This document shows, one piece after another, positions 1-64,000 of a stretch of DNA of 64,000 nucleotides. Both the position numbers and the translations under genes were made by a program. The stretch's first letter is position 1, and every line of letters starts with the position of its first letter. Origin of the DNA: an uncultured Clostridia bacterium (lineage in GTDB: Bacteria; Bacillota; Clostridia; TANB77; CAG-508); NCBI GenBank assembly GCA_949045875.1, contig CARPYP010000001.1, positions 57,166 through 121,165 on the forward strand, written 5' to 3'. Under the pieces are notes generated by a model, which was given only the letters and a program-made list of their open reading frames with translations, was not told where the DNA came from and made no database searches.

Positions 1-1660
1 TGTCTTCATCATGTTCTACAACTAATACTGAGTTTCCTAAGTCTCTTAGTTTTTTTAGTGTTGCTATTAGTTTTTCATTGTCTCTTTGATGTAATCCTAT
101 ACTTGGTTCGTCTAATATGTAAAGCACTCCTGTTAGACTTGAACCTATTTGAGTTGCAAGACGTATACGTTGCGCTTCTCCTCCTGATAATGTTCCTGCT
201 GGTCTTGATAATGTTAAATATTCAAGTCCCACATCTAATAAAAATTGTAGCCTTTTATTTAGTTCTTTTAATATCATATCTGCAATCATTGCTTCTTGTT
301 TTGTTAATTTTAGATTATTTAAAAATTCCTTTATTTTATCTATTGACATTTCTGTTAGTTCATTAATGTTTTTTTCTTCAATTTTTACTGCTAAACTTTC
401 TTTTTTTAGTCTTGCTCCTTTACATATAGGACAGTCTGATTCACTCATGTACATTTCATAGAAATCTCTCATTCCTTGTGATTTCGTTTCATTGTGCCTT
501 CTTTCTAATGTTGGAATTACTCCTTCAAATGGAGTTGTGAATTTTCTTACCCCGAATGGAGATTCATATTCAAAGTCTATTTTTTCATCTCCTGTACCAT
601 ATAAGATTTTTTCCAAAAATTCTCTTGGTAATTTTTTTATTGGTTGTTTTATATTGACTCCATAATATTTTCCAATACTTTCAAAGTACATTTTTGCCAT
701 AGTGTCCCCTTTTTTCATTGTGCTTGAACCAAATGCTTTTACACCATCATATAAAGTTTTATTCTTATCTGGAATTATTAGGTCTTCGTCCATTTTCATT
801 AAATATCCAATTCCTGTACATGCTGGACATGCACCAAATGGATTATTAAATGAGAACATCCTTGGTGTTAGTTCTTCTATACTTATTCCACAGTCTACAC
901 ATGAGTAATTTGTGTTATACATTTTTTCGTATTTATTGTCTTTTTCTGAGATTTCAACTAATACTATGTTATTTGCATTTTTTAAAGATACTTCTATTGA
1001 TTCTGCTAACCTGTTCCTAATGTCTTCTTTTATAACTAATCTATCTACTACTAATTCTATATTGTGTTTTTTCTTTCTATCTATTTGTATATCATCTGTT
1101 AGTTCTACCATTTCTCCATCTATTCTGGCTCTTACAAATCCTTGCCTTTGATAACTTTCTAATTGTTTTACAAATTCTCCTTTTCTTCCTCGTATGATTG
1201 GGGCTAAAATTTGAATTTTAGCTCCTTCTGGTAATTTTAATATATCATCTATTATTTGGTCTAATGTTTGTTTTTCTATTTTCTTTCCACAGTTTGGGCA
1301 GTATGCTACACCTATTCTTGCATATAATAAACGAATATAGTCATATATTTCTGTTACTGTTCCTACTGTTGACCTTGGATTTTTTGATGTTGTTTTTTGG
1401 TCTATTGATATTGCTGGTGAAAGTCCTTCTATTGATTCAACATCTGGTTTTTCCATTATTCCTAAAAATTGCCTTGCATATGAGGATAAACTTTCTACAT
1501 ATCTTCTTTGACCTTCTGCATATAATGTATCAAATGCTAAGGATGATTTTCCTGAACCTGAAAGCCCTGTAATTACAACTAATTTGTCTCTTGGGATTTC
1601 AAGGTTTATGTTTTTTAGATTATGTTCTTTTGCTCCTTTTATTACTATCTTATCATTCAT
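1..1660 (-). CDS. uvrA: Excinuclease ABC subunit A (UvrA), N-terminal ~553 aa; 3' part lies beyond window start
   Basis: Reverse-strand translation from 1660 gives [67 protein letters not shown]. The frame continues through [38 protein letters not shown] (UvrA ABC signature). The ORF is open at the window edge. Confidence 0.9.
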
Positions 1661-1772
1661 TTCGTCATTCCCTTTTTTATATATTTTGTGTCAAACACTG
1701 ATATATTTTATCATATTTATTTTATATATTCAATAGTTTTTACAAATTTTTGTTTGTAAACTTAGATTTATT

Positions 1773-1800
1773 TAAGGACGCCTCCTTGGGCGTCCTTACG
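1773..1800 (-). terminator. GC-rich hairpin (aaggacgcc-tccttg-ggcgtcctt) downstream of the BceB-like permease gene
   Basis: Perfect 9-bp GC stem in AT-rich intergenic DNA, 13 nt after the stop at 1813. Confidence 0.5.
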
Positions 1801-1812
1801 TGGCTTTATATT

Positions 1813-3918
1813 TTAATTTCCATTTACATTTCTTTCAAATTGTATATCTGTTGCAATAAAATATATTCCATATACTAGTATAAACATTCCAAGTATTATT
1901 GCAATATTTTTTAAAATTTCTTCTATTGTTACTGCTATTGTAAATATGTTTCCAATAATTATTATTGCTGGTATGCTTACTATAATTGGAATTAGTAATG
2001 GAATAGCAAAATACATGAATAGTTGTTTAAATATTATCCTATTAGTTTGCAATTCGTCAATTCCTAATTTTTTTAATAGTTCATATCTGTATTTATATTT
2101 CTCTGATTCACTTAATTGTTGTATTGCAAGTAATGTAGCGGTTGCCATTACAAAGATTAATGCTATATAAAAGGCTAAGAATGAAATTATTGCATAAAAT
2201 GATTTTGATTCACTTATTCTTTCTCCTCTTGTCTGAACACTTCCATGTGGTATTTCCATATGGTATTCTTCTGTTTTTCCGTCAATTTCTCCTATAAGTG
2301 GTATATGCTCTCTTTTTATGAACTCTTTTAAATCATTATAGAATTTTTCATTTGTAGCTTCTTCTGTTTGTACAACTAAATTATAACTATAATCAAATGT
2401 GTAGATATTTGTTTCTCCATATTCTTGCTCATCTTTAATTTGTCCTTCTTCTGTATTAACTTGATTTTTTAATTTTGCTTCTTCTTCACTTATTAATGGA
2501 ATTAAACTATCTGGTACTATAATTGTATAGATATATCCATTAAATCCAATTTGTGCTAAATGTTCACCTTTAATATCTTTTATTTTCATATTTTTATTTA
2601 CTATTGTTATTATATCACTTTCTTGCTTGAATTGTTCAAGTATTTTTTCTGCTGTTTTTAAAGAATGAATAATAATTTCATCTTCTTGTAAATTCATTTT
2701 TTCGTATCCAAGTATTTCCCTTAATCTATTATATTCTGTTAAACCTAATATACATTCTAGTTCATTCTCTGTAGTTCCTTCAAATACTGTTCCTTTAAAT
2801 GCCTTTGATATATTTAAATTTCCAATATTATATATTCTATATTCATACATATCTTTTATTTTTGCATTTTCTTTTATGTATTGTTTGAATTTTGTAAAAT
2901 CACCGTCATCTGTACTAATCATGATTTCATATGGATAACCCATTTCTAATTCGTTGCTTAACATATTATTTAAGAGTAATGCTACATTTCCTCCTATTAA
3001 TATTATTGTAAACATTACAGCTATTGTTCCAATTGTTACACTCATTGTATTAATTTTTGATGTTAGGTTTCTAAATAAAAACATATTGTCTTTTTTGTAT
3101 TTTTTTGATTTGTTGTCTAAGTACCTTTTTACTATAAAACTAGATATACTAATATAGAATAGATAAATTCCTATTATTAGCATTATTATTGCTATAAATA
3201 CATTTCTAGCATTCATATTTTCTGGCGATTTGAATTCTTTATTTGTTAAAAACAAAGCTCCTATTAATAAAATTATTGATAATATAAATATTACTATATT
3301 TCCTTTTGATTTTTTTATTATACTATTTTCGTTTTTCTTGTCTGCATATAGTAAATCGTGTACTTTTGTCTTGTTTATTTTTCTTCTACAATTTAATAAT
3401 ACTAATACAAATATACCAAAAAAGTAGATTGATGTCATCCATATTGCTTTTAAATTAAAAGATATTCCAATTTGATATGGTTGATTAAATAGTTTCATAA
3501 TTATTGTAGTGAATATCTGATATAAGAATGTTCCTACTCCAATTCCTATTAAAAATGCTATACTTCCTATTATAAGATTTTCTAGTGTAAACATATTACT
3601 AATTGATTTTTTCTCTATTCCTAATATCTCATATATCCCAAATTCTTTGCTTCTTTTTTCTAGCATAAATTTCATTGTGTAATTTATTAACCAAGACATA
3701 ATTAAAATAATGATTATACTTATTCCTGTGATACATTTTGAAAAGCTTTGCATATATGTTGATAATTCATTTATATCTTCTGATACTGCTATCGAGTTGA
3801 AACTAAACATTAGTGATACTGATATTATTACTGTTATAAAGTATATGATATAATCTTTTGCTTGTCTTTTTGCATTTCTTAAAGATAATTTACCTAACAT
3901 TTCTTTGGTCACCTCCAA
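1813..3918 (-). CDS. BceB-like ABC transporter permease (FtsX-family, 10 TM with large extracellular loop)
   Basis: 701 aa. Predicted TM-helix pattern with a ~220-aa hydrophilic loop between late TM helices. Overlaps the upstream ATPase gene, as in bceAB operons. Confidence 0.8.
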   Translation of the reverse strand: MEVTKEMLGKLSLRNAKRQAKDYIIYFITVIISVSLMFSFNSIAVSEDINELSTYMQSFSKCITGISIIIILIMSWLINYTMKFMLEKRSKEFGIYEILGIEKKSISNMFTLENLIIGSIAFLIGIGVGTFLYQIFTTIIMKLFNQPYQIGISFNLKAIWMTSIYFFGIFVLVLLNCRRKINKTKVHDLLYADKKNENSIIKKSKGNIVIFILSIILLIGALFLTNKEFKSPENMNARNVFIAIIMLIIGIYLFYISISSFIVKRYLDNKSKKYKKDNMFLFRNLTSKINTMSVTIGTIAVMFTIILIGGNVALLLNNMLSNELEMGYPYEIMISTDDGDFTKFKQYIKENAKIKDMYEYRIYNIGNLNISKAFKGTVFEGTTENELECILGLTEYNRLREILGYEKMNLQEDEIIIHSLKTAEKILEQFKQESDIITIVNKNMKIKDIKGEHLAQIGFNGYIYTIIVPDSLIPLISEEEAKLKNQVNTEEGQIKDEQEYGETNIYTFDYSYNLVVQTEEATNEKFYNDLKEFIKREHIPLIGEIDGKTEEYHMEIPHGSVQTRGERISESKSFYAIISFLAFYIALIFVMATATLLAIQQLSESEKYKYRYELLKKLGIDELQTNRIIFKQLFMYFAIPLLIPIIVSIPAIIIIGNIFTIAVTIEEILKNIAIILGMFILVYGIYFIATDIQFERNVNGN

Positions 3919-4687
3919 GAAGTGCTAATACATCTAATATTTCATTATAGAATTCTTTTGTTTGTTTTTCTCCTTTTTCTATCTTATTAAAAATTTTTCC
4001 GTCTTTTACGAATAAAATTTTACTACAGTAACTTGCAGATAATGGATCATGTGTTACCATTAGAATTGTGGCTTTCATGTTTTTATTCATGTCTTCCATT
4101 ATTTCTAATAATTGTTTTGCTGATTTACTGTCTAGGCTTCCTGTTGGTTCATCTGCTAATATTATTTTGGGTCTGTTTATTATTGCTCTACTACACGCAC
4201 ATCTCTGTTTTTGTCCTCCTGATACTTGATATGGATATTTATTTAATATTTCTTCTATTCCTAATTTTTGTGTAATTTCTTCTATTTTTTTATCAATTTC
4301 TTTTTGTGGAATTTTATTTATTGTTAATATTAAAGCAATGTTTTCTTCTATTGTTAATGTGTCTAATAAATTAAAATCTTGAAATATAAATCCTAAATTT
4401 TTTCTTCTAAATTTACAGATTTCTTTTTCTTCTATTTCTGTAATGTCTTGCTCATCTAAATAAATATGCCCTGAACTTACTGTATCTATAGTTGATATAC
4501 AGTTTAGAAGTGTTGTTTTACCACTTCCACTTGCTCCCATTATTCCTATAAATTCCCCTTCTTCTACATCAAAACTAATACCATCTATTGCTTTTGTTAT
4601 ATTGTCTTTATTTCCATAGTATTTTTGTATTTTTTCTACTTTTAATATTTTTTTCAAAGTATTCACTCCTTTATTTTTTGATTTCAT
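3890..4687 (-). CDS. BceA-like ABC transporter ATP-binding protein
   Basis: 265 aa. Walker A GASGSGKTTLLN, ABC signature VSGGQKQR, Walker B ILADEPTGSLD. Confidence 0.9.
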   Translation of the reverse strand: MKSKNKGVNTLKKILKVEKIQKYYGNKDNITKAIDGISFDVEEGEFIGIMGASGSGKTTLLNCISTIDTVSSGHIYLDEQDITEIEEKEICKFRRKNLGFIFQDFNLLDTLTIEENIALILTINKIPQKEIDKKIEEITQKLGIEEILNKYPYQVSGGQKQRCACSRAIINRPKIILADEPTGSLDSKSAKQLLEIMEDMNKNMKATILMVTHDPLSASYCSKILFVKDGKIFNKIEKGEKQTKEFYNEILDVLALLGGDQRNVR

Positions 4688-4764
4688 ATTAAGTTTATAT
4701 TATTTTTTATTAGTTTCATATAGAAGTAGTTTGCTTTTATCTTACAGTTTTGTAATATTTCTTT

Positions 4765-5775
4765 CTATTCCCCCTTTTTACTTTTTGGAATTTTTAGGTT
4801 TATTTGGGTATATTCATTTTCTTTGCTTTGCGCTTCTATTTCTATGTTTAGTTCTTTACATAATTTATTACATAGATACAGCCCTATTCCTGTTGACTTT
4901 TTGTTTAATTTTCTTCCATTTGTTCCTGTAAAACCTTTTTCGAATATTCTGTTTATTTCACTCTCTTTTATTCCTATTCCATTGTCTTTTATTAATATTT
5001 TTATGTCCTCTTTGTTTTCTATTGCTTCTATTGTTACTTTTGAGTCATATTCTTTTTTATATTTTATTGCATTTATTATTATTTGATTTAATATGAACTC
5101 TAGCCATTTTTCATCTGTATAGACTGATACATCAATATTTCTTATTTCTACTTTCATATTGTTTTGTATCATTATTTTTTTATTTCTTGCGAGTACATTT
5201 TTTATTATTTCTGCTATTTCTATTTTTCTTATCATGAAATCATTTGATACTTGCTCAAGTCTTGCATAAAATAAGGCTTGTTCTACAAAGTTATTGATTT
5301 CCTCTAATTCTTCATCTATTTTATTTGTTATATCTGATTTATTATTTTCACATAATAGTTTTGCTGATGTGATTGGTATTTTTATCTCATGTACCCAACT
5401 TTCTATGTATTCTTTATATTCCTTTTTTGAATATATTATTTCTGATACATTGTCTATCATAGATTTATTAGCTTTTTTTAATATTTTATAATATGCTAGA
5501 TTTTCTTCTCTTCTAGGTTTTTTAATTATTTCTGATATTAAATATTTCTCTTGTAAGCCTTCCATAGTTTTTTCTATATCTTTTATATATCTATTTTTTA
5601 TAATATAACTTGTAATAAATCCCACTATAAAAAATATAGTAGGCATTATTGATATAACTAATACTACATTTTTATCTACTCCCATAGCATTTGTATAGCT
5701 TATTATTATGATGATATATATTATGTATGCTAATATAAAATTTATTTTATCTTTTATGTATCTACCCAATTTCAT
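4765..5775 (-). CDS. Intramembrane-sensing sensor histidine kinase (BceS-like)
   Basis: 336 aa. Two N-terminal TM helices with almost no extracellular loop. HisKA/HATPase region (GIGLYLCNKL). 4-nt overlap with the RR gene. Confidence 0.8.
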   Translation of the reverse strand: MKLGRYIKDKINFILAYIIYIIIIISYTNAMGVDKNVVLVISIMPTIFFIVGFITSYIIKNRYIKDIEKTMEGLQEKYLISEIIKKPRREENLAYYKILKKANKSMIDNVSEIIYSKKEYKEYIESWVHEIKIPITSAKLLCENNKSDITNKIDEELEEINNFVEQALFYARLEQVSNDFMIRKIEIAEIIKNVLARNKKIMIQNNMKVEIRNIDVSVYTDEKWLEFILNQIIINAIKYKKEYDSKVTIEAIENKEDIKILIKDNGIGIKESEINRIFEKGFTGTNGRKLNKKSTGIGLYLCNKLCKELNIEIEAQSKENEYTQINLKIPKSKKGE

Positions 5776-6452
5776 ATTTTATATCCTTGTCCTCTTTTTG
5801 TTTCAATTAAATTTTCTATTCCTATTTCTTTTAATTTTTCTCTTAACCTTGTAATAATTACACTTAAACTATTATCATCTGCATATACTTCATTGTCCCA
5901 CAAAAAGTCTATTATGTCTGCTCTTGGTATTATTTTGTCTTTGTTTTTAAAAAGATAATGTAATGTTTTTATTTCTGTTTTTGTTAATTCTATTTCTTTT
6001 TTATTATAAGTTATTTTAGATTTTAAAACCTCCAAAGTAATACCTTTATACTCTATTTTGCTTTCTCTTTCTTCTAAATATGTTCTGTTTAATAAATTTT
6101 TTATTCTTGCAAGCAGTATTGGTACATTATATGGCTTTTCTATATAGTCGTCTCCTCCTAGCATTATTCCTTTTAATTCATCCATTGAATTGTTCCTACT
6201 AGTTACAAATATAATTGGTACTTTTGATTTTGCTCTTATTTTACTACAGATTTCAAATCCATCTTTGTTTGGCAAGTTTATATCTAATAATATTAAATGA
6301 ACTTGCTCTTCTATAATTTTTTCAATAATGTGTTCAAAGTCTGAGATTATTTGTACTTCATATCCACTGTTTTCTAATAATATTTTTAGTTCTTCTCTTA
6401 TTTCTTTATCATCTTCTACTATAATAATTTTAAACATAAAAGTTCTTTTCAC
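5772..6452 (-). CDS. OmpR-family response regulator (BceR-like)
   Basis: 226 aa. Receiver domain (IIIVEDD...LLDINLP) plus winged-helix C-terminus (RGQGYKI). Confidence 0.85.
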   Translation of the reverse strand: MKRTFMFKIIIVEDDKEIREELKILLENSGYEVQIISDFEHIIEKIIEEQVHLILLDINLPNKDGFEICSKIRAKSKVPIIFVTSRNNSMDELKGIMLGGDDYIEKPYNVPILLARIKNLLNRTYLEERESKIEYKGITLEVLKSKITYNKKEIELTKTEIKTLHYLFKNKDKIIPRADIIDFLWDNEVYADDNSLSVIITRLREKLKEIGIENLIETKRGQGYKI

Positions 6453-6472
6453 CTTGCTTCCTTATCTAACTT

Positions 6473-8110
6473 TTATACACTTTCTTTATGTACTATTCTA
6501 TCTATTTGCCCATCTTTTAAGTATATTATTTTATCTGAACTTTCAATTGTTGATTTTCTATGCGCTATTATAATTACTGTGCTTTTCTCTGAAATTTTAT
6601 CTATTATATTTTGTATCATGTTTTCTGTTTGTAAATCTATATTTGAAGTTGGTTCATCAAATATATAAAAATTTGCTTTATGCACTATGGCTCTTATAAA
6701 AGCTATTATCTGTAATTCTCCATAGGATACTTTCATAAGTTTTATTTTTGTATCTAAGCCGTTTTCTAATTTACTAAATAAGTTTTCTACTCCCATTTCA
6801 TGTACTAATTGATTTATTTGTTCATCTGTTATATTTTTGTTTCCTAGCGTTATATTATTTCTTATTGTATCTGTAAATATATAAGGATTTTGTGATATGT
6901 AAGAAATATTATCTCTTAGACATTTTGTGGATATTTGTGAAATATCTTTATTATCAATTAATATTTTTCCATTTTCTATATCATATAATTTCATTAATAC
7001 ATTTGTAATTGTTGTCTTTCCTACACCTGTTCTTCCTGCAATAGTAACCTTTGTTCCTTTTTTTATTATAAATGATATATTTTTTAGTATAGTATCTTTT
7101 TCATATTTCATTGATACATTTTGAAATTCTATATCTCCAATTAGATTTTCTATATACTCTCCGTTTTCAATATTTTCTTCTTCTGTTTCATTTAATAAAA
7201 CTTTTATCCTTTTATATGAATTTATACATGTTTGTAATTCTTCTAACTGGTTACAGATTTCCTCAAGTGGTGTTTTGCATTCTTTTGTATAGTATAAAAC
7301 TAAATAGATGCTTCCTAATGATATATTTATATTAATATTTAAAGCATAATATACAATAGCATAAATTCCTATTGCTTGTATCATTGCTATTATCCAATTT
7401 GGAAAATGATGTATAAATATATACTTTCTTCTTATTTTTAGTTCTGAATAAAATAATTCGTTCATTTTATTAATATTTTTATGTTGTAATTTAAAAAGAT
7501 AAGTCAACTTACTTTTATTGTATAATTCAGAAAATTCTTTATTTTCTTTGTCTCTTTTCTTTAAAATCTCATTATCTAATCTTCCTAATTCTTTGGTAAA
7601 TTTATATACAATAATTGAAATAAGGATTACAGTAATTGCACCAATAATAGCTAAATTAATGTTAGCTACAAACATCATTATTATCATAAATACTATATAT
7701 AATATATTACTTAGAATATCATATAAAAATCCAAAAAATAGTTCAAATAAATTATCTACATCTGATGTTAATCTAGTGTACAATTCTGACGAATTGTATT
7801 TATTAAAAGTACTCATTTTAAAATTTAAAATCTTGTCAAATAATGTTTTTCTAATATCTCTTAGAATTTTACAAATAGTTATATTTATTGCCACATCTCT
7901 TATGTACTTAAATATTAGTCTACCTAAATGTATAGATGTATAGGTGAATATAAAAAATAGTATTGTCTGAATTATATCTTCTTTTGTAAAATCAATATCT
8001 ATAACTTTCTTTACTATATATGGTGGTAATGCTGATAAGAAATCACAGGCTAATAATAATATACCTATAATTATTATTGATTTAAGATACTTTTTTATGA
8101 CTTTTCGCAT
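6473..8110 (-). CDS. ABC exporter, fused permease/ATP-binding subunit with degenerate signature motif
   Basis: 545 aa. N-terminal 6-TM domain. Walker A GRTGVGKTT. The signature position reads VSYGELQ instead of LSGGQ. Gene is directly adjacent (slight overlap) to the second exporter subunit gene. Confidence 0.8.
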   Translation of the reverse strand: MRKVIKKYLKSIIIIGILLLACDFLSALPPYIVKKVIDIDFTKEDIIQTILFFIFTYTSIHLGRLIFKYIRDVAINITICKILRDIRKTLFDKILNFKMSTFNKYNSSELYTRLTSDVDNLFELFFGFLYDILSNILYIVFMIIMMFVANINLAIIGAITVILISIIVYKFTKELGRLDNEILKKRDKENKEFSELYNKSKLTYLFKLQHKNINKMNELFYSELKIRRKYIFIHHFPNWIIAMIQAIGIYAIVYYALNININISLGSIYLVLYYTKECKTPLEEICNQLEELQTCINSYKRIKVLLNETEEENIENGEYIENLIGDIEFQNVSMKYEKDTILKNISFIIKKGTKVTIAGRTGVGKTTITNVLMKLYDIENGKILIDNKDISQISTKCLRDNISYISQNPYIFTDTIRNNITLGNKNITDEQINQLVHEMGVENLFSKLENGLDTKIKLMKVSYGELQIIAFIRAIVHKANFYIFDEPTSNIDLQTENMIQNIIDKISEKSTVIIIAHRKSTIESSDKIIYLKDGQIDRIVHKESV

Positions 8111-9852
8111 GATATATCACCTACTTTCTCATAGGTATTTAGTTCATTGTAGAGTGTGCTCTTTTCAAGCATTTCATGATGTGTTCCACTATCACAAATC
8201 TTTCCATCAACTAGCAAAAACACTTTGTCCATTTTTTCCATCATACTTATTTTATTTGAAATAAGTATAAGTATTTTATTTCCTATTTGTTTTTCTATCT
8301 CTTGTATTACCTTCTTTTCAGTTTCAATATCAAGTGCAGATAATGTATCATCAAATATATTTATATTTCTAACATTTAATAGATTTCTTGCAATTTGTAT
8401 TCTCTGTTTTTGACCACCTGATATTTTGATTCCATTTTCTCCTATTTTTGTTTCAAATCCATCTTGCATTTCTTTTATGTCTTCTAATATATTGGCTTTT
8501 TCACTTATTTGTTCTATCTCCCTATATGTACTTTCACTCACAATATCAATATTATTTTTTATAGTATCATCTGTAATAACATTTTTTTGCATTGCATATC
8601 CAATATTTTCAAATATACTCTCTCTTGAATATTCATTTATATCAATTCCATTTATAAATATTGTATTTTCGGGAACCTCATAAAATCCTGCTAATATATT
8701 CATGAGTGTTGTTTTTCCGCTTCCGACTTTACCGACAATACCAACCTTTTCTCCACTGTTTATTGTCATATTTATATTATCTATTGCTAATTTTCCTTCT
8801 TTTTCATAACTATAACTAAGGTTTTTTATCTCTATTTTATCAATTCTTTCTAATTTTATACCTTCTTTTTTATAAGTATCTAGTCCAAAAAAATAGTTAA
8901 ATCTTCTACTAGCTATTTTAAAATTAGATATTCCTGTAAGTAATGGTTCTATTGAGTTTACAATTTCTGATATTGCGAATGCTATACAAGAAATATATGC
9001 TGTTAGTTCTCCAATAGTTAATAATCCTTTATTAATTAAAATCAATCCAACTGTAAATCCTACACAATAACATACTGCATATAAAATGTTTGCTACCATA
9101 TCCATTTTATAGATTACAGCTCCAACATTAACATCTGATTTGTATGTTTCTTCATTAATTTTATCAAATTTTTTTCTTTGATTTTTTTGTTCATTATATA
9201 GTTTTATTAAACTAAAACCAGATGTATTTTGTTCTATATTTTTTGATAAATCTATATATACTTTTCTTTCTTTTTCAAGTAATTCTCCTTGTTTTTTATA
9301 AAGTTTATATAAAAAATACATAGCAATTGGAAAAAACGGTAATATTGAAAGCATTAAAATCATATTAAGATCTTTCCCTATGACAATTAACCCAATAATA
9401 GGTGATACAATTAATCTTGTCACATTAAAAAAGGCATTTCCAAAGAATTTTCTTATTGATAATATTTCTTTTGATAAGTATGCAAGAAATACTCCTTTGT
9501 CTTCTTTATCATAATATTCTGGTTTTACTGATTGTAAATGTTCTATTACCTTGCTTCTTAAATATGTGTCTGATATTCTAGCTCTAGTAAAAAATAGTGT
9601 TCTATATATGATTCTAGGTATAATCATTATAATTGAATAAAATATTAAGCTATATACACTATGCATAATAACATCTTTATTAGTGTTTCCTTTAATTAAT
9701 AAATCTAATATGTTTCCTACAATACTAGGTATTTTATACAATATATATATGACAATTGCATGAAAAACCATACCTAATATATAAATAGGAAATGTTCTCT
9801 TTAATTCTGCTGTAAATATTTTATTGTTTTTGCAATTTTGGTTCGTTTTCAT
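8095..9852 (-). CDS. ABC exporter, fused permease/ATP-binding subunit (canonical site)
   Basis: 585 aa. Walker A GKVGSGKTTLMN, signature ISGGQKQRIQIAR, Walker B IFDDTLSALD. Confidence 0.85.
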   Translation of the reverse strand: MKTNQNCKNNKIFTAELKRTFPIYILGMVFHAIVIYILYKIPSIVGNILDLLIKGNTNKDVIMHSVYSLIFYSIIMIIPRIIYRTLFFTRARISDTYLRSKVIEHLQSVKPEYYDKEDKGVFLAYLSKEILSIRKFFGNAFFNVTRLIVSPIIGLIVIGKDLNMILMLSILPFFPIAMYFLYKLYKKQGELLEKERKVYIDLSKNIEQNTSGFSLIKLYNEQKNQRKKFDKINEETYKSDVNVGAVIYKMDMVANILYAVCYCVGFTVGLILINKGLLTIGELTAYISCIAFAISEIVNSIEPLLTGISNFKIASRRFNYFFGLDTYKKEGIKLERIDKIEIKNLSYSYEKEGKLAIDNINMTINSGEKVGIVGKVGSGKTTLMNILAGFYEVPENTIFINGIDINEYSRESIFENIGYAMQKNVITDDTIKNNIDIVSESTYREIEQISEKANILEDIKEMQDGFETKIGENGIKISGGQKQRIQIARNLLNVRNINIFDDTLSALDIETEKKVIQEIEKQIGNKILILISNKISMMEKMDKVFLLVDGKICDSGTHHEMLEKSTLYNELNTYEKVGDISCEKS

Positions 9853-9965
9853 TTTTTACCTTTCATCATTATAAAATTCATATTACTTTTTTACTTGATT
9901 TAATGATAGTTTTTTAATTTTCTCTAAACAAATTATTTAAGAGTTATCTCAGTGTAAGTCACACC

Positions 9966-10205
9966 TTATTTATGCCCTTTTATATATTCTACTACATCCC
10001 CTACTGTTACAATTTTATCTGCGTCTCCATCTGGAATTTCCATTTCAAATTCTTCTTCTATATTCATTACTAGTTCTACAATGTCTAAAGAGTCTGCTGA
10101 TAAATCATCTACAAATGTTGCTTCTTCTTTTACATTTTCTTCATCTACTCCTAATTGTTCAATTATTATTTTCTTTAATTTTTCAAAAATATCTTCTCTA
10201 TTCAT
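9966..10205 (-). CDS. acpP: Acyl carrier protein
   Basis: 79 aa, acidic, [10 protein letters not shown] phosphopantetheine-attachment motif. Confidence 0.9.
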
Positions 10206-10232
10206 TTTTTTCTCCTTACATTTATAATTTTC

Positions 10233-11006
10233 CTATACACCCATGATATTATATCCACTATCTGCATATATAACTTGCCCTGTGATAGCTTCTGACATTT
10301 CACTTAATAAAAATGTTGCGACATTACCTACTTGTGTAGTAGTAACATTTCTATGTAATGGTGCTTTTTCTTCTACAACTGTTAAAATTGTTGAGAAATC
10401 TTTTATTCCTTTTGCAGATAATGTTTTTATAGGTCCTGCTGAAATAGCATTTACTCTTATTCCTTCTTTCCCTAAGTTTTCTGCTAAATATCTAACACTT
10501 GCTTCTAATGCTGCTTTTGCAACTCCCATTACATTATATCCTTCTAATACTTTTGTAGAACCATGATATGTTAATGTTATTAAGTTTGCATTTTCGTTTA
10601 ACATATCTATTTCTTTTGCTATTCTTGATACAAGTACAAATGAATATGCACTTACATCTACTGCATGAGAATATCCTTCTTTACTTGTATATATGAAATC
10701 ATTATGTAAATCTTCTGTATTTGCATGTGCAATTGCATGAACTATTCCATCTACTTTTCCATTTTCTTCTTTTATCTTTGTAAATACTTCTTTTACTAAT
10801 TCGTCTTCTGATGCTCCATCTAATACATATGATTTGCTCCCTTTAAATTCTCCTATTAGTTCTTCTATCTTCTCTTTATTTTCTTCTCCCATATATGTAA
10901 ATATTAATTTTGCTCCGTTTTCATATGCTGATTTTGCAATTCCATATGCTATACTCCATTTGTTTCTTATTCCCATAATTAATATTTTTTTGTCTTTTAA
11001 TAACAT
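10233..11006 (-). CDS. fabI: Enoyl-[acyl-carrier-protein] reductase (NADH), FabI type
   Basis: 257 aa. FabI-family SDR N-terminus (ILIMGIRNKWSIAYGIAKS) and overall length. Confidence 0.8.
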   Translation of the reverse strand: MLLKDKKILIMGIRNKWSIAYGIAKSAYENGAKLIFTYMGEENKEKIEELIGEFKGSKSYVLDGASEDELVKEVFTKIKEENGKVDGIVHAIAHANTEDLHNDFIYTSKEGYSHAVDVSAYSFVLVSRIAKEIDMLNENANLITLTYHGSTKVLEGYNVMGVAKAALEASVRYLAENLGKEGIRVNAISAGPIKTLSAKGIKDFSTILTVVEEKAPLHRNVTTTQVGNVATFLLSEMSEAITGQVIYADSGYNIMGV

Positions 11007-11017
11007 TTTTATTCCTC

Positions 11018-11830
11018 CTATAATTTTATAAATTCTCCAATATTCCTAAATTTTTCATATCTTTTTTGTACAATATCTTCTGTATCAAATTTACCAATTT
11101 CTGTTATTATAGAATTGATTTCTTTTTTTAGATTGCTTGCTATTTTCTTAAAGTTTTCTTCATTGTCTTCTTTTGGCTCTTTTATTACTTTGTCAATTAC
11201 TTTTAAATCATATAAATCTTTTGCTGTTAATTTCATTTTTTCTGCCGCTTCTTTATATCTTGAGGAATCTTTCCATAAGATACTACTATATCCTTCTGGA
11301 GAAAGAATAGAATAAATTGCATTTTCTAGCATAATAACTTTATTTGCAACTCCTATTGCTAATGCTCCTCCACTTGAACCTTCTCCTATGACTATTGCTA
11401 TTATTGGCACTTTTAATTTTGCCATTTCAAACATGGATTTTGCTATTGCTTCTCCTTGTCCTCTTTCTTCTGCCCCAATTCCTGGATATGCTCCTTTTGT
11501 ATCTATGAAAGTTATTACTGGTCTTTTAAATTTTTCTGCTTGCTTCATAAATCTTATTGCTTTTCTATAACTTTCAGGATTTGGCATTCCAAAGTTTCTT
11601 TCAATATTTTCTTTTGTTGTTCTTCCTTTTTGCTCTGCAATTATTGTGAAATTTCTCTCTCCCATTCTTCCTAATCCACAAACAATTGCTTTATCATCTT
11701 TGAAGTTCCTATCTCCATGTAATTCTATAAATTCATCAAATATATTTTCTATATAGTCTAGTGCCGTTTTCCTTTTAGGATTTCTTGCTATCTCTACTCT
11801 TTCCCATGCAGTTGTCCTTTCATTTGCCAT
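11018..11830 (-). CDS. accA: Acetyl-CoA carboxylase carboxyltransferase alpha subunit
   Basis: 270 aa. [14 protein letters not shown]-terminus and [23 protein letters not shown], characteristic of AccA. Confidence 0.9.
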
Positions 11831-11901
11831 TATTTATTTTCCCCTTTCCTATTTGCTTGGGTACCGTGCACGTGCCGGTTCCAATCTAATTGCCATTATT
11901 T

Positions 11902-12738
11902 TCAACTATGAAATTTTATTAATTTATATAGTGTATCCTTTAAGTTTCTTCTTTCCACTATCTTATCTATAAATCCATGTTCTAATAAAAATTCCGCTGT
12001 TTGGAAACCTTCTGGTAATGATTCTCCTATTGTTTGTTCTATAACTCTCTGTCCTGCAAAGCCTATCATAGCTTTTGGTTCTGCTAAAATTATATCGCCA
12101 AGACTTGCAAATGATGCTGTAACTCCACCATAGGTTGGATCTGTTAAAACTGATATATATAATAGTCCTGCTTCATCTAATTTTGTAAGTGCTGCTGTTG
12201 TTTTTGCCATTTGCATTAAAGAGATTATACCTTCTTGCATTCTTGCTCCACCTGATACAGAAAATATGATTAGTGGTAATTTTTGCTTTACTGCTTGTTC
12301 TATACTATATGTTATCTTTTCTCCTACTACAACTCCCATACTTCCCATTAAAAATCCACTGTCCATTATGCATATTACTACTTTTTCTCCATTAATGTTT
12401 CCTGTTCCACAGCTTACTGCTTCTTCTAAACCAGTTTTTTCTCTTAGGCTTTTTAGTTTTTTAGGATAATCTTCTAATTCTAATGGATTTGTTGTTTCAA
12501 TATTTAATTCAAATCTTTCATATGTTCCTTCATCTATTATTAGTTCTAGCCTTTTTCCTATATGCATTCTAAAGTAATGTCCACAGTTAGGACATATGTT
12601 TAAATTTTCTCTAACTGTTTCTTTATATATAATTTCTTTGCAATTATCACATTTAATCCATTTACCTATTGGTATATCTATGTTGGCTTTTTTATTTTTA
12701 GCAGTGGTTTCTCTTTTCTTTATTTTATCGACTATCAT
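11902..12738 (-). CDS. accD: Acetyl-CoA carboxylase carboxyltransferase beta subunit
   Basis: 278 aa. N-terminal zinc ribbon CDNC...CPNCGHYFR. Carboxyltransferase domain. Confidence 0.9.
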   Translation of the reverse strand: MIVDKIKKRETTAKNKKANIDIPIGKWIKCDNCKEIIYKETVRENLNICPNCGHYFRMHIGKRLELIIDEGTYERFELNIETTNPLELEDYPKKLKSLREKTGLEEAVSCGTGNINGEKVVICIMDSGFLMGSMGVVVGEKITYSIEQAVKQKLPLIIFSVSGGARMQEGIISLMQMAKTTAALTKLDEAGLLYISVLTDPTYGGVTASFASLGDIILAEPKAMIGFAGQRVIEQTIGESLPEGFQTAEFLLEHGFIDKIVERRNLKDTLYKLIKFHS

Positions 12739-12769
12739 TGTTTCTCTCCTTATAAGATTTTAAATATAT

Positions 12770-14107
12770 TTAAAATTTTTCTTTGTCAATGAAAGATGTA
12801 TCATAATTCCCTCTAATGAAATTGGGGTTTTTTATAATACTAAAAAGGAAGTCTCTATTAGTATCTACACCATCTATAACTAATTCCTCTAATGCTCTTT
12901 TCATTTTTGCTATTGCTTCATTTCTTGTGTTACCAAATACTATGATTTTTGCAATCATGGAATCATAGTTAGGTGGAATTATATAACCATTATATATTGC
13001 GGTATCAATTCTTATGCCATTTCCTCCTGGTAAATTTATTTCTTTTATTTGACCTGGACTTGGCATAAAATTTTTATTAGGATTTTCTGCATTTATTCTA
13101 CATTCTATTGAATGTCCTCTAAATTCTATTTCTTTTTGTTTGAATTTTAGTTCTTCTCCTGCTACTATCCTTATTTGCTCTTTTACTATGTCTATTCCTG
13201 TTCTCATTTCTGTTATTGGATGTTCAACTTGTATTCTTGTATTCATTTCCATAAAGTAAAAATTTTTATCACTATCTACTAAAAATTCTACTGTTCCACA
13301 ACTCGTATATCCTGCAATTTTTGCAGCTTTTACTGCTGCATTTCCCATTTTGTTTCGTAGCTTTTCGTCTACTACTGTTGATGGGGTTTCTTCAATTAGT
13401 TTTTGGTGTTTTCTTTGTATTGTACAGTCTCTTTCTCCTAAATGAACTACATTTCCATGTTCATCTGCTAATATTTGAATTTCTACATGTCTAGGATTTT
13501 TTATGAATTTCTCTATATAGATTTCATCATCGTTAAAGGAGATTTTTGCTTCTTGCTTTACAATGTTATAGTTGGTTTCTAATTCTTCTTTATTATTTGC
13601 TATTCTTATTCCTTTTCCTCCACCTCCTGCTGCTGCTTTTAGCATAACTGGATAACCTATTTTTTCTGCTATTATTACTGCATCTTTTAATCCTTTTACA
13701 CTACCATCTGAACCTGGTATAACTGGAACTCCTGCTTCCTTCATTAGTTCTTTACTATTTGATTTGTTTCCTAGTAAATCTATAACCTTTGAGTTAGGCC
13801 CTATAAATTTTATATTTGATTCTTCACATATTTTTGCAAATTGAGCATTTTCTGATAAAAATCCAAATCCTGGATGTATGCTATCTGCTCCTGTTATATA
13901 TGCTGCTTCTATTATGTTTTTTATGTTTAAATAACTTTTTTGTGGTTCTGCTGGTCCTATACATATTGCTTCATCTGCTAGACGAGTGTGCAAAGCATTT
14001 TTATCTGCTTCTGAGTATATTGCTACTGTTTTTATGTTCATTTCTTTACATGCCCTTATTATTCGTACTGCAATTTCTCCTCTGTTTGCAATTAATATTT
14101 TGTTCAT
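12770..14107 (-). CDS. accC: Biotin carboxylase
   Basis: Biotin carboxylase ATP-grasp (MNKILIANRGEIAVRIIRAC...). The ORF track extends to 14146 (458 aa). The start is more likely the internal ATG at 14107, which is preceded by AAAGGAGA. Confidence 0.85.
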   Translation of the reverse strand: MNKILIANRGEIAVRIIRACKEMNIKTVAIYSEADKNALHTRLADEAICIGPAEPQKSYLNIKNIIEAAYITGADSIHPGFGFLSENAQFAKICEESNIKFIGPNSKVIDLLGNKSNSKELMKEAGVPVIPGSDGSVKGLKDAVIIAEKIGYPVMLKAAAGGGGKGIRIANNKEELETNYNIVKQEAKISFNDDEIYIEKFIKNPRHVEIQILADEHGNVVHLGERDCTIQRKHQKLIEETPSTVVDEKLRNKMGNAAVKAAKIAGYTSCGTVEFLVDSDKNFYFMEMNTRIQVEHPITEMRTGIDIVKEQIRIVAGEELKFKQKEIEFRGHSIECRINAENPNKNFMPSPGQIKEINLPGGNGIRIDTAIYNGYIIPPNYDSMIAKIIVFGNTRNEAIAKMKRALEELVIDGVDTNRDFLFSIIKNPNFIRGNYDTSFIDKEKF

Positions 14108-14140
14108 TTTTATCTCCTTTTCATATTGATGTTTTTGTAG

Positions 14141-14212
14141 GGGCACGTTGCACGCACGTGCCCTTTTTGAATTTATCTCCTTCTAACGGGCACATGCAAT
14201 GTGCCCCTACAT
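14141..14212. repeat. Inverted pair of GC-hairpin repeat elements (TTGTAGGGGCACG..CGTGCCC and GGGCACAT..ATGTGCCCCTACATC)
   Basis: Two members of the dispersed GGGCAC/GTGCCC + CCCCTACA family in opposite orientations, inside the accC-fabZ intergenic gap. Confidence 0.6.
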
Positions 14213-14283
14213 CATTAATAATTTAAATGTCTTCTACGATTTATTTTTAGGGTCATTCCTCTGAAGGGCAGACGACTACACCC

Positions 14284-14724
14284 CTACACAACGGCAAATG
14301 TTAATTCTCCTTTAGCTACAATCCTATCTTCTACTGTTGCAATTGCTTCTCCTACTCCTATTGGTCCTTTTCTTTTTATTATTTTTACTTCTAGTTTTAG
14401 TCTATCTCCTGGTGTTACCATTTTTTTGAATTTCATTTTGTCAATTCCTCCAAATAATGCATTTTTTCCTTTGTTTTCTTCCATTGATAAAATCGCTATT
14501 GCTCCAGTTTGTGCTAGACTTTCTGCTATTAATACTCCTGGCATTATTGGGTTTCCTGGAAAGTGTCCTTTAAAATACCATTCGCTTTCGTCTACATTCT
14601 TATAACCAATAGCACTTTCTCCTGGAGTATATTCTTCTATTTCATCTATCATTAAAAATGGTTCCCTTTGTGGGATTATTTTCTTTATTTCTTCTTTATT
14701 TAACATGTGTTTCTCCTTATACAT
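14284..14724 (-). CDS. fabZ: 3-hydroxyacyl-[ACP] dehydratase
   Basis: 146 aa hot-dog fold. HFPGNPIMPGVLIAESLAQ motif. Confidence 0.9.
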   Translation of the reverse strand: MYKEKHMLNKEEIKKIIPQREPFLMIDEIEEYTPGESAIGYKNVDESEWYFKGHFPGNPIMPGVLIAESLAQTGAIAILSMEENKGKNALFGGIDKMKFKKMVTPGDRLKLEVKIIKRKGPIGVGEAIATVEDRIVAKGELTFAVV

Positions 14725-14726
14725 TT

Positions 14727-15176
14727 TTATTTTATGACGAACAATGGTGTACCATACTCCACTGTATCTCCGTCTTTTACTAAAATTTCTGTTATTTTTC
14801 CAGAGAATTCTGATTCTATTTCATTCATTAATTTCATAGCTTCTATTATACATAGTGTTTCTCCTTTTGTAACTTCTTTTCCTATTTGTACATAAGGATC
14901 AGAGGTTGGAGATGGTTTTATGTAAAAGGTTCCAACCATTGGAGATTTTACTATGTTACCTTGTATTTCTTCTGTGTTTATTTGTGTAGTTATTTCCTCG
15001 TTTGTTATTTTGGTTTCTATTGATTTTGTTACATTTTGAGGGCAATTAATGTTTGCCTCTACATTTGTTTGTTTCTTCATACTGATTTTGGTTCCATCTG
15101 GGAATTCAATATCTATGTCTGTTAATTTTGAATTTCCCATGTCTTCCATTAATTGTTTTATTTTTTCATATTCCAT
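14727..15176 (-). CDS. accB: Biotin carboxyl carrier protein
   Basis: 149 aa. Biotinylation motif [10 protein letters not shown] near the C-terminus. Confidence 0.9.
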
Positions 15177-15189
15177 TTTTTATCTTTCC

Positions 15190-15259
15190 TTTCTATTGAA
15201 TTTATTATTAATTTATGATATCATACATTGACATAAAACTACGAGGAGGTATCGTAAAT
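15190..15259. promoter_or_regulatory. Duplicated divergent control block, copy 1 (accB RBS/start on the minus strand; candidate promoter and GGAGG RBS for the + strand small gene)
   Basis: cttgaatttattattaatttatgatat..aggaggt is near-identical to the block at 16887-16952 upstream of fabF. The minus-strand side reads aattcaaNagaaaggaaaNataaaaaATGGAA in both copies. Confidence 0.5.
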
Positions 15260-15565
15260 ATGAAATTAGGAAGTTTTTTTGAGAGTGCTATTTCACTTCG
15301 GAAAATGTATCACAAGCAATGGCTAAAAAAAGATGTAAATGCCTATCTAAAGATGGATATTTTGCAACAAATAGTCGACTCTGTTTTTACAAATGGAGAT
15401 TATCCTTTTCAATACTCAATTTCTTGCTCTTCTTCAAATGAGAAAATTATAGTTAAACTTGCTAAAGAAGTGTTTGAAGATTTGTTACTTACAGTAATCT
15501 TTGCATACTCCTATGATGGATGTTGCATATTTCAATCTATAACTCCATTTTTCTACACACTTTGA
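15260..15565 (+). CDS. Hypothetical ~101-aa protein encoded antisense within the fab operon (paralog A)
   Basis: GGAGGT 8 nt upstream of ATG. Own hairpin+T-run terminator. Shares motifs with paralog B (KMDILQQIVDSVFTNGDYP vs KIHIISQIVEEIFEEGSLP). Confidence 0.55.
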   Translation: MKLGSFFESAISLRKMYHKQWLKKDVNAYLKMDILQQIVDSVFTNGDYPFQYSISCSSSNEKIIVKLAKEVFEDLLLTVIFAYSYDGCCIFQSITPFFYTL

Positions 15566-15577
15566 ATGATACCAATC

Positions 15578-15617
15578 TGCGCCCTCACCTTTGTATTACA
15601 GATGTGAGGGACGTTTT
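15578..15617 (+). terminator. Rho-independent terminator (gcgccctcac..gtgagggacg + TTTTTT)
   Basis: Stem-loop followed by a T-run on the + strand, directly after the 15565 stop. Confidence 0.6.
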
Positions 15618-15634
15618 TTATTAGTATCATACAA

Positions 15635-16873
15635 CTATTCTTCATAATTTCTTATAATGATACTGGCATTATGTCCACCAAATCCCAACGAATTTGACAT
15701 TACAACATTTAATTTTTCTTTTATTGGTTCATTTGGTACTATGTCTAAATCACATTCTTCGTCTTTTTCTTTATAGTTTATTGTTGGTGGTACTATTCCA
15801 TTTTCTATTGCTTTTACACAGATTACTGCTTCTACTCCTCCTGCTGCTCCTAATAAATGCCCAATATTTCCTTTTGTTGAACTTACTTTTACTTTTTTAC
15901 TTGCTTCTCCTAATGCTGTTTTTATTGCTAGTGTTTCTGTAGAATCATTTAAATGTGTTGATGTTCCATGTGCATTTATATAATCAATATCTTCTGGTTT
16001 GATACCAGCATCTTCTATTGCTCTTATCATTGCTTTTGCTCCACCTTCTCCATTTGGGTTAGGTGATGTTATGTGATATGCGTCTGTTGTGCTTCCAAAT
16101 CCGATTAGTTCTGCATATATTTTTGCTCCTCTTTTTTTAGCATGTTCTAATTCTTCAAGTACTACTATTCCTGCACCTTCTCCCATTACAAATCCGCTTC
16201 TTTCTTTGTCGAATGGAATACTTGCTCTGTTTTTATCTTCTGATGTACACAATGCTTTCATGTTTTCAAATCCTGCTATTCCAATAGAACAGATTGAGGC
16301 TTCTGTTCCTCCTGCTATTATTACATCTTCATATCCTTGTTTTATAGTTTTATATGCTTCTCCTATTGCATGTGTTGATGAAGCACATGCAGTTACTATT
16401 GAGATGGATTCTCCTTTGAAACCAAATTCTATTGCAATATTTCCTGCTGGCATGTTTGCTATTGCCATTGGAATGAACATTGGAGATACTCTATTGTTTC
16501 CTTTTACATAGTTTGTTTCACATTGTTCTTGTATTGTTTTTAATCCTGCTATTCCTGAACTTACAAAAACTCCCACTCTTTCATAATTTGTATTTTCTTC
16601 TGTGATACCACTATTTTTTACTGCTTCTCTTGCTGCTATTACTGCAAATTGTGATGATTTATCAAATCTTTTTGCTTGTTTTTGCTCAAAGTATTCTAAA
16701 GGGTCATATTCTTTTATTTCTCCTGCTAGTTTTGTCTTGAAATTGTCTGTATCAAATAATGTGATTTTGTCAATACCACATTCTTTGTTTTCTATTCCAT
16801 TCCATGTTTCATTAGAATCTTTTCCTATTGGAGTTATTGCTCCAAGTCCTGTAATTACAACTCTTTTTTCCAT
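15635..16873 (-). CDS. fabF: 3-oxoacyl-[ACP] synthase II
   Basis: 412 aa KAS II. Active-site region SIVTACASSTHAIGEA and HGTSTHLND. Confidence 0.9.
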   Translation of the reverse strand: MEKRVVITGLGAITPIGKDSNETWNGIENKECGIDKITLFDTDNFKTKLAGEIKEYDPLEYFEQKQAKRFDKSSQFAVIAAREAVKNSGITEENTNYERVGVFVSSGIAGLKTIQEQCETNYVKGNNRVSPMFIPMAIANMPAGNIAIEFGFKGESISIVTACASSTHAIGEAYKTIKQGYEDVIIAGGTEASICSIGIAGFENMKALCTSEDKNRASIPFDKERSGFVMGEGAGIVVLEELEHAKKRGAKIYAELIGFGSTTDAYHITSPNPNGEGGAKAMIRAIEDAGIKPEDIDYINAHGTSTHLNDSTETLAIKTALGEASKKVKVSSTKGNIGHLLGAAGGVEAVICVKAIENGIVPPTINYKEKDEECDLDIVPNEPIKEKLNVVMSNSLGFGGHNASIIIRNYEE

Positions 16874-16886
16874 TTTTTTATTTTCC

Positions 16887-16952
16887 TTTCTCTTGAATTT
16901 ATTTTTAATTTATGATATATTAATAAAAAACCACAAGGAGGTATTTGTAAGT
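16887..16952. promoter_or_regulatory. Duplicated divergent control block, copy 2 (fabF RBS/start on the minus strand; promoter and RBS of + strand paralog B)
   Basis: cttgaatttatttttaatttatgatat...caaggaggt. See copy 1. Confidence 0.5.
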
Positions 16953-17255
16953 ATGACAAATTGGGAAAACTTTGTTACCAACGCTTGGGTTCTACGGAAT
17001 CATTATGAAAATGATAATGTTCCAAACTCAAAGTTAAAAATTCATATCATTTCTCAAATAGTTGAGGAGATCTTTGAAGAAGGTAGTCTGCCTTCTCATT
17101 TAGTAATTGATGACGAATTTAAAGACGTCAGTGCCTTATTGGATGCTTCTACATCTGTACTAAAAGATTTAAATCTTGAAATGTACAAACTATTAATATC
17201 TGCTAATTGTGATGTAGAAAAATCAATAAGTACAGTTTTATTTGAATTAAGTTAG
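16953..17255 (+). CDS. Hypothetical ~100-aa protein encoded antisense within the fab operon (paralog B)
   Basis: GGAGGT RBS. The ORF track lists a longer 16602..17255 frame, but the RBS-proximal ATG is at 16953. Own terminator follows. Confidence 0.55.
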   Translation: MTNWENFVTNAWVLRNHYENDNVPNSKLKIHIISQIVEEIFEEGSLPSHLVIDDEFKDVSALLDASTSVLKDLNLEMYKLLISANCDVEKSISTVLFELS

Positions 17256-17261
17256 AGCCTA

Positions 17262-17300
17262 TCGAAGCCTTTATTCTGTGTACTATGCAGAATAGGGGCT
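17262..17300 (+). terminator. Rho-independent terminator (imperfect stem gcctttattctg/cagaataggggc + T8)
   Basis: Hairpin then tttttttt, immediately after the 17255 stop. Confidence 0.55.
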
Positions 17301-17308
17301 TTTTTTTA

Positions 17309-18076
17309 TTACATAATCATTCCACCATCTACATTAATAACTTGCCCTGTTATGTATGAACTCTCCTCTGAGACTAAGAATTTTACAACATTTGCAACAT
17401 CCTCTGTTTTGCCCATTCTTTTTAGAGGAATAGATTTTGCAATTTCTTCTTTTATTTCGTCTTTTAATACATCTGTCATTCCAGTTTCTATAAATCCTGG
17501 TGCTACTGCATTTACTAATATTCCTCTTGATGCCACCTCTTTTGCTAAACTTTTTGTAAATCCTATCATCCCTGCTTTTGACGCTGAATAGTTTGTTTGA
17601 CCAGCATTTCCTGCTACTCCTACAACAGATGATATATTTATTATTCTTCCTGAACGTGCTTTCATCATATGACTAATTACATTTTTAGTTACATTAAATG
17701 TTCCTACTAAGTTAGTATCTATTACGTCTTCAAAGTCTTCTTTTTTCATTCTCATTAATAGCGTATCTTTTGTAATTCCTGCATTATTTACTAATACATC
17801 TATTTTTCCATATTCTTCTATGATTTCTTTTACAAATTTTTCACAGTCTTCAAAATTTGATACATCTCCTTGTACTGTTAAACATTTTACCCCTTTTTCT
17901 TCTATTTGTTTTTTTGTTTCTTTTAATGCATCATTTTCTGTTCTATAATTTATTGCTATATCATAGCCATTTTGAGCTAATGTTAAGGCTATTTGTTTTC
18001 CTATGCCTCTTGTGGCTCCTGTAATTAATGCGGTTTTGTTCATTTCTTCCCTCCATTTTATTATTTTATAGTACAA
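17309..18076 (-). CDS. fabG: 3-oxoacyl-[ACP] reductase
   Basis: 255 aa SDR. TGATRGIGK NAD(P)-binding motif, catalytic YSASKAG. Confidence 0.9.
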   Translation of the reverse strand: MYYKIIKWREEMNKTALITGATRGIGKQIALTLAQNGYDIAINYRTENDALKETKKQIEEKGVKCLTVQGDVSNFEDCEKFVKEIIEEYGKIDVLVNNAGITKDTLLMRMKKEDFEDVIDTNLVGTFNVTKNVISHMMKARSGRIINISSVVGVAGNAGQTNYSASKAGMIGFTKSLAKEVASRGILVNAVAPGFIETGMTDVLKDEIKEEIAKSIPLKRMGKTEDVANVVKFLVSEESSYITGQVINVDGGMIM

Positions 18077-18084
18077 TATAGAAA

Positions 18085-18258
18085 TAATTAATAATTAATC
18101 AATTCGAAAAATTATTTAAATGAAATTGAATTAGAAAATGTTAGAAATTAATTTATAGGGAATCTCGAGCGTGATGAGAGGGCGCTGTAAATTAATTTAT
18201 TACATTTTATATGAAATTGAATTGTATAATTTTGAGAATTTATTAATTCATTAATTAT
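18085..18258. mobile_element. MITE-like repeat element, degenerate copy 1 (between fabD and fabG)
   Basis: ~165 nt alignable to the element at 39686-39861. Same GC-rich core GGGAATCTCGAGCGTGATGAGAGGGCGCTG flanked by AT-rich inverted arms. Termini are degenerate versions of the 21-bp TIR. Confidence 0.55.
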
Positions 18259-18259
18259 T

Positions 18260-19189
18260 TTATAGTAAATTCATAGTATTTTTTAAACTCTCTATGTTAT
18301 TAATATTCAAAATTTTTATTTCTTTATCTGTTGGTGTTCTTTTTACAAAGCCTGATAGTGCTTTACCTGGTCCTATTTCTATAAATGTGTCTATTCCATT
18401 TTCTAGCATATTTTGTATTGTTTTTGAAAATCTTACTGGATTTATTATATGTTTTGCCAAAATGTCTTTTACATCATCTGTATCTTTATATATTTCTCCA
18501 TCTATGTTTTTTATAACTTGTGCTTTAAAATTGTTTATTGTTATTTTTTCTAGTTCTTTTCTTAAAGCGTGTGAACTTTCTATTAATTTTTCGGTATGAA
18601 ATGGACCTGCTGTTTTTAATGGTATTACTTTTTTGGCTCCCATTTCTTTTGCTATATTTCCTGCTTCTTCTATTCCTTCTTTTTCCCCTGATATTGCAAC
18701 TTGCCCTACACAGTTATAATTTGCTGGTACTACAAATCCTGATTTTACTTTTTTACAGACATCTTCTACTTGTTCATCTGTTAGACCCATTATTGCTGAC
18801 ATTTGCCAATTTCCTTTTGGTAGAAGATTTTGCATGTATTCTCCCCTTTTTTGAACAAGTTTAACTCCTTCTTCAAATGATATTGCTCCTGAATTTATTA
18901 TTGCTGTATATTCTCCAAGACTTAGTCCGGCTGACATTTCTGCTACTATATTATTGCTTTTTAGTATTTCTAAAATTGCTAAGCTCATTGTTAATATTGC
19001 AAGTTGTGTGTATTTTGTTTCATTTAGTTTTTCTTCTGGTCCTTCAAATGATATTTGGGCAATGTCTATGCCTGTCAGTTCTTGTACTTTGTTATATATT
19101 TTTTTTACTGCTTCATATTCTTCATATATGTCTTTTCCCATTCCTACATTCTGAGAGCCTTGACCTGGGAATAAAAATCCGATTTTCAT
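18260..19189 (-). CDS. fabD: Malonyl CoA-ACP transacylase
   Basis: 309 aa. FLFPGQGSQNVGMG and active-site GLSLGEY. Confidence 0.9.
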   Translation of the reverse strand: MKIGFLFPGQGSQNVGMGKDIYEEYEAVKKIYNKVQELTGIDIAQISFEGPEEKLNETKYTQLAILTMSLAILEILKSNNIVAEMSAGLSLGEYTAIINSGAISFEEGVKLVQKRGEYMQNLLPKGNWQMSAIMGLTDEQVEDVCKKVKSGFVVPANYNCVGQVAISGEKEGIEEAGNIAKEMGAKKVIPLKTAGPFHTEKLIESSHALRKELEKITINNFKAQVIKNIDGEIYKDTDDVKDILAKHIINPVRFSKTIQNMLENGIDTFIEIGPGKALSGFVKRTPTDKEIKILNINNIESLKNTMNLL

Positions 19190-19768
19190 CTAATATTCAA
19201 TCCTTTCATATAATTCTTTTTCAAATCTGTTACAGAATTCTGTGATAAATTCTTCTGTATTTATGTCTATATTAAATTCCCTTTTTATTGATGTTGCTAT
19301 ATTTTCTATGTCTTTACTAAAGTTTTGTTTTTTAGTGTTTATCCCAATTCCAACTACTAGATATTTCACATTTTCTGAAATTATTTTTGTTTCTGTTAAA
19401 ATTCCACCTATCTTTTTGTTTCTATATATTATATCATTTGGTTCTTTTATTTCTAGTTTTAAGTTATATTGTTCTTCTATAATTTTATTTATTATTTTTG
19501 CTATTTCTATTGTTATTCCTTCTAATTTTTTTATATTACAATCCATTTGTATGAATAATGAAAATGCTATATTTCCTTTTTCGTCTGTATGCCATATTCT
19601 TCCATGAGTTCCTTTTCCTTTTGTTTGTATTTCTGCTATTACTAATGTTCCATTTGTTATAGTTTTATCTTGTATTAATCTCCAGATTTCACTTTGGGTT
19701 GAGTCTATTTCTTTATAATAAATTATGTTTCTTCCTAAAAAATTAGTTTTTAACTTTTTCAATTGCAT
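19190..19768 (-). CDS. Biotin--[acetyl-CoA-carboxylase] ligase catalytic domain (no N-terminal HTH)
   Basis: 192 aa. KGKGTHGRIW BPL motif. Sits at the head of the acc/fab cluster. Confidence 0.75.
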   Translation of the reverse strand: MQLKKLKTNFLGRNIIYYKEIDSTQSEIWRLIQDKTITNGTLVIAEIQTKGKGTHGRIWHTDEKGNIAFSLFIQMDCNIKKLEGITIEIAKIINKIIEEQYNLKLEIKEPNDIIYRNKKIGGILTETKIISENVKYLVVGIGINTKKQNFSKDIENIATSIKREFNIDINTEEFITEFCNRFEKELYERIEY

Positions 19769-21461
19769 CTAAATTGTCCTGCCTTTTTATTTTATTTGTT
19801 GTTGTTTTTATTAGTGGTTCTTCTGTTAGTATTATTCCTTTTATTGCTTTGTATTTTGGCATTGTTTTGTTTATTTCCTTTATCTTGCTTGCTAAAACAT
19901 CATGTATTTCTTCATCTGCTTCTACTTTGTAAACATCTTTTATTATTTCTCTATTAAATACTATTTTTACATTTATTTTTATGTCATTTTTATCTTCTGA
20001 TTGCTTTTTACCGAATACAAATGATTCTTCTACACCTTCTATTTTGTTTACTAGGTTTTCCATTTCTTCTGGGAATATATTTTTACCATTTTTTAGTACT
20101 ATTACACTTTTCTTTCTTCCGCAAATGTATATATACCCTTCTTCATCTATTCTAGCTAAGTCCCCTGTATAGAACCATTCATCTTTTATAGCTTCATTTG
20201 TTGCTTTTTTATTGTTAAAATATCCTAACATAATGCTTGGTCCTCTTACAATAAGCTCTCCTATACCTTCATCATTTGCATTTACTATTTTTGCTTCAAC
20301 ACTTGGTACTGTTTTTCCTATTGAACCTGTTTTATAATATTTATTTGTTCCAATTGCTACAACTGGAGAGGTTTCTGTTAAACCATATCCTTGTACTATA
20401 TTTATTCCAAGTAGTCTATATTTTTCTTCTATTTTTGGGTCTAAAGCTGCTGCTCCACTTATGAATAATTTTACTTTTCCACCAATCATATTATGTATTT
20501 CTTTAAATACTTCTTTTCTTTGTTCCATAGAAGCATTTTTATATTTTTCTTCGTTCTCTAATATTTCTTCTAGCTTGCCTTGTCTTTCTATTTGCTTTCT
20601 AATATTCATAAAGATTCTTTCATATATTGCTGGAACACATGCCATTACTGTTACATTATATTCTTTTAAGTTTTCTACTACATGCCTTAATCCATCACAA
20701 AATACTGTTTGAGCTCCTTTATATAGCGAAAATAAAAATCCTACTGTACATTCAAATACATGATGTATAGGTAATATTGAAAGTAGGACGTCTTCTGATG
20801 TAACATCTATAATGCTTCCAATATCCATTAAGTTTGAACATATATTTTTATGAGATAATGCTACTACTTTTGATTTTGATGTTGTTCCAGATGTAAATAG
20901 CATTATACTCATTTCTTCTGCATTTATCTCTGCATTAATGAATTCTCTGTTTCCTTTGTCTATAAGCTTTTTGCCTGTTTCTATTAGCTCTTTTTGTGAG
21001 TAAATTCCCTCTGAGTGTGAATTTAAATCCATTGCTATTAGATGTTTAAGTTTATTTTTATGACTATATCTTATCTTTTTTATGCTTTCTTCATATTTTT
21101 TTGAGTAAAAAATAGCTTCTATTTCTGACCTTTCTATTAATTCTTTTAATTCATTTTCTGGCAATGATTTATCTAATGGCACAACTATCCCAGTTCCACA
21201 AACTATTGATAAATATGCAATTTCCCATTCATACCTGTTTTCCCCAATTACAGCTATTCTTTTTCCTTTTAATCCCAAGTTTATTAGAGATGTTCCTAGA
21301 GCCTCTATCATTTCTCTTATTTCATTGTGTGTAAAAATTTCATATTTTCCATTTTCTATTTTTATTTTATAGGCTGGCTTTTCTCCATATAGTTTTTTAG
21401 TTTTATTTAACATATCTTTTAAATCTGTTATTTCTAAATGATCGTATATTCGCTTATCCAT
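19743..21461 (-). CDS. Long-chain fatty acid--CoA ligase / AMP-dependent synthetase (FadD-like) 1
   Basis: 572 aa. AMP-binding motif TSGTTSKSKVV, GYGLTETS. Confidence 0.8.
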   Translation of the reverse strand: MDKRIYDHLEITDLKDMLNKTKKLYGEKPAYKIKIENGKYEIFTHNEIREMIEALGTSLINLGLKGKRIAVIGENRYEWEIAYLSIVCGTGIVVPLDKSLPENELKELIERSEIEAIFYSKKYEESIKKIRYSHKNKLKHLIAMDLNSHSEGIYSQKELIETGKKLIDKGNREFINAEINAEEMSIMLFTSGTTSKSKVVALSHKNICSNLMDIGSIIDVTSEDVLLSILPIHHVFECTVGFLFSLYKGAQTVFCDGLRHVVENLKEYNVTVMACVPAIYERIFMNIRKQIERQGKLEEILENEEKYKNASMEQRKEVFKEIHNMIGGKVKLFISGAAALDPKIEEKYRLLGINIVQGYGLTETSPVVAIGTNKYYKTGSIGKTVPSVEAKIVNANDEGIGELIVRGPSIMLGYFNNKKATNEAIKDEWFYTGDLARIDEEGYIYICGRKKSVIVLKNGKNIFPEEMENLVNKIEGVEESFVFGKKQSEDKNDIKINVKIVFNREIIKDVYKVEADEEIHDVLASKIKEINKTMPKYKAIKGIILTEEPLIKTTTNKIKRQDNLDAIEKVKN

Positions 21462-21527
21462 TTTTTATACATTTCCCTCCGTTGTATTAAAGTTATTTTT
21501 CATTTATTGAGTTTAAGTTTTCATATA

Positions 21528-23261
21528 TTAAGTCGGAAAAGAATTATTAATGATTCTTTTCATTTCTTCTTGGCGTTTAATTTTTTTAGTGGTAGTCTTA
21601 ATCAATTCCTCACTACTTAAAATCATATTTTGAATATGTTTATATCTAGGAAAAGTAGTATTTAATTTTTTTATTTCATCCCAAATAATTTTAAATAATT
21701 CATTTTCGGATTTATCTTTATATTTTTCTTGTGCAACTTCTTTACTATATACAATTTTTACTGATAATTTCACATCATTTTTATCATTTTCATCTGGTAA
21801 ACCAAAAACGAAACATTCTTCTACTAATTCTATTCTATTTATTAAAGTTTCTAGTTCTTCTGGAAAAACTTTTTTTCCATTTTTTAGAACTATCATATTT
21901 TTATTTCTACCTGTTATAATCAAATATCCTTTTTCATCTATATAGCCTAAATCTCCTGTATAGAACCACCCATCTTTTAATACACTTTCTGTCTCTTCTG
22001 GCATTTCATAATATCCTAACATTACATTTGGTCCTTTTACTCTTATTTCTCCTATACCGTTTTCATCTTTGTTTGCAATTTCCATAGTTACATTAATCAT
22101 TGGTAATCCTACTGAACCATTTTTCATGTGTTTATTATCTTCTGCCGCTATTACTGGTGATGTCTCTGTTAGACCATAGCCTTGTACTGTTTTTATTCCT
22201 AAGTTATTAAATCCTTTTGATATTTCTGGGTCTGCTGGTGCACCTCCAGATATAACAAATCTTAATTCTCCTCCTAATGCTTCTATTACTGGTTTGAATA
22301 ATTTTCTTCTTATGTCAATATGGAATTTTAGTAAAAAATTACTTATTTTCATTGCGTTTTTTATTAATTTCGTTTTTCCTTGTTTTTCTATTTCTTTCAT
22401 TATTGTTTTATATATTGCTTCTACTAATAAAGGTACTCCAATGAATAAAGTTACTTTATATTCGTTTAAATTTTGCTTAATATATCTTAACCCATCTGGA
22501 AATACAGTTTTCACTCCTGTTGCTAACATCATTAACATTCCTGTTGAACCAAATATATGATGGAATGGCAAAAATGCAATATTTGTATCTGTTTCCCTAA
22601 TATCTTCTACACATTGCATTGCATATATATTTGAAGCTACATTTCTTTGGGATATCATTACTGCTTTTGATTTTGATGTTGTTCCTGATGTAAATAATAA
22701 TATATTCATTGCATTTTCATCTATTTGTGCATTTATATAGTCTTTTTTTCCTTCTTGTAATAATTTATCTCCATCATTTATAAGTTTTTTTACAGATTCG
22801 AAGCCTTCTATTTCTCCCATACATATGTATTCTTTTAAGCATGTTTTATTTTTTTCTTTTATTTCTAGCATTTTCTCTGTTAGTTTTTCATCAAAAATTA
22901 TACATTCTGCTTTACTTCTAATTAATGAGTTTTCAAGTTCATCATATTGTAAATCTTTGTCTAATGGTACAGATACTATTCCCCCAAGTAAGTTTGACAA
23001 ATGTGCTAATGCCCATTCATATCTGTTTTTTCCAATAACAGCTATCCTTTTTCCTTTAAACCCTTTTTCATAAAGCATTGTTCCTAATTTATTTATGTCT
23101 TCTAATAATCCTTTATATGAAATGTTTTCATAAGTTACTTCTTTGTTTTCTTGATGTTTTATTACAAATGCTGTTTTTTCATTGTATTTCTTAGCTGATT
23201 CATAAATTATCTCTTTGACACTTTTAAATTCTTTGGCTTCAAATAATTTTCTATTTTCCAT
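21528..23261 (-). CDS. Long-chain fatty acid--CoA ligase / AMP-dependent synthetase (FadD-like) 2, paralog
   Basis: 577 aa. TSGTTSKSKAVM, GYGLTETSP. Roughly 45% identity-level similarity to the neighbouring paralog by eye. Confidence 0.8.
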   Translation of the reverse strand: MENRKLFEAKEFKSVKEIIYESAKKYNEKTAFVIKHQENKEVTYENISYKGLLEDINKLGTMLYEKGFKGKRIAVIGKNRYEWALAHLSNLLGGIVSVPLDKDLQYDELENSLIRSKAECIIFDEKLTEKMLEIKEKNKTCLKEYICMGEIEGFESVKKLINDGDKLLQEGKKDYINAQIDENAMNILLFTSGTTSKSKAVMISQRNVASNIYAMQCVEDIRETDTNIAFLPFHHIFGSTGMLMMLATGVKTVFPDGLRYIKQNLNEYKVTLFIGVPLLVEAIYKTIMKEIEKQGKTKLIKNAMKISNFLLKFHIDIRRKLFKPVIEALGGELRFVISGGAPADPEISKGFNNLGIKTVQGYGLTETSPVIAAEDNKHMKNGSVGLPMINVTMEIANKDENGIGEIRVKGPNVMLGYYEMPEETESVLKDGWFYTGDLGYIDEKGYLIITGRNKNMIVLKNGKKVFPEELETLINRIELVEECFVFGLPDENDKNDVKLSVKIVYSKEVAQEKYKDKSENELFKIIWDEIKKLNTTFPRYKHIQNMILSSEELIKTTTKKIKRQEEMKRIINNSFPT

Positions 23262-23456
23262 ATTAACCCCAAACTTTCTATCTATTCTATTTATATCATA
23301 TAAAGATAAAATTTGAATTAGACTGGGTAGTCAGTCTAAGTTTTTAATCTCTCCCATATTGCTCTTTTTTTGCATCTTGAGTACCATTTTTTTGCATTTC
23401 TTCGATTGTCATAATATCATCCTTTTTCGTTAAAATTTTTATATACAATCATTAAA

Positions 23457-25463
23457 TTACACATTCTCTATAACTTTATTTTCTTTCTGCTTTACTATTC
23501 CACAAATTAGGTCTGCTGTTTTTTCTACTCCTAGAGTTTCGCTATTTATTGATATATCATAGTTTTCGTTATTGCTCCATTCTTTTTCTGTATAGTGTTT
23601 ATAATGATTTGCTCTTAATTTATTTATTTTTTGTATTTCCTTTTTTGCGTTTTCAATTCCATAAATCTCTTTAACTCTTTTTATTTTATCTTTCATATCA
23701 CTATATATAAATACTTTTATTACATCTTCTCTATCTTTTAATATGAAATCTGCACATCTACCTATAATTACACAAGATTCCTTTTCTGCAATTTGTTTTA
23801 TTACTTCTGATTCTTTTATAAATAGTTCGTCTGAATAGTTTAATCCAAAGTAATATCCATTGTTTAAATTTTCTAGTATTTCTCTTTTCTGTTCATGATT
23901 TTCTATATATTCTTCTGATAATCCAGTTTCTTCTGCTACTTTTTTTATGAATTCTTTATCATATAATTTTATTCCTAATTTATCTGCAATTAATTTTCCT
24001 ATATATCTTCCACCTGAGCCATATTCTCTTGATATTGTTATTACAGTATGCTCTTTTAATTTGTTGTCTGTAATTGTGTCTTCTTCTATTACATTACTTT
24101 TTGATGTTCTCTTACTCAAATTTTTTGCCTCTAAAGCTATCAATACTACTGCAAGCACAAATGCTATTCCATCTGCTACTGGTCCTGAATATAGAACTCC
24201 CATAATTCCAAACATACTGCTTAATATTATCATTGATGGTATTAAAAATCCAATTTGTCTTGATAATGATAAAATTACACTTTTTACACTTTTTCCTATT
24301 GCTTGGAAAAATATTCCTGCTGGAATTTGTATTCCATTACAGATACATAATAGTAAATATGTTCTAAATGATAAACATGCAAATTCCATATATAGTTCAT
24401 CACCACTACCAAATATAGAAATTAACTTATCTGGTATTGTTTGGAATAATATGAAAGCAATTGTACTAATTATAACACTTAATCCTAATACCAATTTTAA
24501 TGTTTGTTTTACTCTATCAAATTTTCTTGCTCCATAATTGTACCCAAATATTGGTTGTGAACCTGCTGCAATTCCGATTATTATACTATTTAATATTTGG
24601 CTTATTTTCATAACAATTCCTAATACTGTTATTGGTATTTCTGAACCATATTTTGATTGTGCTCCATATTTCGCAAGTAAATTGTTTTCAAATGCCATAA
24701 CAACTACAAAACTCATTTGTGTTACAAAACTACTTATTCCTAATGTCGATATTCTTTTTAATACATTAAATTTGATTTTGAATGTTTCTTTTGTTAATGT
24801 TACTGATTTGAATTTTTTTATGTACATAATGTTTATTGCAAATGTTATAAATTGACTTAATACTGTTGCTATTGCTGCTCCTTCTATTCCCATTTTAAAT
24901 GCAAATATGAAAATTGGGTCTAGTATAATGTTTATAACCGCTCCTAATACCATGGATGTCATTGCATATTTTGGGCTTCCGTCTGCTCTAATTATTGAGT
25001 TTAATGTAGTTCCTATCATCATAAATGGTAACCCAATTGCTATAATTCTTCCATATCCAATTGCGTAGTTTCTTAATGCATCTGTACATCCAAACATATT
25101 TAATAATGGCGATAAAAATATTAATGTAAATATGCAAAATATAATTGCTATTATTATAGATAATGTAATTGCATTTCCTACACCTTTTTCTGCTTCTTCT
25201 TTCTTTTTTTCTCCTAGTTTTAAACTTAAGTAGGCTGATGCACCATCTCCTATCATTAATGAAAATGCTAAACATATCATTGCTAATGGAAATACTACAT
25301 TTGTTGCTCCATTTGCTAAATAATCTACTCCCCAACCAATAAATATTTGATCTACAATATTGTATAATGCGTTTACTAATAGTGATATTATACATGGAAT
25401 TGAGAATTTTATAATTAATTTTTGTATTTTTTCACTTCCTAATATATTTTCTTCTTTTTCCAA
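23457..25463 (-). CDS. MATE-family efflux transporter fused to a C-terminal cytidylate-kinase-like (AAA_28-type) domain
   Basis: 668 aa. N-terminal ~455 aa has 12 predicted TM helices with MATE repeats. C-terminal ~200 aa carries ISREYGSGGRYIGKLIADKLG, a cytidylate kinase-like P-loop. Single continuous frame. Confidence 0.7.
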   Translation of the reverse strand: MEKEENILGSEKIQKLIIKFSIPCIISLLVNALYNIVDQIFIGWGVDYLANGATNVVFPLAMICLAFSLMIGDGASAYLSLKLGEKKKEEAEKGVGNAITLSIIIAIIFCIFTLIFLSPLLNMFGCTDALRNYAIGYGRIIAIGLPFMMIGTTLNSIIRADGSPKYAMTSMVLGAVINIILDPIFIFAFKMGIEGAAIATVLSQFITFAINIMYIKKFKSVTLTKETFKIKFNVLKRISTLGISSFVTQMSFVVVMAFENNLLAKYGAQSKYGSEIPITVLGIVMKISQILNSIIIGIAAGSQPIFGYNYGARKFDRVKQTLKLVLGLSVIISTIAFILFQTIPDKLISIFGSGDELYMEFACLSFRTYLLLCICNGIQIPAGIFFQAIGKSVKSVILSLSRQIGFLIPSMIILSSMFGIMGVLYSGPVADGIAFVLAVVLIALEAKNLSKRTSKSNVIEEDTITDNKLKEHTVITISREYGSGGRYIGKLIADKLGIKLYDKEFIKKVAEETGLSEEYIENHEQKREILENLNNGYYFGLNYSDELFIKESEVIKQIAEKESCVIIGRCADFILKDREDVIKVFIYSDMKDKIKRVKEIYGIENAKKEIQKINKLRANHYKHYTEKEWSNNENYDISINSETLGVEKTADLICGIVKQKENKVIENV

Positions 25464-26616
25464 TTTTTTTCCTCCATTTTTTATTATTGTTGTTTACTTT
25501 TCTTCCTAATCTGTCTCCTAGTCTACATAATAGTTCATTTGTAATTGTTTCTGCTTTGTTTGCAATTGTTTCTGCTGATATTTCTTTTTGCTCTCCTATT
25601 AGAGTAACTATATCCCCTTGATGAATTCCCTCTATTTTTGATACGTCTATTATTAATTGATCCATACATATTCTTCCTATTATTTCTGCATATTTCCCAT
25701 TTACCATTACTTTTACATTTTTGTTGCTTAAATTTCTAGGGAATCCATCTGCATATCCTATTGAAACTGTAGCAATTTTTTTGTTAGTATTTGCTATAAA
25801 TGTTCTTCCATAACTTACACTTTCTTGTTCTTCAATTTCTTTAATACTTGTTATTCTTGCTTTTAATGTTAGAACCGGTTTTAAATTAAGTTTTATCTTT
25901 GGTTCATCTTCATTATAAATTCCATACATGATAATTCCTGGGCGCACAAAATCACAGTTTACATTCGTATAGTTTAATATTCCATAACTTGCTTGTATAT
26001 GTATCTTTCCTGTATCATATCCTAAGCTTTTTATTTTATCTATACATTTAAAGAAATTATTAATTTGCATATTTGTGAATTCTATATCATCTTTTTTTGT
26101 GCTATCTGATACACATAGATGACTAAATGTTCCTAATATTTCAGTGTTTTTCATTTTATATATATTTATTAGATTTTCTATATTTTTATAACTTTCTCCT
26201 ATTCGGTTCATTCCTGTGTTTATTTTTATATGTACTTTTAATTTTTTTTCTAATTTCATTTGCTCTATCTTTTTTGCGTATTCATAGTCTACTATTGTTT
26301 GGATTAAGTCATATTTAATTATATTTTCTATTTCGTTTATGTCTGTATAACCTAATATCAATATATTCCCTTTTATGTTATTTTTTCTTAATTTAATTCC
26401 TTCTGATAGTGTTGCCACTGCGAAATCCTCTATTCCTATTTCGTTTAGTTTTTTGGCTATTTCTATCATTCCATGTCCATATGCATTTGCTTTTACAATT
26501 GCCATTATTTTACATGTTTCTGGTATTACGCTTTTTATTTCTTTTATATTGTTTTCTAAGTTTTCTAAATTTATTTCTATCCATGCTCTATCTCGCTTTG
26601 CAAGTTCTTCTTCCAT
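25432..26616 (-). CDS. alr: Alanine racemase
   Basis: 394 aa. PLP-lysine motif AIVKANAYGHG. Confidence 0.85.
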   Translation of the reverse strand: MEEELAKRDRAWIEINLENLENNIKEIKSVIPETCKIMAIVKANAYGHGMIEIAKKLNEIGIEDFAVATLSEGIKLRKNNIKGNILILGYTDINEIENIIKYDLIQTIVDYEYAKKIEQMKLEKKLKVHIKINTGMNRIGESYKNIENLINIYKMKNTEILGTFSHLCVSDSTKKDDIEFTNMQINNFFKCIDKIKSLGYDTGKIHIQASYGILNYTNVNCDFVRPGIIMYGIYNEDEPKIKLNLKPVLTLKARITSIKEIEEQESVSYGRTFIANTNKKIATVSIGYADGFPRNLSNKNVKVMVNGKYAEIIGRICMDQLIIDVSKIEGIHQGDIVTLIGEQKEISAETIANKAETITNELLCRLGDRLGRKVNNNNKKWRKKIGKRRKYIRK

Positions 26617-26653
26617 TTTTCTTACCTTCTTTTATTTTATATCTCTCTTGTCA

Positions 26654-26682
26654 GAGCACAGTGCACTGTGCCACTACATCGC
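26654..26682. repeat. GC-hairpin repeat family member (GCACAGTGCACTGTGC + CACTACATC)
   Basis: Perfect palindrome plus CTACA tail between alr and ddl. Confidence 0.5.
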
Positions 26683-26688
26683 TAATTT

Positions 26689-27747
26689 CTAGCTTCTAAT
26701 TTCTAGTTCAATTAATTTATCCAATAATTGTTCAAAGTTTATTCCTACTTGTTTCATCATACTAGGATATCTACTATGTGATGTAAATCCTGGTATAGTA
26801 TTTATTTCGTTGAAATATATTTCTCCTTTTGGTGTTAAAAACATGTCTACTCTTGCAAAGTCTTTACATTTTAATATTTTATATATTTTTTTTGCAGTTT
26901 CTTTTACTTCGTCTGAAATACTTTTTTCTATTCTCGCTGGTACATGTATTTTTGATGTTTTTAGTGTGTATTTTTCTGTATAGTTGAAAAATCCTTTGCT
27001 TAATTCTATTTCGTCTATTTCCCCTACTGTTAATTTTTCATTTCCTAATATTGCACATCCTATTTCTATTCCTTCTATGTTCTCTTCTATTATTATTTCT
27101 GTGTCATATTTTAGTGCTTCTTTTATTGCTCCTTCTATTTCATTTTCGCTTTCTACTTTTGTTATTCCAAATGAAGAACCTGCTCTCATTGGTTTTACAA
27201 ATAGTGGATATTTCAATTGTTTTAGCTTCTCTTCTATTTCTTTTTGCTTTGCTTTATCGTTTATAACTATACTTTTCGCTACTTTTATTCCATAACTTTC
27301 TACTAGTTTATGTGATAAGTGCTTGTCCATGCATAGACTAGATGATAATGTGTCACATCCTATTAGTGGTATCCCTGATAGGGCAATTAACCCTTGGACT
27401 GTTCCGTCTTCTCCATTTGAACCATGTAGTACTGGGAATATTGCATCTAATTTTATTAATTTATTATTGTTTTCTATTTCTATTATTCCTTTATCGTCTG
27501 GATTTGTTGAAATAAATGTTTTTGTACATTTTCCTTCTTTCTCCCAGGTATTATTTTTTATGTTTTCTTTTTCTCCCTCATATTTATACCAGTTCCCTTG
27601 TTTTGTTATTCCTATTAATGTTATATCGTATTTTTCTTTGTTTATATTTGTTATTACACTGTATGCTGATTCTAATGATACATCATATTCTGGACTTTTT
27701 CCTCCAAATATTATTCCTATTTTCTTTTTTTCCATTTTTTGTTTCAT
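26689..27747 (-). CDS. ddl: D-alanine--D-alanine ligase family protein with Van-ligase-like C-terminal signature
   Basis: 352 aa ATP-grasp. IGIIFGGKSPEYDVSLESA N-terminus. C-terminal NTIPGFTSHSRYPSMM resembles VanA/VanC/VanG-type ligases more than DdlB. Confidence 0.8.
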   Translation of the reverse strand: MKQKMEKKKIGIIFGGKSPEYDVSLESAYSVITNINKEKYDITLIGITKQGNWYKYEGEKENIKNNTWEKEGKCTKTFISTNPDDKGIIEIENNNKLIKLDAIFPVLHGSNGEDGTVQGLIALSGIPLIGCDTLSSSLCMDKHLSHKLVESYGIKVAKSIVINDKAKQKEIEEKLKQLKYPLFVKPMRAGSSFGITKVESENEIEGAIKEALKYDTEIIIEENIEGIEIGCAILGNEKLTVGEIDEIELSKGFFNYTEKYTLKTSKIHVPARIEKSISDEVKETAKKIYKILKCKDFARVDMFLTPKGEIYFNEINTIPGFTSHSRYPSMMKQVGINFEQLLDKLIELEIRS

Positions 27748-27749
27748 TC

Positions 27750-28102
27750 CTTTCTTTATTTATTGTTTTATCATATAAGGGCACAGTGGTGCCCCTACAA
27801 GTAAAATTTATTTCATAAATTTTCCACGCTTTTTATTCCTAAATATACCTTTTGTTTCGTTCCTTTCTTTATGTATTGTTTTATTATATAAGGGCACAGT
27901 GGTGTCACTTCCCTCTTCGAGCCCAGTTAAATTTGGCGTTGCCAAATTTATCGTAGGTATTCCCGCAAACGGTGCCCCTACAAGTAAAATTTATTTCATA
28001 AATTTTTCACGCTTTTTCTTATTTTACTTTTTCTTTTATTCTTCTGTATAGAAATGCTTGTAAAATTTATTTCATAAATTTTCCACGCTTTTTATTCCTC
28101 CA
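27750..28102. repeat. Three imperfect tandem copies of an intergenic unit (AT palindrome AAAATTTATTTCATAAATTTT + CCACGCTTTTT). Two copies carry the GGGCAC..GTGCCCCTACAAG hairpin; one hairpin has a 67-nt insert in the loop
   Basis: Units at ~27750-27840, 27863-28027 and 28060-28102. The second unit has tcacttccctcttcgagcccagttaaatttggcgttgccaaatttatcgtaggtattcccgcaaacg inserted between the hairpin arms. Confidence 0.65.
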
Positions 28103-29321
28103 TATACATAATGTCTACATCTACATTTGTATTTATTCCATCTATTCGTCCAGTGTCACACATTTGCCATATTGAATATTTCCCTTGGTAATTGGTTTGA
28201 CTTGTATAATGTGCTAACCAGGTATCATGTTTTGTTGGATTCCATATTTTTTCTAAGTAGTTTTTACTGCTGTATAAGAGTCCTTTGTATCCGTTTTCTA
28301 CTAGTGTGTCTAAAAATACATTTGCTGCTTTGTTTATTGTATAAAAACTCATTCCTGCTTTATTAAATGAGTTCCAACTTTCCCAGTCAAAGGCTATTGG
28401 TAATTCTATTTCATATTGTTTTATTTGCTCTTTTACCCATTCTGCTTGTTCTTTTGCTTGTTTTATGTTTTTTGCATATGAGTAATAATATATCCCTACT
28501 GGTATTCCTACTCTTTTTGCTCCTTCTATGTTAGCTACAAAGTATGGGTCTATTACGTTTTCTCCATCATAGTCTGTTTGATATCCCATTCTTATTATTA
28601 CAAATTCTGCTCCTGCATTTTTTACTTTTTCCCAGTCTATTTCTCCTTGCCATTTGGATACGTCTATTCCTATTTTTGTTTTTTCATTTTTGTAGTTGTC
28701 TAATATGTCGTTAAAGTAAATAGGCTCTTTTGGCACTGGCGGTTGCCCTGGTGTTGTTTGTTCTTCTATTACATGTAATGTGAAGTCTTTTTTTGCTTGA
28801 TTTCCACTTGAGTCTGTTACAATATATGTTAATTTATAGTCTCCTACCGTGTTAAAATCATATTCTCCTACAATTTCTCTTTTAGGATTATCGTCTATAT
28901 CGTCTCCACTTATTAATACTTCTGTTAAGTTTTTATTAGAACCTTTTTTTACTGTATATGAGGCTCCACTGAATATTTTAGGTGCTGTTACATCTGTTGT
29001 TTTTATATTAAATGTGGCTGTTCTCTTTTTATTTTTTATGTTTATAAAATCAAATGATACTTGTATTTCTCCTAATTTTTCTGTGTCTATTTTATAATCA
29101 TTAATTAGTTCACCATTAAGATTTTCTAGAAAGTCCGATACTTTTGCTTCTTTTCCAAATTCGATTGTTAGATTTTCTTTTAATGTAACCGCTTCTGCAT
29201 CTATTCTTTTGTTTTCTTGTTCTTCATTATACATCCATATACAAATTCCTGTTACACCAATTATAACTATTATGATTATACTTATTATAATAGTTGATAC
29301 TTTTTTCATATTTAATTTCAT
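28092..29321 (-). CDS. Membrane-anchored GH25 lysozyme (muramidase) with N-terminal Ig-like region
   Basis: 409 aa. N-terminal TM anchor. C-terminal GIDVSKWQGEIDWEKVKNAGAEFVIIRMGY, characteristic of glycoside hydrolase family 25. Confidence 0.75.
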   Translation of the reverse strand: MKLNMKKVSTIIISIIIIVIIGVTGICIWMYNEEQENKRIDAEAVTLKENLTIEFGKEAKVSDFLENLNGELINDYKIDTEKLGEIQVSFDFINIKNKKRTATFNIKTTDVTAPKIFSGASYTVKKGSNKNLTEVLISGDDIDDNPKREIVGEYDFNTVGDYKLTYIVTDSSGNQAKKDFTLHVIEEQTTPGQPPVPKEPIYFNDILDNYKNEKTKIGIDVSKWQGEIDWEKVKNAGAEFVIIRMGYQTDYDGENVIDPYFVANIEGAKRVGIPVGIYYYSYAKNIKQAKEQAEWVKEQIKQYEIELPIAFDWESWNSFNKAGMSFYTINKAANVFLDTLVENGYKGLLYSSKNYLEKIWNPTKHDTWLAHYTSQTNYQGKYSIWQMCDTGRIDGINTNVDVDIMYMEE

Positions 29322-29354
29322 CCCTTTCTTCTAACTTGCTCCTATATAATTATA

Positions 29355-30320
29355 TTACTGTAATGCATTCTTTAATACCTCTAAGTTTCTATTCATTAAT
29401 GTTACATATGTTTCTCCATTTTTATAGTCATAATTGGATATTGAGTGTAATGTTTGTATTTGCATTGCTTTTGCTCCTGTTTCTTTTGAAATTATGTTTG
29501 CAACTTTTGAGTTCCCATTTTCTATGTATAATACTACTGGTATGTTTTCTTCTTTTATTAGATTAATTAAATATGCTAAAGTTTTTGTACTAGGTTCTGT
29601 TTCTGTACTACAACCATTAAATGCTCCACTGGCTTTTAGTCCGAATTCTTCTAAAAAATATCTTATTGGCATTCTGTCTCCAAATACTAATCTTTTTCTT
29701 TTGGCATTTTCTACTATATCCCATATATCTTCGTCTAGTTTTTCTATTTGTTTTTTATAATTATTCGTATTTTGTCTAAATATATCTTTTTCCTTATTAT
29801 CAATTTCTTCTAATCCTAGTTCTAAACTCTCTAACATTTTTATTGCATTTTTAGGTGAAGTCCAGACATGTTCATCCCATGCCAGTTCTTCGTGTTCTTC
29901 CTCTTCTTCTACTCCTTCTATATGCTCTTCTTTATATAATTCTACAGTGTCCATTAGTTTTATTAGTTTTGTATTTGATAAGTCCATTGTAGGTATGACT
30001 TGTTCTGTCCAGTTCTCCATTTCTCCACCATTATATACAAATAAATCTGATTGCTGAATTGCTATTATTTGACTTGCTGTTGGTTCAAAGTTATGTGCAT
30101 CTACTCCTGAGTCTAATAAATAGGTTATTTCTATATTGTTACTGTCTTTTGTAATTGCTTTTACAAAGTCATATCCAACAAAGGACGTGCAAACAACACT
30201 TAGCTTATCTGCTGATTTTGTTTTCGTATTATTTGGTTTTATTAGAGCATATATAAATATTACTAGAATTATTACTAGAATTATTATACAAATTATTTTA
30301 TTTAATTTTATTACTTTCAT
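29355..30320 (-). CDS. ZnuA/TroA-like metal ABC transporter substrate-binding lipoprotein
   Basis: 321 aa. Signal/lipobox region. His/Asp/Glu-rich loop EEHIEGVEEEEEHEELAWDEHVW typical of zinc-binding ZnuA. No cognate permease or ATPase gene is adjacent. Confidence 0.75.
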   Translation of the reverse strand: MKVIKLNKIICIIILVIILVIFIYALIKPNNTKTKSADKLSVVCTSFVGYDFVKAITKDSNNIEITYLLDSGVDAHNFEPTASQIIAIQQSDLFVYNGGEMENWTEQVIPTMDLSNTKLIKLMDTVELYKEEHIEGVEEEEEHEELAWDEHVWTSPKNAIKMLESLELGLEEIDNKEKDIFRQNTNNYKKQIEKLDEDIWDIVENAKRKRLVFGDRMPIRYFLEEFGLKASGAFNGCSTETEPSTKTLAYLINLIKEENIPVVLYIENGNSKVANIISKETGAKAMQIQTLHSISNYDYKNGETYVTLMNRNLEVLKNALQ

Positions 30321-30461
30321 ATTCTTAGCACCTTTTCTTTGTATGCTATTATATCACTTATTATTTTTTATTTCTACCCTATTATTGTGATTTTTTAATT
30401 ATATCTAATTATAAATTTGTGTTTGTGGGGATGATTATTAGATGCGTGTCAATTTCCACAA

Positions 30462-30495
30462 TTAAAGAGGGCATTCTGTCAATAGAACGCCCTCT
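30462..30495 (-). terminator. Hairpin (agagggcattctgtcaatagaacgccctct) downstream of the zinc-ribbon/bPH gene
   Basis: 7-bp GC stem ~90 nt after the 30584 stop. No strong T-run. Confidence 0.35.
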
Positions 30496-30583
30496 TCTCC
30501 TGAGACTTACCAAAGACCATGCTCATGAATGCTCCTGAAACTTTTATGTTCCTCCGTTTCAACTACCATTTTAAATACTCCTT

Positions 30584-31216
30584 TTATTCTTCTGGAGTTC
30601 CTTCATCAATAATTTGTTTTATCGTTTCATATTGCTCTTTTACATTCTCAACACAGTGTATGTATATTCCGTTTTTTCCTTGCATATTATTGTGTCTTCT
30701 AGTATTAGGATAACCTCCGCTAGAAGCATTTGTAAATATTTTTATTGTTCCTATATTAAACAGTCTTTCAAATATGTTTTGATTCATTGTTACTTCTCTA
30801 ACATATTTATATTTTAATTCTTTTTCTTCTTTGTTTAAGAACCCATCTTTGTATTCTACTTTTGTAGCATAAAAATTATATTCTAAGTCATCATATTGCA
30901 TTTTTTCAAATGCAAGTTTTATGATTACATATAACGCCATAACACCTATTGTTATTAAAAATGTTATAGGATACAAAACCCATAGCTCATATAAATCTGT
31001 AAGCCAACAACATATTATTATCATATATAATATTGCTCTTCCTACAATAGTCAACATTTTATATGGTATGTTAAATTTGGGTTTTACTTGAAATTTTATA
31101 TTGTTGTTTTCTACTATTTCTTCTTTTGTTTCCTGCACTCCTGCTCTTTCTGTCCCACACTTAGGGCAAAACTTTGCTGTATCACTCATCTCTTCTCCAC
31201 AATTTTTACAAAACAC
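30584..31216 (-). CDS. Zinc-ribbon / 2-TM / bacterial PH (bPH_2, YdbS-like) domain protein
   Basis: 210 aa. N-terminal CxxC..CxxC (MFCKNCGEEMSDTAKFCPKCG), two TM helices, C-terminal bPH-like region YKDGFLNKEEKELKYKYVREVTMNQ. Confidence 0.6.
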   Translation of the reverse strand: MFCKNCGEEMSDTAKFCPKCGTERAGVQETKEEIVENNNIKFQVKPKFNIPYKMLTIVGRAILYMIIICCWLTDLYELWVLYPITFLITIGVMALYVIIKLAFEKMQYDDLEYNFYATKVEYKDGFLNKEEKELKYKYVREVTMNQNIFERLFNIGTIKIFTNASSGGYPNTRRHNNMQGKNGIYIHCVENVKEQYETIKQIIDEGTPEE

Positions 31217-31228
31217 AATAATCCTCCT

Positions 31229-31813
31229 TTATACATTTGTTATTTCTTTTATTTGCTTATAAATTTCTTGTACATTTTCTATATTTTTTATAAAAATACC
31301 ATTTCCGAAACCTGTTTCAGCATTAGTAAATAACACAATATTTCCAAGATTAAAATATCTTTGGATAAATGTTTGACGCATTGTTATTTCTCTTATATAT
31401 TTGTATTTTACTTCTTTTTCTGAAACATTTAAAAAGCTATCTTTATAGATTACTTTTGTTTTATAAAAATCATATGTATAATTTTTGTATTGTTTTTTAT
31501 TGATTGCTACTTGTATTCCCCAAATACTTCCAAATATTATGATTGTAATAAATGTAATTACTCCACCTACTATTAAATCTACACTTACAAATATAAGTAA
31601 TGTGATTGCAATTATAAAAATGTAAATTAATAATGATGGTAATGCCATATATCCAAACTTATAAGTTGGTTTTACTTGTAATTGGATTTCATTATCTACT
31701 ATTTTTTTTACTTCTTCTTTTGGCGTTTCTTTTGAGTCTGAAATACGTGTACCACAATTAGTACAGAATTCTGCTGTGTCTGGTAATTTTGTACCACATT
31801 TTTCGCAAAACAT
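31229..31813 (-). CDS. Zinc-ribbon / 2-TM / bPH domain protein, tandem paralog
   Basis: 194 aa. Same architecture (MFCEKCGTKLPDTAEFCTNCG ... YKDSFLNVSEKEVKYKYIREITMRQ). Confidence 0.6.
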   Translation of the reverse strand: MFCEKCGTKLPDTAEFCTNCGTRISDSKETPKEEVKKIVDNEIQLQVKPTYKFGYMALPSLLIYIFIIAITLLIFVSVDLIVGGVITFITIIIFGSIWGIQVAINKKQYKNYTYDFYKTKVIYKDSFLNVSEKEVKYKYIREITMRQTFIQRYFNLGNIVLFTNAETGFGNGIFIKNIENVQEIYKQIKEITNV

Positions 31814-31897
31814 TTTATTTTCCTCCCTTTTATATACAGTTTTATTATATAATTAGTATATTATATTTCGAGTTTTTTTGCAATATGATTTATTAAA

Positions 31898-32377
31898 TTA
31901 TCTATGATATGTTTCATTATTAGAAATTTTGAATGCTCTAAATATTTGCTCTAGTAAGAATACTCTTATTAGTTGATGTGGAAATGTCATTTTTGAGAAA
32001 CATATTTTTTCTTTTGATGCGTTTAGTATTTCTTCTCCTATTCCTAGAGTTCCTCCTATTATAAATGTTATTGAGCTATTAATATTTGATATCTCCTCAA
32101 TTCTTTTTGCAAATTCTTCTGATGTTATTTGTTTTCCTTTTAAGTCTAACGATACACAATATGTATCTTTCTTTATGTATGTTAACATTTTATGCGCTTC
32201 TTTGTCTTTTATGTTTTTTATTATTGTTTCACTTGTTTTATCTGGAACTTTCTCGTCTAATACCTCTATTATATTTAAATTACAGTATTTTGATAGTCTT
32301 TTGCTGTATTCATTTATAGCTTCTTTTAAATAGTTTTCTTTGATTTTTCCTACACATAGTATGTTTATTGTTAACAT
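31898..32377 (-). CDS. rlmH: 23S rRNA (pseudouridine1915-N3)-methyltransferase RlmH
   Basis: 159 aa SPOUT. MLTINILCVGKIKENYLKEAINEY N-terminus typical of RlmH. Confidence 0.8.
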   Translation of the reverse strand: MLTINILCVGKIKENYLKEAINEYSKRLSKYCNLNIIEVLDEKVPDKTSETIIKNIKDKEAHKMLTYIKKDTYCVSLDLKGKQITSEEFAKRIEEISNINSSITFIIGGTLGIGEEILNASKEKICFSKMTFPHQLIRVFLLEQIFRAFKISNNETYHR

Positions 32378-32418
32378 CTTTGACTCCCTATTATTTTTAT
32401 ATTTTATTTTGATTTTTA

Positions 32419-32544
32419 ACGGACACCCATACCCAGTAAAATTCGCTTTGCGAATTTTCCATGACTCATTCGCAAAAATATAAAAAGAAGAAAATGGCTT
32501 CTCTTCTTTTTATATTCTTTCTCATTTCGTCCGCCCCTACAATT
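32419..32544. repeat. GC-hairpin family arms (ACGGACAC ... GTCCGCCCCTACAATT) separated by a ~100-nt insert
   Basis: The insert contains the palindrome AAAATTCGCTTTGCGAATTTT and is homologous to the loop insert at 27905-27971. It also contains a hairpin+T-run (aagaag..cttctttttata) that likely terminates pgi. Confidence 0.5.
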
Positions 32545-32568
32545 ATTTTCATACTATTATTTTTCAAT

Positions 32569-33864
32569 CTAATATCCGGGCTTTCCAAGTAACCTAAACA
32601 TATTCTTCTTATATTCTTCTACTCCCGGTTGATTGAATGGATTTACTCCTAGTATTTTTCCTGACACCGCACATGCTAATTCAAAAAAGTATATTAGGTT
32701 TCCAATGGTTGCTGCATCTAATTTTTCCATATCTATTATAATGTTTGGTACTCCTCCATTTACATGTGCTTCTATTGTTCCTTCCATTGCTTTTTTACAC
32801 ACATAATCTACTGTTTTTCCTGCTACAAAGTTCATTCCATCTAAATTGTCTTCATCTGGTTTTATTTCTATATCTGTTTCTGGATTTACAACATTTATTA
32901 CTGTTTCCATTAGATTTCTTTGTCCTTGTTGTATGTATTGTCCCATTGAGTGTAAGTCTGTTGTAAAGTCTACTCCTGCTGGGAATATTCCTTTTTCTTC
33001 TTTTCCTTCACTTTCTCCAAATAATTGCTTCCACCATTCTACAAAATAATGTAATTTTGGATTATAGTTTGCTAGTATTTCAATTTCTTTCCCTTCATCA
33101 TATAAGATATTTCTTGTTACTGCATATTGATAACATTCATTATATTTTAAATTTGGTTCTATGTATTTGTTTTGTGCAATTCTTGCTCCATTCATTAGTT
33201 CATCTATGTCTATTCCTGCAACTGCTATTGGTAATAATCCTACTGCTGTTAATACAGAGTATCTTCCTCCGATATTGTCTGGAACTACAAATGTTTCATA
33301 TCCTTCGTCATTTGCTAATTGTTTTAATGCTCCTTTTTCTTTGTCTGTTGTCACATATATCCTTTTTCTTGCTTCTTCTAATCCATATTTATTTTCTAAA
33401 AATTCTCTAAATATTCTAAATGCAATAGCTGGTTCTGTTGTTGTTCCTGATTTTGATATTACATTTATTGATATGTCTTTATCTCCTATTGCTTCTATCA
33501 TTTCTGCAATATATGTTGAACTTAGGTTGTTTCCGGCATATAGTATTTGTGGCTCATCTGAATTTGGATTGTAAAATCCATTTTTTATAGCTTCTATAAC
33601 TGCTCTTGCACCTAAGTATGAGCCTCCTATTCCTATGCATATAAAAACTTTTGAGTTATTTCTTATTGCTTCTGCTGCTTTTTTTATTCTTTCAAATTCT
33701 TCTTTATCATAATTTGTTGGTAAGTTTAACCAGCCTAAAAATTCTTCTGGTTTTGATGAGTTTTTTCTAATCTCTTTGTCTATTTCTTCTACTTTTTCTT
33801 GATATTCTACTACTTTTCTCATTTCTATTCCACTGTTTTCAAATCTTACTTTTATGTTTGACAT
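32569..33864 (-). CDS. pgi: Glucose-6-phosphate isomerase
   Basis: 431 aa. Firmicute-type PGI: [12 protein letters not shown] and overall length. Confidence 0.85.
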
Positions 33865-34021
33865 TGTTTAATCATTCCTTTCTATATATTATATATCATT
33901 TTATTTTTTTGTTGTCAATTGGATTTTTGTCTGAATTTATACCTTTTTTTTCCAATTTATGTTTCTTAACGTAATGAGAGCCTAGTATTTTACTAGACCC
34001 TCATTACATTTTGTTATTAAT

Positions 34022-35275
34022 CTACCCTTCTATAACAGGTTGCTCCTTAGTTTTTTCTATTTCTTTTTTAGCTATTATATTTCTTATTATTAATCCTATT
34101 CCTGTTGTAATTATAATAAAGTTAGATAGTCCACCAATATATGGCAATTTTTGTAATATCCATACACATAATGCTATTACCATTAATAAACATATTTCTA
34201 GTACTTTATTGTTTTTTACGGCTTCTATTTTATCTTTAGCAATTCCTGTTATTGAGATTGAAAATACCGCTGAACTAATATATATTATTATAGTCATTAT
34301 CATCCATGCAATTATACTTATTGGCAATCCTATTGCTGTAAATAGCAACATTATAGACATTATAAATGCTATAAAGATTATTGCCCAAGTTATTAATCCT
34401 ACTGCAAATGCAATTATTGATTTCTCTTTTAAATCTTTTGTAATAGCTTCTGTAAATCTTGGTGATAATAATTTTAATACAAAATATATTACAAGTGCAT
34501 ATATAATTGAAGTAACTGCACTAAATGCATAGTCTTTTATTTTTTCAGCTAATGGAATTTCAAAAGACTCTTCTTCTTCTAATTTAAAGTTTATTTCTCC
34601 ATATAATACGATATCTTTTAATCCTTCTATTTCTCTTCCACTTGTATAATTAAAGTCTCCACCTATTAATAATGATGTTTCTTCATCTTTTACATCAATA
34701 TTATCTGCTGTTAAAAATACATCTCTATAAACTTTTCCTCTTAATTTTACATTAGAAGAAGCTATTTTAACGTCTCTTTCTATATATGCCTTTTCCATTA
34801 ACTCAAATTTTTCAGAAGCACAATATATATCATATATTGTCCCATTTATTTTTGCTTCTTGTGCAAATATATATAATGAATCTGCTATATATGCTTCTTC
34901 TGTAATTTCAACTGTTCCATTTGCAAAAATAAATACTGAACCTTTTACTTCTCCTGTAAATTTTACATCTCCATTTACAAGAATATAAACATTCCCATCA
35001 ATTAGTTTATCCATCTCATAGTCTGTATCTTCAAATACATATAAATCTGAATATGTTATATCGTAATTTGGTAAGTTATCCACTTCTGAATCACTATCAC
35101 CTTCTTGGTCAGTTATTGGCATTGTTCCATCTTCTTCTGAAGTAGGTTCAGATATTGGCATTATTCCATCTTCTGTAGATGTTCTAGGTTCGATTTCTTT
35201 TGCAAAGCAAAATGTACCTAATATAGATACTAAAAGTATTAAAGCTATTAATACTAAGCTAATTTTCTTCCTCAT
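34022..35275 (-). CDS. Hypothetical secreted/membrane protein with beta-helix (bactofilin/polymer-forming-like) N-domain and polytopic C-terminal domain
   Basis: 417 aa. Signal peptide. Internal repeat TSTEDGIMPISEPTSEEDGTMPIT. Right-handed beta-helix-like repeats (GDVKFTGEVKGSVFIFANGTVEI). 4-5 C-terminal TM helices. Confidence 0.5.
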   Translation of the reverse strand: MRKKISLVLIALILLVSILGTFCFAKEIEPRTSTEDGIMPISEPTSEEDGTMPITDQEGDSDSEVDNLPNYDITYSDLYVFEDTDYEMDKLIDGNVYILVNGDVKFTGEVKGSVFIFANGTVEITEEAYIADSLYIFAQEAKINGTIYDIYCASEKFELMEKAYIERDVKIASSNVKLRGKVYRDVFLTADNIDVKDEETSLLIGGDFNYTSGREIEGLKDIVLYGEINFKLEEEESFEIPLAEKIKDYAFSAVTSIIYALVIYFVLKLLSPRFTEAITKDLKEKSIIAFAVGLITWAIIFIAFIMSIMLLFTAIGLPISIIAWMIMTIIIYISSAVFSISITGIAKDKIEAVKNNKVLEICLLMVIALCVWILQKLPYIGGLSNFIIITTGIGLIIRNIIAKKEIEKTKEQPVIEG

Positions 35276-35494
35276 TTAACTCTCTCCTTTTTATTTTTTC
35301 TCTTAGCTAGAGATACCTAATAAAATTATACTATCACATTGTCCATTTTTATGCAATATTTTTTAGATTATTATTTATAATAATTTGTTAATTTACTTTT
35401 ATAAACTCTTTATGTACTTTACAAATTTACATAAATATGATATAAAGAAAGTAACTTGCAAATTACAATAGTAGGATATGAATGGAGGTAGCCT

Positions 35495-35776
35495 ATGTTT
35501 GATGATTTACTAAGAGAAACTGCATTTAATTACAACTTACGGAAATGTAAAAAAACTAAAAAATTTTTTAAGGAAGTGAAAAAGGGCTTATTAAAAAGTG
35601 CTAAAGGCTTATCACATGACAAAAAAATAGCTTCATTCTCAATAGATGCTCATCTCTCAGAGAACGGTTATATCAAACTTAAAAAGCTATGTGATAAAAA
35701 TGGGATCAATTTTGCAACCAAATATGTCGACTGTTTTCTAAATACTTATGAATTTAGTATAGTAGTTCGGCAATAG
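35495..35776 (+). CDS. Hypothetical 93-aa basic protein
   Basis: GGAGG RBS 7 nt upstream of ATG. Followed by a hairpin (aagtgggaaata..tatttcccactt). Confidence 0.5.
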   Translation: MFDDLLRETAFNYNLRKCKKTKKFFKEVKKGLLKSAKGLSHDKKIASFSIDAHLSENGYIKLKKLCDKNGINFATKYVDCFLNTYEFSIVVRQ

Positions 35777-35832
35777 CATAAGTGGGAAATATCTGGTGTT
35801 ACCAGTATTTCCCACTTCTCCTAATTCATATT

Positions 35833-36000
35833 TTATCTATTATTGTTTTGTTGTTTTCTAGCTTTTCTACATGCTGGACATCTTACTGGTTGGCTTGTAA
35901 AACCTTTTTCTGCATAAAATTGTTGTTCTCCTGCTGTAAATACAAATTCTTCGCCACAATCTCTACATTTAATAGTTATGTCTTCATATGTTGTTTCCAT
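35833..36000 (-). CDS. Small zinc-ribbon protein (55 aa)
   Basis: Translation METTYEDITIKCRDCGEEFVFTAGEQQFYAEKGFTSQPVRCPACRKARKQQNNNR. Two CxxC pairs. Not in the ORF track because it is under 60 aa. Confidence 0.55.
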   Translation of the reverse strand: METTYEDITIKCRDCGEEFVFTAGEQQFYAEKGFTSQPVRCPACRKARKQQNNNR

Positions 36001-36163
36001 ATATATAACCTCCTTTTTAAAACTGTTTTGAATTACTTTTCGTACTTAACCAATCTAATAAAGAAGGTAAATATTCTAAAATAAATTCTTTTTTTGTTTC
36101 TTCTTCGAAACTTCTTTTACTATATCATATATATGAATAAAATTCAAGAAAAATACAAGATTT

Positions 36164-36985
36164 TTATAAAATATATTTTTTTAAAAATTCTGCTACTCCA
36201 TCTTCTTCATTTGATAGTGTAATATAGTCTGCAATTTTTTTTAATTCTTCGTCTGCATTTTTCATTGCTACTGTGTTTCCACAGTTTTTAAACATTGCTA
36301 TATCGTTAATTCTATCTCCAAAACATATTGTTTCTTCTTTTTTTATATTCATTGATTTTAAAAATTTATTTATTGCTGTTCCTTTATCAACAAATTTATT
36401 ATTTATAAATATATAATATGGTTCTTTTGAGTTTATTTCTTTGTTTATATAGTCTTTACTATAATTTGCTATTTTTAAATTTTGTTTTGATGCTATATAT
36501 TCTTCACATTCTTTCATTCCATAATAGTTATTACTATTAATTATTATTTGAAAAATATCTACACTTTTTATTTCTTCTATATTTCTTATTATAGTTCTAT
36601 TTTTGTACATATTGCTACAAAATATATTATTTCCAATTTGTTCATCTTCTACGTTTAATACTAATTCTAAGTCGTGTTTATTACAATATTCCCAAAGTTC
36701 TTTTATTTCATTATATTCTATAATATTTTTATAGAAATTCATATTGGTTTTACAATTATATATTTGTGCTCCATTTGATGAAATAGTATAATCAGAAGCA
36801 CATAGCTCTTTACTATATTTACATACATCCCTATTGCTTCTTCCTGAACATAATATAATATAAATGCCTTTATCTTTTATGGCCTTTATTGGAATTTTTG
36901 TTGCTTCTGTTATTTGTTTATTACCATTTGTGAGTGTTCCATCAACATCTAAAAATACAGCTTTAATATTTTTTAAATTTCCCAT
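36164..36985 (-). CDS. Cof-type HAD-IIB family phosphatase
   Basis: 273 aa. AVFLDVDGTLTN motif I and C-terminal GDRINDIAMF. Confidence 0.8.
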   Translation of the reverse strand: MGNLKNIKAVFLDVDGTLTNGNKQITEATKIPIKAIKDKGIYIILCSGRSNRDVCKYSKELCASDYTISSNGAQIYNCKTNMNFYKNIIEYNEIKELWEYCNKHDLELVLNVEDEQIGNNIFCSNMYKNRTIIRNIEEIKSVDIFQIIINSNNYYGMKECEEYIASKQNLKIANYSKDYINKEINSKEPYYIFINNKFVDKGTAINKFLKSMNIKKEETICFGDRINDIAMFKNCGNTVAMKNADEELKKIADYITLSNEEDGVAEFLKKYIL

Positions 36986-37057
36986 ATTTTTGGTCTCCCA
37001 TTTTATAACATCTATAATTATTTTAACATATTTTTAGACATCTTGTAAATCATTATT

Positions 37058-37933
37058 TTATAAAATCACATCTCTTTTTAGTTTACTGTTTTGTAATATT
37101 CCAGTTCCTATGAAGTTTCCTTTTTCATCATATATCCTATATATTCCATCTTTATGATTAGAGGTGATTTTTACTCCATTTAAAAATGTTTCTAATTGCT
37201 TTTTGTTTATTGTAATTTTTTCTTTGTTTTCTAAGACTTTTTCAAGGCTTATTATATTTTCTTTTAGGTAATCAATATTATTCTTATTAGATTTTAATTT
37301 TTCTATTTTTATAGCTTTTTCTATATTAAATTCTCCAACTTGAATTCGATTAAGTTCTTTCATATACCCAATAGTTCCTAATTTTTCTGCAATATCTTCA
37401 CATAAAGTTCTTATATATGTTCCTTTTGAACATTCAATTCTAATGTCTATTTGGTTATTCTGAAGGTCGATTTTATTCAATTCTAGATTATAAATTTCTA
37501 TATTTCTAACAGGGACTTCTATTCGCTCACCTTTTCTTGCATAATCATATAATTTCTTTCCGTTTACTTTTATTGCTGAATACATTGGTGGCATTTGAGT
37601 TTGCTTACCCTTAAATGATTTAAGAGTTTTGTTTATATTCTCTTCTGATAATATATTTTTATCTATTTCCTTACTCTCTAAAATTTTTCCTTCTCCATCA
37701 GCAGTATCTGTTTTTATTCCTAATTGCAATGTAGCTTCATATATTTTATCATGATTTACTAAGTATTTGGATATTTTGGTTCCTTTTCCTATTAAAATAG
37801 GTAATACTCCTGTTGCATTAGGGTCTAATGTTCCTGTATGCCCTACTTTTTCGTTTAAGGTATGTTTAACTATTTGAACTACATCATTTGAGGTATATTC
37901 TTTTTCTTTATTTATTATAATTATTCCATCCAT
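37058..37933 (-). CDS. truB: tRNA pseudouridine(55) synthase
   Basis: 291 aa. GHTGTLDPNATGVLPI catalytic Asp motif. Confidence 0.9.
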   Translation of the reverse strand: MDGIIIINKEKEYTSNDVVQIVKHTLNEKVGHTGTLDPNATGVLPILIGKGTKISKYLVNHDKIYEATLQLGIKTDTADGEGKILESKEIDKNILSEENINKTLKSFKGKQTQMPPMYSAIKVNGKKLYDYARKGERIEVPVRNIEIYNLELNKIDLQNNQIDIRIECSKGTYIRTLCEDIAEKLGTIGYMKELNRIQVGEFNIEKAIKIEKLKSNKNNIDYLKENIISLEKVLENKEKITINKKQLETFLNGVKITSNHKDGIYRIYDEKGNFIGTGILQNSKLKRDVIL

Positions 37934-38248
37934 TTTATTTTTCCTTTTTATTTAATTTTGGTTCTATCTCAACTTGCAATTTTACATAAATTATGTTATA
38001 ATATGAATAATTAGTGAAAATTTTGTTTCATCACTTTAAAATAAAGTGATAGGAAGGAGACCAACTATGAATGAAAGAAATAACATCACTTGCAGATGAA
38101 CTTTCTAATGATAAGTATGCTAATATAACTCCAGAAAGAGATAATTCACAACCTAATAGAAATTCAAGCGATATGGGTGGAAGATAAAATACAATGTTAA
38201 GAGTTTTTTAAGAGTCAAACATTAAAGTCTGACTCTTTTGTCATTTAA

Positions 38249-39202
38249 CTATTTTAGATATGTTTTTACACGACTTACCATCTTTTCTTTTGCTTCTTCT
38301 AAAGACATATTCATTGTACAGCCTGCTGCTTTTTCATGCCCTCCACCAGCAAACATTATACAAACATCTGATACATTTACATAGTCTTTTGAACGAAGTG
38401 ATGCCTTATATTCTCCTTCTTCTATTTCTCTTAAAAAGATTGAAACTTCGACTCCTTCAACATCTCTGCCTAATTCGACTAACCCTTCATGGTCTCCTTC
38501 TTCTGCACCTACTTCTTCTATATCTTGTTTTGTTATATATGTAAATGTTATTTTACCGTTTTCTAAAAATTCCATTCTGTCTATTACTTTTTTTGTAAGT
38601 AAAAAGTTTGCTTTACTTTTTGTTTGCAATACTCTTTTATATGTATCAGATACTTTTACACCTTTTCTTAATAATTCTGCTACAAATTCAAAGGTTTCTG
38701 TGGTTACTCCGTCATATTTAAAACCACCTGTATCTGTTATTATCCCAGTTAATATACATGTTCCAATTTCTTTGTCTATTTCTATTCCTAGTTTTCTTAA
38801 TACTATTATTAAGATTTGAGCGCACGCAGGTGCAACAGGGTCTACATAGTTAAAATCAGCAAACATTTTATTGCTTCCATGATGATCTATACATATTGTT
38901 GTTTTTGCTTCTTCAAAAAATGGCTCATATCCCTTTAGTCTTTTTGTGTCTGTACAGTCTAATGCTATTCCTAAATCATATTTTATGTTTCTTCCTTCTG
39001 TTTTTATTTCATTTGCTCCTGGTAAAAAGTTAAATGCCTTAGAATGTGTTGGCATAACTATGTCTACGTCTTTTCCTATACTTTTTAAGGCTAAGTACAT
39101 TGCTAAACTGCTTCCGATTGCATCTCCATCTGGTGTTTCATGGCTTTCTATTATTATAGTATTTGCATTTTCGATTTCTCTCTTTATGTCATCTAATGTC
39201 AT
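38249..39202 (-). CDS. nrnA: Bifunctional oligoribonuclease / pAp phosphatase NrnA (DHH-DHHA1)
   Basis: 317 aa. DHH motif region HETPDGDAIGSSLAM and DHHGS; DHHA1 GGGH. Confidence 0.85.
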   Translation of the reverse strand: MTLDDIKREIENANTIIIESHETPDGDAIGSSLAMYLALKSIGKDVDIVMPTHSKAFNFLPGANEIKTEGRNIKYDLGIALDCTDTKRLKGYEPFFEEAKTTICIDHHGSNKMFADFNYVDPVAPACAQILIIVLRKLGIEIDKEIGTCILTGIITDTGGFKYDGVTTETFEFVAELLRKGVKVSDTYKRVLQTKSKANFLLTKKVIDRMEFLENGKITFTYITKQDIEEVGAEEGDHEGLVELGRDVEGVEVSIFLREIEEGEYKASLRSKDYVNVSDVCIMFAGGGHEKAAGCTMNMSLEEAKEKMVSRVKTYLK

Positions 39203-39251
39203 TGTTATTCTCCTTTTTATGATTATTTAGAAGGGGCTTATGCCCCTATTT

Positions 39252-39623
39252 TTATTCATCTTTATTTTTAGGTTTCGCGGGTAATATTTCTTTTAAAATT
39301 TTGTCAATTCTTTCTCCATATTCTATTGAATCATCTAATACAAATATTATTTCTGGTGTTATTCTTAGGTTTATCCTTTTTGCAACTTCTGTTCTGACAA
39401 ATCCTGATGATTTTTTTAGAGCTGCTAAGGTTTCTTTTGTGTTTTTTGAGTTTAATATACTAACATATATTTGGGCATATTTTAAGTCTGGTGTGATTTT
39501 TGCTTTTGTTACACTTATTAACCCTGTTATGTTAGGATTTTTTAGGTCATATGATATCACATTGCTTATTTCTTTTTTTAATTCTTCGTCTATACGACCT
39601 AGTCTGTTTGAATTTTTATTCAT
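39252..39623 (-). CDS. rbfA: Ribosome-binding factor A
   Basis: 123 aa. RLGRIDEELKKEISNVI N-terminus. Positioned after infB as in the canonical operon. Confidence 0.85.
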   Translation of the reverse strand: MNKNSNRLGRIDEELKKEISNVISYDLKNPNITGLISVTKAKITPDLKYAQIYVSILNSKNTKETLAALKKSSGFVRTEVAKRINLRITPEIIFVLDDSIEYGERIDKILKEILPAKPKNKDE

Positions 39624-39685
39624 GTTTGCTTCCTTTCGTTATAGTTAAATTTTATTATATTTTGTAAATATAGACTCACCTATAC

Positions 39686-39861
39686 TACATTCATAATTAA
39701 TAAATTTGAGAAATTATTTGAGTGAAATTGAGGTTAGAAATGTTATAATTTCAGTTATAGGGAATCTCGAGCCTGTCGAGAGGGCGCTGTAATTGAAATT
39801 ATTACATTCTCTCCGAAATTGAGAGGGATAGAATTTCGAGAATTTATTAATTATGAATGTA
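39686..39861. mobile_element. MITE-like 176-bp element with perfect 21-bp terminal inverted repeats (TACATTCATAATTAATAAATT)
   Basis: Left TIR 39686-39706 and right TIR 39841-39861 are exact reverse complements. Internal GC core GGGAATCTCGAGCCTGTCGAGAGGGCGCTG is flanked by complementary arms (ataatttcagttata / tgtaattgaaattat). The promoter-like TTAGAAATGTTATAAT lies inside. Second copy at 18085-18258. Confidence 0.7.
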
Positions 39862-39870
39862 TTGTATTTT

Positions 39871-39900
39871 TGGGCAGACACAGGGCCTGCCCCTACATTA
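39871..39900. repeat. GC-hairpin family member (GGGCAGACACAGGGCCTGCCCCTACATT)
   Basis: Same stem and tail as 62681-62766, but without the loop insert. Confidence 0.5.
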
Positions 39901-39904
39901 CCTA

Positions 39905-39985
39905 TTTATTAAGACCTTTCTTAATTTCTTCCATTTTGAAAATTTCTAATGTATCTCCTTATAGATACATTAAATTTTTCTATAA
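39905..39985. repeat. Diverged (~80% identity) duplicate of the last ~80 nt of infB
   Basis: aagacctttcttaatttcttccattttgaaaatttctaatgtatctccttatagatacattaaatttttctat aligns to infB 3' end at 40019-40100 (aagacctttcttagtctcaaccatagtaaaaatttctaatgtatctccttctatgatgtcattgtatttttctat). A 23-nt stretch is identical. Confidence 0.7.
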
Positions 39986-40017
39986 TCATTCTAGTTAAAT
40001 AAGCTCATTTCATTCGC

Positions 40018-43000
40018 TCATTTACCAAGACCTTTCTTAGTCTCAACCATAGTAAAAATTTCTAATGTATCTCCTTCTATGATGTCATTGTATTTTTCTA
40101 TTTGTAGTCCGCATTCATATCCTTCTGTTACTTCTTTTACGTCGTCTTTGAATCTTTTTAGTGATTCTAGTTTTCCTTCATGTATTACTACATTGTCTCT
40201 TATTACTCTTACTCCTGCATGACGTTCTATTTTTCCACTTGTTACATAACATCCTGCAATTGTTCCTAATGAACTTACTTTGAATATTTGACGGATTTCT
40301 GCATTTCCGATTACTTTTTCTTCGAATTTTGGATCTAACATTCCTGTCATCGCATCTTTTACGTCTTCAATTGCATTGTATATTACTGAATATGTCTTTA
40401 TTTCTATTTCTTCTTTTTCTGCTACTATTTTTGCTAGTGGCTCTGGTCTTACATTAAATGCTATGATAATTGCATGTGCAACTTTTGCTAATGTAACATC
40501 TGATTCTGTTACTCCTCCTACATTCGCATGTATGACTTTTACTTTTACTTCTTCATTAGATAACTTTTCTAAACTTGATTGCACTGCTTCTACTGAACCT
40601 TGTAAGTCTGCTTTTACAATTAAGTTTAATTCTTTTAGCTTTCCTTTTTCAATTTGGCTAAATAAGTCGTTTAATGATAATTTTGAAATTGAATTTATTG
40701 ATTTTTCTCTTGCTTGACGTTTTCTCTTTTCTATTAAGTGTTTTGCTGTTTTTTCATCATCTACTTCATAGAAAATTTCTCCTGCTTCTGGTACCTCTGT
40801 TAATCCTAAAACTTCTACTGGCGTTGATGGTCCTGCTTTCTTTACTTTTTTTCCATATTCATTTGTCATTGCTCTAATTTTACCAATTACTGAACCAACT
40901 ACTATCATATCTCCTGTATCTAATGTACCACGTTGTACAAGCATTGTTGCTAGCGGTCCTCTAGTTTTGTCAAGTCTTGCTTCTATTACAGTACCTTTAG
41001 ATTGTTTATTAGGATTTGCTTTAAGTTCTTGCATATCTGCTACTAATAATACCATTTCTAGTAATCCATCTATGTTAATTCTTTTCTTAGCTGAAATTTC
41101 AACAAATACGGTATTTCCTCCCCATTCTTCTGGTACTAATTCATATTTCATTAATTCTTCTTTTACTTTTTGTGGATTTGCACCTTCTACATCAATTTTA
41201 TTAATTGCAACTATTATAGGAATTCCTGCTGATTTTGCATGGTTTATAGCTTCAACAGTTTGAGGCATTACTCCATCGTTTGCTGCAACTACTAATATTG
41301 CAATGTCTGTTACTTGTGCTCCTCTTGCTCTCATTCCTGTAAATGCTTCATGCCCTGGTGTATCTAAAAATGTTATTTCTCTACTATTAACAACTACTTT
41401 ATAAGCACCTATTTTTTGAGTTATTCCACCTGCTTCTCCTTCTATTACATTAGTTTGTCTAATAGCGTCTAGCAGTGATGTTTTACCATGGTCTACATGC
41501 CCCATAACTACTATAACTGGTGGACGTGTTATCATTTCTTCTGGGTTATCTTCTGTATCATCAAATAGTATTTCTTCATCTGTTATTATTTCTTTTTTCT
41601 TTGCTGTTATTCCAAATTCTCCTGCTATTAAGAATGCTGTGTCAAAATCAATATCATTATTTATTGTTGCCATTATTCCATAATTTAATAATTTTTTTAT
41701 AACGTCTCCTGATGTTTTTTTCATTTCTACTGCTAAATCTTTTACTGTTATTGATTCTGGTATTGTTATTTCTGTTAGCTCAAAGATTTTTTGCTTGTTT
41801 CTTTCTTCTTGATTACTATTTTTCTTTTTGTTTTTCTTGTCTCTTCTCTTACTTAAATCATAATAATCTAACATTCCACCTTCTTGGTCATTAAACATGT
41901 TTGATAATTTATTAGTTTGTTTCAAATCTTTTAATTTTCCACTGTCGAAATTTTCATTTCCATTGCCTTTTCTTGATTTGGTATTCTTTTTAGCTTTTGA
42001 TTCATCTATTTTAGTAGTTTTTTGTTTGTTTTTATTATATTCTCTAGTAATTTCTTTTTCTCCAAAGTCTGCTTCCATGATGTTTTTTATATTTTTTTCA
42101 ATTCCTTTTTCATCAAGTGGTCTATTGTTTCTAAATCCATTATTATTGTTGTTCCTATTATAATTATTATTTCTATTGAAACCATTATTTTGATTTCTAT
42201 TTCCATTATTGTTTCCATTTCGATCAAAATTTCTATTGTTGTTTCTGTTTCCATAATTTTGATTATTGTTATTTCTATCTTGGTAATTGTTGTTTCTATT
42301 AAATCCGTTATTTTGGTTTCTTTTTTCATTGTTGTTTCTATCAAAATTTCTATTGTTTCTGTTGGCATAATTTTTACTGTTATTTCTATCAAAATTTCTT
42401 TCATTGTTTATGTTTTTATGAGTATTTTCAGTGTTTTTCTTTGTTATAGTTTCTTTATGTTCTTCTGAAACTTTTGGGGGTTCTATTTCTTTCTTATCTT
42501 CTTTAATTTCAGGTATTGGTTTGATTTCTTCTTTTCTTTCTACTTCTACTTTTTCTTTTACTTTTTCTTCTTCTTTTACTTCTTCTTTTTGTTTAACTGG
42601 TTCTTCTTTTTTCTTTTTGTTTAATCCAAAAAGTTCACTTGCAGTCATAGGTTTTGTTGGTTTATTTCTATATACAATGTTATAATTATTATTTTTTCTT
42701 TCTACAACTTTTCCAGCTTCTTTCTTACTTTTTTCAACAGTAGCATTATTTTCTTTATTACTTTCCTCTTCTTCTGATATTATTACTGCTCTCCTGATAA
42801 TTACTGGTGCATTTTCATCTTGTTTCTTTTCTTGTGTATTTGATTTTTTTTCTTTATTATCCATACTTTGACTTTTCATTTCCTTACTAAATTTATTTTT
42901 AATCTTTTTTACCATTTGCTCATCAATCGTGCTTAAATGGTTTTTAACATTTGCTCCTAATTCATTTGCTATTGATACAATTTCTTTACTTGCTACTCCT

Positions 43001-43038
43001 AATTGTTTTGCTAATTCATGTATTTTTATTTTTTCCAT
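40018..43038 (-). CDS. infB: Translation initiation factor IF-2 with long Asn/Arg-rich low-complexity N-terminal region
   Basis: GTP-binding [26 protein letters not shown]. The ORF track starts at 43077, but [15 protein letters not shown] with a GGGGGTGA RBS at 43038 fits IF2 N-termini. An in-frame tandem repeat region lies at ~42100-42420. Confidence 0.9.
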
Positions 43039-43384
43039 ATAGCAAATCACCCCCAATTTCTTTAATAAGCTTTTCAATTTCTTCTGATAAGCTCTTCGAT
43101 TTTATTCCTATAATTGCTTTATTGCTTTTTCCTATAGTTTGGCTTATTTCATCAATATCCCCAAATTCTAATATTGGTACATTGCTTTTGTCGCAAATGT
43201 TTTTGATATTTTTCTTGGTTCTTTCCGACGCATTTTCTGCAACAATTACTAATTTTACTCTATGTTTTTCAATATCTTCAATTGTTGCATCATTTCCGCA
43301 AACTATTTTTCCTGCTTTAGCAGATATTCCAAGCATACCTAGTACTTTTCTTTTCTGATATGCACTCTTGTCTTCTATATTCAA
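43016..43384 (-). CDS. ylxQ: L7Ae-family ribosomal-like protein YlxQ
   Basis: 122 aa (possibly a shorter internal start). [13 protein letters not shown]...[11 protein letters not shown], typical of YlxQ between nusA and infB. Confidence 0.7.
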
Positions 43385-43404
43385 AGATTTTCCCCCTTGA
43401 GATT

Positions 43405-44520
43405 TTATTCTTCTTCAATTTGTTCTTCATTTTTTTCTGTTATTTCGCCTTCTTGCATATTTGCTAACATTTCTCTAAATTGTGTTTCTGATTTAATATC
43501 TATTTTCCAACCTGTAAGTCTTGCTGCTAGTCTAGCATTTTGACCAGCTTTTCCTATTGCAAGTGATAATTGGTCATCTTTTACTATTACTCTTGCTTGT
43601 TTTTCTTCTTCTTGAATATCAACTGCCATTACTTGTGCTGGTAATAGAGCTGATGCTATAAATATTGCTGGGTCTTCATTCCATTCGATAACATCTATTT
43701 TTTCTCCTGCTAATTCATTTATTATATTTTGAATTCTTACTCCCTTTTGTCCAACACATGAACCTACTGGGTCTATATTTTCATCTGCTGATGCTACTGC
43801 TACTTTACATCTATTTCCTGGATCTCTTGCTACACTTTTTACCTCTATTAATCCTTCATATATTTCTGGTATTTCTAATTGAAATAATTTTTTTACAAAG
43901 TCTCCTGAGGCTCTTGATATTATAACTTGTGGATTTCCTTTGTTTCCTCTTACTACATCTACTACATATCCTTTTATCTTATCATTTACACTATAACTTT
44001 CTGTTGGTATTTGCTCTTTTTTAGGCATAATTCCTTCAAGTTTTCCTAAGTCAACTATTATTACTCCTGTGTCTGCTTTTTGTACTATTCCTGACAGAAT
44101 TTCTCCTTTTCTTTCGTTAAATTCTCCAAATACTAGGTTTCTTTCTGCTTCTCTCAATTTTTGAATGATAACTTGTTTTGCTGTTTGTGCTGCTATTCTT
44201 CCAAAGTTTTTTGGAATTATCTCTATATTTACTGTTTCTCCTTCTAGAACTGCTGGATTAATTTTTTGTGCTTCTTTCATAGAAATTTGCAATATTGGGT
44301 CTTCTATATCTTTTACGACTTCTTTTACTGAATATATATGTGTTTCCCCTGTTATTTCATCTAATGTTACTTTTACATTATCACTTGAATCATAGTTTCT
44401 TTTATATGCTGTAACTAATGCTGTTTCAATGGATTCTAATAAGTATTTTTTTTCTATTCCTTTCTCTTTTTCTAATAAAATTAATGCTTGTTCTAGTTCT
44501 TTATTATCTATGGCTTTCAT
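43405..44520 (-). CDS. nusA: Transcription termination/antitermination factor NusA
   Basis: 371 aa. S1 and KH domains (GEILSGIVQKADTGVIIVDLG; RDPGNRCKVAVAS). Confidence 0.9.
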   Translation of the reverse strand: MKAIDNKELEQALILLEKEKGIEKKYLLESIETALVTAYKRNYDSSDNVKVTLDEITGETHIYSVKEVVKDIEDPILQISMKEAQKINPAVLEGETVNIEIIPKNFGRIAAQTAKQVIIQKLREAERNLVFGEFNERKGEILSGIVQKADTGVIIVDLGKLEGIMPKKEQIPTESYSVNDKIKGYVVDVVRGNKGNPQVIISRASGDFVKKLFQLEIPEIYEGLIEVKSVARDPGNRCKVAVASADENIDPVGSCVGQKGVRIQNIINELAGEKIDVIEWNEDPAIFIASALLPAQVMAVDIQEEEKQARVIVKDDQLSLAIGKAGQNARLAARLTGWKIDIKSETQFREMLANMQEGEITEKNEEQIEEE

Positions 44521-44542
44521 TTCTTAATCATTCCTTTCTTTT

Positions 44543-44996
44543 TTACCATTCAAATTTGAGCTTTATTAAAGATATATTTTTTCTTTCTATCTCTACAATT
44601 TCTTCTTGTTGTATGTAAATTTTATTATCATCATATTTATTTAATATTCCTTCTATTTGCTTTTGATGGTTTATTGGCTTAAATAAATTTATTATAATTT
44701 CTTTTCCTATATTTTCCTTTAAATGTCTTTCTTTTCTTAAAATTCTCTCAACTCCTGGAGATGAGATTTCTAAAAAATATTGCTCTTTTATATAATCTGC
44801 TTTGTCTAAAATATCATTTATACCATTATTAACTTTTTCACAGTCATTTAAATCTATTCCGTTTTTCACTGTCTATGAATATTCTTAAAAAATAATCTTT
44901 TCCTTCTTTAGAATACTCTACATCATATAATTCATATCCTAGTTCTTTAATCTTAGGGAAAATTAGAGTTTCGACTTTTTCTTCAATATTTGCCAA
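44543..44996 (-). pseudogene. rimP: Ribosome maturation factor RimP interrupted by a -1 frameshift in an A5 run (near 44865-44870)
   Basis: From a TTG start at 44996 with GAGGAGG RBS, the frame reads ANIEEKVETLIFPKIKELGYELYDVEYSKEGKDYFLRIFIDSEK and then stops. The downstream frame continues NGIDLNDCEKV...LEISSPGVERILRK (RimP signature). One extra A in gaaaaacgg would restore a single frame. Confidence 0.7.
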
Positions 44997-45081
44997 TATA
45001 TATCCTCCTCTGAATTTTATAGCACATTTTAAATAGGCTTATGTATTTCTTAAAATAGTACTATATTTTTATATTCATAAT

Positions 45082-45110
45082 CAAAGGGTGGAATTTGCTT
45101 CCACCCTTTC
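45082..45110. terminator. Hairpin aagggtggaa-tttgc-ttccaccctt between rimP and the upstream FAD oxidoreductase gene
   Basis: 10-bp stem. T-rich on the + side (tctgtattctcttttt). Confidence 0.45.
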
Positions 45111-45261
45111 TGTATTCTCTTTTTGCATGAATTTATTATACTATCTATTTCCGTAGTTGTCAAGCGATAAATTTAAAAATCTTTGATGTATAATATTTTT
45201 GTATTCATTCTCTCGTATGTGCTATTTACTTAAATATTTTTTATTTTTCTTAAACCATCTA

Positions 45262-46710
45262 TTACCTTCGCTTGCTAGCTAATACACGAGCCATTTGAAC
45301 TCCACTAGCAGATGCCATTATTAATCCTCTTGTTAGTCCTCCTCCATCTCCTATTGAATATAGTCCTTCTATATTTGTTTTGAAGTCGTTGTCTATTATT
45401 AATTGGTTTGAATAGAATTTTATTTCTGCTGCATATAGTAAATTGTCTGGATGGGCAAATCCTGGTATTACTTTTTCCATTGCTTTTATAAATTCTAGTA
45501 TATCTACCATTGTTCTATACCCTATTGCATATGTAATGTCTCCTGCTATGGCTGTTTTTAGTGTTGGAATAACACTGTTGTTTTCTAATTCGTTTTGCCA
45601 TGTTCTTTTTCCTTCTAATATATCTCCTAGTCTTTGCACTAATACATTCCCTTTTCCTAATTGATTCGCATTTTCTGCAATGTTCATTCCATATTTTATT
45701 GGCTCTTTGAATGGATTATTGAAATGGTGTGATGCAAGTAATGCTAAATTTGTGTTTTTACTTTTTCTGTCTTTATATGCATGTCCATTTACTAATGTTA
45801 AATTGTTGTCATATACTTCATTTGCAACAAATCCGCTTGGGTTCTGACAAAATGTTCTTACTTTGTCTCCATATGGTGGCAAATATCCAACAAATTTTCC
45901 TTCATACATATATTTATTTACATCTTTCATTACTTCATCTGGTAATTCATATCTAACTCCAATGTCTACTACTCCTGCTCTATTTTCAATTGAGTGTTTA
46001 TCACACATTGTTGCAAGCCATTCTGCTCCTTTTCTTCCGATGCCTAAAACTATGTTTTCTGAATATATCTTTTTGGTTTCTCCTGTCTTCCCTGCTTTTT
46101 CTATTATTACACCTTTTGCATGATTATTGTCTATTATTAAGTCTTTTACATTTGTTTCAAACATTATTTCAATATTATTTTCTAATAAATATTTTTCTAT
46201 TTTTTTATATAGTTCATGGCTTTTCTCTGTACCTAAATGTCTTATTGGACAATTACATAATAATATTCCATTTTCTTTTGCTCTATCTGAAATTTTTTTA
46301 ATTTCTTCTAAGTTTTCTAGTCCTTCTACTTTTGTATCTGCTCCAAATTTTAAGTATATATCATCTGCATAAAACATTAATTCTTTTGTTTTTTCTACGC
46401 CTAAATATTCCTGTAGATTTCCTCCAACTTCTATGTGGTCATCATCTTTGTTTGGTAAAGTTAGTTTTCCATCTGAAAAAGCTCCTGCTCCTGAGAAACC
46501 ACTTGTTATATTACAATATGGTTTGCATTTTACACATTTGCCTGTCTTTTCTATTGGACAATTTCTATTTTCTACCTTTTTTCCCTGTTCTATCATTAAT
46601 ATCTTTTTATCTTTGTTTAATCCTAGTTGTATTAATTCATATGCAGTAAATGCACCACTTGGTCCTGCTCCAACTATTATTACATCATACTTTTCGTCTA
46701 TTTTAATCAT
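45262..46710 (-). CDS. Uncharacterised FAD-dependent dehydrogenase (COG2509/HI0933-like family)
   Basis: 482 aa. VIIVGAGPSGAFTAYEL dinucleotide-binding motif. Cys cluster CVKCKPYCNITSGFSGAGAFSDGKL. Confidence 0.7.
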   Translation of the reverse strand: MIKIDEKYDVIIVGAGPSGAFTAYELIQLGLNKDKKILMIEQGKKVENRNCPIEKTGKCVKCKPYCNITSGFSGAGAFSDGKLTLPNKDDDHIEVGGNLQEYLGVEKTKELMFYADDIYLKFGADTKVEGLENLEEIKKISDRAKENGILLCNCPIRHLGTEKSHELYKKIEKYLLENNIEIMFETNVKDLIIDNNHAKGVIIEKAGKTGETKKIYSENIVLGIGRKGAEWLATMCDKHSIENRAGVVDIGVRYELPDEVMKDVNKYMYEGKFVGYLPPYGDKVRTFCQNPSGFVANEVYDNNLTLVNGHAYKDRKSKNTNLALLASHHFNNPFKEPIKYGMNIAENANQLGKGNVLVQRLGDILEGKRTWQNELENNSVIPTLKTAIAGDITYAIGYRTMVDILEFIKAMEKVIPGFAHPDNLLYAAEIKFYSNQLIIDNDFKTNIEGLYSIGDGGGLTRGLIMASASGVQMARVLASKRR

Positions 46711-47180
46711 CCTTCCTTAATCTATGTTAATAATCCTCATTCTTCTTTCCTGTTATTTGTTCTATATCAATTTTACATATATATTGCTTTAATATATTTT
46801 TCTATTACTTCTTCTCTTTTAGTAATATCCTTTGGAGCAAATCTATTGCATCGTTGAACTAGTTTTTTTCTTAGGTATCATATTTGTCTCCCTTATAATT
46901 TTTATTTATTTCATATTATCATAAAAAAAAGTAATTATCAATAAGCTTTTCCATTATTTTATATACTCTAGACACTTTTGTTCTAATTTTTTAAAATCGC
47001 ATATATTGAATTTATTTCTAGTTTCTTCTTTTAAACTTAAATTATATACTTCATTTGCTTTTCTTCTTATCTTCTCTCTATTAACATTACAATAATGTAA
47101 TTCTTTTCTTAATAACAATAGAGGTTAAAATCTAAATTTTAACCCCCTTAATTAAATCACGCTATTTTGTTTTGAGTTAG

Positions 47181-47276
47181 CGTTTACTCGAATATATAGT
47201 TCACCATCTTTTATAAGTTGTGAAACACTTGAATATATAGTTCGCCATTTTTTTATGAGTTGCGAAACACTCGAAT
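47181..47276. repeat. Tandem direct repeat, ~2.1 copies of a ~46-nt unit (TYGAATATATAGTTCRCCATYTTTTTATRAGTTGYGAAACAC)
   Basis: tcgaatatatagttcaccatcttttataagttgtgaaacac | ttgaatatatagttcgccatttttttatgagttgcgaaacac | tcgaat, inside a 757-nt non-coding gap. Confidence 0.7.
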
Positions 47277-47467
47277 TAGTGAATAGCTATTCTTTATTAG
47301 TATATTAATTATACTATTTTTTTATACCTAATGTCAATAGCTAAATTACAAATATTCGTTCTGTTAAATATTATGAATTTTATTACAAAATTATATTTCT
47401 TATAATTAAAAAATCAAAATTGTTTCTATACATTTCTTTACTATGTATTCAATGAAAAAGTGATATA

Positions 47468-48472
47468 TTAGTCCATCAAGTATTCCATTATCTGTATTGC
47501 ATTACTTGCTGCTCCTTTTCTTATATTGTCTGCTACTACCCAAAGGTTCACTCCATTTTCTATGCTATTATCTCTTCTTATTCTTCCAACATAAACTTCA
47601 TCTGTTCCTGTTGCACTTGTTGCTATTGGATATATTTCATTTTTTATATCATCTTGAATTATTATTCCTTTTGAATTTTTTAAAATTTCAACTAACTCTT
47701 TATCTTCAAATTTATTCTCAAACTCTATGTTTATTGATTCACTGTGTGAATTCATTACAGGTACTCTTACTGTTGTTGCTGTTATTCTTAAATCTGGTCT
47801 ATGTAAAATTTTTCTTGTTTCATTTATCATTTTTTCTTCTTCTTTTGTATATCCATTATCTAAAAATACATCTATATGAGGCAAACAGTTATTAAAAATT
47901 TCATATTTAAATTTTTCTAATTCATATTTGTTTTTATTCTCAGAATTTTTTATTCCATTTTCTAAATCATTTATACCATGCTTTCCTGCTCCTGAAACTG
48001 CTTGATATGTAGAGTATACTATTCTTTTTATTTTATATTTATCTTCTAATGGTTTTAGTGCTACTACTGCTTGAATTGTAGAACAGTTCGGGTTTGCTAT
48101 TATACCATGATGTTTTGTTGCATCTTCTATATTTACTTCTGGTACTACTAATGGTACATCTTCGTGCATTCTAAATGCACTACTATTGTCTATTACTATA
48201 CAACCTTTACTTGCAGCTATTGGAGAATATTTTTTAGATGTTTCTCCTCCAGCAGAAAATAATGCAAAGTCAAATTTATCATTAAATGAATTTTCGTTTA
48301 GTTCTTTAATCTCATACTCTTTGTTCATAAATACTATCTTTTTTCCAGCAGATTTTTTTGACGCAAAAAATACATATTCAGATATTGGAAGCCTTTTCTC
48401 CTCTAATACCCTTCTCATCATTTCTCCTACCACACCTGTTGCACCTACAACTGCAATTTTATACTCTTTCAT
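47468..48472 (-). CDS. asd: Aspartate-semialdehyde dehydrogenase
   Basis: 334 aa. KIAVVGATGVVG NAD(P)-binding N-terminus. Catalytic Cys region ANPNCSTI. Confidence 0.9.
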   Translation of the reverse strand: MKEYKIAVVGATGVVGEMMRRVLEEKRLPISEYVFFASKKSAGKKIVFMNKEYEIKELNENSFNDKFDFALFSAGGETSKKYSPIAASKGCIVIDNSSAFRMHEDVPLVVPEVNIEDATKHHGIIANPNCSTIQAVVALKPLEDKYKIKRIVYSTYQAVSGAGKHGINDLENGIKNSENKNKYELEKFKYEIFNNCLPHIDVFLDNGYTKEEEKMINETRKILHRPDLRITATTVRVPVMNSHSESINIEFENKFEDKELVEILKNSKGIIIQDDIKNEIYPIATSATGTDEVYVGRIRRDNSIENGVNLWVVADNIRKGAASNAIQIMEYLMD

Positions 48473-48510
48473 AATTTATCACCCTTTCTGGAATTATTTT
48501 ATATTCTTAT

Positions 48511-48536
48511 TTCGGACGCCCAAAGGGCGCCCCTAC
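48511..48536. repeat. GC-hairpin family member (GGACGCCCAAAGGGCGCCCCTACAAT)
   Basis: Stem cgccc/gggcg plus CCCCTACAAT tail just upstream of asd. Confidence 0.45.
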
Positions 48537-48655
48537 AATAATCTATATGCCTAACCGCAATTATTTTTCAATTTTGTAACCATTTTTTTATAAATGAATA
48601 ATATATAACATAACAAATGAAATGCAGAACAATTTTTTATAGGAGGTTGTAAGAA

Positions 48656-48757
48656 ATGAACAATTGTTGCTCAAATAATAGTGAAATTTTATGGTTCATT
48701 ATTCTATTCCTACTACTATTTTGTTGCGGTTGTGGTAACAGATGTTGTTGCGACTAA
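48656..48757 (+). CDS. Tiny Cys-rich transmembrane peptide (33 aa), YjcZ-like / tiny_TM family
   Basis: AGGAGG RBS. MNNCCSNNSEILWFIILFLLLFCCGCGNRCCCD: Cys/Gly-rich ends flanking a hydrophobic core. Confidence 0.6.
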   Translation: MNNCCSNNSEILWFIILFLLLFCCGCGNRCCCD

Positions 48758-48842
48758 TGCAAAATAAGTAATTATTTCTTTTTATCAATCCACTCTAAAA
48801 AAGAGTTGGAAAATACTTAAAACAAACAAGGAGGTGAATATA

Positions 48843-48977
48843 ATGCCAGAAAATAGATGTTGCGGTGGATGTGGCGGATTTGGATTCGGCGGTGATTGCT
48901 GTTGGATAATAATTCTTATCATCTTATTATTCTGTTGTTGTGGAAACAACAATAATGGTTGTGGTTGTGGTTGCTAA
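48843..48977 (+). CDS. Tiny Cys/Gly-rich transmembrane peptide (44 aa), YjcZ-like paralog
   Basis: AAGGAGG RBS. MPENRCCGGCGGFGFGGDCCWIIILIILLFCCCGNNNNGCGCGC. Confidence 0.6.
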   Translation: MPENRCCGGCGGFGFGGDCCWIIILIILLFCCCGNNNNGCGCGC

Positions 48978-48986
48978 TAACACTCT

Positions 48987-49011
48987 GGGCACGGTGCACC
49001 GTGCCCTTTTT
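48987..49011 (+). terminator. Rho-independent terminator: perfect 20-nt palindrome GGGCACGGTGCACCGTGCCC + TTTTT
   Basis: Directly after the 48977 stop. Stem sequence belongs to the GGGCAC/GTGCCC family. Confidence 0.75.
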
Positions 49012-49062
49012 GCAATTCTTTATTAATGTACAATAATTCAAGTTTTAAAAATAATTTGAAAC

Positions 49063-50335
<1,273 letters not shown>

Positions 50336-50374
50336 TTAAGCCCTCCTTTTTATAATTCAAAATAAACAAATTTT

Positions 50375-51385
50375 TTATTTTGTAAAATAGTCTAACATCA
50401 TAGCCTTTTTTACTTTTTCCATAGTCTTTTTGGCTTCTTTTCTTGCTCTTTCTGTACCTTCTGTTAATATTTTATCTACTATTTCTGGATGTTCTTCATA
50501 ATACCTTCTTTTTTCTCTTATAGGTTCAAGTTCTTTATTTATATTGTTTGCTAATTGTTTTTTACATGCTACACATCCTCTTAGTCCTTTTTTACATTCT
50601 TCACATACTGCTTTACACTCTTCTTCTGTACTAAATAATTTATGATAATATGAAACCATACATACATCAGGATTTCCCAAATCGTCCTTTTTTATTCTAT
50701 TAGGGTCTGTTACAGCGTTCTTGACTTTTTTGTTTACCTCTTCTTCTGTGTCTGATAAATAAATAGCATTACCCAGAGATTTACCCATTTTTTCATTTCC
50801 ATCAAGTCCTTTTATTCTTTTTTCATTAGATAAAACTGCTTCTGGTTCGATTAATACATCACCATATATACTGTTGAATTTTCTAACAATTTCTCTACAT
50901 TGTTCAATTAATGGCAGTTGGTCTTCTCCAACTGGTACTAATTCTCCATTAAATGTAGTTATATCTGCTGCTTGGCTTACTGGGTATCCTAAAAATCCAT
51001 ATGTAACACTTTCTCCAAATAGTTCTTTTTTTTGTGCTATTTCTGTTTTTACTGTTGGATTTCTTTGTAAACGTGCAATAGTTACTAGATTAGAATAGTA
51101 AATGGTAAGTTCTGCTGTTTCTGGTATCATAGATTGTATGTATATAGTTGTTTTGTTAGGGTCAATTCCAACAGATAAATAGTCCATTGCTACTTCTCTC
51201 ACATTTTTTCTGACTTTTTCTGGATTGTTAAAGTTATCTGTTAATGCCTGTACATCTGCTATTAATATATATTGGTCATACCCTTCGTTTTGCATTTTTA
51301 CTCTGTTTTTTAAAGAGCCAAAATAATGTCCTATATGTAATTTTCCTGTTGGTCTATCTCCTGTTAAAATTCTCTTTTTTTCCAT
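50375..51385 (-). CDS. trpS: Tryptophan--tRNA ligase with C-terminal Cys cluster (C-x3-C-x2-C-x6-C-x2-C)
   Basis: 336 aa. TGDRPTGKLHIGHY (HIGH) and KMGKSLGN (KMSKS). ...CKAVCEECKKGLRGCVAC near the C-terminus. Confidence 0.9.
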   Translation of the reverse strand: MEKKRILTGDRPTGKLHIGHYFGSLKNRVKMQNEGYDQYILIADVQALTDNFNNPEKVRKNVREVAMDYLSVGIDPNKTTIYIQSMIPETAELTIYYSNLVTIARLQRNPTVKTEIAQKKELFGESVTYGFLGYPVSQAADITTFNGELVPVGEDQLPLIEQCREIVRKFNSIYGDVLIEPEAVLSNEKRIKGLDGNEKMGKSLGNAIYLSDTEEEVNKKVKNAVTDPNRIKKDDLGNPDVCMVSYYHKLFSTEEECKAVCEECKKGLRGCVACKKQLANNINKELEPIREKRRYYEEHPEIVDKILTEGTERARKEAKKTMEKVKKAMMLDYFTK

Positions 51386-51403
51386 AAATAATTATTTTCC
51401 TCC

Positions 51404-51850
51404 CTATTTCATATTTTTATTCTCTATCTCTGAAATTAAATTTACTCTTTCCATATGTCTTCCACCTTCAAATGGTGTAGCTAAAAACATTCTTACAATA
51501 CAAATAGCTTCATTTACACTTATATAATCAGCTCCTAAACCTAAAATATTCGCATTATTATGCATTCTTGAATATTTTGCTGTTGTTTCATTATAACATG
51601 GTGTAGCTCTTACTCCTTTAAATTTGTTTGCAACTATTGACATTCCTATTCCTGATCTACAAATTAATATTCCTGTTTCTGCTGTTTTATTTTGTATTTT
51701 TTCTGCAACTTTAACTGCAAAGTCAGGATAGTTAACGCTTTCTTCTGAATATGCCCCAACATCTTCATATTCTATTCCTGCTTCTTCAAAATATTTTTTT
51801 ATTTCCTCTTTTAATTTATATCCTCCATGATCACTACCTATTACTACCAT
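51404..51850 (-). CDS. rpiB: Ribose-5-phosphate isomerase B
   Basis: 148 aa. VVIGSDHGGYKLKEEI and CRSGIGMSIVANK, typical of RpiB/LacAB. Confidence 0.85.
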   Translation of the reverse strand: MVVIGSDHGGYKLKEEIKKYFEEAGIEYEDVGAYSEESVNYPDFAVKVAEKIQNKTAETGILICRSGIGMSIVANKFKGVRATPCYNETTAKYSRMHNNANILGLGADYISVNEAICIVRMFLATPFEGGRHMERVNLISEIENKNMK

Positions 51851-51899
51851 TAAACTACATTCCTTTCTTTTTTATTATTTATTTTAAATTTTCTGATAT

Positions 51900-52560
51900 C
51901 TATCCATCAAATACAATACCATCTATACAGTTATCATAAATGAATTGTTTTATTCTACAATTATCATCTGTACTATAAAAGTTCGAAAGTAAAATATTAA
52001 ACTCTTCTAATTTATTGTCTGGAACTTTGATAATACCTACACCATTTTCTATCATAATTTTATTTGCACAAATATTACTTGTCCTTTTATTTCCATCCCA
52101 AAATAATTGACTCCTCATACCATATAGCATATATTCAATTGCTCTTTCTGTGGGATTTTCTATTTGTAAAATTTCTTTTATTCTGTTTCCTACATTCTCT
52201 ATGATAGGAATTTCTGGAATATAATCTGTTCCTGTTATTTCTACTTTTCCGTTCTCTAAAGTTTCCCCACGAAAGACTTTCGTTTCTTGCGACATATTCA
52301 TTTACTCTACAAATAAAATCAATGTTAAATTCTTTATCAATATTGTTTATTACATATTTCCAAGCATCTCTTAAATTCAATATACATTGTATTTCATCTA
52401 TCTTCAAGTCTGGAACATTTACTCCATCTAATATTGTTTTAGTCTGTGGAAATGTTATGTTTAAACCTTCCATTCTTGCATTTGCATAAATATTGTCTAC
52501 TAAATTTCTTTTTGCCAAGAATATATTTTGTTCCATTGTTAGATTATATTTATTGCGCAT
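51900..52560 (-). pseudogene. Fic-family protein split by a frameshift near 52285-52300
   Basis: Upstream frame ...RVNEYVARNESL, then out of frame. Downstream frame KVFRGETLENGKVEITGTDYIPEIP...SQLFWDGNKRTSN (Fic motif HxFx[DE]GNxR, degenerate). The ORF track shows two overlapping pieces (52135..52623 and 51900..52301). Confidence 0.6.
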
Positions 52561-52655
52561 ATCATAATTCCCTTCTTTAATGTATAAATTAATTTTTCTT
52601 AACTTATACGCAAAGTATATCATATATTTATCTTCTTTACAATATAATTTTTAGT

Positions 52656-53717
52656 ATGAAAAGAAGAAGTTTTAAATTTATGTTGTTTTCTGTAAAGAAA
52701 AATTTATTATCAATTATTTTTATTTTATTTACAATATCACTTGTGGTATTTTCAAAGTCTAACTTCTCTGCTGCAAAAACAGGTTTATCGTTATGGGCAA
52801 ATTCCGTTGTTCCTTCACTTTTTCCTTTTTTTATTGCAACAGAGTTATTAAGTTATACTAATGTAATTTCAATGCTTGGAACTCGTCTAAATTTTTTAAT
52901 GAGACCACTATTTAATGTTCCTGGAGAAGGTTCCTTTCCTTTTATTATGGGTATAATTAGTGGATACCCAACAGGTGCAAAAATTGTTTCTAAGTTTAAA
53001 AATGATGGTATTTGCACTTCCATTGAGGCTGAACGTCTTTTAGCTTTTACTAATAATTCAGGTCCTCTTTTTATTATTGGAACTGTTGGTATATCCCTTT
53101 TTGGTGATTTACAAGTTGGTATATTGCTTTTGTCTACACATATATTGGCATGCATTACAGTTGGTATTATTTTTAGATTTTGGAAATATGATAAATCACA
53201 TAAGGGTTCATCAAAATATGTATCTAAAGGTTCTAGTAGTTCATCTGCTAATATAAGTAGTTTAGGCAAAATATTAGGTGCGAGTATTACAAGTGCTACT
53301 CACACTGTAGTTCTTATTGGTGGTTTTGTTGTACTTTTTAGCGTAATTATTTCTATTGTTAATAGTAGTGGAGTTTTAGATTTACTTTGCAAAATTATTA
53401 ATCCATTTTTAAGAATCCTAAATATAGATTCTAGGTTTTCCTCTGGGCTTATTAGTGGTATTATTGAACTTACAAATGGCGTGAGTATTATATCTTCTAT
53501 TTCAGTAAAGGCAATTTCTACTAATATTATATTTTGTGCATTTCTACTTGGTTTTGGCGGTATTTCTGTAGTTTTACAGGTATTTAGCATAGTTTCAGAG
53601 GCTGGTATTTCAATTAAACCATATATTTGGGGTAAGTTATTGCAGGGAGTTTTTGCTGCATTATATACTTACTTAATTATAAGTAATTTTCAAATTTTTA
53701 ATTTGGATTTAATTTAA
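52656..53717 (+). CDS. ylbJ: YlbJ-like sporulation integral membrane protein (nucleoside-recognition/Gate domain)
   Basis: 353 aa polytopic membrane protein. Conserved PLFNVPGEGSFPFIMGIISGYPTGAK and NNSGPLFIIGTV segments. Confidence 0.6.
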   Translation: MKRRSFKFMLFSVKKNLLSIIFILFTISLVVFSKSNFSAAKTGLSLWANSVVPSLFPFFIATELLSYTNVISMLGTRLNFLMRPLFNVPGEGSFPFIMGIISGYPTGAKIVSKFKNDGICTSIEAERLLAFTNNSGPLFIIGTVGISLFGDLQVGILLLSTHILACITVGIIFRFWKYDKSHKGSSKYVSKGSSSSSANISSLGKILGASITSATHTVVLIGGFVVLFSVIISIVNSSGVLDLLCKIINPFLRILNIDSRFSSGLISGIIELTNGVSIISSISVKAISTNIIFCAFLLGFGGISVVLQVFSIVSEAGISIKPYIWGKLLQGVFAALYTYLIISNFQIFNLDLI

Positions 53718-54070
53718 TATCTTCTATATCTAGTATTACATCCACATGATGAATTATTATCTAAGTTCTGAGTGTTTAATGTAGTATTAATAGTATTTAC
53801 AGTTGCACAGTTTGTTGTATGATTACAATTATTATCTCTTATAATTTTTGATATTAGTCTTGTGATTATTGCTGATATAAATGCAAGGATTGTATATAGA
53901 ATGGCAAATATTAGGAAATTGGCATCGAAAAACGCAAATGTAACAATTAAAAATATAGCAAAGAATATAGCTGCTACTTTTATGGGGCAATGTAATATAG
54001 TTTCAAATACACTTGCTAGTATAATGGTTGCAATTGGTAATGCAAATAATAACAATAATAAATTAGTCAT
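53714..54070 (-). CDS. Hypothetical small membrane protein (3 TM) with Asn/Thr/Cys-rich C-terminal tail
   Basis: 118 aa. AAAGGAGA RBS 8 nt upstream of ATG. Tail ...DNNCNHTTNCATVNTINTTLNTQNLDNNSSCGCNTRYRRY. Confidence 0.5.
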   Translation of the reverse strand: MTNLLLLLFALPIATIILASVFETILHCPIKVAAIFFAIFLIVTFAFFDANFLIFAILYTILAFISAIITRLISKIIRDNNCNHTTNCATVNTINTTLNTQNLDNNSSCGCNTRYRRY

Positions 54071-54237
54071 ATATATGTATCTCCTTTATTTTTCAATTTT
54101 ATATATACTATTCATTTTATAAAAATTTGTTACAAAGAAAATTTTTATGTTTTTTGTACCTATAACAAACAGCGATTGCATACGCAACCGCCGTTTGAAA
54201 TTTTTAGGATTTAAATCTATTTTGGTTGGAATATCTT

Positions 54238-54447
54238 TTAAAGGATTTCACATTTTATTATCTCCTTTAAACGAAAGGCTCCTCCATACTTTTTCCTCAA
54301 TTGTTCTAAGTACTGTTTCTTCTGCTTCTCACAATGAATTTCATGTTGGAGTATTTCGCTCAAATGCTTAGTTTCTCCATACATTTCTTGCAGTTCTCTT
54401 AAATACCTTTCCTTCTGTGTCCGGTTTAGAACCTCTCCATTTTTCAT
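54238..54447 (-). CDS. Hypothetical 69-aa helical protein
   Basis: AAGGAG RBS 10 nt upstream. Hairpin (gcggttgcgtatgcaatcgc) downstream. The antisense + ORF 54147..54371 lacks an RBS. Confidence 0.45.
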   Translation of the reverse strand: MKNGEVLNRTQKERYLRELQEMYGETKHLSEILQHEIHCEKQKKQYLEQLRKKYGGAFRLKEIIKCEIL

Positions 54448-54707
54448 GTTAATCTACTCCTTTTTTTATTTTTTATTGCTTTGTGACCTTGCCACTTGTA
54501 TTTTATATTGTAGCAAAATTATAGTGAAATGTCAGTTTTATGTTAAGTTCTTGATAATATAATTTGACTTTTTAATGGAAAATTGTTAATTTTTGATTTT
54601 TTGTAATGTATTCCCAGTAATAAATTTTAAAATTTGCTAACAATACCATTAATATGATTTGTGATTTCATATTGAAAAATTTTACTTTAGAAAGGAATAT
54701 TGTTATT

Positions 54708-56033
54708 ATGAAAAGAAAATTTTTATTTATTTTATTGTTAGCTTTTGCTTTTCTTACATTTTTTACTCTTACAGATAATGTAAAAGCTGCTGAACCATCT
54801 TATGGAGATGATGGTAATGGATATATTACTCTTGGTTCTCAAAAATGTTTCTTCGCAAATGGTACACATATTAGTATAGAAGAAAGAGATGATGGAGCTC
54901 AAGGAGCTAAAATTGTATGGCTTAATGGAACTGAGACTAAAACTGTAAATGTTCCTAGTGATATTAACGTATTTGGTGGCGCTCATCATGATGCTACTAA
55001 TTACCCAAGTACTAAAATTACTATGAATGGCGGAACTGTTAAAAATGTATTTGGTGGTGGCCTTCACCAAAGTTCTGTAACAAATGCAGAGGTTATTATT
55101 AATGGTGGAAAAGTAACTGGTAGTGTAACTGGTGGTGGTGCAAATATATTTGCTAATAGTGATTCTGGTTCACATACAGGCTCAAGTTTCGAAACAGTAG
55201 TTACAAATGCAACTACTACTATAAATAATGGTAGTTCCTATAACGTTTTTGGTGGTGGTGAAGGATATTCTACTACAAATAATGTATCACTTAATATTAA
55301 TGGTGGTACTATGAGTTATGTTACAGCTGGTGGTTCTAATGGAACTACTGGTAACGCAAATGTTAAAATTACAAGTGGTCAAATTGCTTTATTACAGAGT
55401 GTTAACCGTGGACAGGTTTCTTCAGCAGACATGCGTGTACTAGGTGGTACTATTGATAAACTTTATGTAGGTGGAGAAACAGAAGATGCTAATGTTACTG
55501 GTTCTATTGGTTCTGTAGGTTTAGATATCACTGGTGGTTCTGTTGTTAATAATTTATACATTGGTAAAAGTGGTGGACAATTAATTGGAACAAATGGAAA
55601 TAATACTAAAGTTGATGTAGATATTTATCTTGGAGCAACTGTAAATATGCCAAATCCAGGTGAATTTCAAAATTTTCCAGTTACACAATATGTTTTTGTA
55701 ACTATAGATGATAATAGATTTGAATTAGAAGCTGGAAAAACTTTAGCTGATATTCCTGAGTTACCAGCTATAAAAAATCTAGCAGGTAAAGAGTTCGTTC
55801 ATTTCGTTAAGGCTGATACTGGTGAAGTTTTTGAGGAATCTACTCCTGTTAATTCTAATTTAGATTTAAAGGCAGTCTATAAAGCTGTAGAAAAACCAGC
55901 TCCTGAAGTTGTACCAGATAAAAAAGATGAAACTCCAAAAACAGGCGAAAATAATTTATTTAATATTATAGCTATAACTTCATTAATTTTCTCATTAGTA
56001 GGATTTGTAATCGCATGCAAAATAAAAAGATAA
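54708..56033 (+). CDS. Cell-wall-anchored beta-helix surface protein with sortase-B-type sorting signal (TPKTG)
   Basis: Signal peptide MKRKFLFILLLAFAFLTFFTLTDNVKA. Repeated G-rich rungs (NGGTVKNVFGGG, NGGKVTGSVTGGG, NGGTMSYVTAGGSNG). C-terminal PKTGE + hydrophobic segment + KIKR. The ORF track start at 54654 is likely too far upstream. Confidence 0.7.
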   Translation: MKRKFLFILLLAFAFLTFFTLTDNVKAAEPSYGDDGNGYITLGSQKCFFANGTHISIEERDDGAQGAKIVWLNGTETKTVNVPSDINVFGGAHHDATNYPSTKITMNGGTVKNVFGGGLHQSSVTNAEVIINGGKVTGSVTGGGANIFANSDSGSHTGSSFETVVTNATTTINNGSSYNVFGGGEGYSTTNNVSLNINGGTMSYVTAGGSNGTTGNANVKITSGQIALLQSVNRGQVSSADMRVLGGTIDKLYVGGETEDANVTGSIGSVGLDITGGSVVNNLYIGKSGGQLIGTNGNNTKVDVDIYLGATVNMPNPGEFQNFPVTQYVFVTIDDNRFELEAGKTLADIPELPAIKNLAGKEFVHFVKADTGEVFEESTPVNSNLDLKAVYKAVEKPAPEVVPDKKDETPKTGENNLFNIIAITSLIFSLVGFVIACKIKR

Positions 56034-56095
56034 CCTATAAATGATTTGATATTCAATAGCATAAATTTAAAGTATAACTATTTTAAATAGTAGGG

Positions 56096-56120
56096 CGGAC
56101 TTTTCCGTCCGCCCATTAAT
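56096..56120. repeat. GC-hairpin family member in reverse orientation (TAGTAGGGCGGAC-tttt-CCGTCCGCCC)
   Basis: Reverse complement reads GGGCGGAC..GTCCGCCCTACTA, matching the family. May double as terminator of the surface-protein gene. Confidence 0.45.
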
Positions 56121-56183
56121 TGCATTTGATGAATTTCATTAAAATATTTTTCACCACATTTTATAAAAAGGAGTAAAATAAAA

Positions 56184-56999
56184 ATGAAGGCTAATAAAAG
56201 AAATAATTTACTTATTATAAAATATATCATTATAATAATATTTTCTATATTAATTCTTATATCTTTTATATTTTTAATAACAACTAAGTATATAGAATAT
56301 AAAGAAAAAAAGGATTATGAGTCTTTGGCTGATTACATTGTTAATAATGAAAATCAAGGTATTTTTATGGATAGTTCACAGGCTAAAGCTAAAGATAAAG
56401 ATAAAGCAGAGAAAATTTTAAAATTGGAAGAACTAAATAATCAATATAAAGATGTTGTAGCATGGTTAGAAATACCTGGTACTAGTATTAATTATCCAGT
56501 TGTACAAGCTCAGGATAATGTTTATTATTTAGACCATACATATAAGAAAACATATTCATCTAGAGGGTCTATTTTTTTGGATAAAGATGTTAGTTTTGAA
56601 AAACCAAGTGATAATTTTTTAATTTATGGCCATAGAAGCAAAAGTGGTACAATGTTTGAAGGATTATTAGAATATGAGAATGAAAGTTTTTATCAAGAGC
56701 ATAAAATAATAAATTTCTCTACATTACAAGAGGATTCTGAGTATGAAATTTTGGCAGTTTTTCGTTCAAGAGTGTACAATAAATCTGACACAAATGTATT
56801 TAGATATTATTTTTTTATAAATGCTGAAAATGAAAGTGAATATAATAATTTTGTATTAAATTCTAAAAAGGCTTCGCTTTATGATACTGGCGTTAATGCT
56901 TCTTATGGTGAACAACTATTAACTCTTTCTACATGTGCATATCATACAGAAGATGGACGATTTGTAATTGTTGCAAAGAAAAAAACAAATATTAATTAA
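56184..56999 (+). CDS. srtB: Class B sortase
   Basis: 271 aa. N-terminal TM anchor. YGHRSKSG (His), LSTC catalytic Cys, downstream Arg. Immediately follows its candidate substrate. Confidence 0.8.
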   Translation: MKANKRNNLLIIKYIIIIIFSILILISFIFLITTKYIEYKEKKDYESLADYIVNNENQGIFMDSSQAKAKDKDKAEKILKLEELNNQYKDVVAWLEIPGTSINYPVVQAQDNVYYLDHTYKKTYSSRGSIFLDKDVSFEKPSDNFLIYGHRSKSGTMFEGLLEYENESFYQEHKIINFSTLQEDSEYEILAVFRSRVYNKSDTNVFRYYFFINAENESEYNNFVLNSKKASLYDTGVNASYGEQLLTLSTCAYHTEDGRFVIVAKKKTNIN

Positions 57000-57023
57000 T
57001 ATTAATACTTGTTTTTTTATTTA

Positions 57024-57536
57024 TTAATTTATATGAAAAATATTTTTAATTTTCTTTATCAAACATTTAAAAATTGAGTCTTTGTATTCAATAATTGTAA
57101 CATTCTCCTCCATAATATTTTCTTTTGAAGTTGTAGCTTGACTATGCTTTTTAAACATATTGTCTGGATTATATTTTTCTCTTATTTCCTCCTGATATTT
57201 TGCTTCGTTTTCATTCAATAATTTTTTATAATCAGTTTTTTGAATATCATTGCACCAATAATTCATATATATTGTAGCTAAAATATCTTTTGTTTTTTCT
57301 TTTAAATCCATTTCATTTATTTTTTTTGAATGGTCTAATTTAGGTGTATAAATTGTTGATTTATTTTTATTCAAAAATTCTTTGAATTTTTCTGGTATCA
57401 TATCTGTATATTCTTTATCCATATGATTTAATATGTCTAATGTTTCAGATATTCCTTCACTAAAACTTGCACTTACCATAAATTCTATCACTCCCTCTTT
57501 AAAGACAATTATATTACTCCCCTCTTGATTGTCCAT
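57024..57536 (-). CDS. Hypothetical 170-aa cytoplasmic protein (second gene of a two-gene operon)
   Basis: Overlaps the upstream gene by 23 nt. No recognisable motifs. Confidence 0.5.
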   Translation of the reverse strand: MDNQEGSNIIVFKEGVIEFMVSASFSEGISETLDILNHMDKEYTDMIPEKFKEFLNKNKSTIYTPKLDHSKKINEMDLKEKTKDILATIYMNYWCNDIQKTDYKKLLNENEAKYQEEIREKYNPDNMFKKHSQATTSKENIMEENVTIIEYKDSIFKCLIKKIKNIFHIN

Positions 57537-58788
57537 CTCTTTTCTTGTCTTTGCTATCTTCTGTAATTTCTGAAATCACTTTATTTATATCTCCTATGTT
57601 TCTATCAGCAACAGTTGCCTCAATTTCTGAAATGGTATGTTTTTCTGCATTTTCTTTTGCTAATTCTTTATATTTTTCTAGTATTTGTTGAATTGATGTG
57701 ATATCAAAACTTATATGTTCAGTATCTATATATTGTTTAATATTCTCATTAGATGGAAAATAGTGGTTTGACATACTATATGTGCTATCTGGTTGACCAT
57801 CTTTGTCATAATAATTCCATACTTCTGAATAATCTTCTTGATATTGTCTTGTTTCTGAATTGAAGTCCATATAATATGCGATAGATGAAATAACAACAGG
57901 TGTATTTTCATTCTCCATATTAAATAGTCTTTTAGTTTCAAATTTTTCTCCATATCGTTTTCCACTTACTTCTTCTCCATATTCAACAATATATGAATCT
58001 ACTGCAGAATATAAACTATCTAGTTCTTTTTCTACTTCTTCACTTCTATCTGTTGGATTTTTTTCTAAAATGGCATTTCCTATTTCTATTACTTTTTCAA
58101 TGTTGTTATCTAAAAATTCCTTATTTTGTTCATACTGAACTTCTTGATATACTTCTCTCATACTTTTAAATCTTTGATTTTTTACAGCTTCTAATATTGG
58201 TTTTAATCTTTCTTCCCAATCTTTATTTTCTTCCATATATGCCTCATTCCAATGATCTATTCTTGCATCTTCAAAATTATCTAATGGAACGAATATACCT
58301 ACTGGACTACTAAATGGTTGAGGATTTAATCCCTCTTCATCATACTCATTTTCCATAATTTCAATTCTAAATCCTTCTACATTGTTCTTTTCACCTTGTA
58401 CCCTTGGCATTAATGCTGCATTATAATCTATCCACACATCATCTGATAACCCTAATTCTTCATATTCTTCATTTGATAAACTTTCCATAATTTCATTTTC
58501 TAATTTTATATTTATTTGTTGTGATATTCCAGAAAACTCATGGTAGTCACAATAACTAATAATAACCTCTTTACTATCTTTTTTAAAAAAGTTAAGTAAA
58601 TGATCTAAATGTAAATCCCCTAGTTCAGATTTATGTTCACCGATATACTTGGCAAATTCCACATCTTCAAAACAATTAGGGTATAATTCTTCTATTTTAT
58701 TCATTTGTTCTTGTAGTGTTTCTTCATTATTTAATCTTTTATTAAAATTTAAAATTGAGCTAATTGTATTAATATCAAAATTTTTCAT
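57514..58788 (-). CDS. Hypothetical 424-aa highly acidic cytoplasmic protein
   Basis: AGGAGG RBS 6 nt upstream of ATG. Perfect consensus promoter upstream. No TM helices or known motifs recognised. Confidence 0.6.
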   Translation of the reverse strand: MKNFDINTISSILNFNKRLNNEETLQEQMNKIEELYPNCFEDVEFAKYIGEHKSELGDLHLDHLLNFFKKDSKEVIISYCDYHEFSGISQQINIKLENEIMESLSNEEYEELGLSDDVWIDYNAALMPRVQGEKNNVEGFRIEIMENEYDEEGLNPQPFSSPVGIFVPLDNFEDARIDHWNEAYMEENKDWEERLKPILEAVKNQRFKSMREVYQEVQYEQNKEFLDNNIEKVIEIGNAILEKNPTDRSEEVEKELDSLYSAVDSYIVEYGEEVSGKRYGEKFETKRLFNMENENTPVVISSIAYYMDFNSETRQYQEDYSEVWNYYDKDGQPDSTYSMSNHYFPSNENIKQYIDTEHISFDITSIQQILEKYKELAKENAEKHTISEIEATVADRNIGDINKVISEITEDSKDKKRDGQSRGE

Positions 58789-58821
58789 AATTTTCCTCCT
58801 ATTTTTATAAAATATAGAATA

Positions 58822-58850
58822 ATTATATAATTATATATATATATTGTCAA
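58822..58850 (-). promoter_or_regulatory. Perfect consensus sigma-A promoter TTGACA-N17-TATAAT
   Basis: Minus-strand reading: TTGACAatatatatatataattaTATAAT, ~30 nt upstream of the AGGAGG RBS of the 424-aa gene. Confidence 0.65.
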
Positions 58851-59072
58851 AGACTTTTTCATTACATTTATATTAAATTTTTGTAACATTAGTAATTTTT
58901 TATATTTTAGTATAAAATATAATTGATTATTATTGTTTTTTTATTTTTTTATATGGTACCATTCTTTTGTTTACAATATAATTATAAATCCTTTCCCATT
59001 TTATGTAAAATAATTATTTCTAATTCAAATCATAAGTTTTACTTATGTATTAGATTACAAAAATATGAGCAC

Positions 59073-59996
59073 CTATTTATAATTTTCCTTTATATATTTT
59101 ATTAGTTTCTTTGTAGCAAATGTTGAAAATTCATCATTTAAAGATATTATTCCAATTGAACCTTCACTCCTTGCCTCATCTAATTTGACCTCTACTATAT
59201 CTCCATTTACTAATTCTTCTCTTACTTCATCTTTTATCAAAAAACCAATTCCCATCCCTCGCATAATAAATTCCTTTTTCATCTGTTCTTGGGCAATTTC
59301 AAAATGGAAATTAGTTATATTATCCTTAAATTTTTCATCAAATATATTTCTGACTGCTGAATTCTTCTTTGGTATGATTAAAGAATAATTATTTAAATCC
59401 TCTACTTTTGAAATTTTTACATTGTTATCTTCAAAATATTTTTTGCTCATTACAAAGATATATTCTTTTTTAGCACATTCAATTGTTTGTAAATTATTGT
59501 ATTCTAATTTATATGGTAGATATAACAATACCATGTCAATTTCCCCTGTGTGCAACATTTCTACTGATTGATTTGGGGCACCTGTTGCTATTTCTACTTT
59601 TATATTAGGATAATCTATACTAAATCTTTCAAGTGCATCATATAGAATTAACTTTGCCACATTACTTCCAGTTCTTATTTTTATTGTACCTTCTTCTAAA
59701 TTTTCATATTTACTAAATCTAAATTCTACATTATCTAATATTTCAATATTTTTATTAGTAAATTCATATAGCATTTTTCCTGTTTCTGTTAATTCTATTC
59801 CTGTCTTAGTCCTTACAAATAAATTACTATTAAGTTGTTCTTCTAATTTCTGAATTGTTTGTGTTACTGCTGGCTGTGAAACAAAAAGTTTCTCAGCAGC
59901 TAATGATATTTTTTTATATTTTGCTACATAATTAAATACTTTATAATATTCAAAATTAATGCTCATTTTATTTCCTCTTCTCAAAAAATTATTCAT
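59073..59996 (-). CDS. LysR-family transcriptional regulator
   Basis: N-terminal HTH (YKVFNYVAKYKKISLAAEKLFVSQPAVTQTIQKLEEQL) and LysR substrate-binding domain. True start probably M11 at 59966. Confidence 0.85.
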   Translation of the reverse strand: MNNFLRRGNKMSINFEYYKVFNYVAKYKKISLAAEKLFVSQPAVTQTIQKLEEQLNSNLFVRTKTGIELTETGKMLYEFTNKNIEILDNVEFRFSKYENLEEGTIKIRTGSNVAKLILYDALERFSIDYPNIKVEIATGAPNQSVEMLHTGEIDMVLLYLPYKLEYNNLQTIECAKKEYIFVMSKKYFEDNNVKISKVEDLNNYSLIIPKKNSAVRNIFDEKFKDNITNFHFEIAQEQMKKEFIMRGMGIGFLIKDEVREELVNGDIVEVKLDEARSEGSIGIISLNDEFSTFATKKLIKYIKENYK

Positions 59997-60727
59997 ATTT
60001 CACTTTTACTAGATATAAGCCTTGTGGTGGTAAAGTCTTTCCTGCTCTTTCTCTATTCTGTGACTTTATTATTTCTGGTATTTCTTCTGGTTTTATTTTT
60101 CCTAATCCTACTTCTAGTAGTGTTCCTGATATTATTCTTACCATGTTATATAAAAAACCATTTCCCGTTAATTCTATATATATTCTATCTTCTTGTTTTG
60201 TAACATCTGCTTTATATATTGTTCTTACACTACTTTTTGATGATGTTCCACTAGATTTAAATGCTTTAAAATCATGTTCCCCTTCAAAATATTTTGCTCC
60301 CTTTTGCATTGCTTTTATATCTAGTTTTCCTGAGAAGCAATATTCCATATTCCTATATATCGCTGTTCCATATTCTGAGTTATTTATTACATATCTATAA
60401 GTTTTTTGTTTACAATTAAATCTACTATGAAATCTCTCTTCTACTTCTTCTGCTTTTTGTATTCTTATTGATTTTTTTAGATATGTATTTATGGCAATTG
60501 GTATTTTTTCTATTGGGATATTAGAGTTTGTTTTAAAGTTTGCAACTTGTCCGTAGTGCATGAACACCTGCATCTGTTCTGCCAGACGCATTTAATTCTA
60601 CTACCTCTCCAGTAATTTTTTGTATTACTTGTTCTATCTCCCCTTGAATATTTAATTTATTGGGCTGTTTTTGCCACCCATTAAACCCGCTTCCATCGTA
60701 TTCTATTGTTAGTTTTATGTTTCTCAT
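59989..60727 (-). pseudogene. truA: tRNA pseudouridine(38-40) synthase TruA interrupted by a +1 frameshift (inserted G on + strand at ~60553, context ACTTGTCC^G)
   Basis: N-terminal piece [21 protein letters not shown]...[11 protein letters not shown] then RTSCKL*. The second frame continues GQVANFKTN...(200 aa). Deleting one base gives the conserved GVHALGQVANF. Confidence 0.75.
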
Positions 60728-60837
60728 ACTTTTATTGTTCCTTTAAATATTATAGATGATAATATAGAAATTATTAAACCACATATTAGAAATGTCAATT
60801 CAAATTTCGTCCAGTCTTTAAAATAGTTCTTTATCAT
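60724..60837 (-). CDS. Small 37-aa single-TM protein translationally coupled to truA (ATGA overlap)
   Basis: AAGGAG RBS 6 nt upstream. [37 protein letters not shown]. Below the ORF-track size cutoff. Confidence 0.4.
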
Positions 60838-60954
60838 TTTGTTCTCCTTCTATTTTATATTAAAAATTATATGTAATTTCCTTCATTCAGTTCCTTTATA
60901 TTATATACAATTTTTGTGTTTTTTCAATATATTTCTATACTCTTTTATAAAACG

Positions 60955-60992
60955 CGCTGTACTCTATGAAAGAGTACAGTGCGTTCAATGAT
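60955..60992 (-). terminator. Rho-independent terminator of gltX (cgcactgtactct-ttcat-agagtacagcgcg + TTTTAT)
   Basis: Hairpin immediately after the 60994 stop. T-rich on the minus strand. Confidence 0.65.
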
Positions 60993-60993
60993 T

Positions 60994-62646
60994 TTATTTT
61001 ATTGCTTTTTCTAGCCTTTTAATTACACTGTCTTTTCCTAGTACTTGCATTATTTCATACATGTCTGGTGTATTGGCTTTTCCTGTTAATGAAATTCTTA
61101 TGACAGTTGATATGTCTCCTACATGCCCTTTGAAGGCTTCTGGATTTGCCTTGAATTCTTTTACTTCTCTTGCATATCCAAATTCTTCTGCTAAGTCTTT
61201 CATTTTATTAAACCAGATTTCTTTATCATCTGATATATTAAAGTATTTTTCAAGATATTTGTTCACTATGTTTTTTATTTCTTCTTTGTCACTTATTTTC
61301 TGATACTCATATTCTATTTCTTTGTTTAAATATCTATCATCATACATATATTCTATGTTTTCTTTTATCGTAGACCATTTTGATATATCTTTTCTTGGCT
61401 TTTCATTTCCACGTTCTATTCCTAATACTTTTAATGTGTATTCTGTGTCTTTTTCTAATAATTCTTTTAAATCATTATCATATAGATTTGCCCATGCTAA
61501 TGCTTTTTCATATACTGTTTTTGCATCATATTTTGATATTACTGTTTTTGATATGTCTAACAATTTTACCATATCAAATAATGCTCCACTTACACTCATT
61601 TTGTTTAATAATAACTCAAATTCCTCTATTGAAGTATTTTTGTTTTGCTTTCTCCATAATTCAAAATTTGAATTTGCTATATTTAATAAATATTCTTTTA
61701 CTGCTTCTGATGGTATCCCCTCTTTTGCATAATATTCAACTGCCGCTTCTGGATCTTTTCTTTTACTTAATTTTCTTTTTGCTCCATTTTCCTCTTTTAA
61801 TATTGGTGCTATATGGCAGTATTTTGGTGCTTTAAAGCCTAAGACTTGAAATAATTGAACATGTACTGGTAATGATGGTAACCACTCATCTCCACGTATT
61901 ACATGTGTTGTTCCCATAAGATGATCATCAACTGCATGTGCGAAATGATATGTTGGTAGTCCATCTGATTTTATTATTACTATGTCTTGATTATTTTCTG
62001 GAAATGTTACATTTCCTTTTATAACATCTTTAAATTTTACCTTTCTTTCTACATCTCCTGGTGATTTCAGTCTTATTATATATTCTTCTCCATTTTTTAT
62101 TTTTTCTGCTGCTTCTGTAATTGGCAGATTTCTATATTTAGCCCAAACTCCATAGTATCCTGGTATTACTTTTGCTTCTTCTTGTTTTTTTCTCATTTCT
62201 TCAAGTTCCTCTGGTGTACAAAAACAAGGATATGCTAATCTATTTTCTATTAAATATTTTGCATAAGCTTGGTATATCTCTTTTCTTTGACTTTGTTTAT
62301 ATGGACCATAGTTTCCAAAGGATTCTTCTTCATTTTTCATTCCTTCGTCTGGTGTTATATCAAATTTTTTTAGTGCTTCTATTATTCCTGTTACACCATT
62401 TTCTACTTCTCTTTTTTGGTCTGTATCTTCAACTCTTAAAAAGAACACTCCATTTGTTTGTGCTGTAACTTTTCTCGCTATTAATGCTGAGTATAAACCA
62501 CCTATATGTACAAATCCTGTTGGACTAGGAGCAAATCTTGTTACTATCGCTCCTTCTGGTAATTCCCTTATAGGATATTTTTCTTCATAATATGATATAT
62601 CCTTTATTTCTGGAAATATTAAATTTGCTAAATCTTTGTAATCCAT
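60994..62646 (-). CDS. gltX: Glutamate--tRNA ligase
   Basis: 550 aa class I aaRS. RFAPSPTGFVHIGGLYSALIAR (HIGH-type) and KLSKRK (KMSKS). Confidence 0.75.
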   Translation of the reverse strand: MDYKDLANLIFPEIKDISYYEEKYPIRELPEGAIVTRFAPSPTGFVHIGGLYSALIARKVTAQTNGVFFLRVEDTDQKREVENGVTGIIEALKKFDITPDEGMKNEEESFGNYGPYKQSQRKEIYQAYAKYLIENRLAYPCFCTPEELEEMRKKQEEAKVIPGYYGVWAKYRNLPITEAAEKIKNGEEYIIRLKSPGDVERKVKFKDVIKGNVTFPENNQDIVIIKSDGLPTYHFAHAVDDHLMGTTHVIRGDEWLPSLPVHVQLFQVLGFKAPKYCHIAPILKEENGAKRKLSKRKDPEAAVEYYAKEGIPSEAVKEYLLNIANSNFELWRKQNKNTSIEEFELLLNKMSVSGALFDMVKLLDISKTVISKYDAKTVYEKALAWANLYDNDLKELLEKDTEYTLKVLGIERGNEKPRKDISKWSTIKENIEYMYDDRYLNKEIEYEYQKISDKEEIKNIVNKYLEKYFNISDDKEIWFNKMKDLAEEFGYAREVKEFKANPEAFKGHVGDISTVIRISLTGKANTPDMYEIMQVLGKDSVIKRLEKAIK

Positions 62647-62680
62647 ATTAAATCTCCCTTTAAAATTATTATCTATTAAT

Positions 62681-62766
62681 TATCTGGGCAGACATAGTAA
62701 AAGTATAAAAATAAAAAATTTATTTTTATGTTTTTTCTCACTTTACCAGAGCCTGCCCCCTCCACT
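62681..62766. repeat. GC-hairpin family arms (GGGCAGACA ... GCCTGCCCCCTCCAC) with a ~55-nt AT-rich loop insert
   Basis: Same arms as 39871-39900. The insert carries its own palindrome (aaaataaaaaatttatttttat). Confidence 0.5.
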
Positions 62767-64000
62767 CTATGCTTCTATTATTATAGGAAGCACCATCGGA
62801 TTTCTCTTATTTTTTTGATATAAGTAATCTCTTATTTTATCTTTCACTGTAGATTTTATTGTTATCCATTCTTTTACATTATTATCTTCAAGATTTGACA
62901 ATGTATTTCTAACAATTCTTTTTATTTCTTCCATTAAGTTTTCTGATTCTCTTACATATACAAATCCTCTTGATATGATGTCTGGTCCTGATACTACTTG
63001 CCCTTCACTATTTATAGATATTACTACTACTATTAATCCATCTTGAGATAAATGTTGTCTATCTTTTAAAACTATATTTCCGACATCCCCTATACCTAAA
63101 CCATCTATTAATACTTTTCCACTTTGAACACTTCCTGTTATTTTTCCTTCGTCTATAGTTAGTTCTAGCACTTTTCCATTGCTTAAAATAAATATATTCT
63201 CATTTGGAATTCCCATTAATTTGGCTGTATCGCTATGTGCTACTAATTGTCTATATTCACCATGTACTGGTATAAAGTATTTAGGTTTTGTAAGTGCTAG
63301 TATTAGTTTTTGTTCTTCTTGTGCAGCATGACCTGATACATGTATATTTTGTAATGAACTATATACTACTTCTGCTCCTATTTTCATTAAGTCATCTATT
63401 ACTTTTGATACGAATTTTTCATTTCCTGGTATTGGCGTTGCTGAAATAATAACTAAATCGTTTGGTGTAATTTGTACTTTCTTGTGTTCTCCTGATGCCA
63501 TTCTTGTTAATGCTGACATTGGCTCTCCTTGTGATCCTGTTGTTATTATTGTTAAAGCTTCTTCTGGATATTTATTTATTAAGTCTATATCTACTATTGT
63601 GTTTTCTGGTACATCCATATAACCTAATTTAGAAGCTGTTTCTATTACTTTTACCATGCTCCTACCACATATGGCAACTTTTCTTCCATATTTTACAGAT
63701 GAGTTTATTATTTGTTGAACTCTATGAACATTTGATGAGAATGTAGCTATTACTATTCTCTTTTTACAGTTTACAAATAAATTATCAAATACTTCTCCTA
63801 TTGTACTTTCTGAGTTTGTAAAGCCTTTTCTTTCTGCATTTGTGCTGTCTGACATTAGGGCTAATACTCCTTCATTTCCTAATTCAGCAAAACGTCCTAA
63901 GTCTACTTTTTGTCCATCTATTGGTGTATAGTCTATTTTAAAATCCCCTGTATGAACTATTACTCCTGCTGGTGTGTGTAGAGCAAGTCCTACTGCATCT
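62767..64000 (-). CDS. rnj: Ribonuclease J (beta-CASP/metallo-beta-lactamase), C-terminal ~410 aa; N-terminus beyond window end
   Basis: The listed ORF starts at M (63855), but the same frame stays open to position 64000 (..DAVGLALHTPAGVIVHTGDFKIDYTPIDGQKVDLGRFAELGNEGVLALMSDSTNAERKGF..). RNase J beta-CASP motifs are present. Confidence 0.8.
   Translation of the reverse strand, partial: DAVGLALHTPAGVIVHTGDFKIDYTPIDGQKVDLGRFAELGNEGVLALMSDSTNAERKGFTNSESTIGEVFDNLFVNCKKRIVIATFSSNVHRVQQIINSSVKYGRKVAICGRSMVKVIETASKLGYMDVPENTIVDIDLINKYPEEALTIITTGSQGEPMSALTRMASGEHKKVQITPNDLVIISATPIPGNEKFVSKVIDDLMKIGAEVVYSSLQNIHVSGHAAQEEQKLILALTKPKYFIPVHGEYRQLVAHSDTAKLMGIPNENIFILSNGKVLELTIDEGKITGSVQSGKVLIDGLGIGDVGNIVLKDRQHLSQDGLIVVVISINSEGQVVSGPDIISRGFVYVRESENLMEEIKRIVRNTLSNLEDNNVKEWITIKSTVKDKIRDYLYQKNKRNPMVLPIIIEA

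Follow-up and report, generated by a model that had tools for sequence, protein, structure and literature searches.

The type II fatty-acid synthesis (FASII) gene cluster of an uncultured gut Clostridia bacterium carries, between its own genes and on the opposite strand, two members of a small, fast-evolving and lineage-restricted family of alpha/beta proteins that is previously undescribed; a literature search on antisense small proteins in fab operons returned nothing relevant. These genes, here called ORF1 and ORF2, are confirmed as real genes: the cassettes that hold them have a common anatomy, and the proteins are under constraint, have a conserved predicted fold, are linked exclusively to fab clusters and turn over between strains. 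We tentatively favour, with somewhat less than even confidence, a noncontiguous-operon arrangement, read from the sequence, in which production of an accessory protein, one that probably has to do with fatty-acid synthesis, would be coupled reciprocally to transcription of the fab genes.

In the 64-kb stretch of DNA analysed (the window), the cluster has the order fabD-fabG-fabF-accB-fabZ-accC-accD-accA-fabI-acp. Three of its genes, all on the - strand, flank the cassettes. The gene accB, encoding the biotin carboxyl carrier protein (14727-15176; Pfam Biotin_lipoyl, E = 1.6e-23), is the first fab gene downstream of the ORF1 cassette in the operon direction; fabF, for beta-ketoacyl-ACP synthase II (15635-16873; Pfam ketoacyl-synt and Ketoacyl-synt_C), has a cassette on either side; and fabG, for 3-oxoacyl-ACP reductase (17309-18043/18076; Pfam adh_short_C2, E = 4e-70), which starts at an ATG at 18043 with a GGAGGG ribosome-binding site (RBS), lies upstream of cassette 2. 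The acyl carrier protein (ACP) gene of the window is found at 9966-10205, and other neighbours include birA, alr, ddl and genes for two FadD-like ligases and for ABC transporters. The fabG>fabF gap measures 435 nt here versus 9-33 nt in relatives and the fabF>accB gap 458 nt versus 2-14 nt, while the remaining gaps of the fab gene run span 2-216 nt. No phage genes were found near the cassettes, and the whole window yielded no Rfam match.

The preliminary description had reported two + strand open reading frames opposing the fab operon, and all the elements that it listed are present. ORF1 (15260-15565, 101 aa) lies between accB and fabF, and its paralogue ORF2 (16953-17255, 100 aa) between fabF and fabG, each behind a + strand control block (15185-15259 in cassette 1 and 16882-16952 in cassette 2) delimited by sequence, alignment, 37-mer and promoter scan. 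The regions upstream of the two ORFs have a mean column identity of 84% over 141 alignment columns, and the 37-mer TTTCCTTTCTMTTGAATTTATTWTTAATTTATGATAT, with two degenerate positions, occurs at exactly two sites in the 64 kb (15185-15221 and 16882-16918) and in 0 of 100 shuffles, even at 3 mismatches. The predicted promoter of cassette 1 consists of a -35 box TTGAAT (15196-15201), a 17-nt T-rich spacer ending in TG and a -10 box TATCAT (15219-15224), followed by a short 5' untranslated region and a GAGGAGG RBS (15243-15249); that of cassette 2 has TTGAAT (16893-16898), TG and TATATT (16916-16921), with the RBS AAGGAGGT at 16935-16942. Both follow the sigma-70-type pattern TTGAAT-17-TAT(C/A)(A/T)T with an extended -10 TG (15196-15224 and 16893-16921), these promoter calls, like the terminator calls below, being consensus matches only, with promoter-like sites in the region not above shuffles. 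GGAGG stands 8-10 nt 5' of each ATG. The positions conserved across cassettes are the standard -35, TRTG and -10 elements, and an operator in the promoter spacer was rejected. In cassette 1, the palindrome ATGATATCAT forms an extended -10-like element on either strand.

On its opposite strand, the shared block holds the RBS and the ATGGAA start of the next fab gene, with the accB RBS AGAAAGGAAAG at the left end of the cassette 1 control block and the fabF RBS at that of cassette 2. The preliminary description had counted these sites as part of the duplicated block. The fabF RBS, however, need not belong to the duplicated module, because compact relatives use AGAAAGGA there as well, and the fab-gene RBS is therefore no evidence for a mobile module.

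Each ORF ends, as had been described, in its own hairpin and T-run. The ORF1 intrinsic terminator (15579-15620, + strand; hairpin then U-run, -19.0 kcal/mol, z = -3.96) stops 14 nt from the fabF stop codon, and that of ORF2 (17264-17308, + strand; an 18-bp stem then T8 in the terminator scan, -21.9 kcal/mol, z = -4.69) adjoins the fabG stop codon at 17309. The two are unrelated in sequence, and in each the U-run is confined to the + strand; the ORF1 terminator folds on the reverse strand too, but no U-run follows its stem there. A terminator scan of positions 9800-23600 gave five terminator-like sites, none of them on the - strand. Because no - strand terminator is predicted and the hairpin U-runs lie on the + strand only, fab transcription would probably run into cassette transcription and collide with it.

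Several lines of evidence uphold the coding status of the ORFs. In nine orthologous cassette pairs, dN/dS is 0.07-0.54, with dS about as high as in the flanking fab genes, and the proteins are therefore under constraint; the value is 0.35 for ORF2 against its copy at locus L009, 0.16-0.27 for accB>fabZ-type members (at dS of ~0.9-2.0) and ~0.5 for fabG>fabF-type orthologues. ORF2 occurs in 12 sequence variants on >200 contigs, all 12 exactly 100 aa long; ORF1 is reported by gene callers on ~50 contigs; homologues are known from >15 species, and family members measure 77-136 aa. Chance ORFs in AT-rich spacer DNA might be expected in a genome of 27.8% GC, and the proteins are unnamed in databases, but purifying selection, a length conserved across hundreds of contigs, a well-placed Shine-Dalgarno site, the breadth of the homologues and high-confidence structure predictions speak against such an origin. 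We give it next to no credence and regard it as effectively refuted by the dN/dS values, the AlphaFold model and the constant length of ORF2.

ORF1 and ORF2 are, as first supposed, paralogues (25% amino-acid identity; BLASTP E = 2e-7), and the motifs F..A..LR..Y, K..IL.QIV, G..P..F.I and L.DLGY are common across junction types. AlphaFold models built from a 23-sequence alignment are confident for both ORF1 (pLDDT 91.9, pTM 0.84) and ORF2 (pLDDT 87.2, pTM 0.80) and have the identical topology alpha-alpha-beta-alpha-beta-beta, that is, a helical hairpin followed by beta-alpha-beta-beta (in ORF1, H3-22 H26-45 E51-55 H61-74 E79-85 E88-93). The initial failure to recognise a known family was borne out. 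ORF1, ORF2 and 23-28 family members matched no family in Pfam, NCBIfam, PHROGs or PADLOC, the scattered matches all having E > 0.006 and none recurring in more than two members. A sequence-profile search of the PDB gave nothing below E = 0.026, and neither model found a fold match among solved structures or viral predicted structures. A profile search of 1.84 billion proteins gave only 10 matches at E <= 1e-3, all of 93-119 aa, and a word-indexed profile search gave 14, all of 82-136 aa and none with a Pfam domain. The family proteins contain no motif recognisable as ligand-binding, DNA-binding or catalytic.

Various known identities were considered and rejected. The nearest structural neighbours are ACT-like or ferredoxin-like domains and Alba-type proteins, to which only about half of the protein aligns; however, the beta-alpha-beta-beta-alpha-beta topology of ACT is incomplete in the cassette proteins, and their N-terminal helical hairpin has no counterpart in any of these folds. 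An ACT domain, a fold with a ligand-binding loop that profiles recognise, was accordingly rejected. Being small and encoded in a fab cluster, the proteins resemble known FASII regulators and partners (FapR, FabT, ACP and the PII-BCCP interaction). FapR and FabT themselves are absent from the fab cluster of this low-GC gut Clostridia lineage, and a factor of their type was rejected on the grounds that there is no DeoR, MarR or hotdog match in 28 (Pfam) or 23 (NCBIfam) members and no helix-turn-helix in the predicted fold. The pI varies from 4.3 to 9.9 across the family, which argues against one conserved electrostatic partner (DNA or ACP, for example) and against a shared DNA-binding or ACP-mimic surface. 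Nor are the proteins ACPs themselves, with no PP-binding match or DSL motif in ORF1 or ORF2 and an ACP HMM scoring <=3 bits on six-frame cassette translations. More distant bacteria have a same-strand acpP in the fabG>fabF gap instead, but an origin as the antisense of a decayed acpP was rejected: ACP tblastn and HMM searches of the cassette DNA gave noise-level hits of inconsistent strand, and such antisense ORFs in distant relatives miss the family profile. Type I toxins are usually hydrophobic membrane proteins of under 60 aa with a dedicated antisense small RNA; a type I toxin-antitoxin system was rejected for a family of 77-136 aa that is predicted to be globular alpha/beta with GRAVY scores of ~-0.5 to +0.5.

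Central to the interpretation are two observations missing from the preliminary description, namely that the cassettes vary between strains within a species and that they are confined to the fab clusters of one lineage. Wherever the flanks of a family member could be read, the gene was antisense within a fab cluster, and searches of the window, of the flanks of 88 loci and of protein databases found no member elsewhere. A scan by FabF located cassettes in relatives at fabG>fabF, fabF>accB, accB>fabZ, fabZ>accC and accD>accA, to which one locus (L094) adds fabD>fabG. These six junction types, all with homologous antisense cassettes, strongly support the earlier suggestion that gene and control block were duplicated as one module; the layout of promoter, RBS, ORF and terminator is uniform across the five types that the FabF scan located. 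The occurrence of cassettes is patchy, a cluster in close species holding between 0 and 4 of them, and most related species have compact fab operons with gaps of 0-30 nt. Among strains of the same species (~97-98% nucleotide identity in fab genes), ORF and terminator are replaced or absent: a different ORF takes their place at L009 and L089, and at L089 a palindromic repeat does so in the fabF>accB slot. The conserved promoter block is kept when the ORF is swapped, and the alignments break off at its edge. Relatives also contain decaying cassette copies and ORF-less remnants of 140-390 nt, and L014 has a truncated fabG>fabF ORF and an empty fabF>accB gap of 385 nt. The cassettes are dispensable, as seen in these compact operons and same-species losses and replacements, a property that suits a selfish or neutral element no less than an accessory regulator.

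Scans with subfamilies added no further loci from JGI metagenomes and IMG/VR, and two subfamilies had no match on viral contigs. Family-wide alignments contained no conserved stretch suitable for metagenome scanning, and the matches of a 26-nt promoter pattern, on three metagenome contigs that are unrelated, were uninformative (L103, for example, is G+C-rich and has no fab genes, and L105 has no ORF of >=70 aa).

A MITE-like element (14136-14211) with 17-nt terminal inverted repeats that are 94% complementary occupies the fabZ>accC slot of the same operon, and therefore other fab slots also take insertions. It is separate from the cassettes: its repeat core is present in 7 copies in the window versus 0.5 expected, whereas the cassettes, their control block being found at only two fab sites in the window, do not qualify as MITE or IS elements. 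The cassettes are accompanied by neither a transposase nor a recombinase, and they have no nuclease motif and no terminal repeats. Fab spacers may simply tolerate insertions, because generic MITE-like repeats also sit in fab slots.

Three kinds of known arrangement resemble the present one. Phage morons are units of promoter, gene and terminator that have been inserted among the genes of a prophage operon. Like them, the cassettes are compact autonomous units placed exactly between adjacent operon genes and variable in close relatives, in which the flanking genes are contiguous; unlike them, they reside in a chromosomal housekeeping operon away from phage genes, have no PHROGs, viral-structure or viral-contig match and hardly differ from their flanks in base composition. 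In excludons, a long antisense untranslated region extends across neighbouring operons that are divergent or convergent. The convergent layout, which predicts polymerase collision and RNase III-sensitive double-stranded RNA, recurs here, but a cassette is a short, terminated, protein-coding antisense gene wholly inside one operon. The third counterpart is the noncontiguous operon, in which one or more antisense genes are nested in a same-direction operon, as in Staphylococcus aureus menE-menC-MW1733-ytkD and phage 80-alpha tha/ith (PMC11034616; PMC11087260). Here, too, opposite-strand genes lie between genes of one operon, and a consensus -35 box, a 17-nt spacer and an extended -10 box are predicted for both cassettes and for those of relatives; the overlapping transcripts and reciprocal expression that go with a nested gene's own promoter are in our case expectations from sequence alone. 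The fab cassettes differ from the known examples in numbering up to four paralogues within a single essential biosynthetic operon, in belonging to one orphan family restricted to that operon and in being exchanged, lost or replaced between strains.

According to the noncontiguous-operon interpretation that we favour, each gene would be a self-contained antisense unit, comprising a strong sigma-A promoter, a Shine-Dalgarno sequence, the ORF and a one-way intrinsic terminator, that fits exactly from the stop codon of one fab gene to the RBS of the next; the FASII operon would thereby be a noncontiguous operon. Because there is neither a - strand terminator nor a convincing internal promoter at the cassette junctions, fab transcription probably reads through each cassette in antisense. 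Production of the small proteins would then be largely limited to times of low fab transcription, and a cassette promoter, when active, would act as a valve that turns down the fab and acc genes downstream of it. As a precedent, operons and the antisense genes nested in them repress each other, and the nested genes tend to be functional antagonists of their operon (PMC11034616; PMC11087260). The exclusive genomic association suggests that the proteins act on FASII, perhaps as accessory modulators or by antagonising an enzyme or carrier protein encoded nearby.

The main rival to this interpretation is a selfish or near-neutral moron-like cassette that spreads by duplication and by homologous exchange among strains and persists since fab spacers tolerate insertion and imprecise deletion would damage essential genes, its protein serving the cassette itself or a process unrelated to fatty-acid synthesis. 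The patchy occurrence, the decaying copies and ORF-less remnants (as at L014), the within-species swaps with breakpoints at the promoter-block edge (L009 and L089) and the genome-wide MITE-like elements in the same slots are all consistent with it, as is an ORF GC3 (0.22-0.24) slightly above that of the fab genes (0.12-0.21). A general insertion element, however, would be expected to be dispersed like the MITEs, whereas members occur in fab clusters only and lack mobility genes and terminal repeats; moreover, the junction-specific subfamilies co-diverge with host genes under purifying selection and are therefore long-term residents. We consider the selfish cassette possible but unlikely. A smaller chance still attaches to a conflict or defence module, in which a fast-evolving effector, silenced by its antisense position as long as the essential fab operon is transcribed, would be released from a strong cassette promoter when host transcription collapses (as in a phage takeover), in the manner of abortive infection or addiction. 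An orphan family that diverges rapidly (25% identity between the paralogues; dN/dS of ~0.5), is replaced between strains and has several paralogues per locus would suit such a module, and there is a precedent in phage 80-alpha, in which the defence nuclease Tha and its antisense-encoded inhibitor Ith form a noncontiguous operon and are mutually exclusive in expression (PMC11087260). Against it stand the absence of PADLOC, PHROGs and viral predicted-structure matches, of viral-contig matches for two subfamilies and of a toxin, nuclease or NTPase partner gene nearby, and it leaves the restriction to the fab operon unexplained.

The chance is slimmer again that the cassettes are purely cis-acting, each fixing the relative fab and acc levels as an internal promoter, roadblock or insulator, with translation of the ORF serving only to preserve the antisense transcript. 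The promoter block is conserved at 35 of 37 nt, as against 25% amino-acid identity, and is retained through ORF swaps; only ~19 nt separate its -35 box from the start of the next fab gene downstream, at the start codon, and the cassette 1 palindrome could fire both ways. Yet the conserved spacer consists of ordinary Firmicute promoter elements (TTGAnT, T-rich spacer, TRTG, TATAAT), and dN/dS well below 1, motifs conserved across junction types and a confident shared predicted fold show selection on the protein itself.

Firmicute fatty-acid synthesis control is known through FapR and FabT. A bolder version of the noncontiguous-operon interpretation, which we think distinctly unlikely though better than a small chance, is that the cassettes represent a new class of operon-embedded exchangeable effectors, each binding and tuning or inhibiting a specific component of FASII or acetyl-CoA carboxylase, with a synthesis that would be an inverse read-out of fab transcription. 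If so, the cassette set of a strain would constitute a strain-specific setting of lipid synthesis or a response to transcription shut-off (e.g. phage attack), and hence a modular, horizontally swappable layer of fatty-acid control unlike FapR, FabT or FadR. Should the proteins act on FASII at all, they would add new protein modulators to a pathway that antibiotics target, and noncontiguous-operon logic would occur naturally several times in one essential operon. If the cassettes are instead selfish, gene-sized units would be able to colonise the spacers of an essential operon and exchange there without destroying it, which would bear on the origin and persistence of orphan genes. Whichever reading holds, a new domain can be defined on the basis of the family.

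The window has a GC content of 27.8%, and its long - strand gene run includes the cluster for type II fatty-acid synthesis (FASII) and acetyl-CoA carboxylase. In the direction of transcription, this cluster comprises two FadD-like AMP-ligase genes, a gene for a BirA-type biotin ligase without a DNA-binding domain, and then fabD, fabG, fabF, accB, fabZ, accC, accD, accA, fabI and acp. The FadD-like genes, which lie with birA at 19190-23261, are paralogues (572 and 577 aa, mutual DNA identity ~66-67%). No fabH is present in the cluster; in L102, a locus of more distant relatives, fabH lies between birA and fabD. The two + strand ORFs that the preliminary description placed in opposition to the operon were found at 15260-15565 (ORF1, 101 aa, between accB and fabF) and 16953-17255 (ORF2, 100 aa, between fabF and fabG), and neither gap contains a - strand ORF of at least 35 aa.

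Each ORF forms, with its control block and terminator, an antisense cassette (cassettes 1 and 2, respectively). The reported near-identity of the two upstream blocks holds: their alignment has a mean column identity of 84%, and a 37-mer with two degenerate positions has its sole sites at 15185-15221 and 16882-16918, with no occurrence in 100 shuffles when up to three mismatches were permitted. Both blocks contain a predicted promoter (TTGAAT, a 17-nt spacer, and TATCAT or TATATT, with TG ahead of the -10), and GGAGG is found 8-10 nt upstream of each ATG. The hairpin and U-run ascribed to each ORF are likewise present (-19.0 kcal/mol, z = -4.0; and -21.9 kcal/mol, z = -4.7). Read on the fab strand, both hairpins fold more weakly and have no U-run behind them, and the - strand carries none of the five terminator-like sites detected between 9800 and 23600. 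The control blocks yielded no convincing - strand promoter, except for a palindrome in cassette 1, ATGATATCAT, which forms an extended -10-like element on either strand. The cassettes fit their spacers exactly: terminator 2 directly adjoins the fabG stop codon, and the -35 boxes are ~19 nt away from the start codons of fabF and accB. These control signals are real and non-random at the sequence level, and the cassettes are predicted to be autonomous antisense units with probably strong expression. The fabD>fabG spacer (18044-18259, 216 nt; spacers are named in operon direction) has no ORF and carries a duplicated ATGAAATTGAATT motif, together with a promoter-like sequence (18102-18075, - strand; TTGATT, 16 nt, TATATT) that could drive fabG; in other strains, this spacer is unrelated and ~65-85 nt long.

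The proposed paralogy of the two proteins is supported by 25% identity (E = 2e-7) and a shared predicted topology (helix, helix, strand, helix, strand, strand). AlphaFold models based on a 23-sequence family alignment reached pLDDT 91.9 and pTM 0.84 for ORF1, and 87.2 and 0.80 for ORF2. Single-sequence searches returned near-identical proteins only, a two-paralogue profile matched 10 proteins among 1.84 billion representatives (E <= 1e-3, all 93-119 aa), and a wider profile matched 14 (all 82-136 aa). No known family had been recognised initially, and none emerged from Pfam, NCBIfam, PHROGs and PADLOC models or from a PDB sequence search. Structure searches gave nothing better than partial, sub-threshold likeness to ACT-like and Alba-like folds, viral structure models did not match the predicted fold, and public sources hold no name for the proteins. 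ORF1 and ORF2 are protein-coding paralogues of a family without known counterpart.

We surveyed the fab clusters of 80 species, retrieved by FabF similarity; the 35 most similar (FabF 64-99% identical) are MAGs of uncultured gut Clostridia, from human, rabbit, mouse and goat. Orthologues in this position, which the preliminary description proposed to seek in related Clostridia, do occur. In most of the 35 species the operon is compact, its spacers measuring 0-30 nt, and 13 species have 346-850 nt spacers at fabG>fabF, fabF>accB, accB>fabZ, fabZ>accC or accD>accA, every one with an antisense ORF of 77-122 aa except fabF>accB of locus L014 (385 nt). Locus L010 has four such ORFs. The layout is uniform across all relatives' cassettes: the RBS of the downstream fab gene precedes TTGAnT, from which a T-rich spacer with TRTG at its end leads to a TATAAT-like box; a brief leader, GGAGG and the ATG come next, and the ORF is followed by a hairpin with T-run. 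Their ORFs are connected by common motifs and a weak-to-moderate similarity network. More distant bacteria (FabF <=58%) had no antisense cassettes, and their large fabG>fabF gap holds the usual occupant, same-strand acpP.

All family members with neighbours visible on the contig are antisense within a fab cluster, namely at fabG>fabF (P0005, P0009, P0010 and P0011, in L089, L096, L097 and L098, respectively), fabD>fabG (P0008, L094), accB>fabZ (P0015, L100, where fabG>fabF carries a further cassette) and fabZ>accC (P0018, L102). In the 64-kb window and in all locus flanks, every member detected by a family profile lay within a fab spacer. L094 (1-5000), a metagenome contig, has three members (fabD>fabG, accB>fabZ and fabZ>accC), and several of its fab genes are called in pieces (fabF, 206 + 152 aa; fabG, 56 + 187 aa; accC, 354 + 63 aa), which could reflect an assembly error or a decaying cluster. 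Elsewhere in the window, adjacent + strand ORFs (35495-35776, 93 aa; 35782-36084, 100 aa) lie within another - strand run, flanked by genes for a bactofilin-domain protein and a HAD hydrolase, and match neither Pfam nor the fab-cassette profile. An apparent fusion of a MATE-family transporter (residues 11-442) and a cytidylate-kinase-like domain (474-654) is encoded at 23457-25463 (668 aa).

Loci L009 and L089 are from the window's species (fab-gene nucleotide identity 97-98.6%), and their alignments with the window break precisely at spacers. At fabF>accB, L009 retains the promoter block to the ATG; beyond it, both the ORF (85 aa) and the terminator differ, and a MITE-like repeat is present. 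L089 has a 149-nt palindromic repeat only at this junction. At fabG>fabF, L089 retains the block to the RBS and continues with P0005, which is nearer ORF1 (37% identity) than ORF2. The fabD>fabG, fabZ>accC and accC>accD spacers also vary among the three and contain MITE-like elements; all spacers of the operon are polymorphic within the species. One element, bounded by terminal inverted repeats of 17 nt (TGTAGGGGCACGTTGCA / TGCAATGTGCCCCTACA), occupies the whole of the window's fabZ>accC spacer (14136-14211), with copies also near 26668, 27789, 27972, 39887 and 48527. The repeat core GTGCCCCTAC occurs seven times in the window (0.5 expected), in intergenic gaps every time, and the gap at 27748-28091 holds short and long forms together. 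Small repeats in the fab spacers likewise differ among same-species strains (L009 7243-7717 and 8692-8864; L089 968-1118, 2464-2637 and 3533-3681), one being the GGGCACAGTGGTGTCA...GGTGCCCCTACA element in a long form and the other a ~100-nt palindromic element, GAAAAAGAATCGTTATTTGGC...GCCAAATGCGATTATCTTTC. Given these differences, the fab spacers are hot spots at which sequences are inserted and exchanged. The ORF family is confined to these spacers, unlike the MITE-like elements, which recur elsewhere in the window.

For orthologous cassette pairs, dN/dS (Nei-Gojobori) ranges from 0.07 to 0.54: 0.35 for ORF2 between the window and L009, 0.16-0.27 for the accB>fabZ type, 0.07 for fabZ>accC and about 0.5 for fabG>fabF. 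Since dS is similar to that of flanking fab genes and dN is 2-10 times higher, these rates indicate long-term residents that evolve rapidly under purifying selection. ORF2 has 12 variants on >200 contigs, all exactly 100 aa, and ORF1 variants are found on about 50 contigs. Decayed copies include a truncated ORF at fabG>fabF of L014 and ORF-less 140-390 nt spacers in several species. Chance ORFs are excluded.

Fab transcription would have to cross the antisense cassettes to express downstream genes. We tentatively prefer a two-part model, in which the small proteins would be accessory modulators or antagonists of FASII produced as fab transcription drops, and active cassette promoters would reduce downstream fab and acc expression. 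This model draws on the exclusive fab linkage, the constraint on the proteins and the architecture of noncontiguous operons, in which overlapping transcripts are subject to mutual repression and a nested gene tends to counteract the function of its operon (PMC11034616; PMC11087260). The cassette layout matches that architecture, which makes the fab operon a candidate member of a class defined by overlapping transcripts. A purely cis-acting element seems improbable, being contradicted by selection at the protein level.

The main rival, a moron-like selfish cassette, is somewhat doubtful: dispensability, patchy distribution and turnover of the units favour it, but strict restriction to fab clusters and long-term co-divergence with host genes count against it. 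Phage morons share the layout; they reside in phage or prophage genomes, and these cassettes do not. We give little credence to a defence-like device set off by transcription shut-off, as there are no partner genes and no defence-model match. The cassette proteins lack what defines ACP, FapR, FabT, ACT domains or type I toxins, and a literature search turned up no description of protein-coding cassettes placed antisense within fab operons. From the layout match, the rejected identities and the lack of such reports, we conclude that this is a variation on a known architectural kind, carrying a new protein family. Noteworthy are its confident predicted fold with no close known relative, the presence of several paralogous antisense cassettes within one essential operon, a distribution exclusive to one pathway, and the exchange of cassettes within a species.

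Follow-up and report, generated by a model that had tools for sequence, protein, structure and literature searches.

A family of intergenic hairpin repeats with a strand-specific fold in AT-rich gut Clostridia

The window, by which we mean the whole 64,000-nt stretch of DNA analysed here, has a GC content of 27.8%, carries nearly all of its genes on the minus strand and shows strongly negative GC and AT skew on the plus strand (GC skew -0.2). A complete hairpin element, copy A (39681..39866, plus strand), occupies the spacer between two of these genes. Upstream of it in the direction of transcription is infB, encoding IF-2 (40018..43077, minus strand; an open reading frame, with Pfam IF2_N, GTP_EFTU and IF-2 found on an identical locus), and downstream is rbfA (39252..39623, minus strand; an open reading frame with Pfam RBFA). 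Copy A was delimited from its inverted repeat, its RNA fold and a covariance-model match (39691-39861, 154.6 bits), and the rbfA ATG lies 57 nt from the hairpin end at 39681 and 62 nt from the 21-nt repeat at 39686. An earlier reading of the letters alone, hereafter the sequence-only reading, had described this repeat as the 21-bp terminal inverted repeats (TIRs) of a MITE-like element. On rechecking, the left TIR (TACATTCATAATTAATAAATT, 39686..39706, plus strand) and the right TIR (39841..39861, plus strand) are exact reverse complements, and they form the 5′ and 3′ halves of the outermost helix of copy A. The inverted repeat reaches 35 nt at 86% complementarity (39681-39715 with 39832-39866), a second, inner arm pair surrounds the GC-rich centre, and at the centre sits a 38-nt invariant apical module (39755..39792, plus strand) recognised from invariant alignment columns and the pair table. 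The direct repeats reported in the arms are also there, as GAAATTGAG at 39724..39732 in the 5′ arm, a motif kept in all copies, and at 39815..39823 in the 3′ arm (both plus strand), the pairing of the two being read from the structure. As RNA, copy A folds at -69 kcal/mol on the plus strand (z = -9.3 against shuffles) and at -47.7 kcal/mol on the minus strand; the folding strand is the plus strand, antisense to infB and rbfA both.

A second complete element, copy B (18082..18260, plus strand), was delimited by comparison with copy A and by a covariance-model match (18089-18257, 154.4 bits). It lies between fabD, upstream (18260..19189, minus strand; an open reading frame, with Pfam Acyl_transf_1 on a homologue of at least 90% identity), and fabG, downstream (17309..18043, minus strand; an open reading frame, with Pfam adh_short on an orthologue). 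Copy B touches the fabD stop codon, and 38 nt separate its other end from the likely fabG start, an ATG at 18043 with GGAGGG ahead of it. Its invariant apical module, located by the core pattern and the alignment, spans 18153..18190 (plus strand). Three positions distinguish the 30-nt cores of copies A and B, all of them in the apical loop or the stem next to it, and the window contains two matches to the core pattern where 0.00 are expected. The second copy that had been proposed at 18085-18258 is genuine, being 83% identical to copy A over about 230 nt and scoring, like copy A, some 154 bits, and its bounds are now 18082-18260. Its termini had been called degenerate, a description that is contradicted by copy B's own complementary outer helix (AAATAATTAAT...ATTAATTATTT, 18082-18260), which is common to other loci. 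TATAG stands on both sides of copy B (18077-18081 and 18261-18265), and the sequence of the copy is identical in the reference MAG of the same species (L009). No transposase lies beside copy A or copy B, as had been stated of the region before, and Pfam searches with ten unclear open reading frames of the window returned no transposase or recombinase domain. The window also holds seven short GTAG-tagged GC-rich palindromes against 0.16 expected, one of which adjoins copy A, and short palindromes with this tag also populate the genomes that carry the hairpin repeat.

The two elements belong to a family that numbers about 20 copies, spread over 10 independent loci in at least seven related genomes of uncultured gut Clostridia, with about three to six copies per genome. 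A core-pattern scan of species-representative genomes returned 18 true copies in six MAG species from mouse, rabbit and other guts, together with two chance matches in unrelated GC-rich genomes, and the same pattern found two further copies in metagenomes. As the window shares 98.6% nucleotide identity over 7.5 kb with MAG MGBC105370 and so falls in its species, that species has at least five copies. More than the two copies initially noticed therefore exist, their number being low. With a covariance model trained on 19 copies, related sequence yielded no additional full-length member; the model did pick up a 70-nt mini-hairpin that precedes pheS in L011 and consists of the outer arms only, lacking the core. 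All copies are intergenic. At nine of the 10 loci the flanking genes are co-directional, namely the operon pairs infB|rbfA, fabD|fabG, gatC|gatA, pheS|pheT and addA|pth, a beta-CASP RNase gene followed by a GH15 gene, a site upstream of a 307-aa gene, a site downstream of ftsH and, in a rabbit MAG, the sites upstream of an RCC1/Big_2 surface-protein gene family, where five or six copies precede paralogous genes; the tenth locus lies between the convergent genes polC and traX. The genes that flank these loci have no common functional theme. The gap to the upstream stop is often no more than 10 nt, and that to the next start 35-60 nt. Given the spread over 10 independent loci and the presence/absence differences that separate close relatives, the proposal of a dispersed non-coding repeat is upheld. 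Membership in a known RNA family (riboswitch, ribozyme or sRNA) was rejected, since an Rfam scan of the 64 kb gave nothing at the gathering threshold and, at E <= 10, only chance microRNA-hairpin matches far below it; no known family replaces the mobile-element reading. A phage, plasmid or viral origin was likewise dropped, the core pattern having no copies among viral contigs, plasmids and phages, and a literature search for the core sequence returned unrelated primer coincidences only. The family is new and previously undescribed, and it is confined to a narrow clade of uncultured 27%-GC gut Clostridia.

Every copy forms one continuous irregular hairpin of about 175-185 nt, made of three long AT-rich helical segments with conserved tandem G.A mismatches between them and, at the centre, the invariant 38-nt GC-rich apical module, TTATAGGGAATCTCGA-loop-GAGAGGGCGCTGTAA, in which the loop itself is variable (5-7 nt). 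Within the module, a lower helix containing an invariant U.G pair is followed by a purine-rich, asymmetric internal loop (GGAA / GGGCG) and an upper helix of 5-6 bp (UCUCGA/UCGAGA). Judged by eye, the likeness of the apical loop to a K-turn or a sarcin-ricin motif was not convincing, and we make no claim to either. The arms hold three conserved sites at which 5′-GA-3′ stands opposite 5′-GA-3′. The AAUU of the 5′-arm GAAATTGAG pairs with the AAUU of the 3′-arm GAAATTGAG, with tandem G.A mismatches on either side, so that the direct repeats described earlier are accounted for by two tandem G.A sites flanking a self-complementary AAUU helix. Conservation across copies rises toward the centre of the element. 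Since the full-length copies were all retrieved with the exact core pattern, the invariance of the core is partly a sampling effect; the covariance model recovered no variant-core copies in the related sequence searched. No open reading frame or type I toxin was seen on either strand by inspection of the sequence, and the reading of the element as a small gene or toxin was dropped.

Covariation establishes that this hairpin matters as a hairpin. Among 16 distinct copies, 16 of the 52 pairs have changes on both sides and 96.7% of cells are paired; none of 500 shuffles reaches the pairing and double-change values, and structures slid by 1-3 columns fall to 35-51% paired. These values, with their controls, indicate selection on the hairpin itself. 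The base-pair-preserving changes first seen in the arms of two copies are thus real and general, and the suggestion that a hairpin is selected at the RNA or ssDNA level draws strong support from the covariation, the strand-specific G.U pairs described below and the conserved tandem G.A mismatches. The outermost 10-20 bp vary by locus (TACATTC.., AAATAATT.., GTGCG.., GCAATAT.., TTTAGG..) and keep their self-complementarity throughout; the outermost-helix sequence of copy A is specific to the infB-rbfA locus, and its counterpart is complementary in every copy. Termini that vary yet stay complementary act as a closing helix, not as transposase-binding ends. The "TIRs" are the outermost helix of one hairpin and not the ends of a transposon.

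The two strands of the element are far from equivalent. The GGGAATCTC strand, which is the plus strand of the window, is more stable than its complement by 10-25 kcal/mol in 20 of 20 copies, and the energy of the consensus structure is -40.8 kcal/mol on the plus strand against -20.4 kcal/mol on the minus strand. On the GGGAATCTC strand there are 40 G.U cells against seven A.C cells, and the bases left unpaired include 312 G and 71 C. At five pairs, two Watson-Crick states are connected by way of G.U on the plus strand, and the complement has C.A and U.C mismatches where the GGGAATCTC strand has G.U and G.A. Mutational skew does not explain this signal, because the background of the plus strand is rich in C and T. 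These comparisons demonstrate that selection, so far as base composition and pairing reveal it, acts on the folding of one particular strand, and the GGGAATCTC strand is taken to be the selected single-stranded form. This folding strand is antisense to the flanking genes at nine of nine co-directional loci (two-sided probability about 0.004 under equal odds), so the operon mRNA carries the weaker complement. Judged by GC skew and the direction of the genes, the folding strand also serves as the template of both leading-strand synthesis and transcription; as such it is the strand with the least exposure as ssDNA in place, a point against a role as ssDNA in situ.

The position of the copies would suit a cis-acting element of the operon mRNA, in which an intercistronic hairpin on the sense strand would set the relative stability, processing or translation of the flanking cistrons. 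REP at malE-malF and ERIC in Yersinia act as intercistronic mRNA hairpins. The copies sit between co-directional genes, often within 10 nt past a stop and 35-60 nt before a start, in a fixed orientation relative to transcription, and are certainly co-transcribed; folding of the sense strand is still strong, -30 to -56 kcal/mol (z = -8.6), and its C-rich loops (UUCCC, CCCUCUC) resemble, as far as their letters tell, anti-Shine-Dalgarno motifs. This strand is nonetheless consistently the poorer folder, with C.A and U.C mismatches opposite the G.U and G.A of the other, the element stands between genes for equal-dosage subunits (pheS/pheT, gatC/gatA), and no functional theme unites the flanking genes, all of which makes such a role distinctly improbable.

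The strand-specific signals all point to the opposite strand, as would suit a host non-coding RNA transcribed from the antisense strand or, at polC><traX, a 3′UTR, which may act on the copies in operon mRNAs or bind a protein via the apical module. The family would then be a new multi-copy class of structured RNA antisense to essential operons, working by means of the invariant apical module and by base complementarity to the copies in operon mRNAs, and it might, in a genome so rich in AT, serve as a polar insulator or regulate both the antisense and the sense transcripts. Purine-rich loops, the three conserved tandem G.A sites and strong purifying selection in situ (see below) are in keeping with an RNA, and at the convergent locus the folding strand is sense to one gene in either orientation. 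Against it, scans and inspection of the flanks showed neither a conserved promoter nor a U-tract terminator with the element on either strand, an external antisense promoter would be needed separately at ten loci, and copies are dispensable in several lineages. The extended -10 that had been read as a possible internal promoter is present in copy A as TGTTATAAT, but it is not conserved, other copies reading TGTTAGAAAT, TGTTTTAAAT or TGTTAAGAAT, and promoter-like matches at copy A are not above chance (one found, 4.2 expected); internal and outward promoters were rejected on these grounds. An intrinsic terminator was rejected too, as the scan was negative at both copies of the window and neither strand has a consistent T run after the hairpin. 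On balance we hold the non-coding RNA to be possible, though rather unlikely.

Where the element is kept at orthologous loci, it changes far more slowly than its surroundings. At infB-rbfA, the element of the window differs from that of L006 by about 1%, against 14-27% at fourfold sites of the flanking genes; at pheS-pheT, L011 and L018 differ by about 4.6% against 21%; and at polC-traX, L016 differs from L002 and L007 by 0-1% against 12-17%. The spacer immediately beside the element diverges faster than the element. Divergence this low beside that of the fourfold sites indicates purifying selection where the element is kept. Recent import by recombination was rejected as the cause of this conservation, because the immediate flanks have already diverged, and so was concerted evolution, because orthologues are 98-100% identical and paralogous copies in one genome only 69-95%; the same distance between paralogues leaves no sign of recent bursts. 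Judged by these divergences, the retained copies are inherited vertically and under strong purifying selection.

Not all relatives have retained or received the element. The infB-rbfA spacer is without it in relatives at 86% and 92% RbfA identity. In the species at 96%, one assembly (L051) has a core-deleted remnant, the deletion running between AATAATTT direct repeats, and another assembly has lost the element together with neighbouring sequence between GAAAGG repeats. In a 93% relative (L042), the gatC-gatA spacer holds only a 25-nt palindrome, TAGATAATTAAT-T-ATTAATTATCTA, which is the outer helix, and in more distant relatives this spacer is short and unrelated. In a relative with FabD of at least 90% identity (L037), the fabD-fabG spacer has 64 nt and no element, its unrelated sequence carrying a REP-like hairpin instead. 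No clean empty site was found, the element-less sites in relatives being deletions or unrelated spacers. That relatives lack the element makes the insertions recent on the scale of the genus-level clade. These comparisons demonstrate that the family spread by duplicative insertion into short intergenic spacers and that losses occurred via deletions of the kind stimulated by inverted repeats, promoted here by the inverted and direct repeats of the element itself. The decay resembles the nearly precise excision remnants of Tn10/Tn5, in that deletions between short direct repeats in the inverted arms leave a small palindrome, as in the 25-nt palindrome of L042, the core deletion of L051 and the mini-hairpin of L011; this likeness covers the mode of loss only and not the spread.

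At polC><traX, genomes with 99% identical PolC carry the entire element in opposite orientations, with only two base differences inside it. Both orientations are seen between species only, and at this one locus. The inversion, together with the five or six copies upstream of RCC1/Big_2 surface-protein paralogues in the rabbit MAG, would be expected of an invertible switch, in which the inverted repeats serve as invertase sites and flipping alters downstream expression, for instance of those surface proteins. We consider this most improbable, as the interior is palindromic and flipping alters only about 30 nt, the element contains no conserved promoter, the majority of loci lie inside housekeeping operons and no recombinase gene is adjacent. 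Furthermore, the infB-rbfA spacer of the window is identical in orientation and sequence in eight independent assemblies, so that flipping is not frequent at that locus.

The sequence-only reading had favoured a classical MITE, the deletion derivative of an IS whose TIRs are bound by a transposase supplied in trans and which moves by cut-and-paste with target-site duplication. The family is multi-copy, small (~175 nt), non-coding and dispersed, it has inverted ends, close relatives differ in its presence, and one copy, copy B, has the flanking 5-bp direct repeat TATAG, all as a MITE would have it. The termini are not conserved, however, the outermost 10-20 bp varying by locus though complementary, and the invariant part is the centre. 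There is also no consistent target-site duplication, TATAG/TATAG being found at copy B alone and nothing at the nine other loci. No cognate IS with matching ends turned up when 340 kb of related sequence and the phage, plasmid and viral collections were searched. The related sequence was also searched for arms standing alone or enclosing an open reading frame; it yielded the 70-nt mini-hairpin only, so that no open reading frame there has solo arms at its sides. A tblastn search of related sequence for a Y1 transposase or RAYT, with an IS200 TnpA query, was negative, a weak test. Finally, orthologues are conserved far past neutral expectation, which MITE status alone does not predict, and paralogues 69-95% identical record no recent burst. 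Taken together, a classical MITE is quite unlikely.

The explanation towards which we lean, with moderate confidence, is a lineage-restricted structured intergenic repeat of the ERIC/bcr1/REPIN kind that is selected at the single-strand level and is not a classical MITE. ERIC (IRU) is an imperfect palindrome of 100-200 bp with a conserved centre that is intergenic, transcribed and often inside operons; it is conserved between species beyond the neighbouring DNA, the locations of its copies differ between related species and no transposase is known for it. Our family shares with ERIC the imperfect palindrome with a conserved centre in intergenic, transcribed regions, all of its copies being intergenic, and copy locations that differ between related species, as well as compensatory changes and conservation past neutral expectation (0-5% against 12-21% at fourfold sites). 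Unlike ERIC, the hairpin repeat has another sequence, belongs to another phylum (Clostridia) and has far fewer copies, it carries an invariant GC-rich apical module in an AT-rich hairpin, and at all co-directional loci its folding strand runs antisense to the genes of the host. Also from a Firmicute, the bcr1 repeat of the Bacillus cereus group, intergenic and ~150 nt long, likewise forms a stable hairpin with compensatory changes, but it has defined TIRs and a TTTAT target-site duplication, whereas the termini of our family vary and show no consistent duplication. Correia elements (CREE/NEMIS) are bounded by conserved 26-bp TIRs and a TA duplication and contain functional promoter boxes, all of which the hairpin repeat lacks; the resemblance to these and to RUP/BOX is that of a small palindromic intergenic repeat, co-transcribed with its neighbours, from which long RNA hairpins are possible. 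In IS200/IS605, including the derived PATE, the active strand is on the lagging-strand template; the folding strand of our family is on the leading-strand template, the opposite bias. A PATE derived from IS200/IS605 was accordingly rejected, the element being one continuous hairpin with no separate subterminal hairpins and with its folding strand on the leading-strand template.

GTAG-tagged REPs, and RAYT or TIR-associated Y1 transposases, have been described (PMC3733652). The hairpin repeat is like the REP/REPIN-RAYT systems in forming a hairpin that would be recognised single-stranded, in its G.T pairs on one strand and in its long-term vertical persistence, and GTAG-tagged GC-rich palindromes occur in the same genomes. 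It is unlike REP/REPIN in lacking the GTAG tag, its core beginning TATAGGG, and in being one long AT-rich hairpin with a single core instead of two inverted REPs, and identity with REP was rejected for the missing tag and the single long AT-rich hairpin. By analogy with REP/REPIN and Y1 transposases, the element would be recognised as a folded single strand, be it the antisense-strand RNA or an ssDNA intermediate, and inside operons it may be tolerated in a single orientation only, the one in which the sense transcript does not contain the full-strength hairpin. The strong purifying selection on copies in place is hard to reconcile with a purely selfish element, and conservation in place suggests a host-level role. 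In tension with such a role, the sequence supplies no promoter for the folding strand, and the loss of copies from several lineages has done no obvious harm.

Bacteria commonly carry small palindromic repeats, few of which have a known function or means of spread. The present family is a good test case, as its copies are few, its orthologous, paralogous, deleted and flipped states can be distinguished, and it combines strong purifying selection with a strand asymmetry opposite to the host genes. With it one can ask directly in which form such repeats are selected, be it RNA, ssDNA or a DNA site. Should the antisense strand not be expressed, the family would be another tolerated hairpin repeat, of use chiefly as a strain marker; if it is expressed, the family would represent an undescribed structured RNA of uncultured gut Clostridia.

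The 70-nt mini-hairpin that lies upstream of pheS in the related pheS-pheT locus L011 (6367-6436) is a deletion derivative of the element, retaining approximately 30 nt from each outer arm and lacking the central 109 positions, the core included. Furthermore, in the gatC-gatA spacers of L042-L044 (~2300-2330) the place occupied by the full element in the related locus L003 holds a perfect 25-nt palindrome, TAGATAATTAAT-T-ATTAATTATCTA, which corresponds to the outer helix of the element and nothing else, with ATTAAT direct repeats coinciding with the boundaries.

Besides the 176-nt element, the window holds a second repeat family of short GC-rich hairpins carrying the tag GTAGGGGC, of which GTAGGGGCAGGCCCTGTGTCTGCCC is an example. 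One is located at 39872-39896 on the - strand, with further members at 14137 (+), 14210 (-), 27798, 27981, 32540 and 48536, giving seven observed against 0.16 expected, six of which are carried on the gene-sense strand. The hairpins at 14137 (+) and 14210 (-) form an inverted pair that resembles a REPIN or BIME doublet; Firmicutes are not named in the survey of GTAG-REPs (PMC3733652). Tagged hairpins are also present at the related loci L006, L003 and L013, and in the relative represented by L037 the fabD-fabG spacer contains one in the absence of the 176-nt element.

On the infB side of copy A, comparison with the orthologous spacer of L006 identifies an insertion of ~109 nt (~39897-40005), common to L050 and L052. 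Within this insertion lie a short hairpin-forming sequence, AATGTATCTATAAGGAGATACATT, and a sequence that nearly duplicates the final infB codons (AAGAAAGGTCTTAATAAATAG vs AAGAAAGGTCTTGGTAAATGA). The N-terminal part of IF-2, encoded by infB itself (40018-43077), has a long asparagine-rich, low-complexity insert made of repeats, which is consistent with the very low GC content.

Elsewhere in the window, a short run of + strand genes (~52600-57000), whose products are a nucleoside transporter with a Gate domain, a sortase and an uncharacterised protein of 459 aa, shows weaker GC and AT skew than the remainder, where genes lie on the - strand. Two + strand ORFs that may be genes, in the spacers after fabF (15215-15565) and fabG (16602-17255), share similar C-terminal text (NYENDNVPNSKLK... 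and EEIFEEGSLPSHL..., respectively), and at the equivalent place L037 has a called gene of 100 aa.

In the rabbit metagenome-assembled genome Lapin-008 bin82 (L004, L010, L013, L014 and L017) the element is present in five or six copies, each ~45 nt upstream of one of a set of paralogous genes. The products of these genes are ~800-1000 aa long, contain RCC1 repeats as well as Big_2 domains, and are probably surface proteins. Two of these copies are arranged in tandem in L004, spaced 493 bp, and in this genome the element and the 5′ region of the gene seem to have undergone duplication as a unit.
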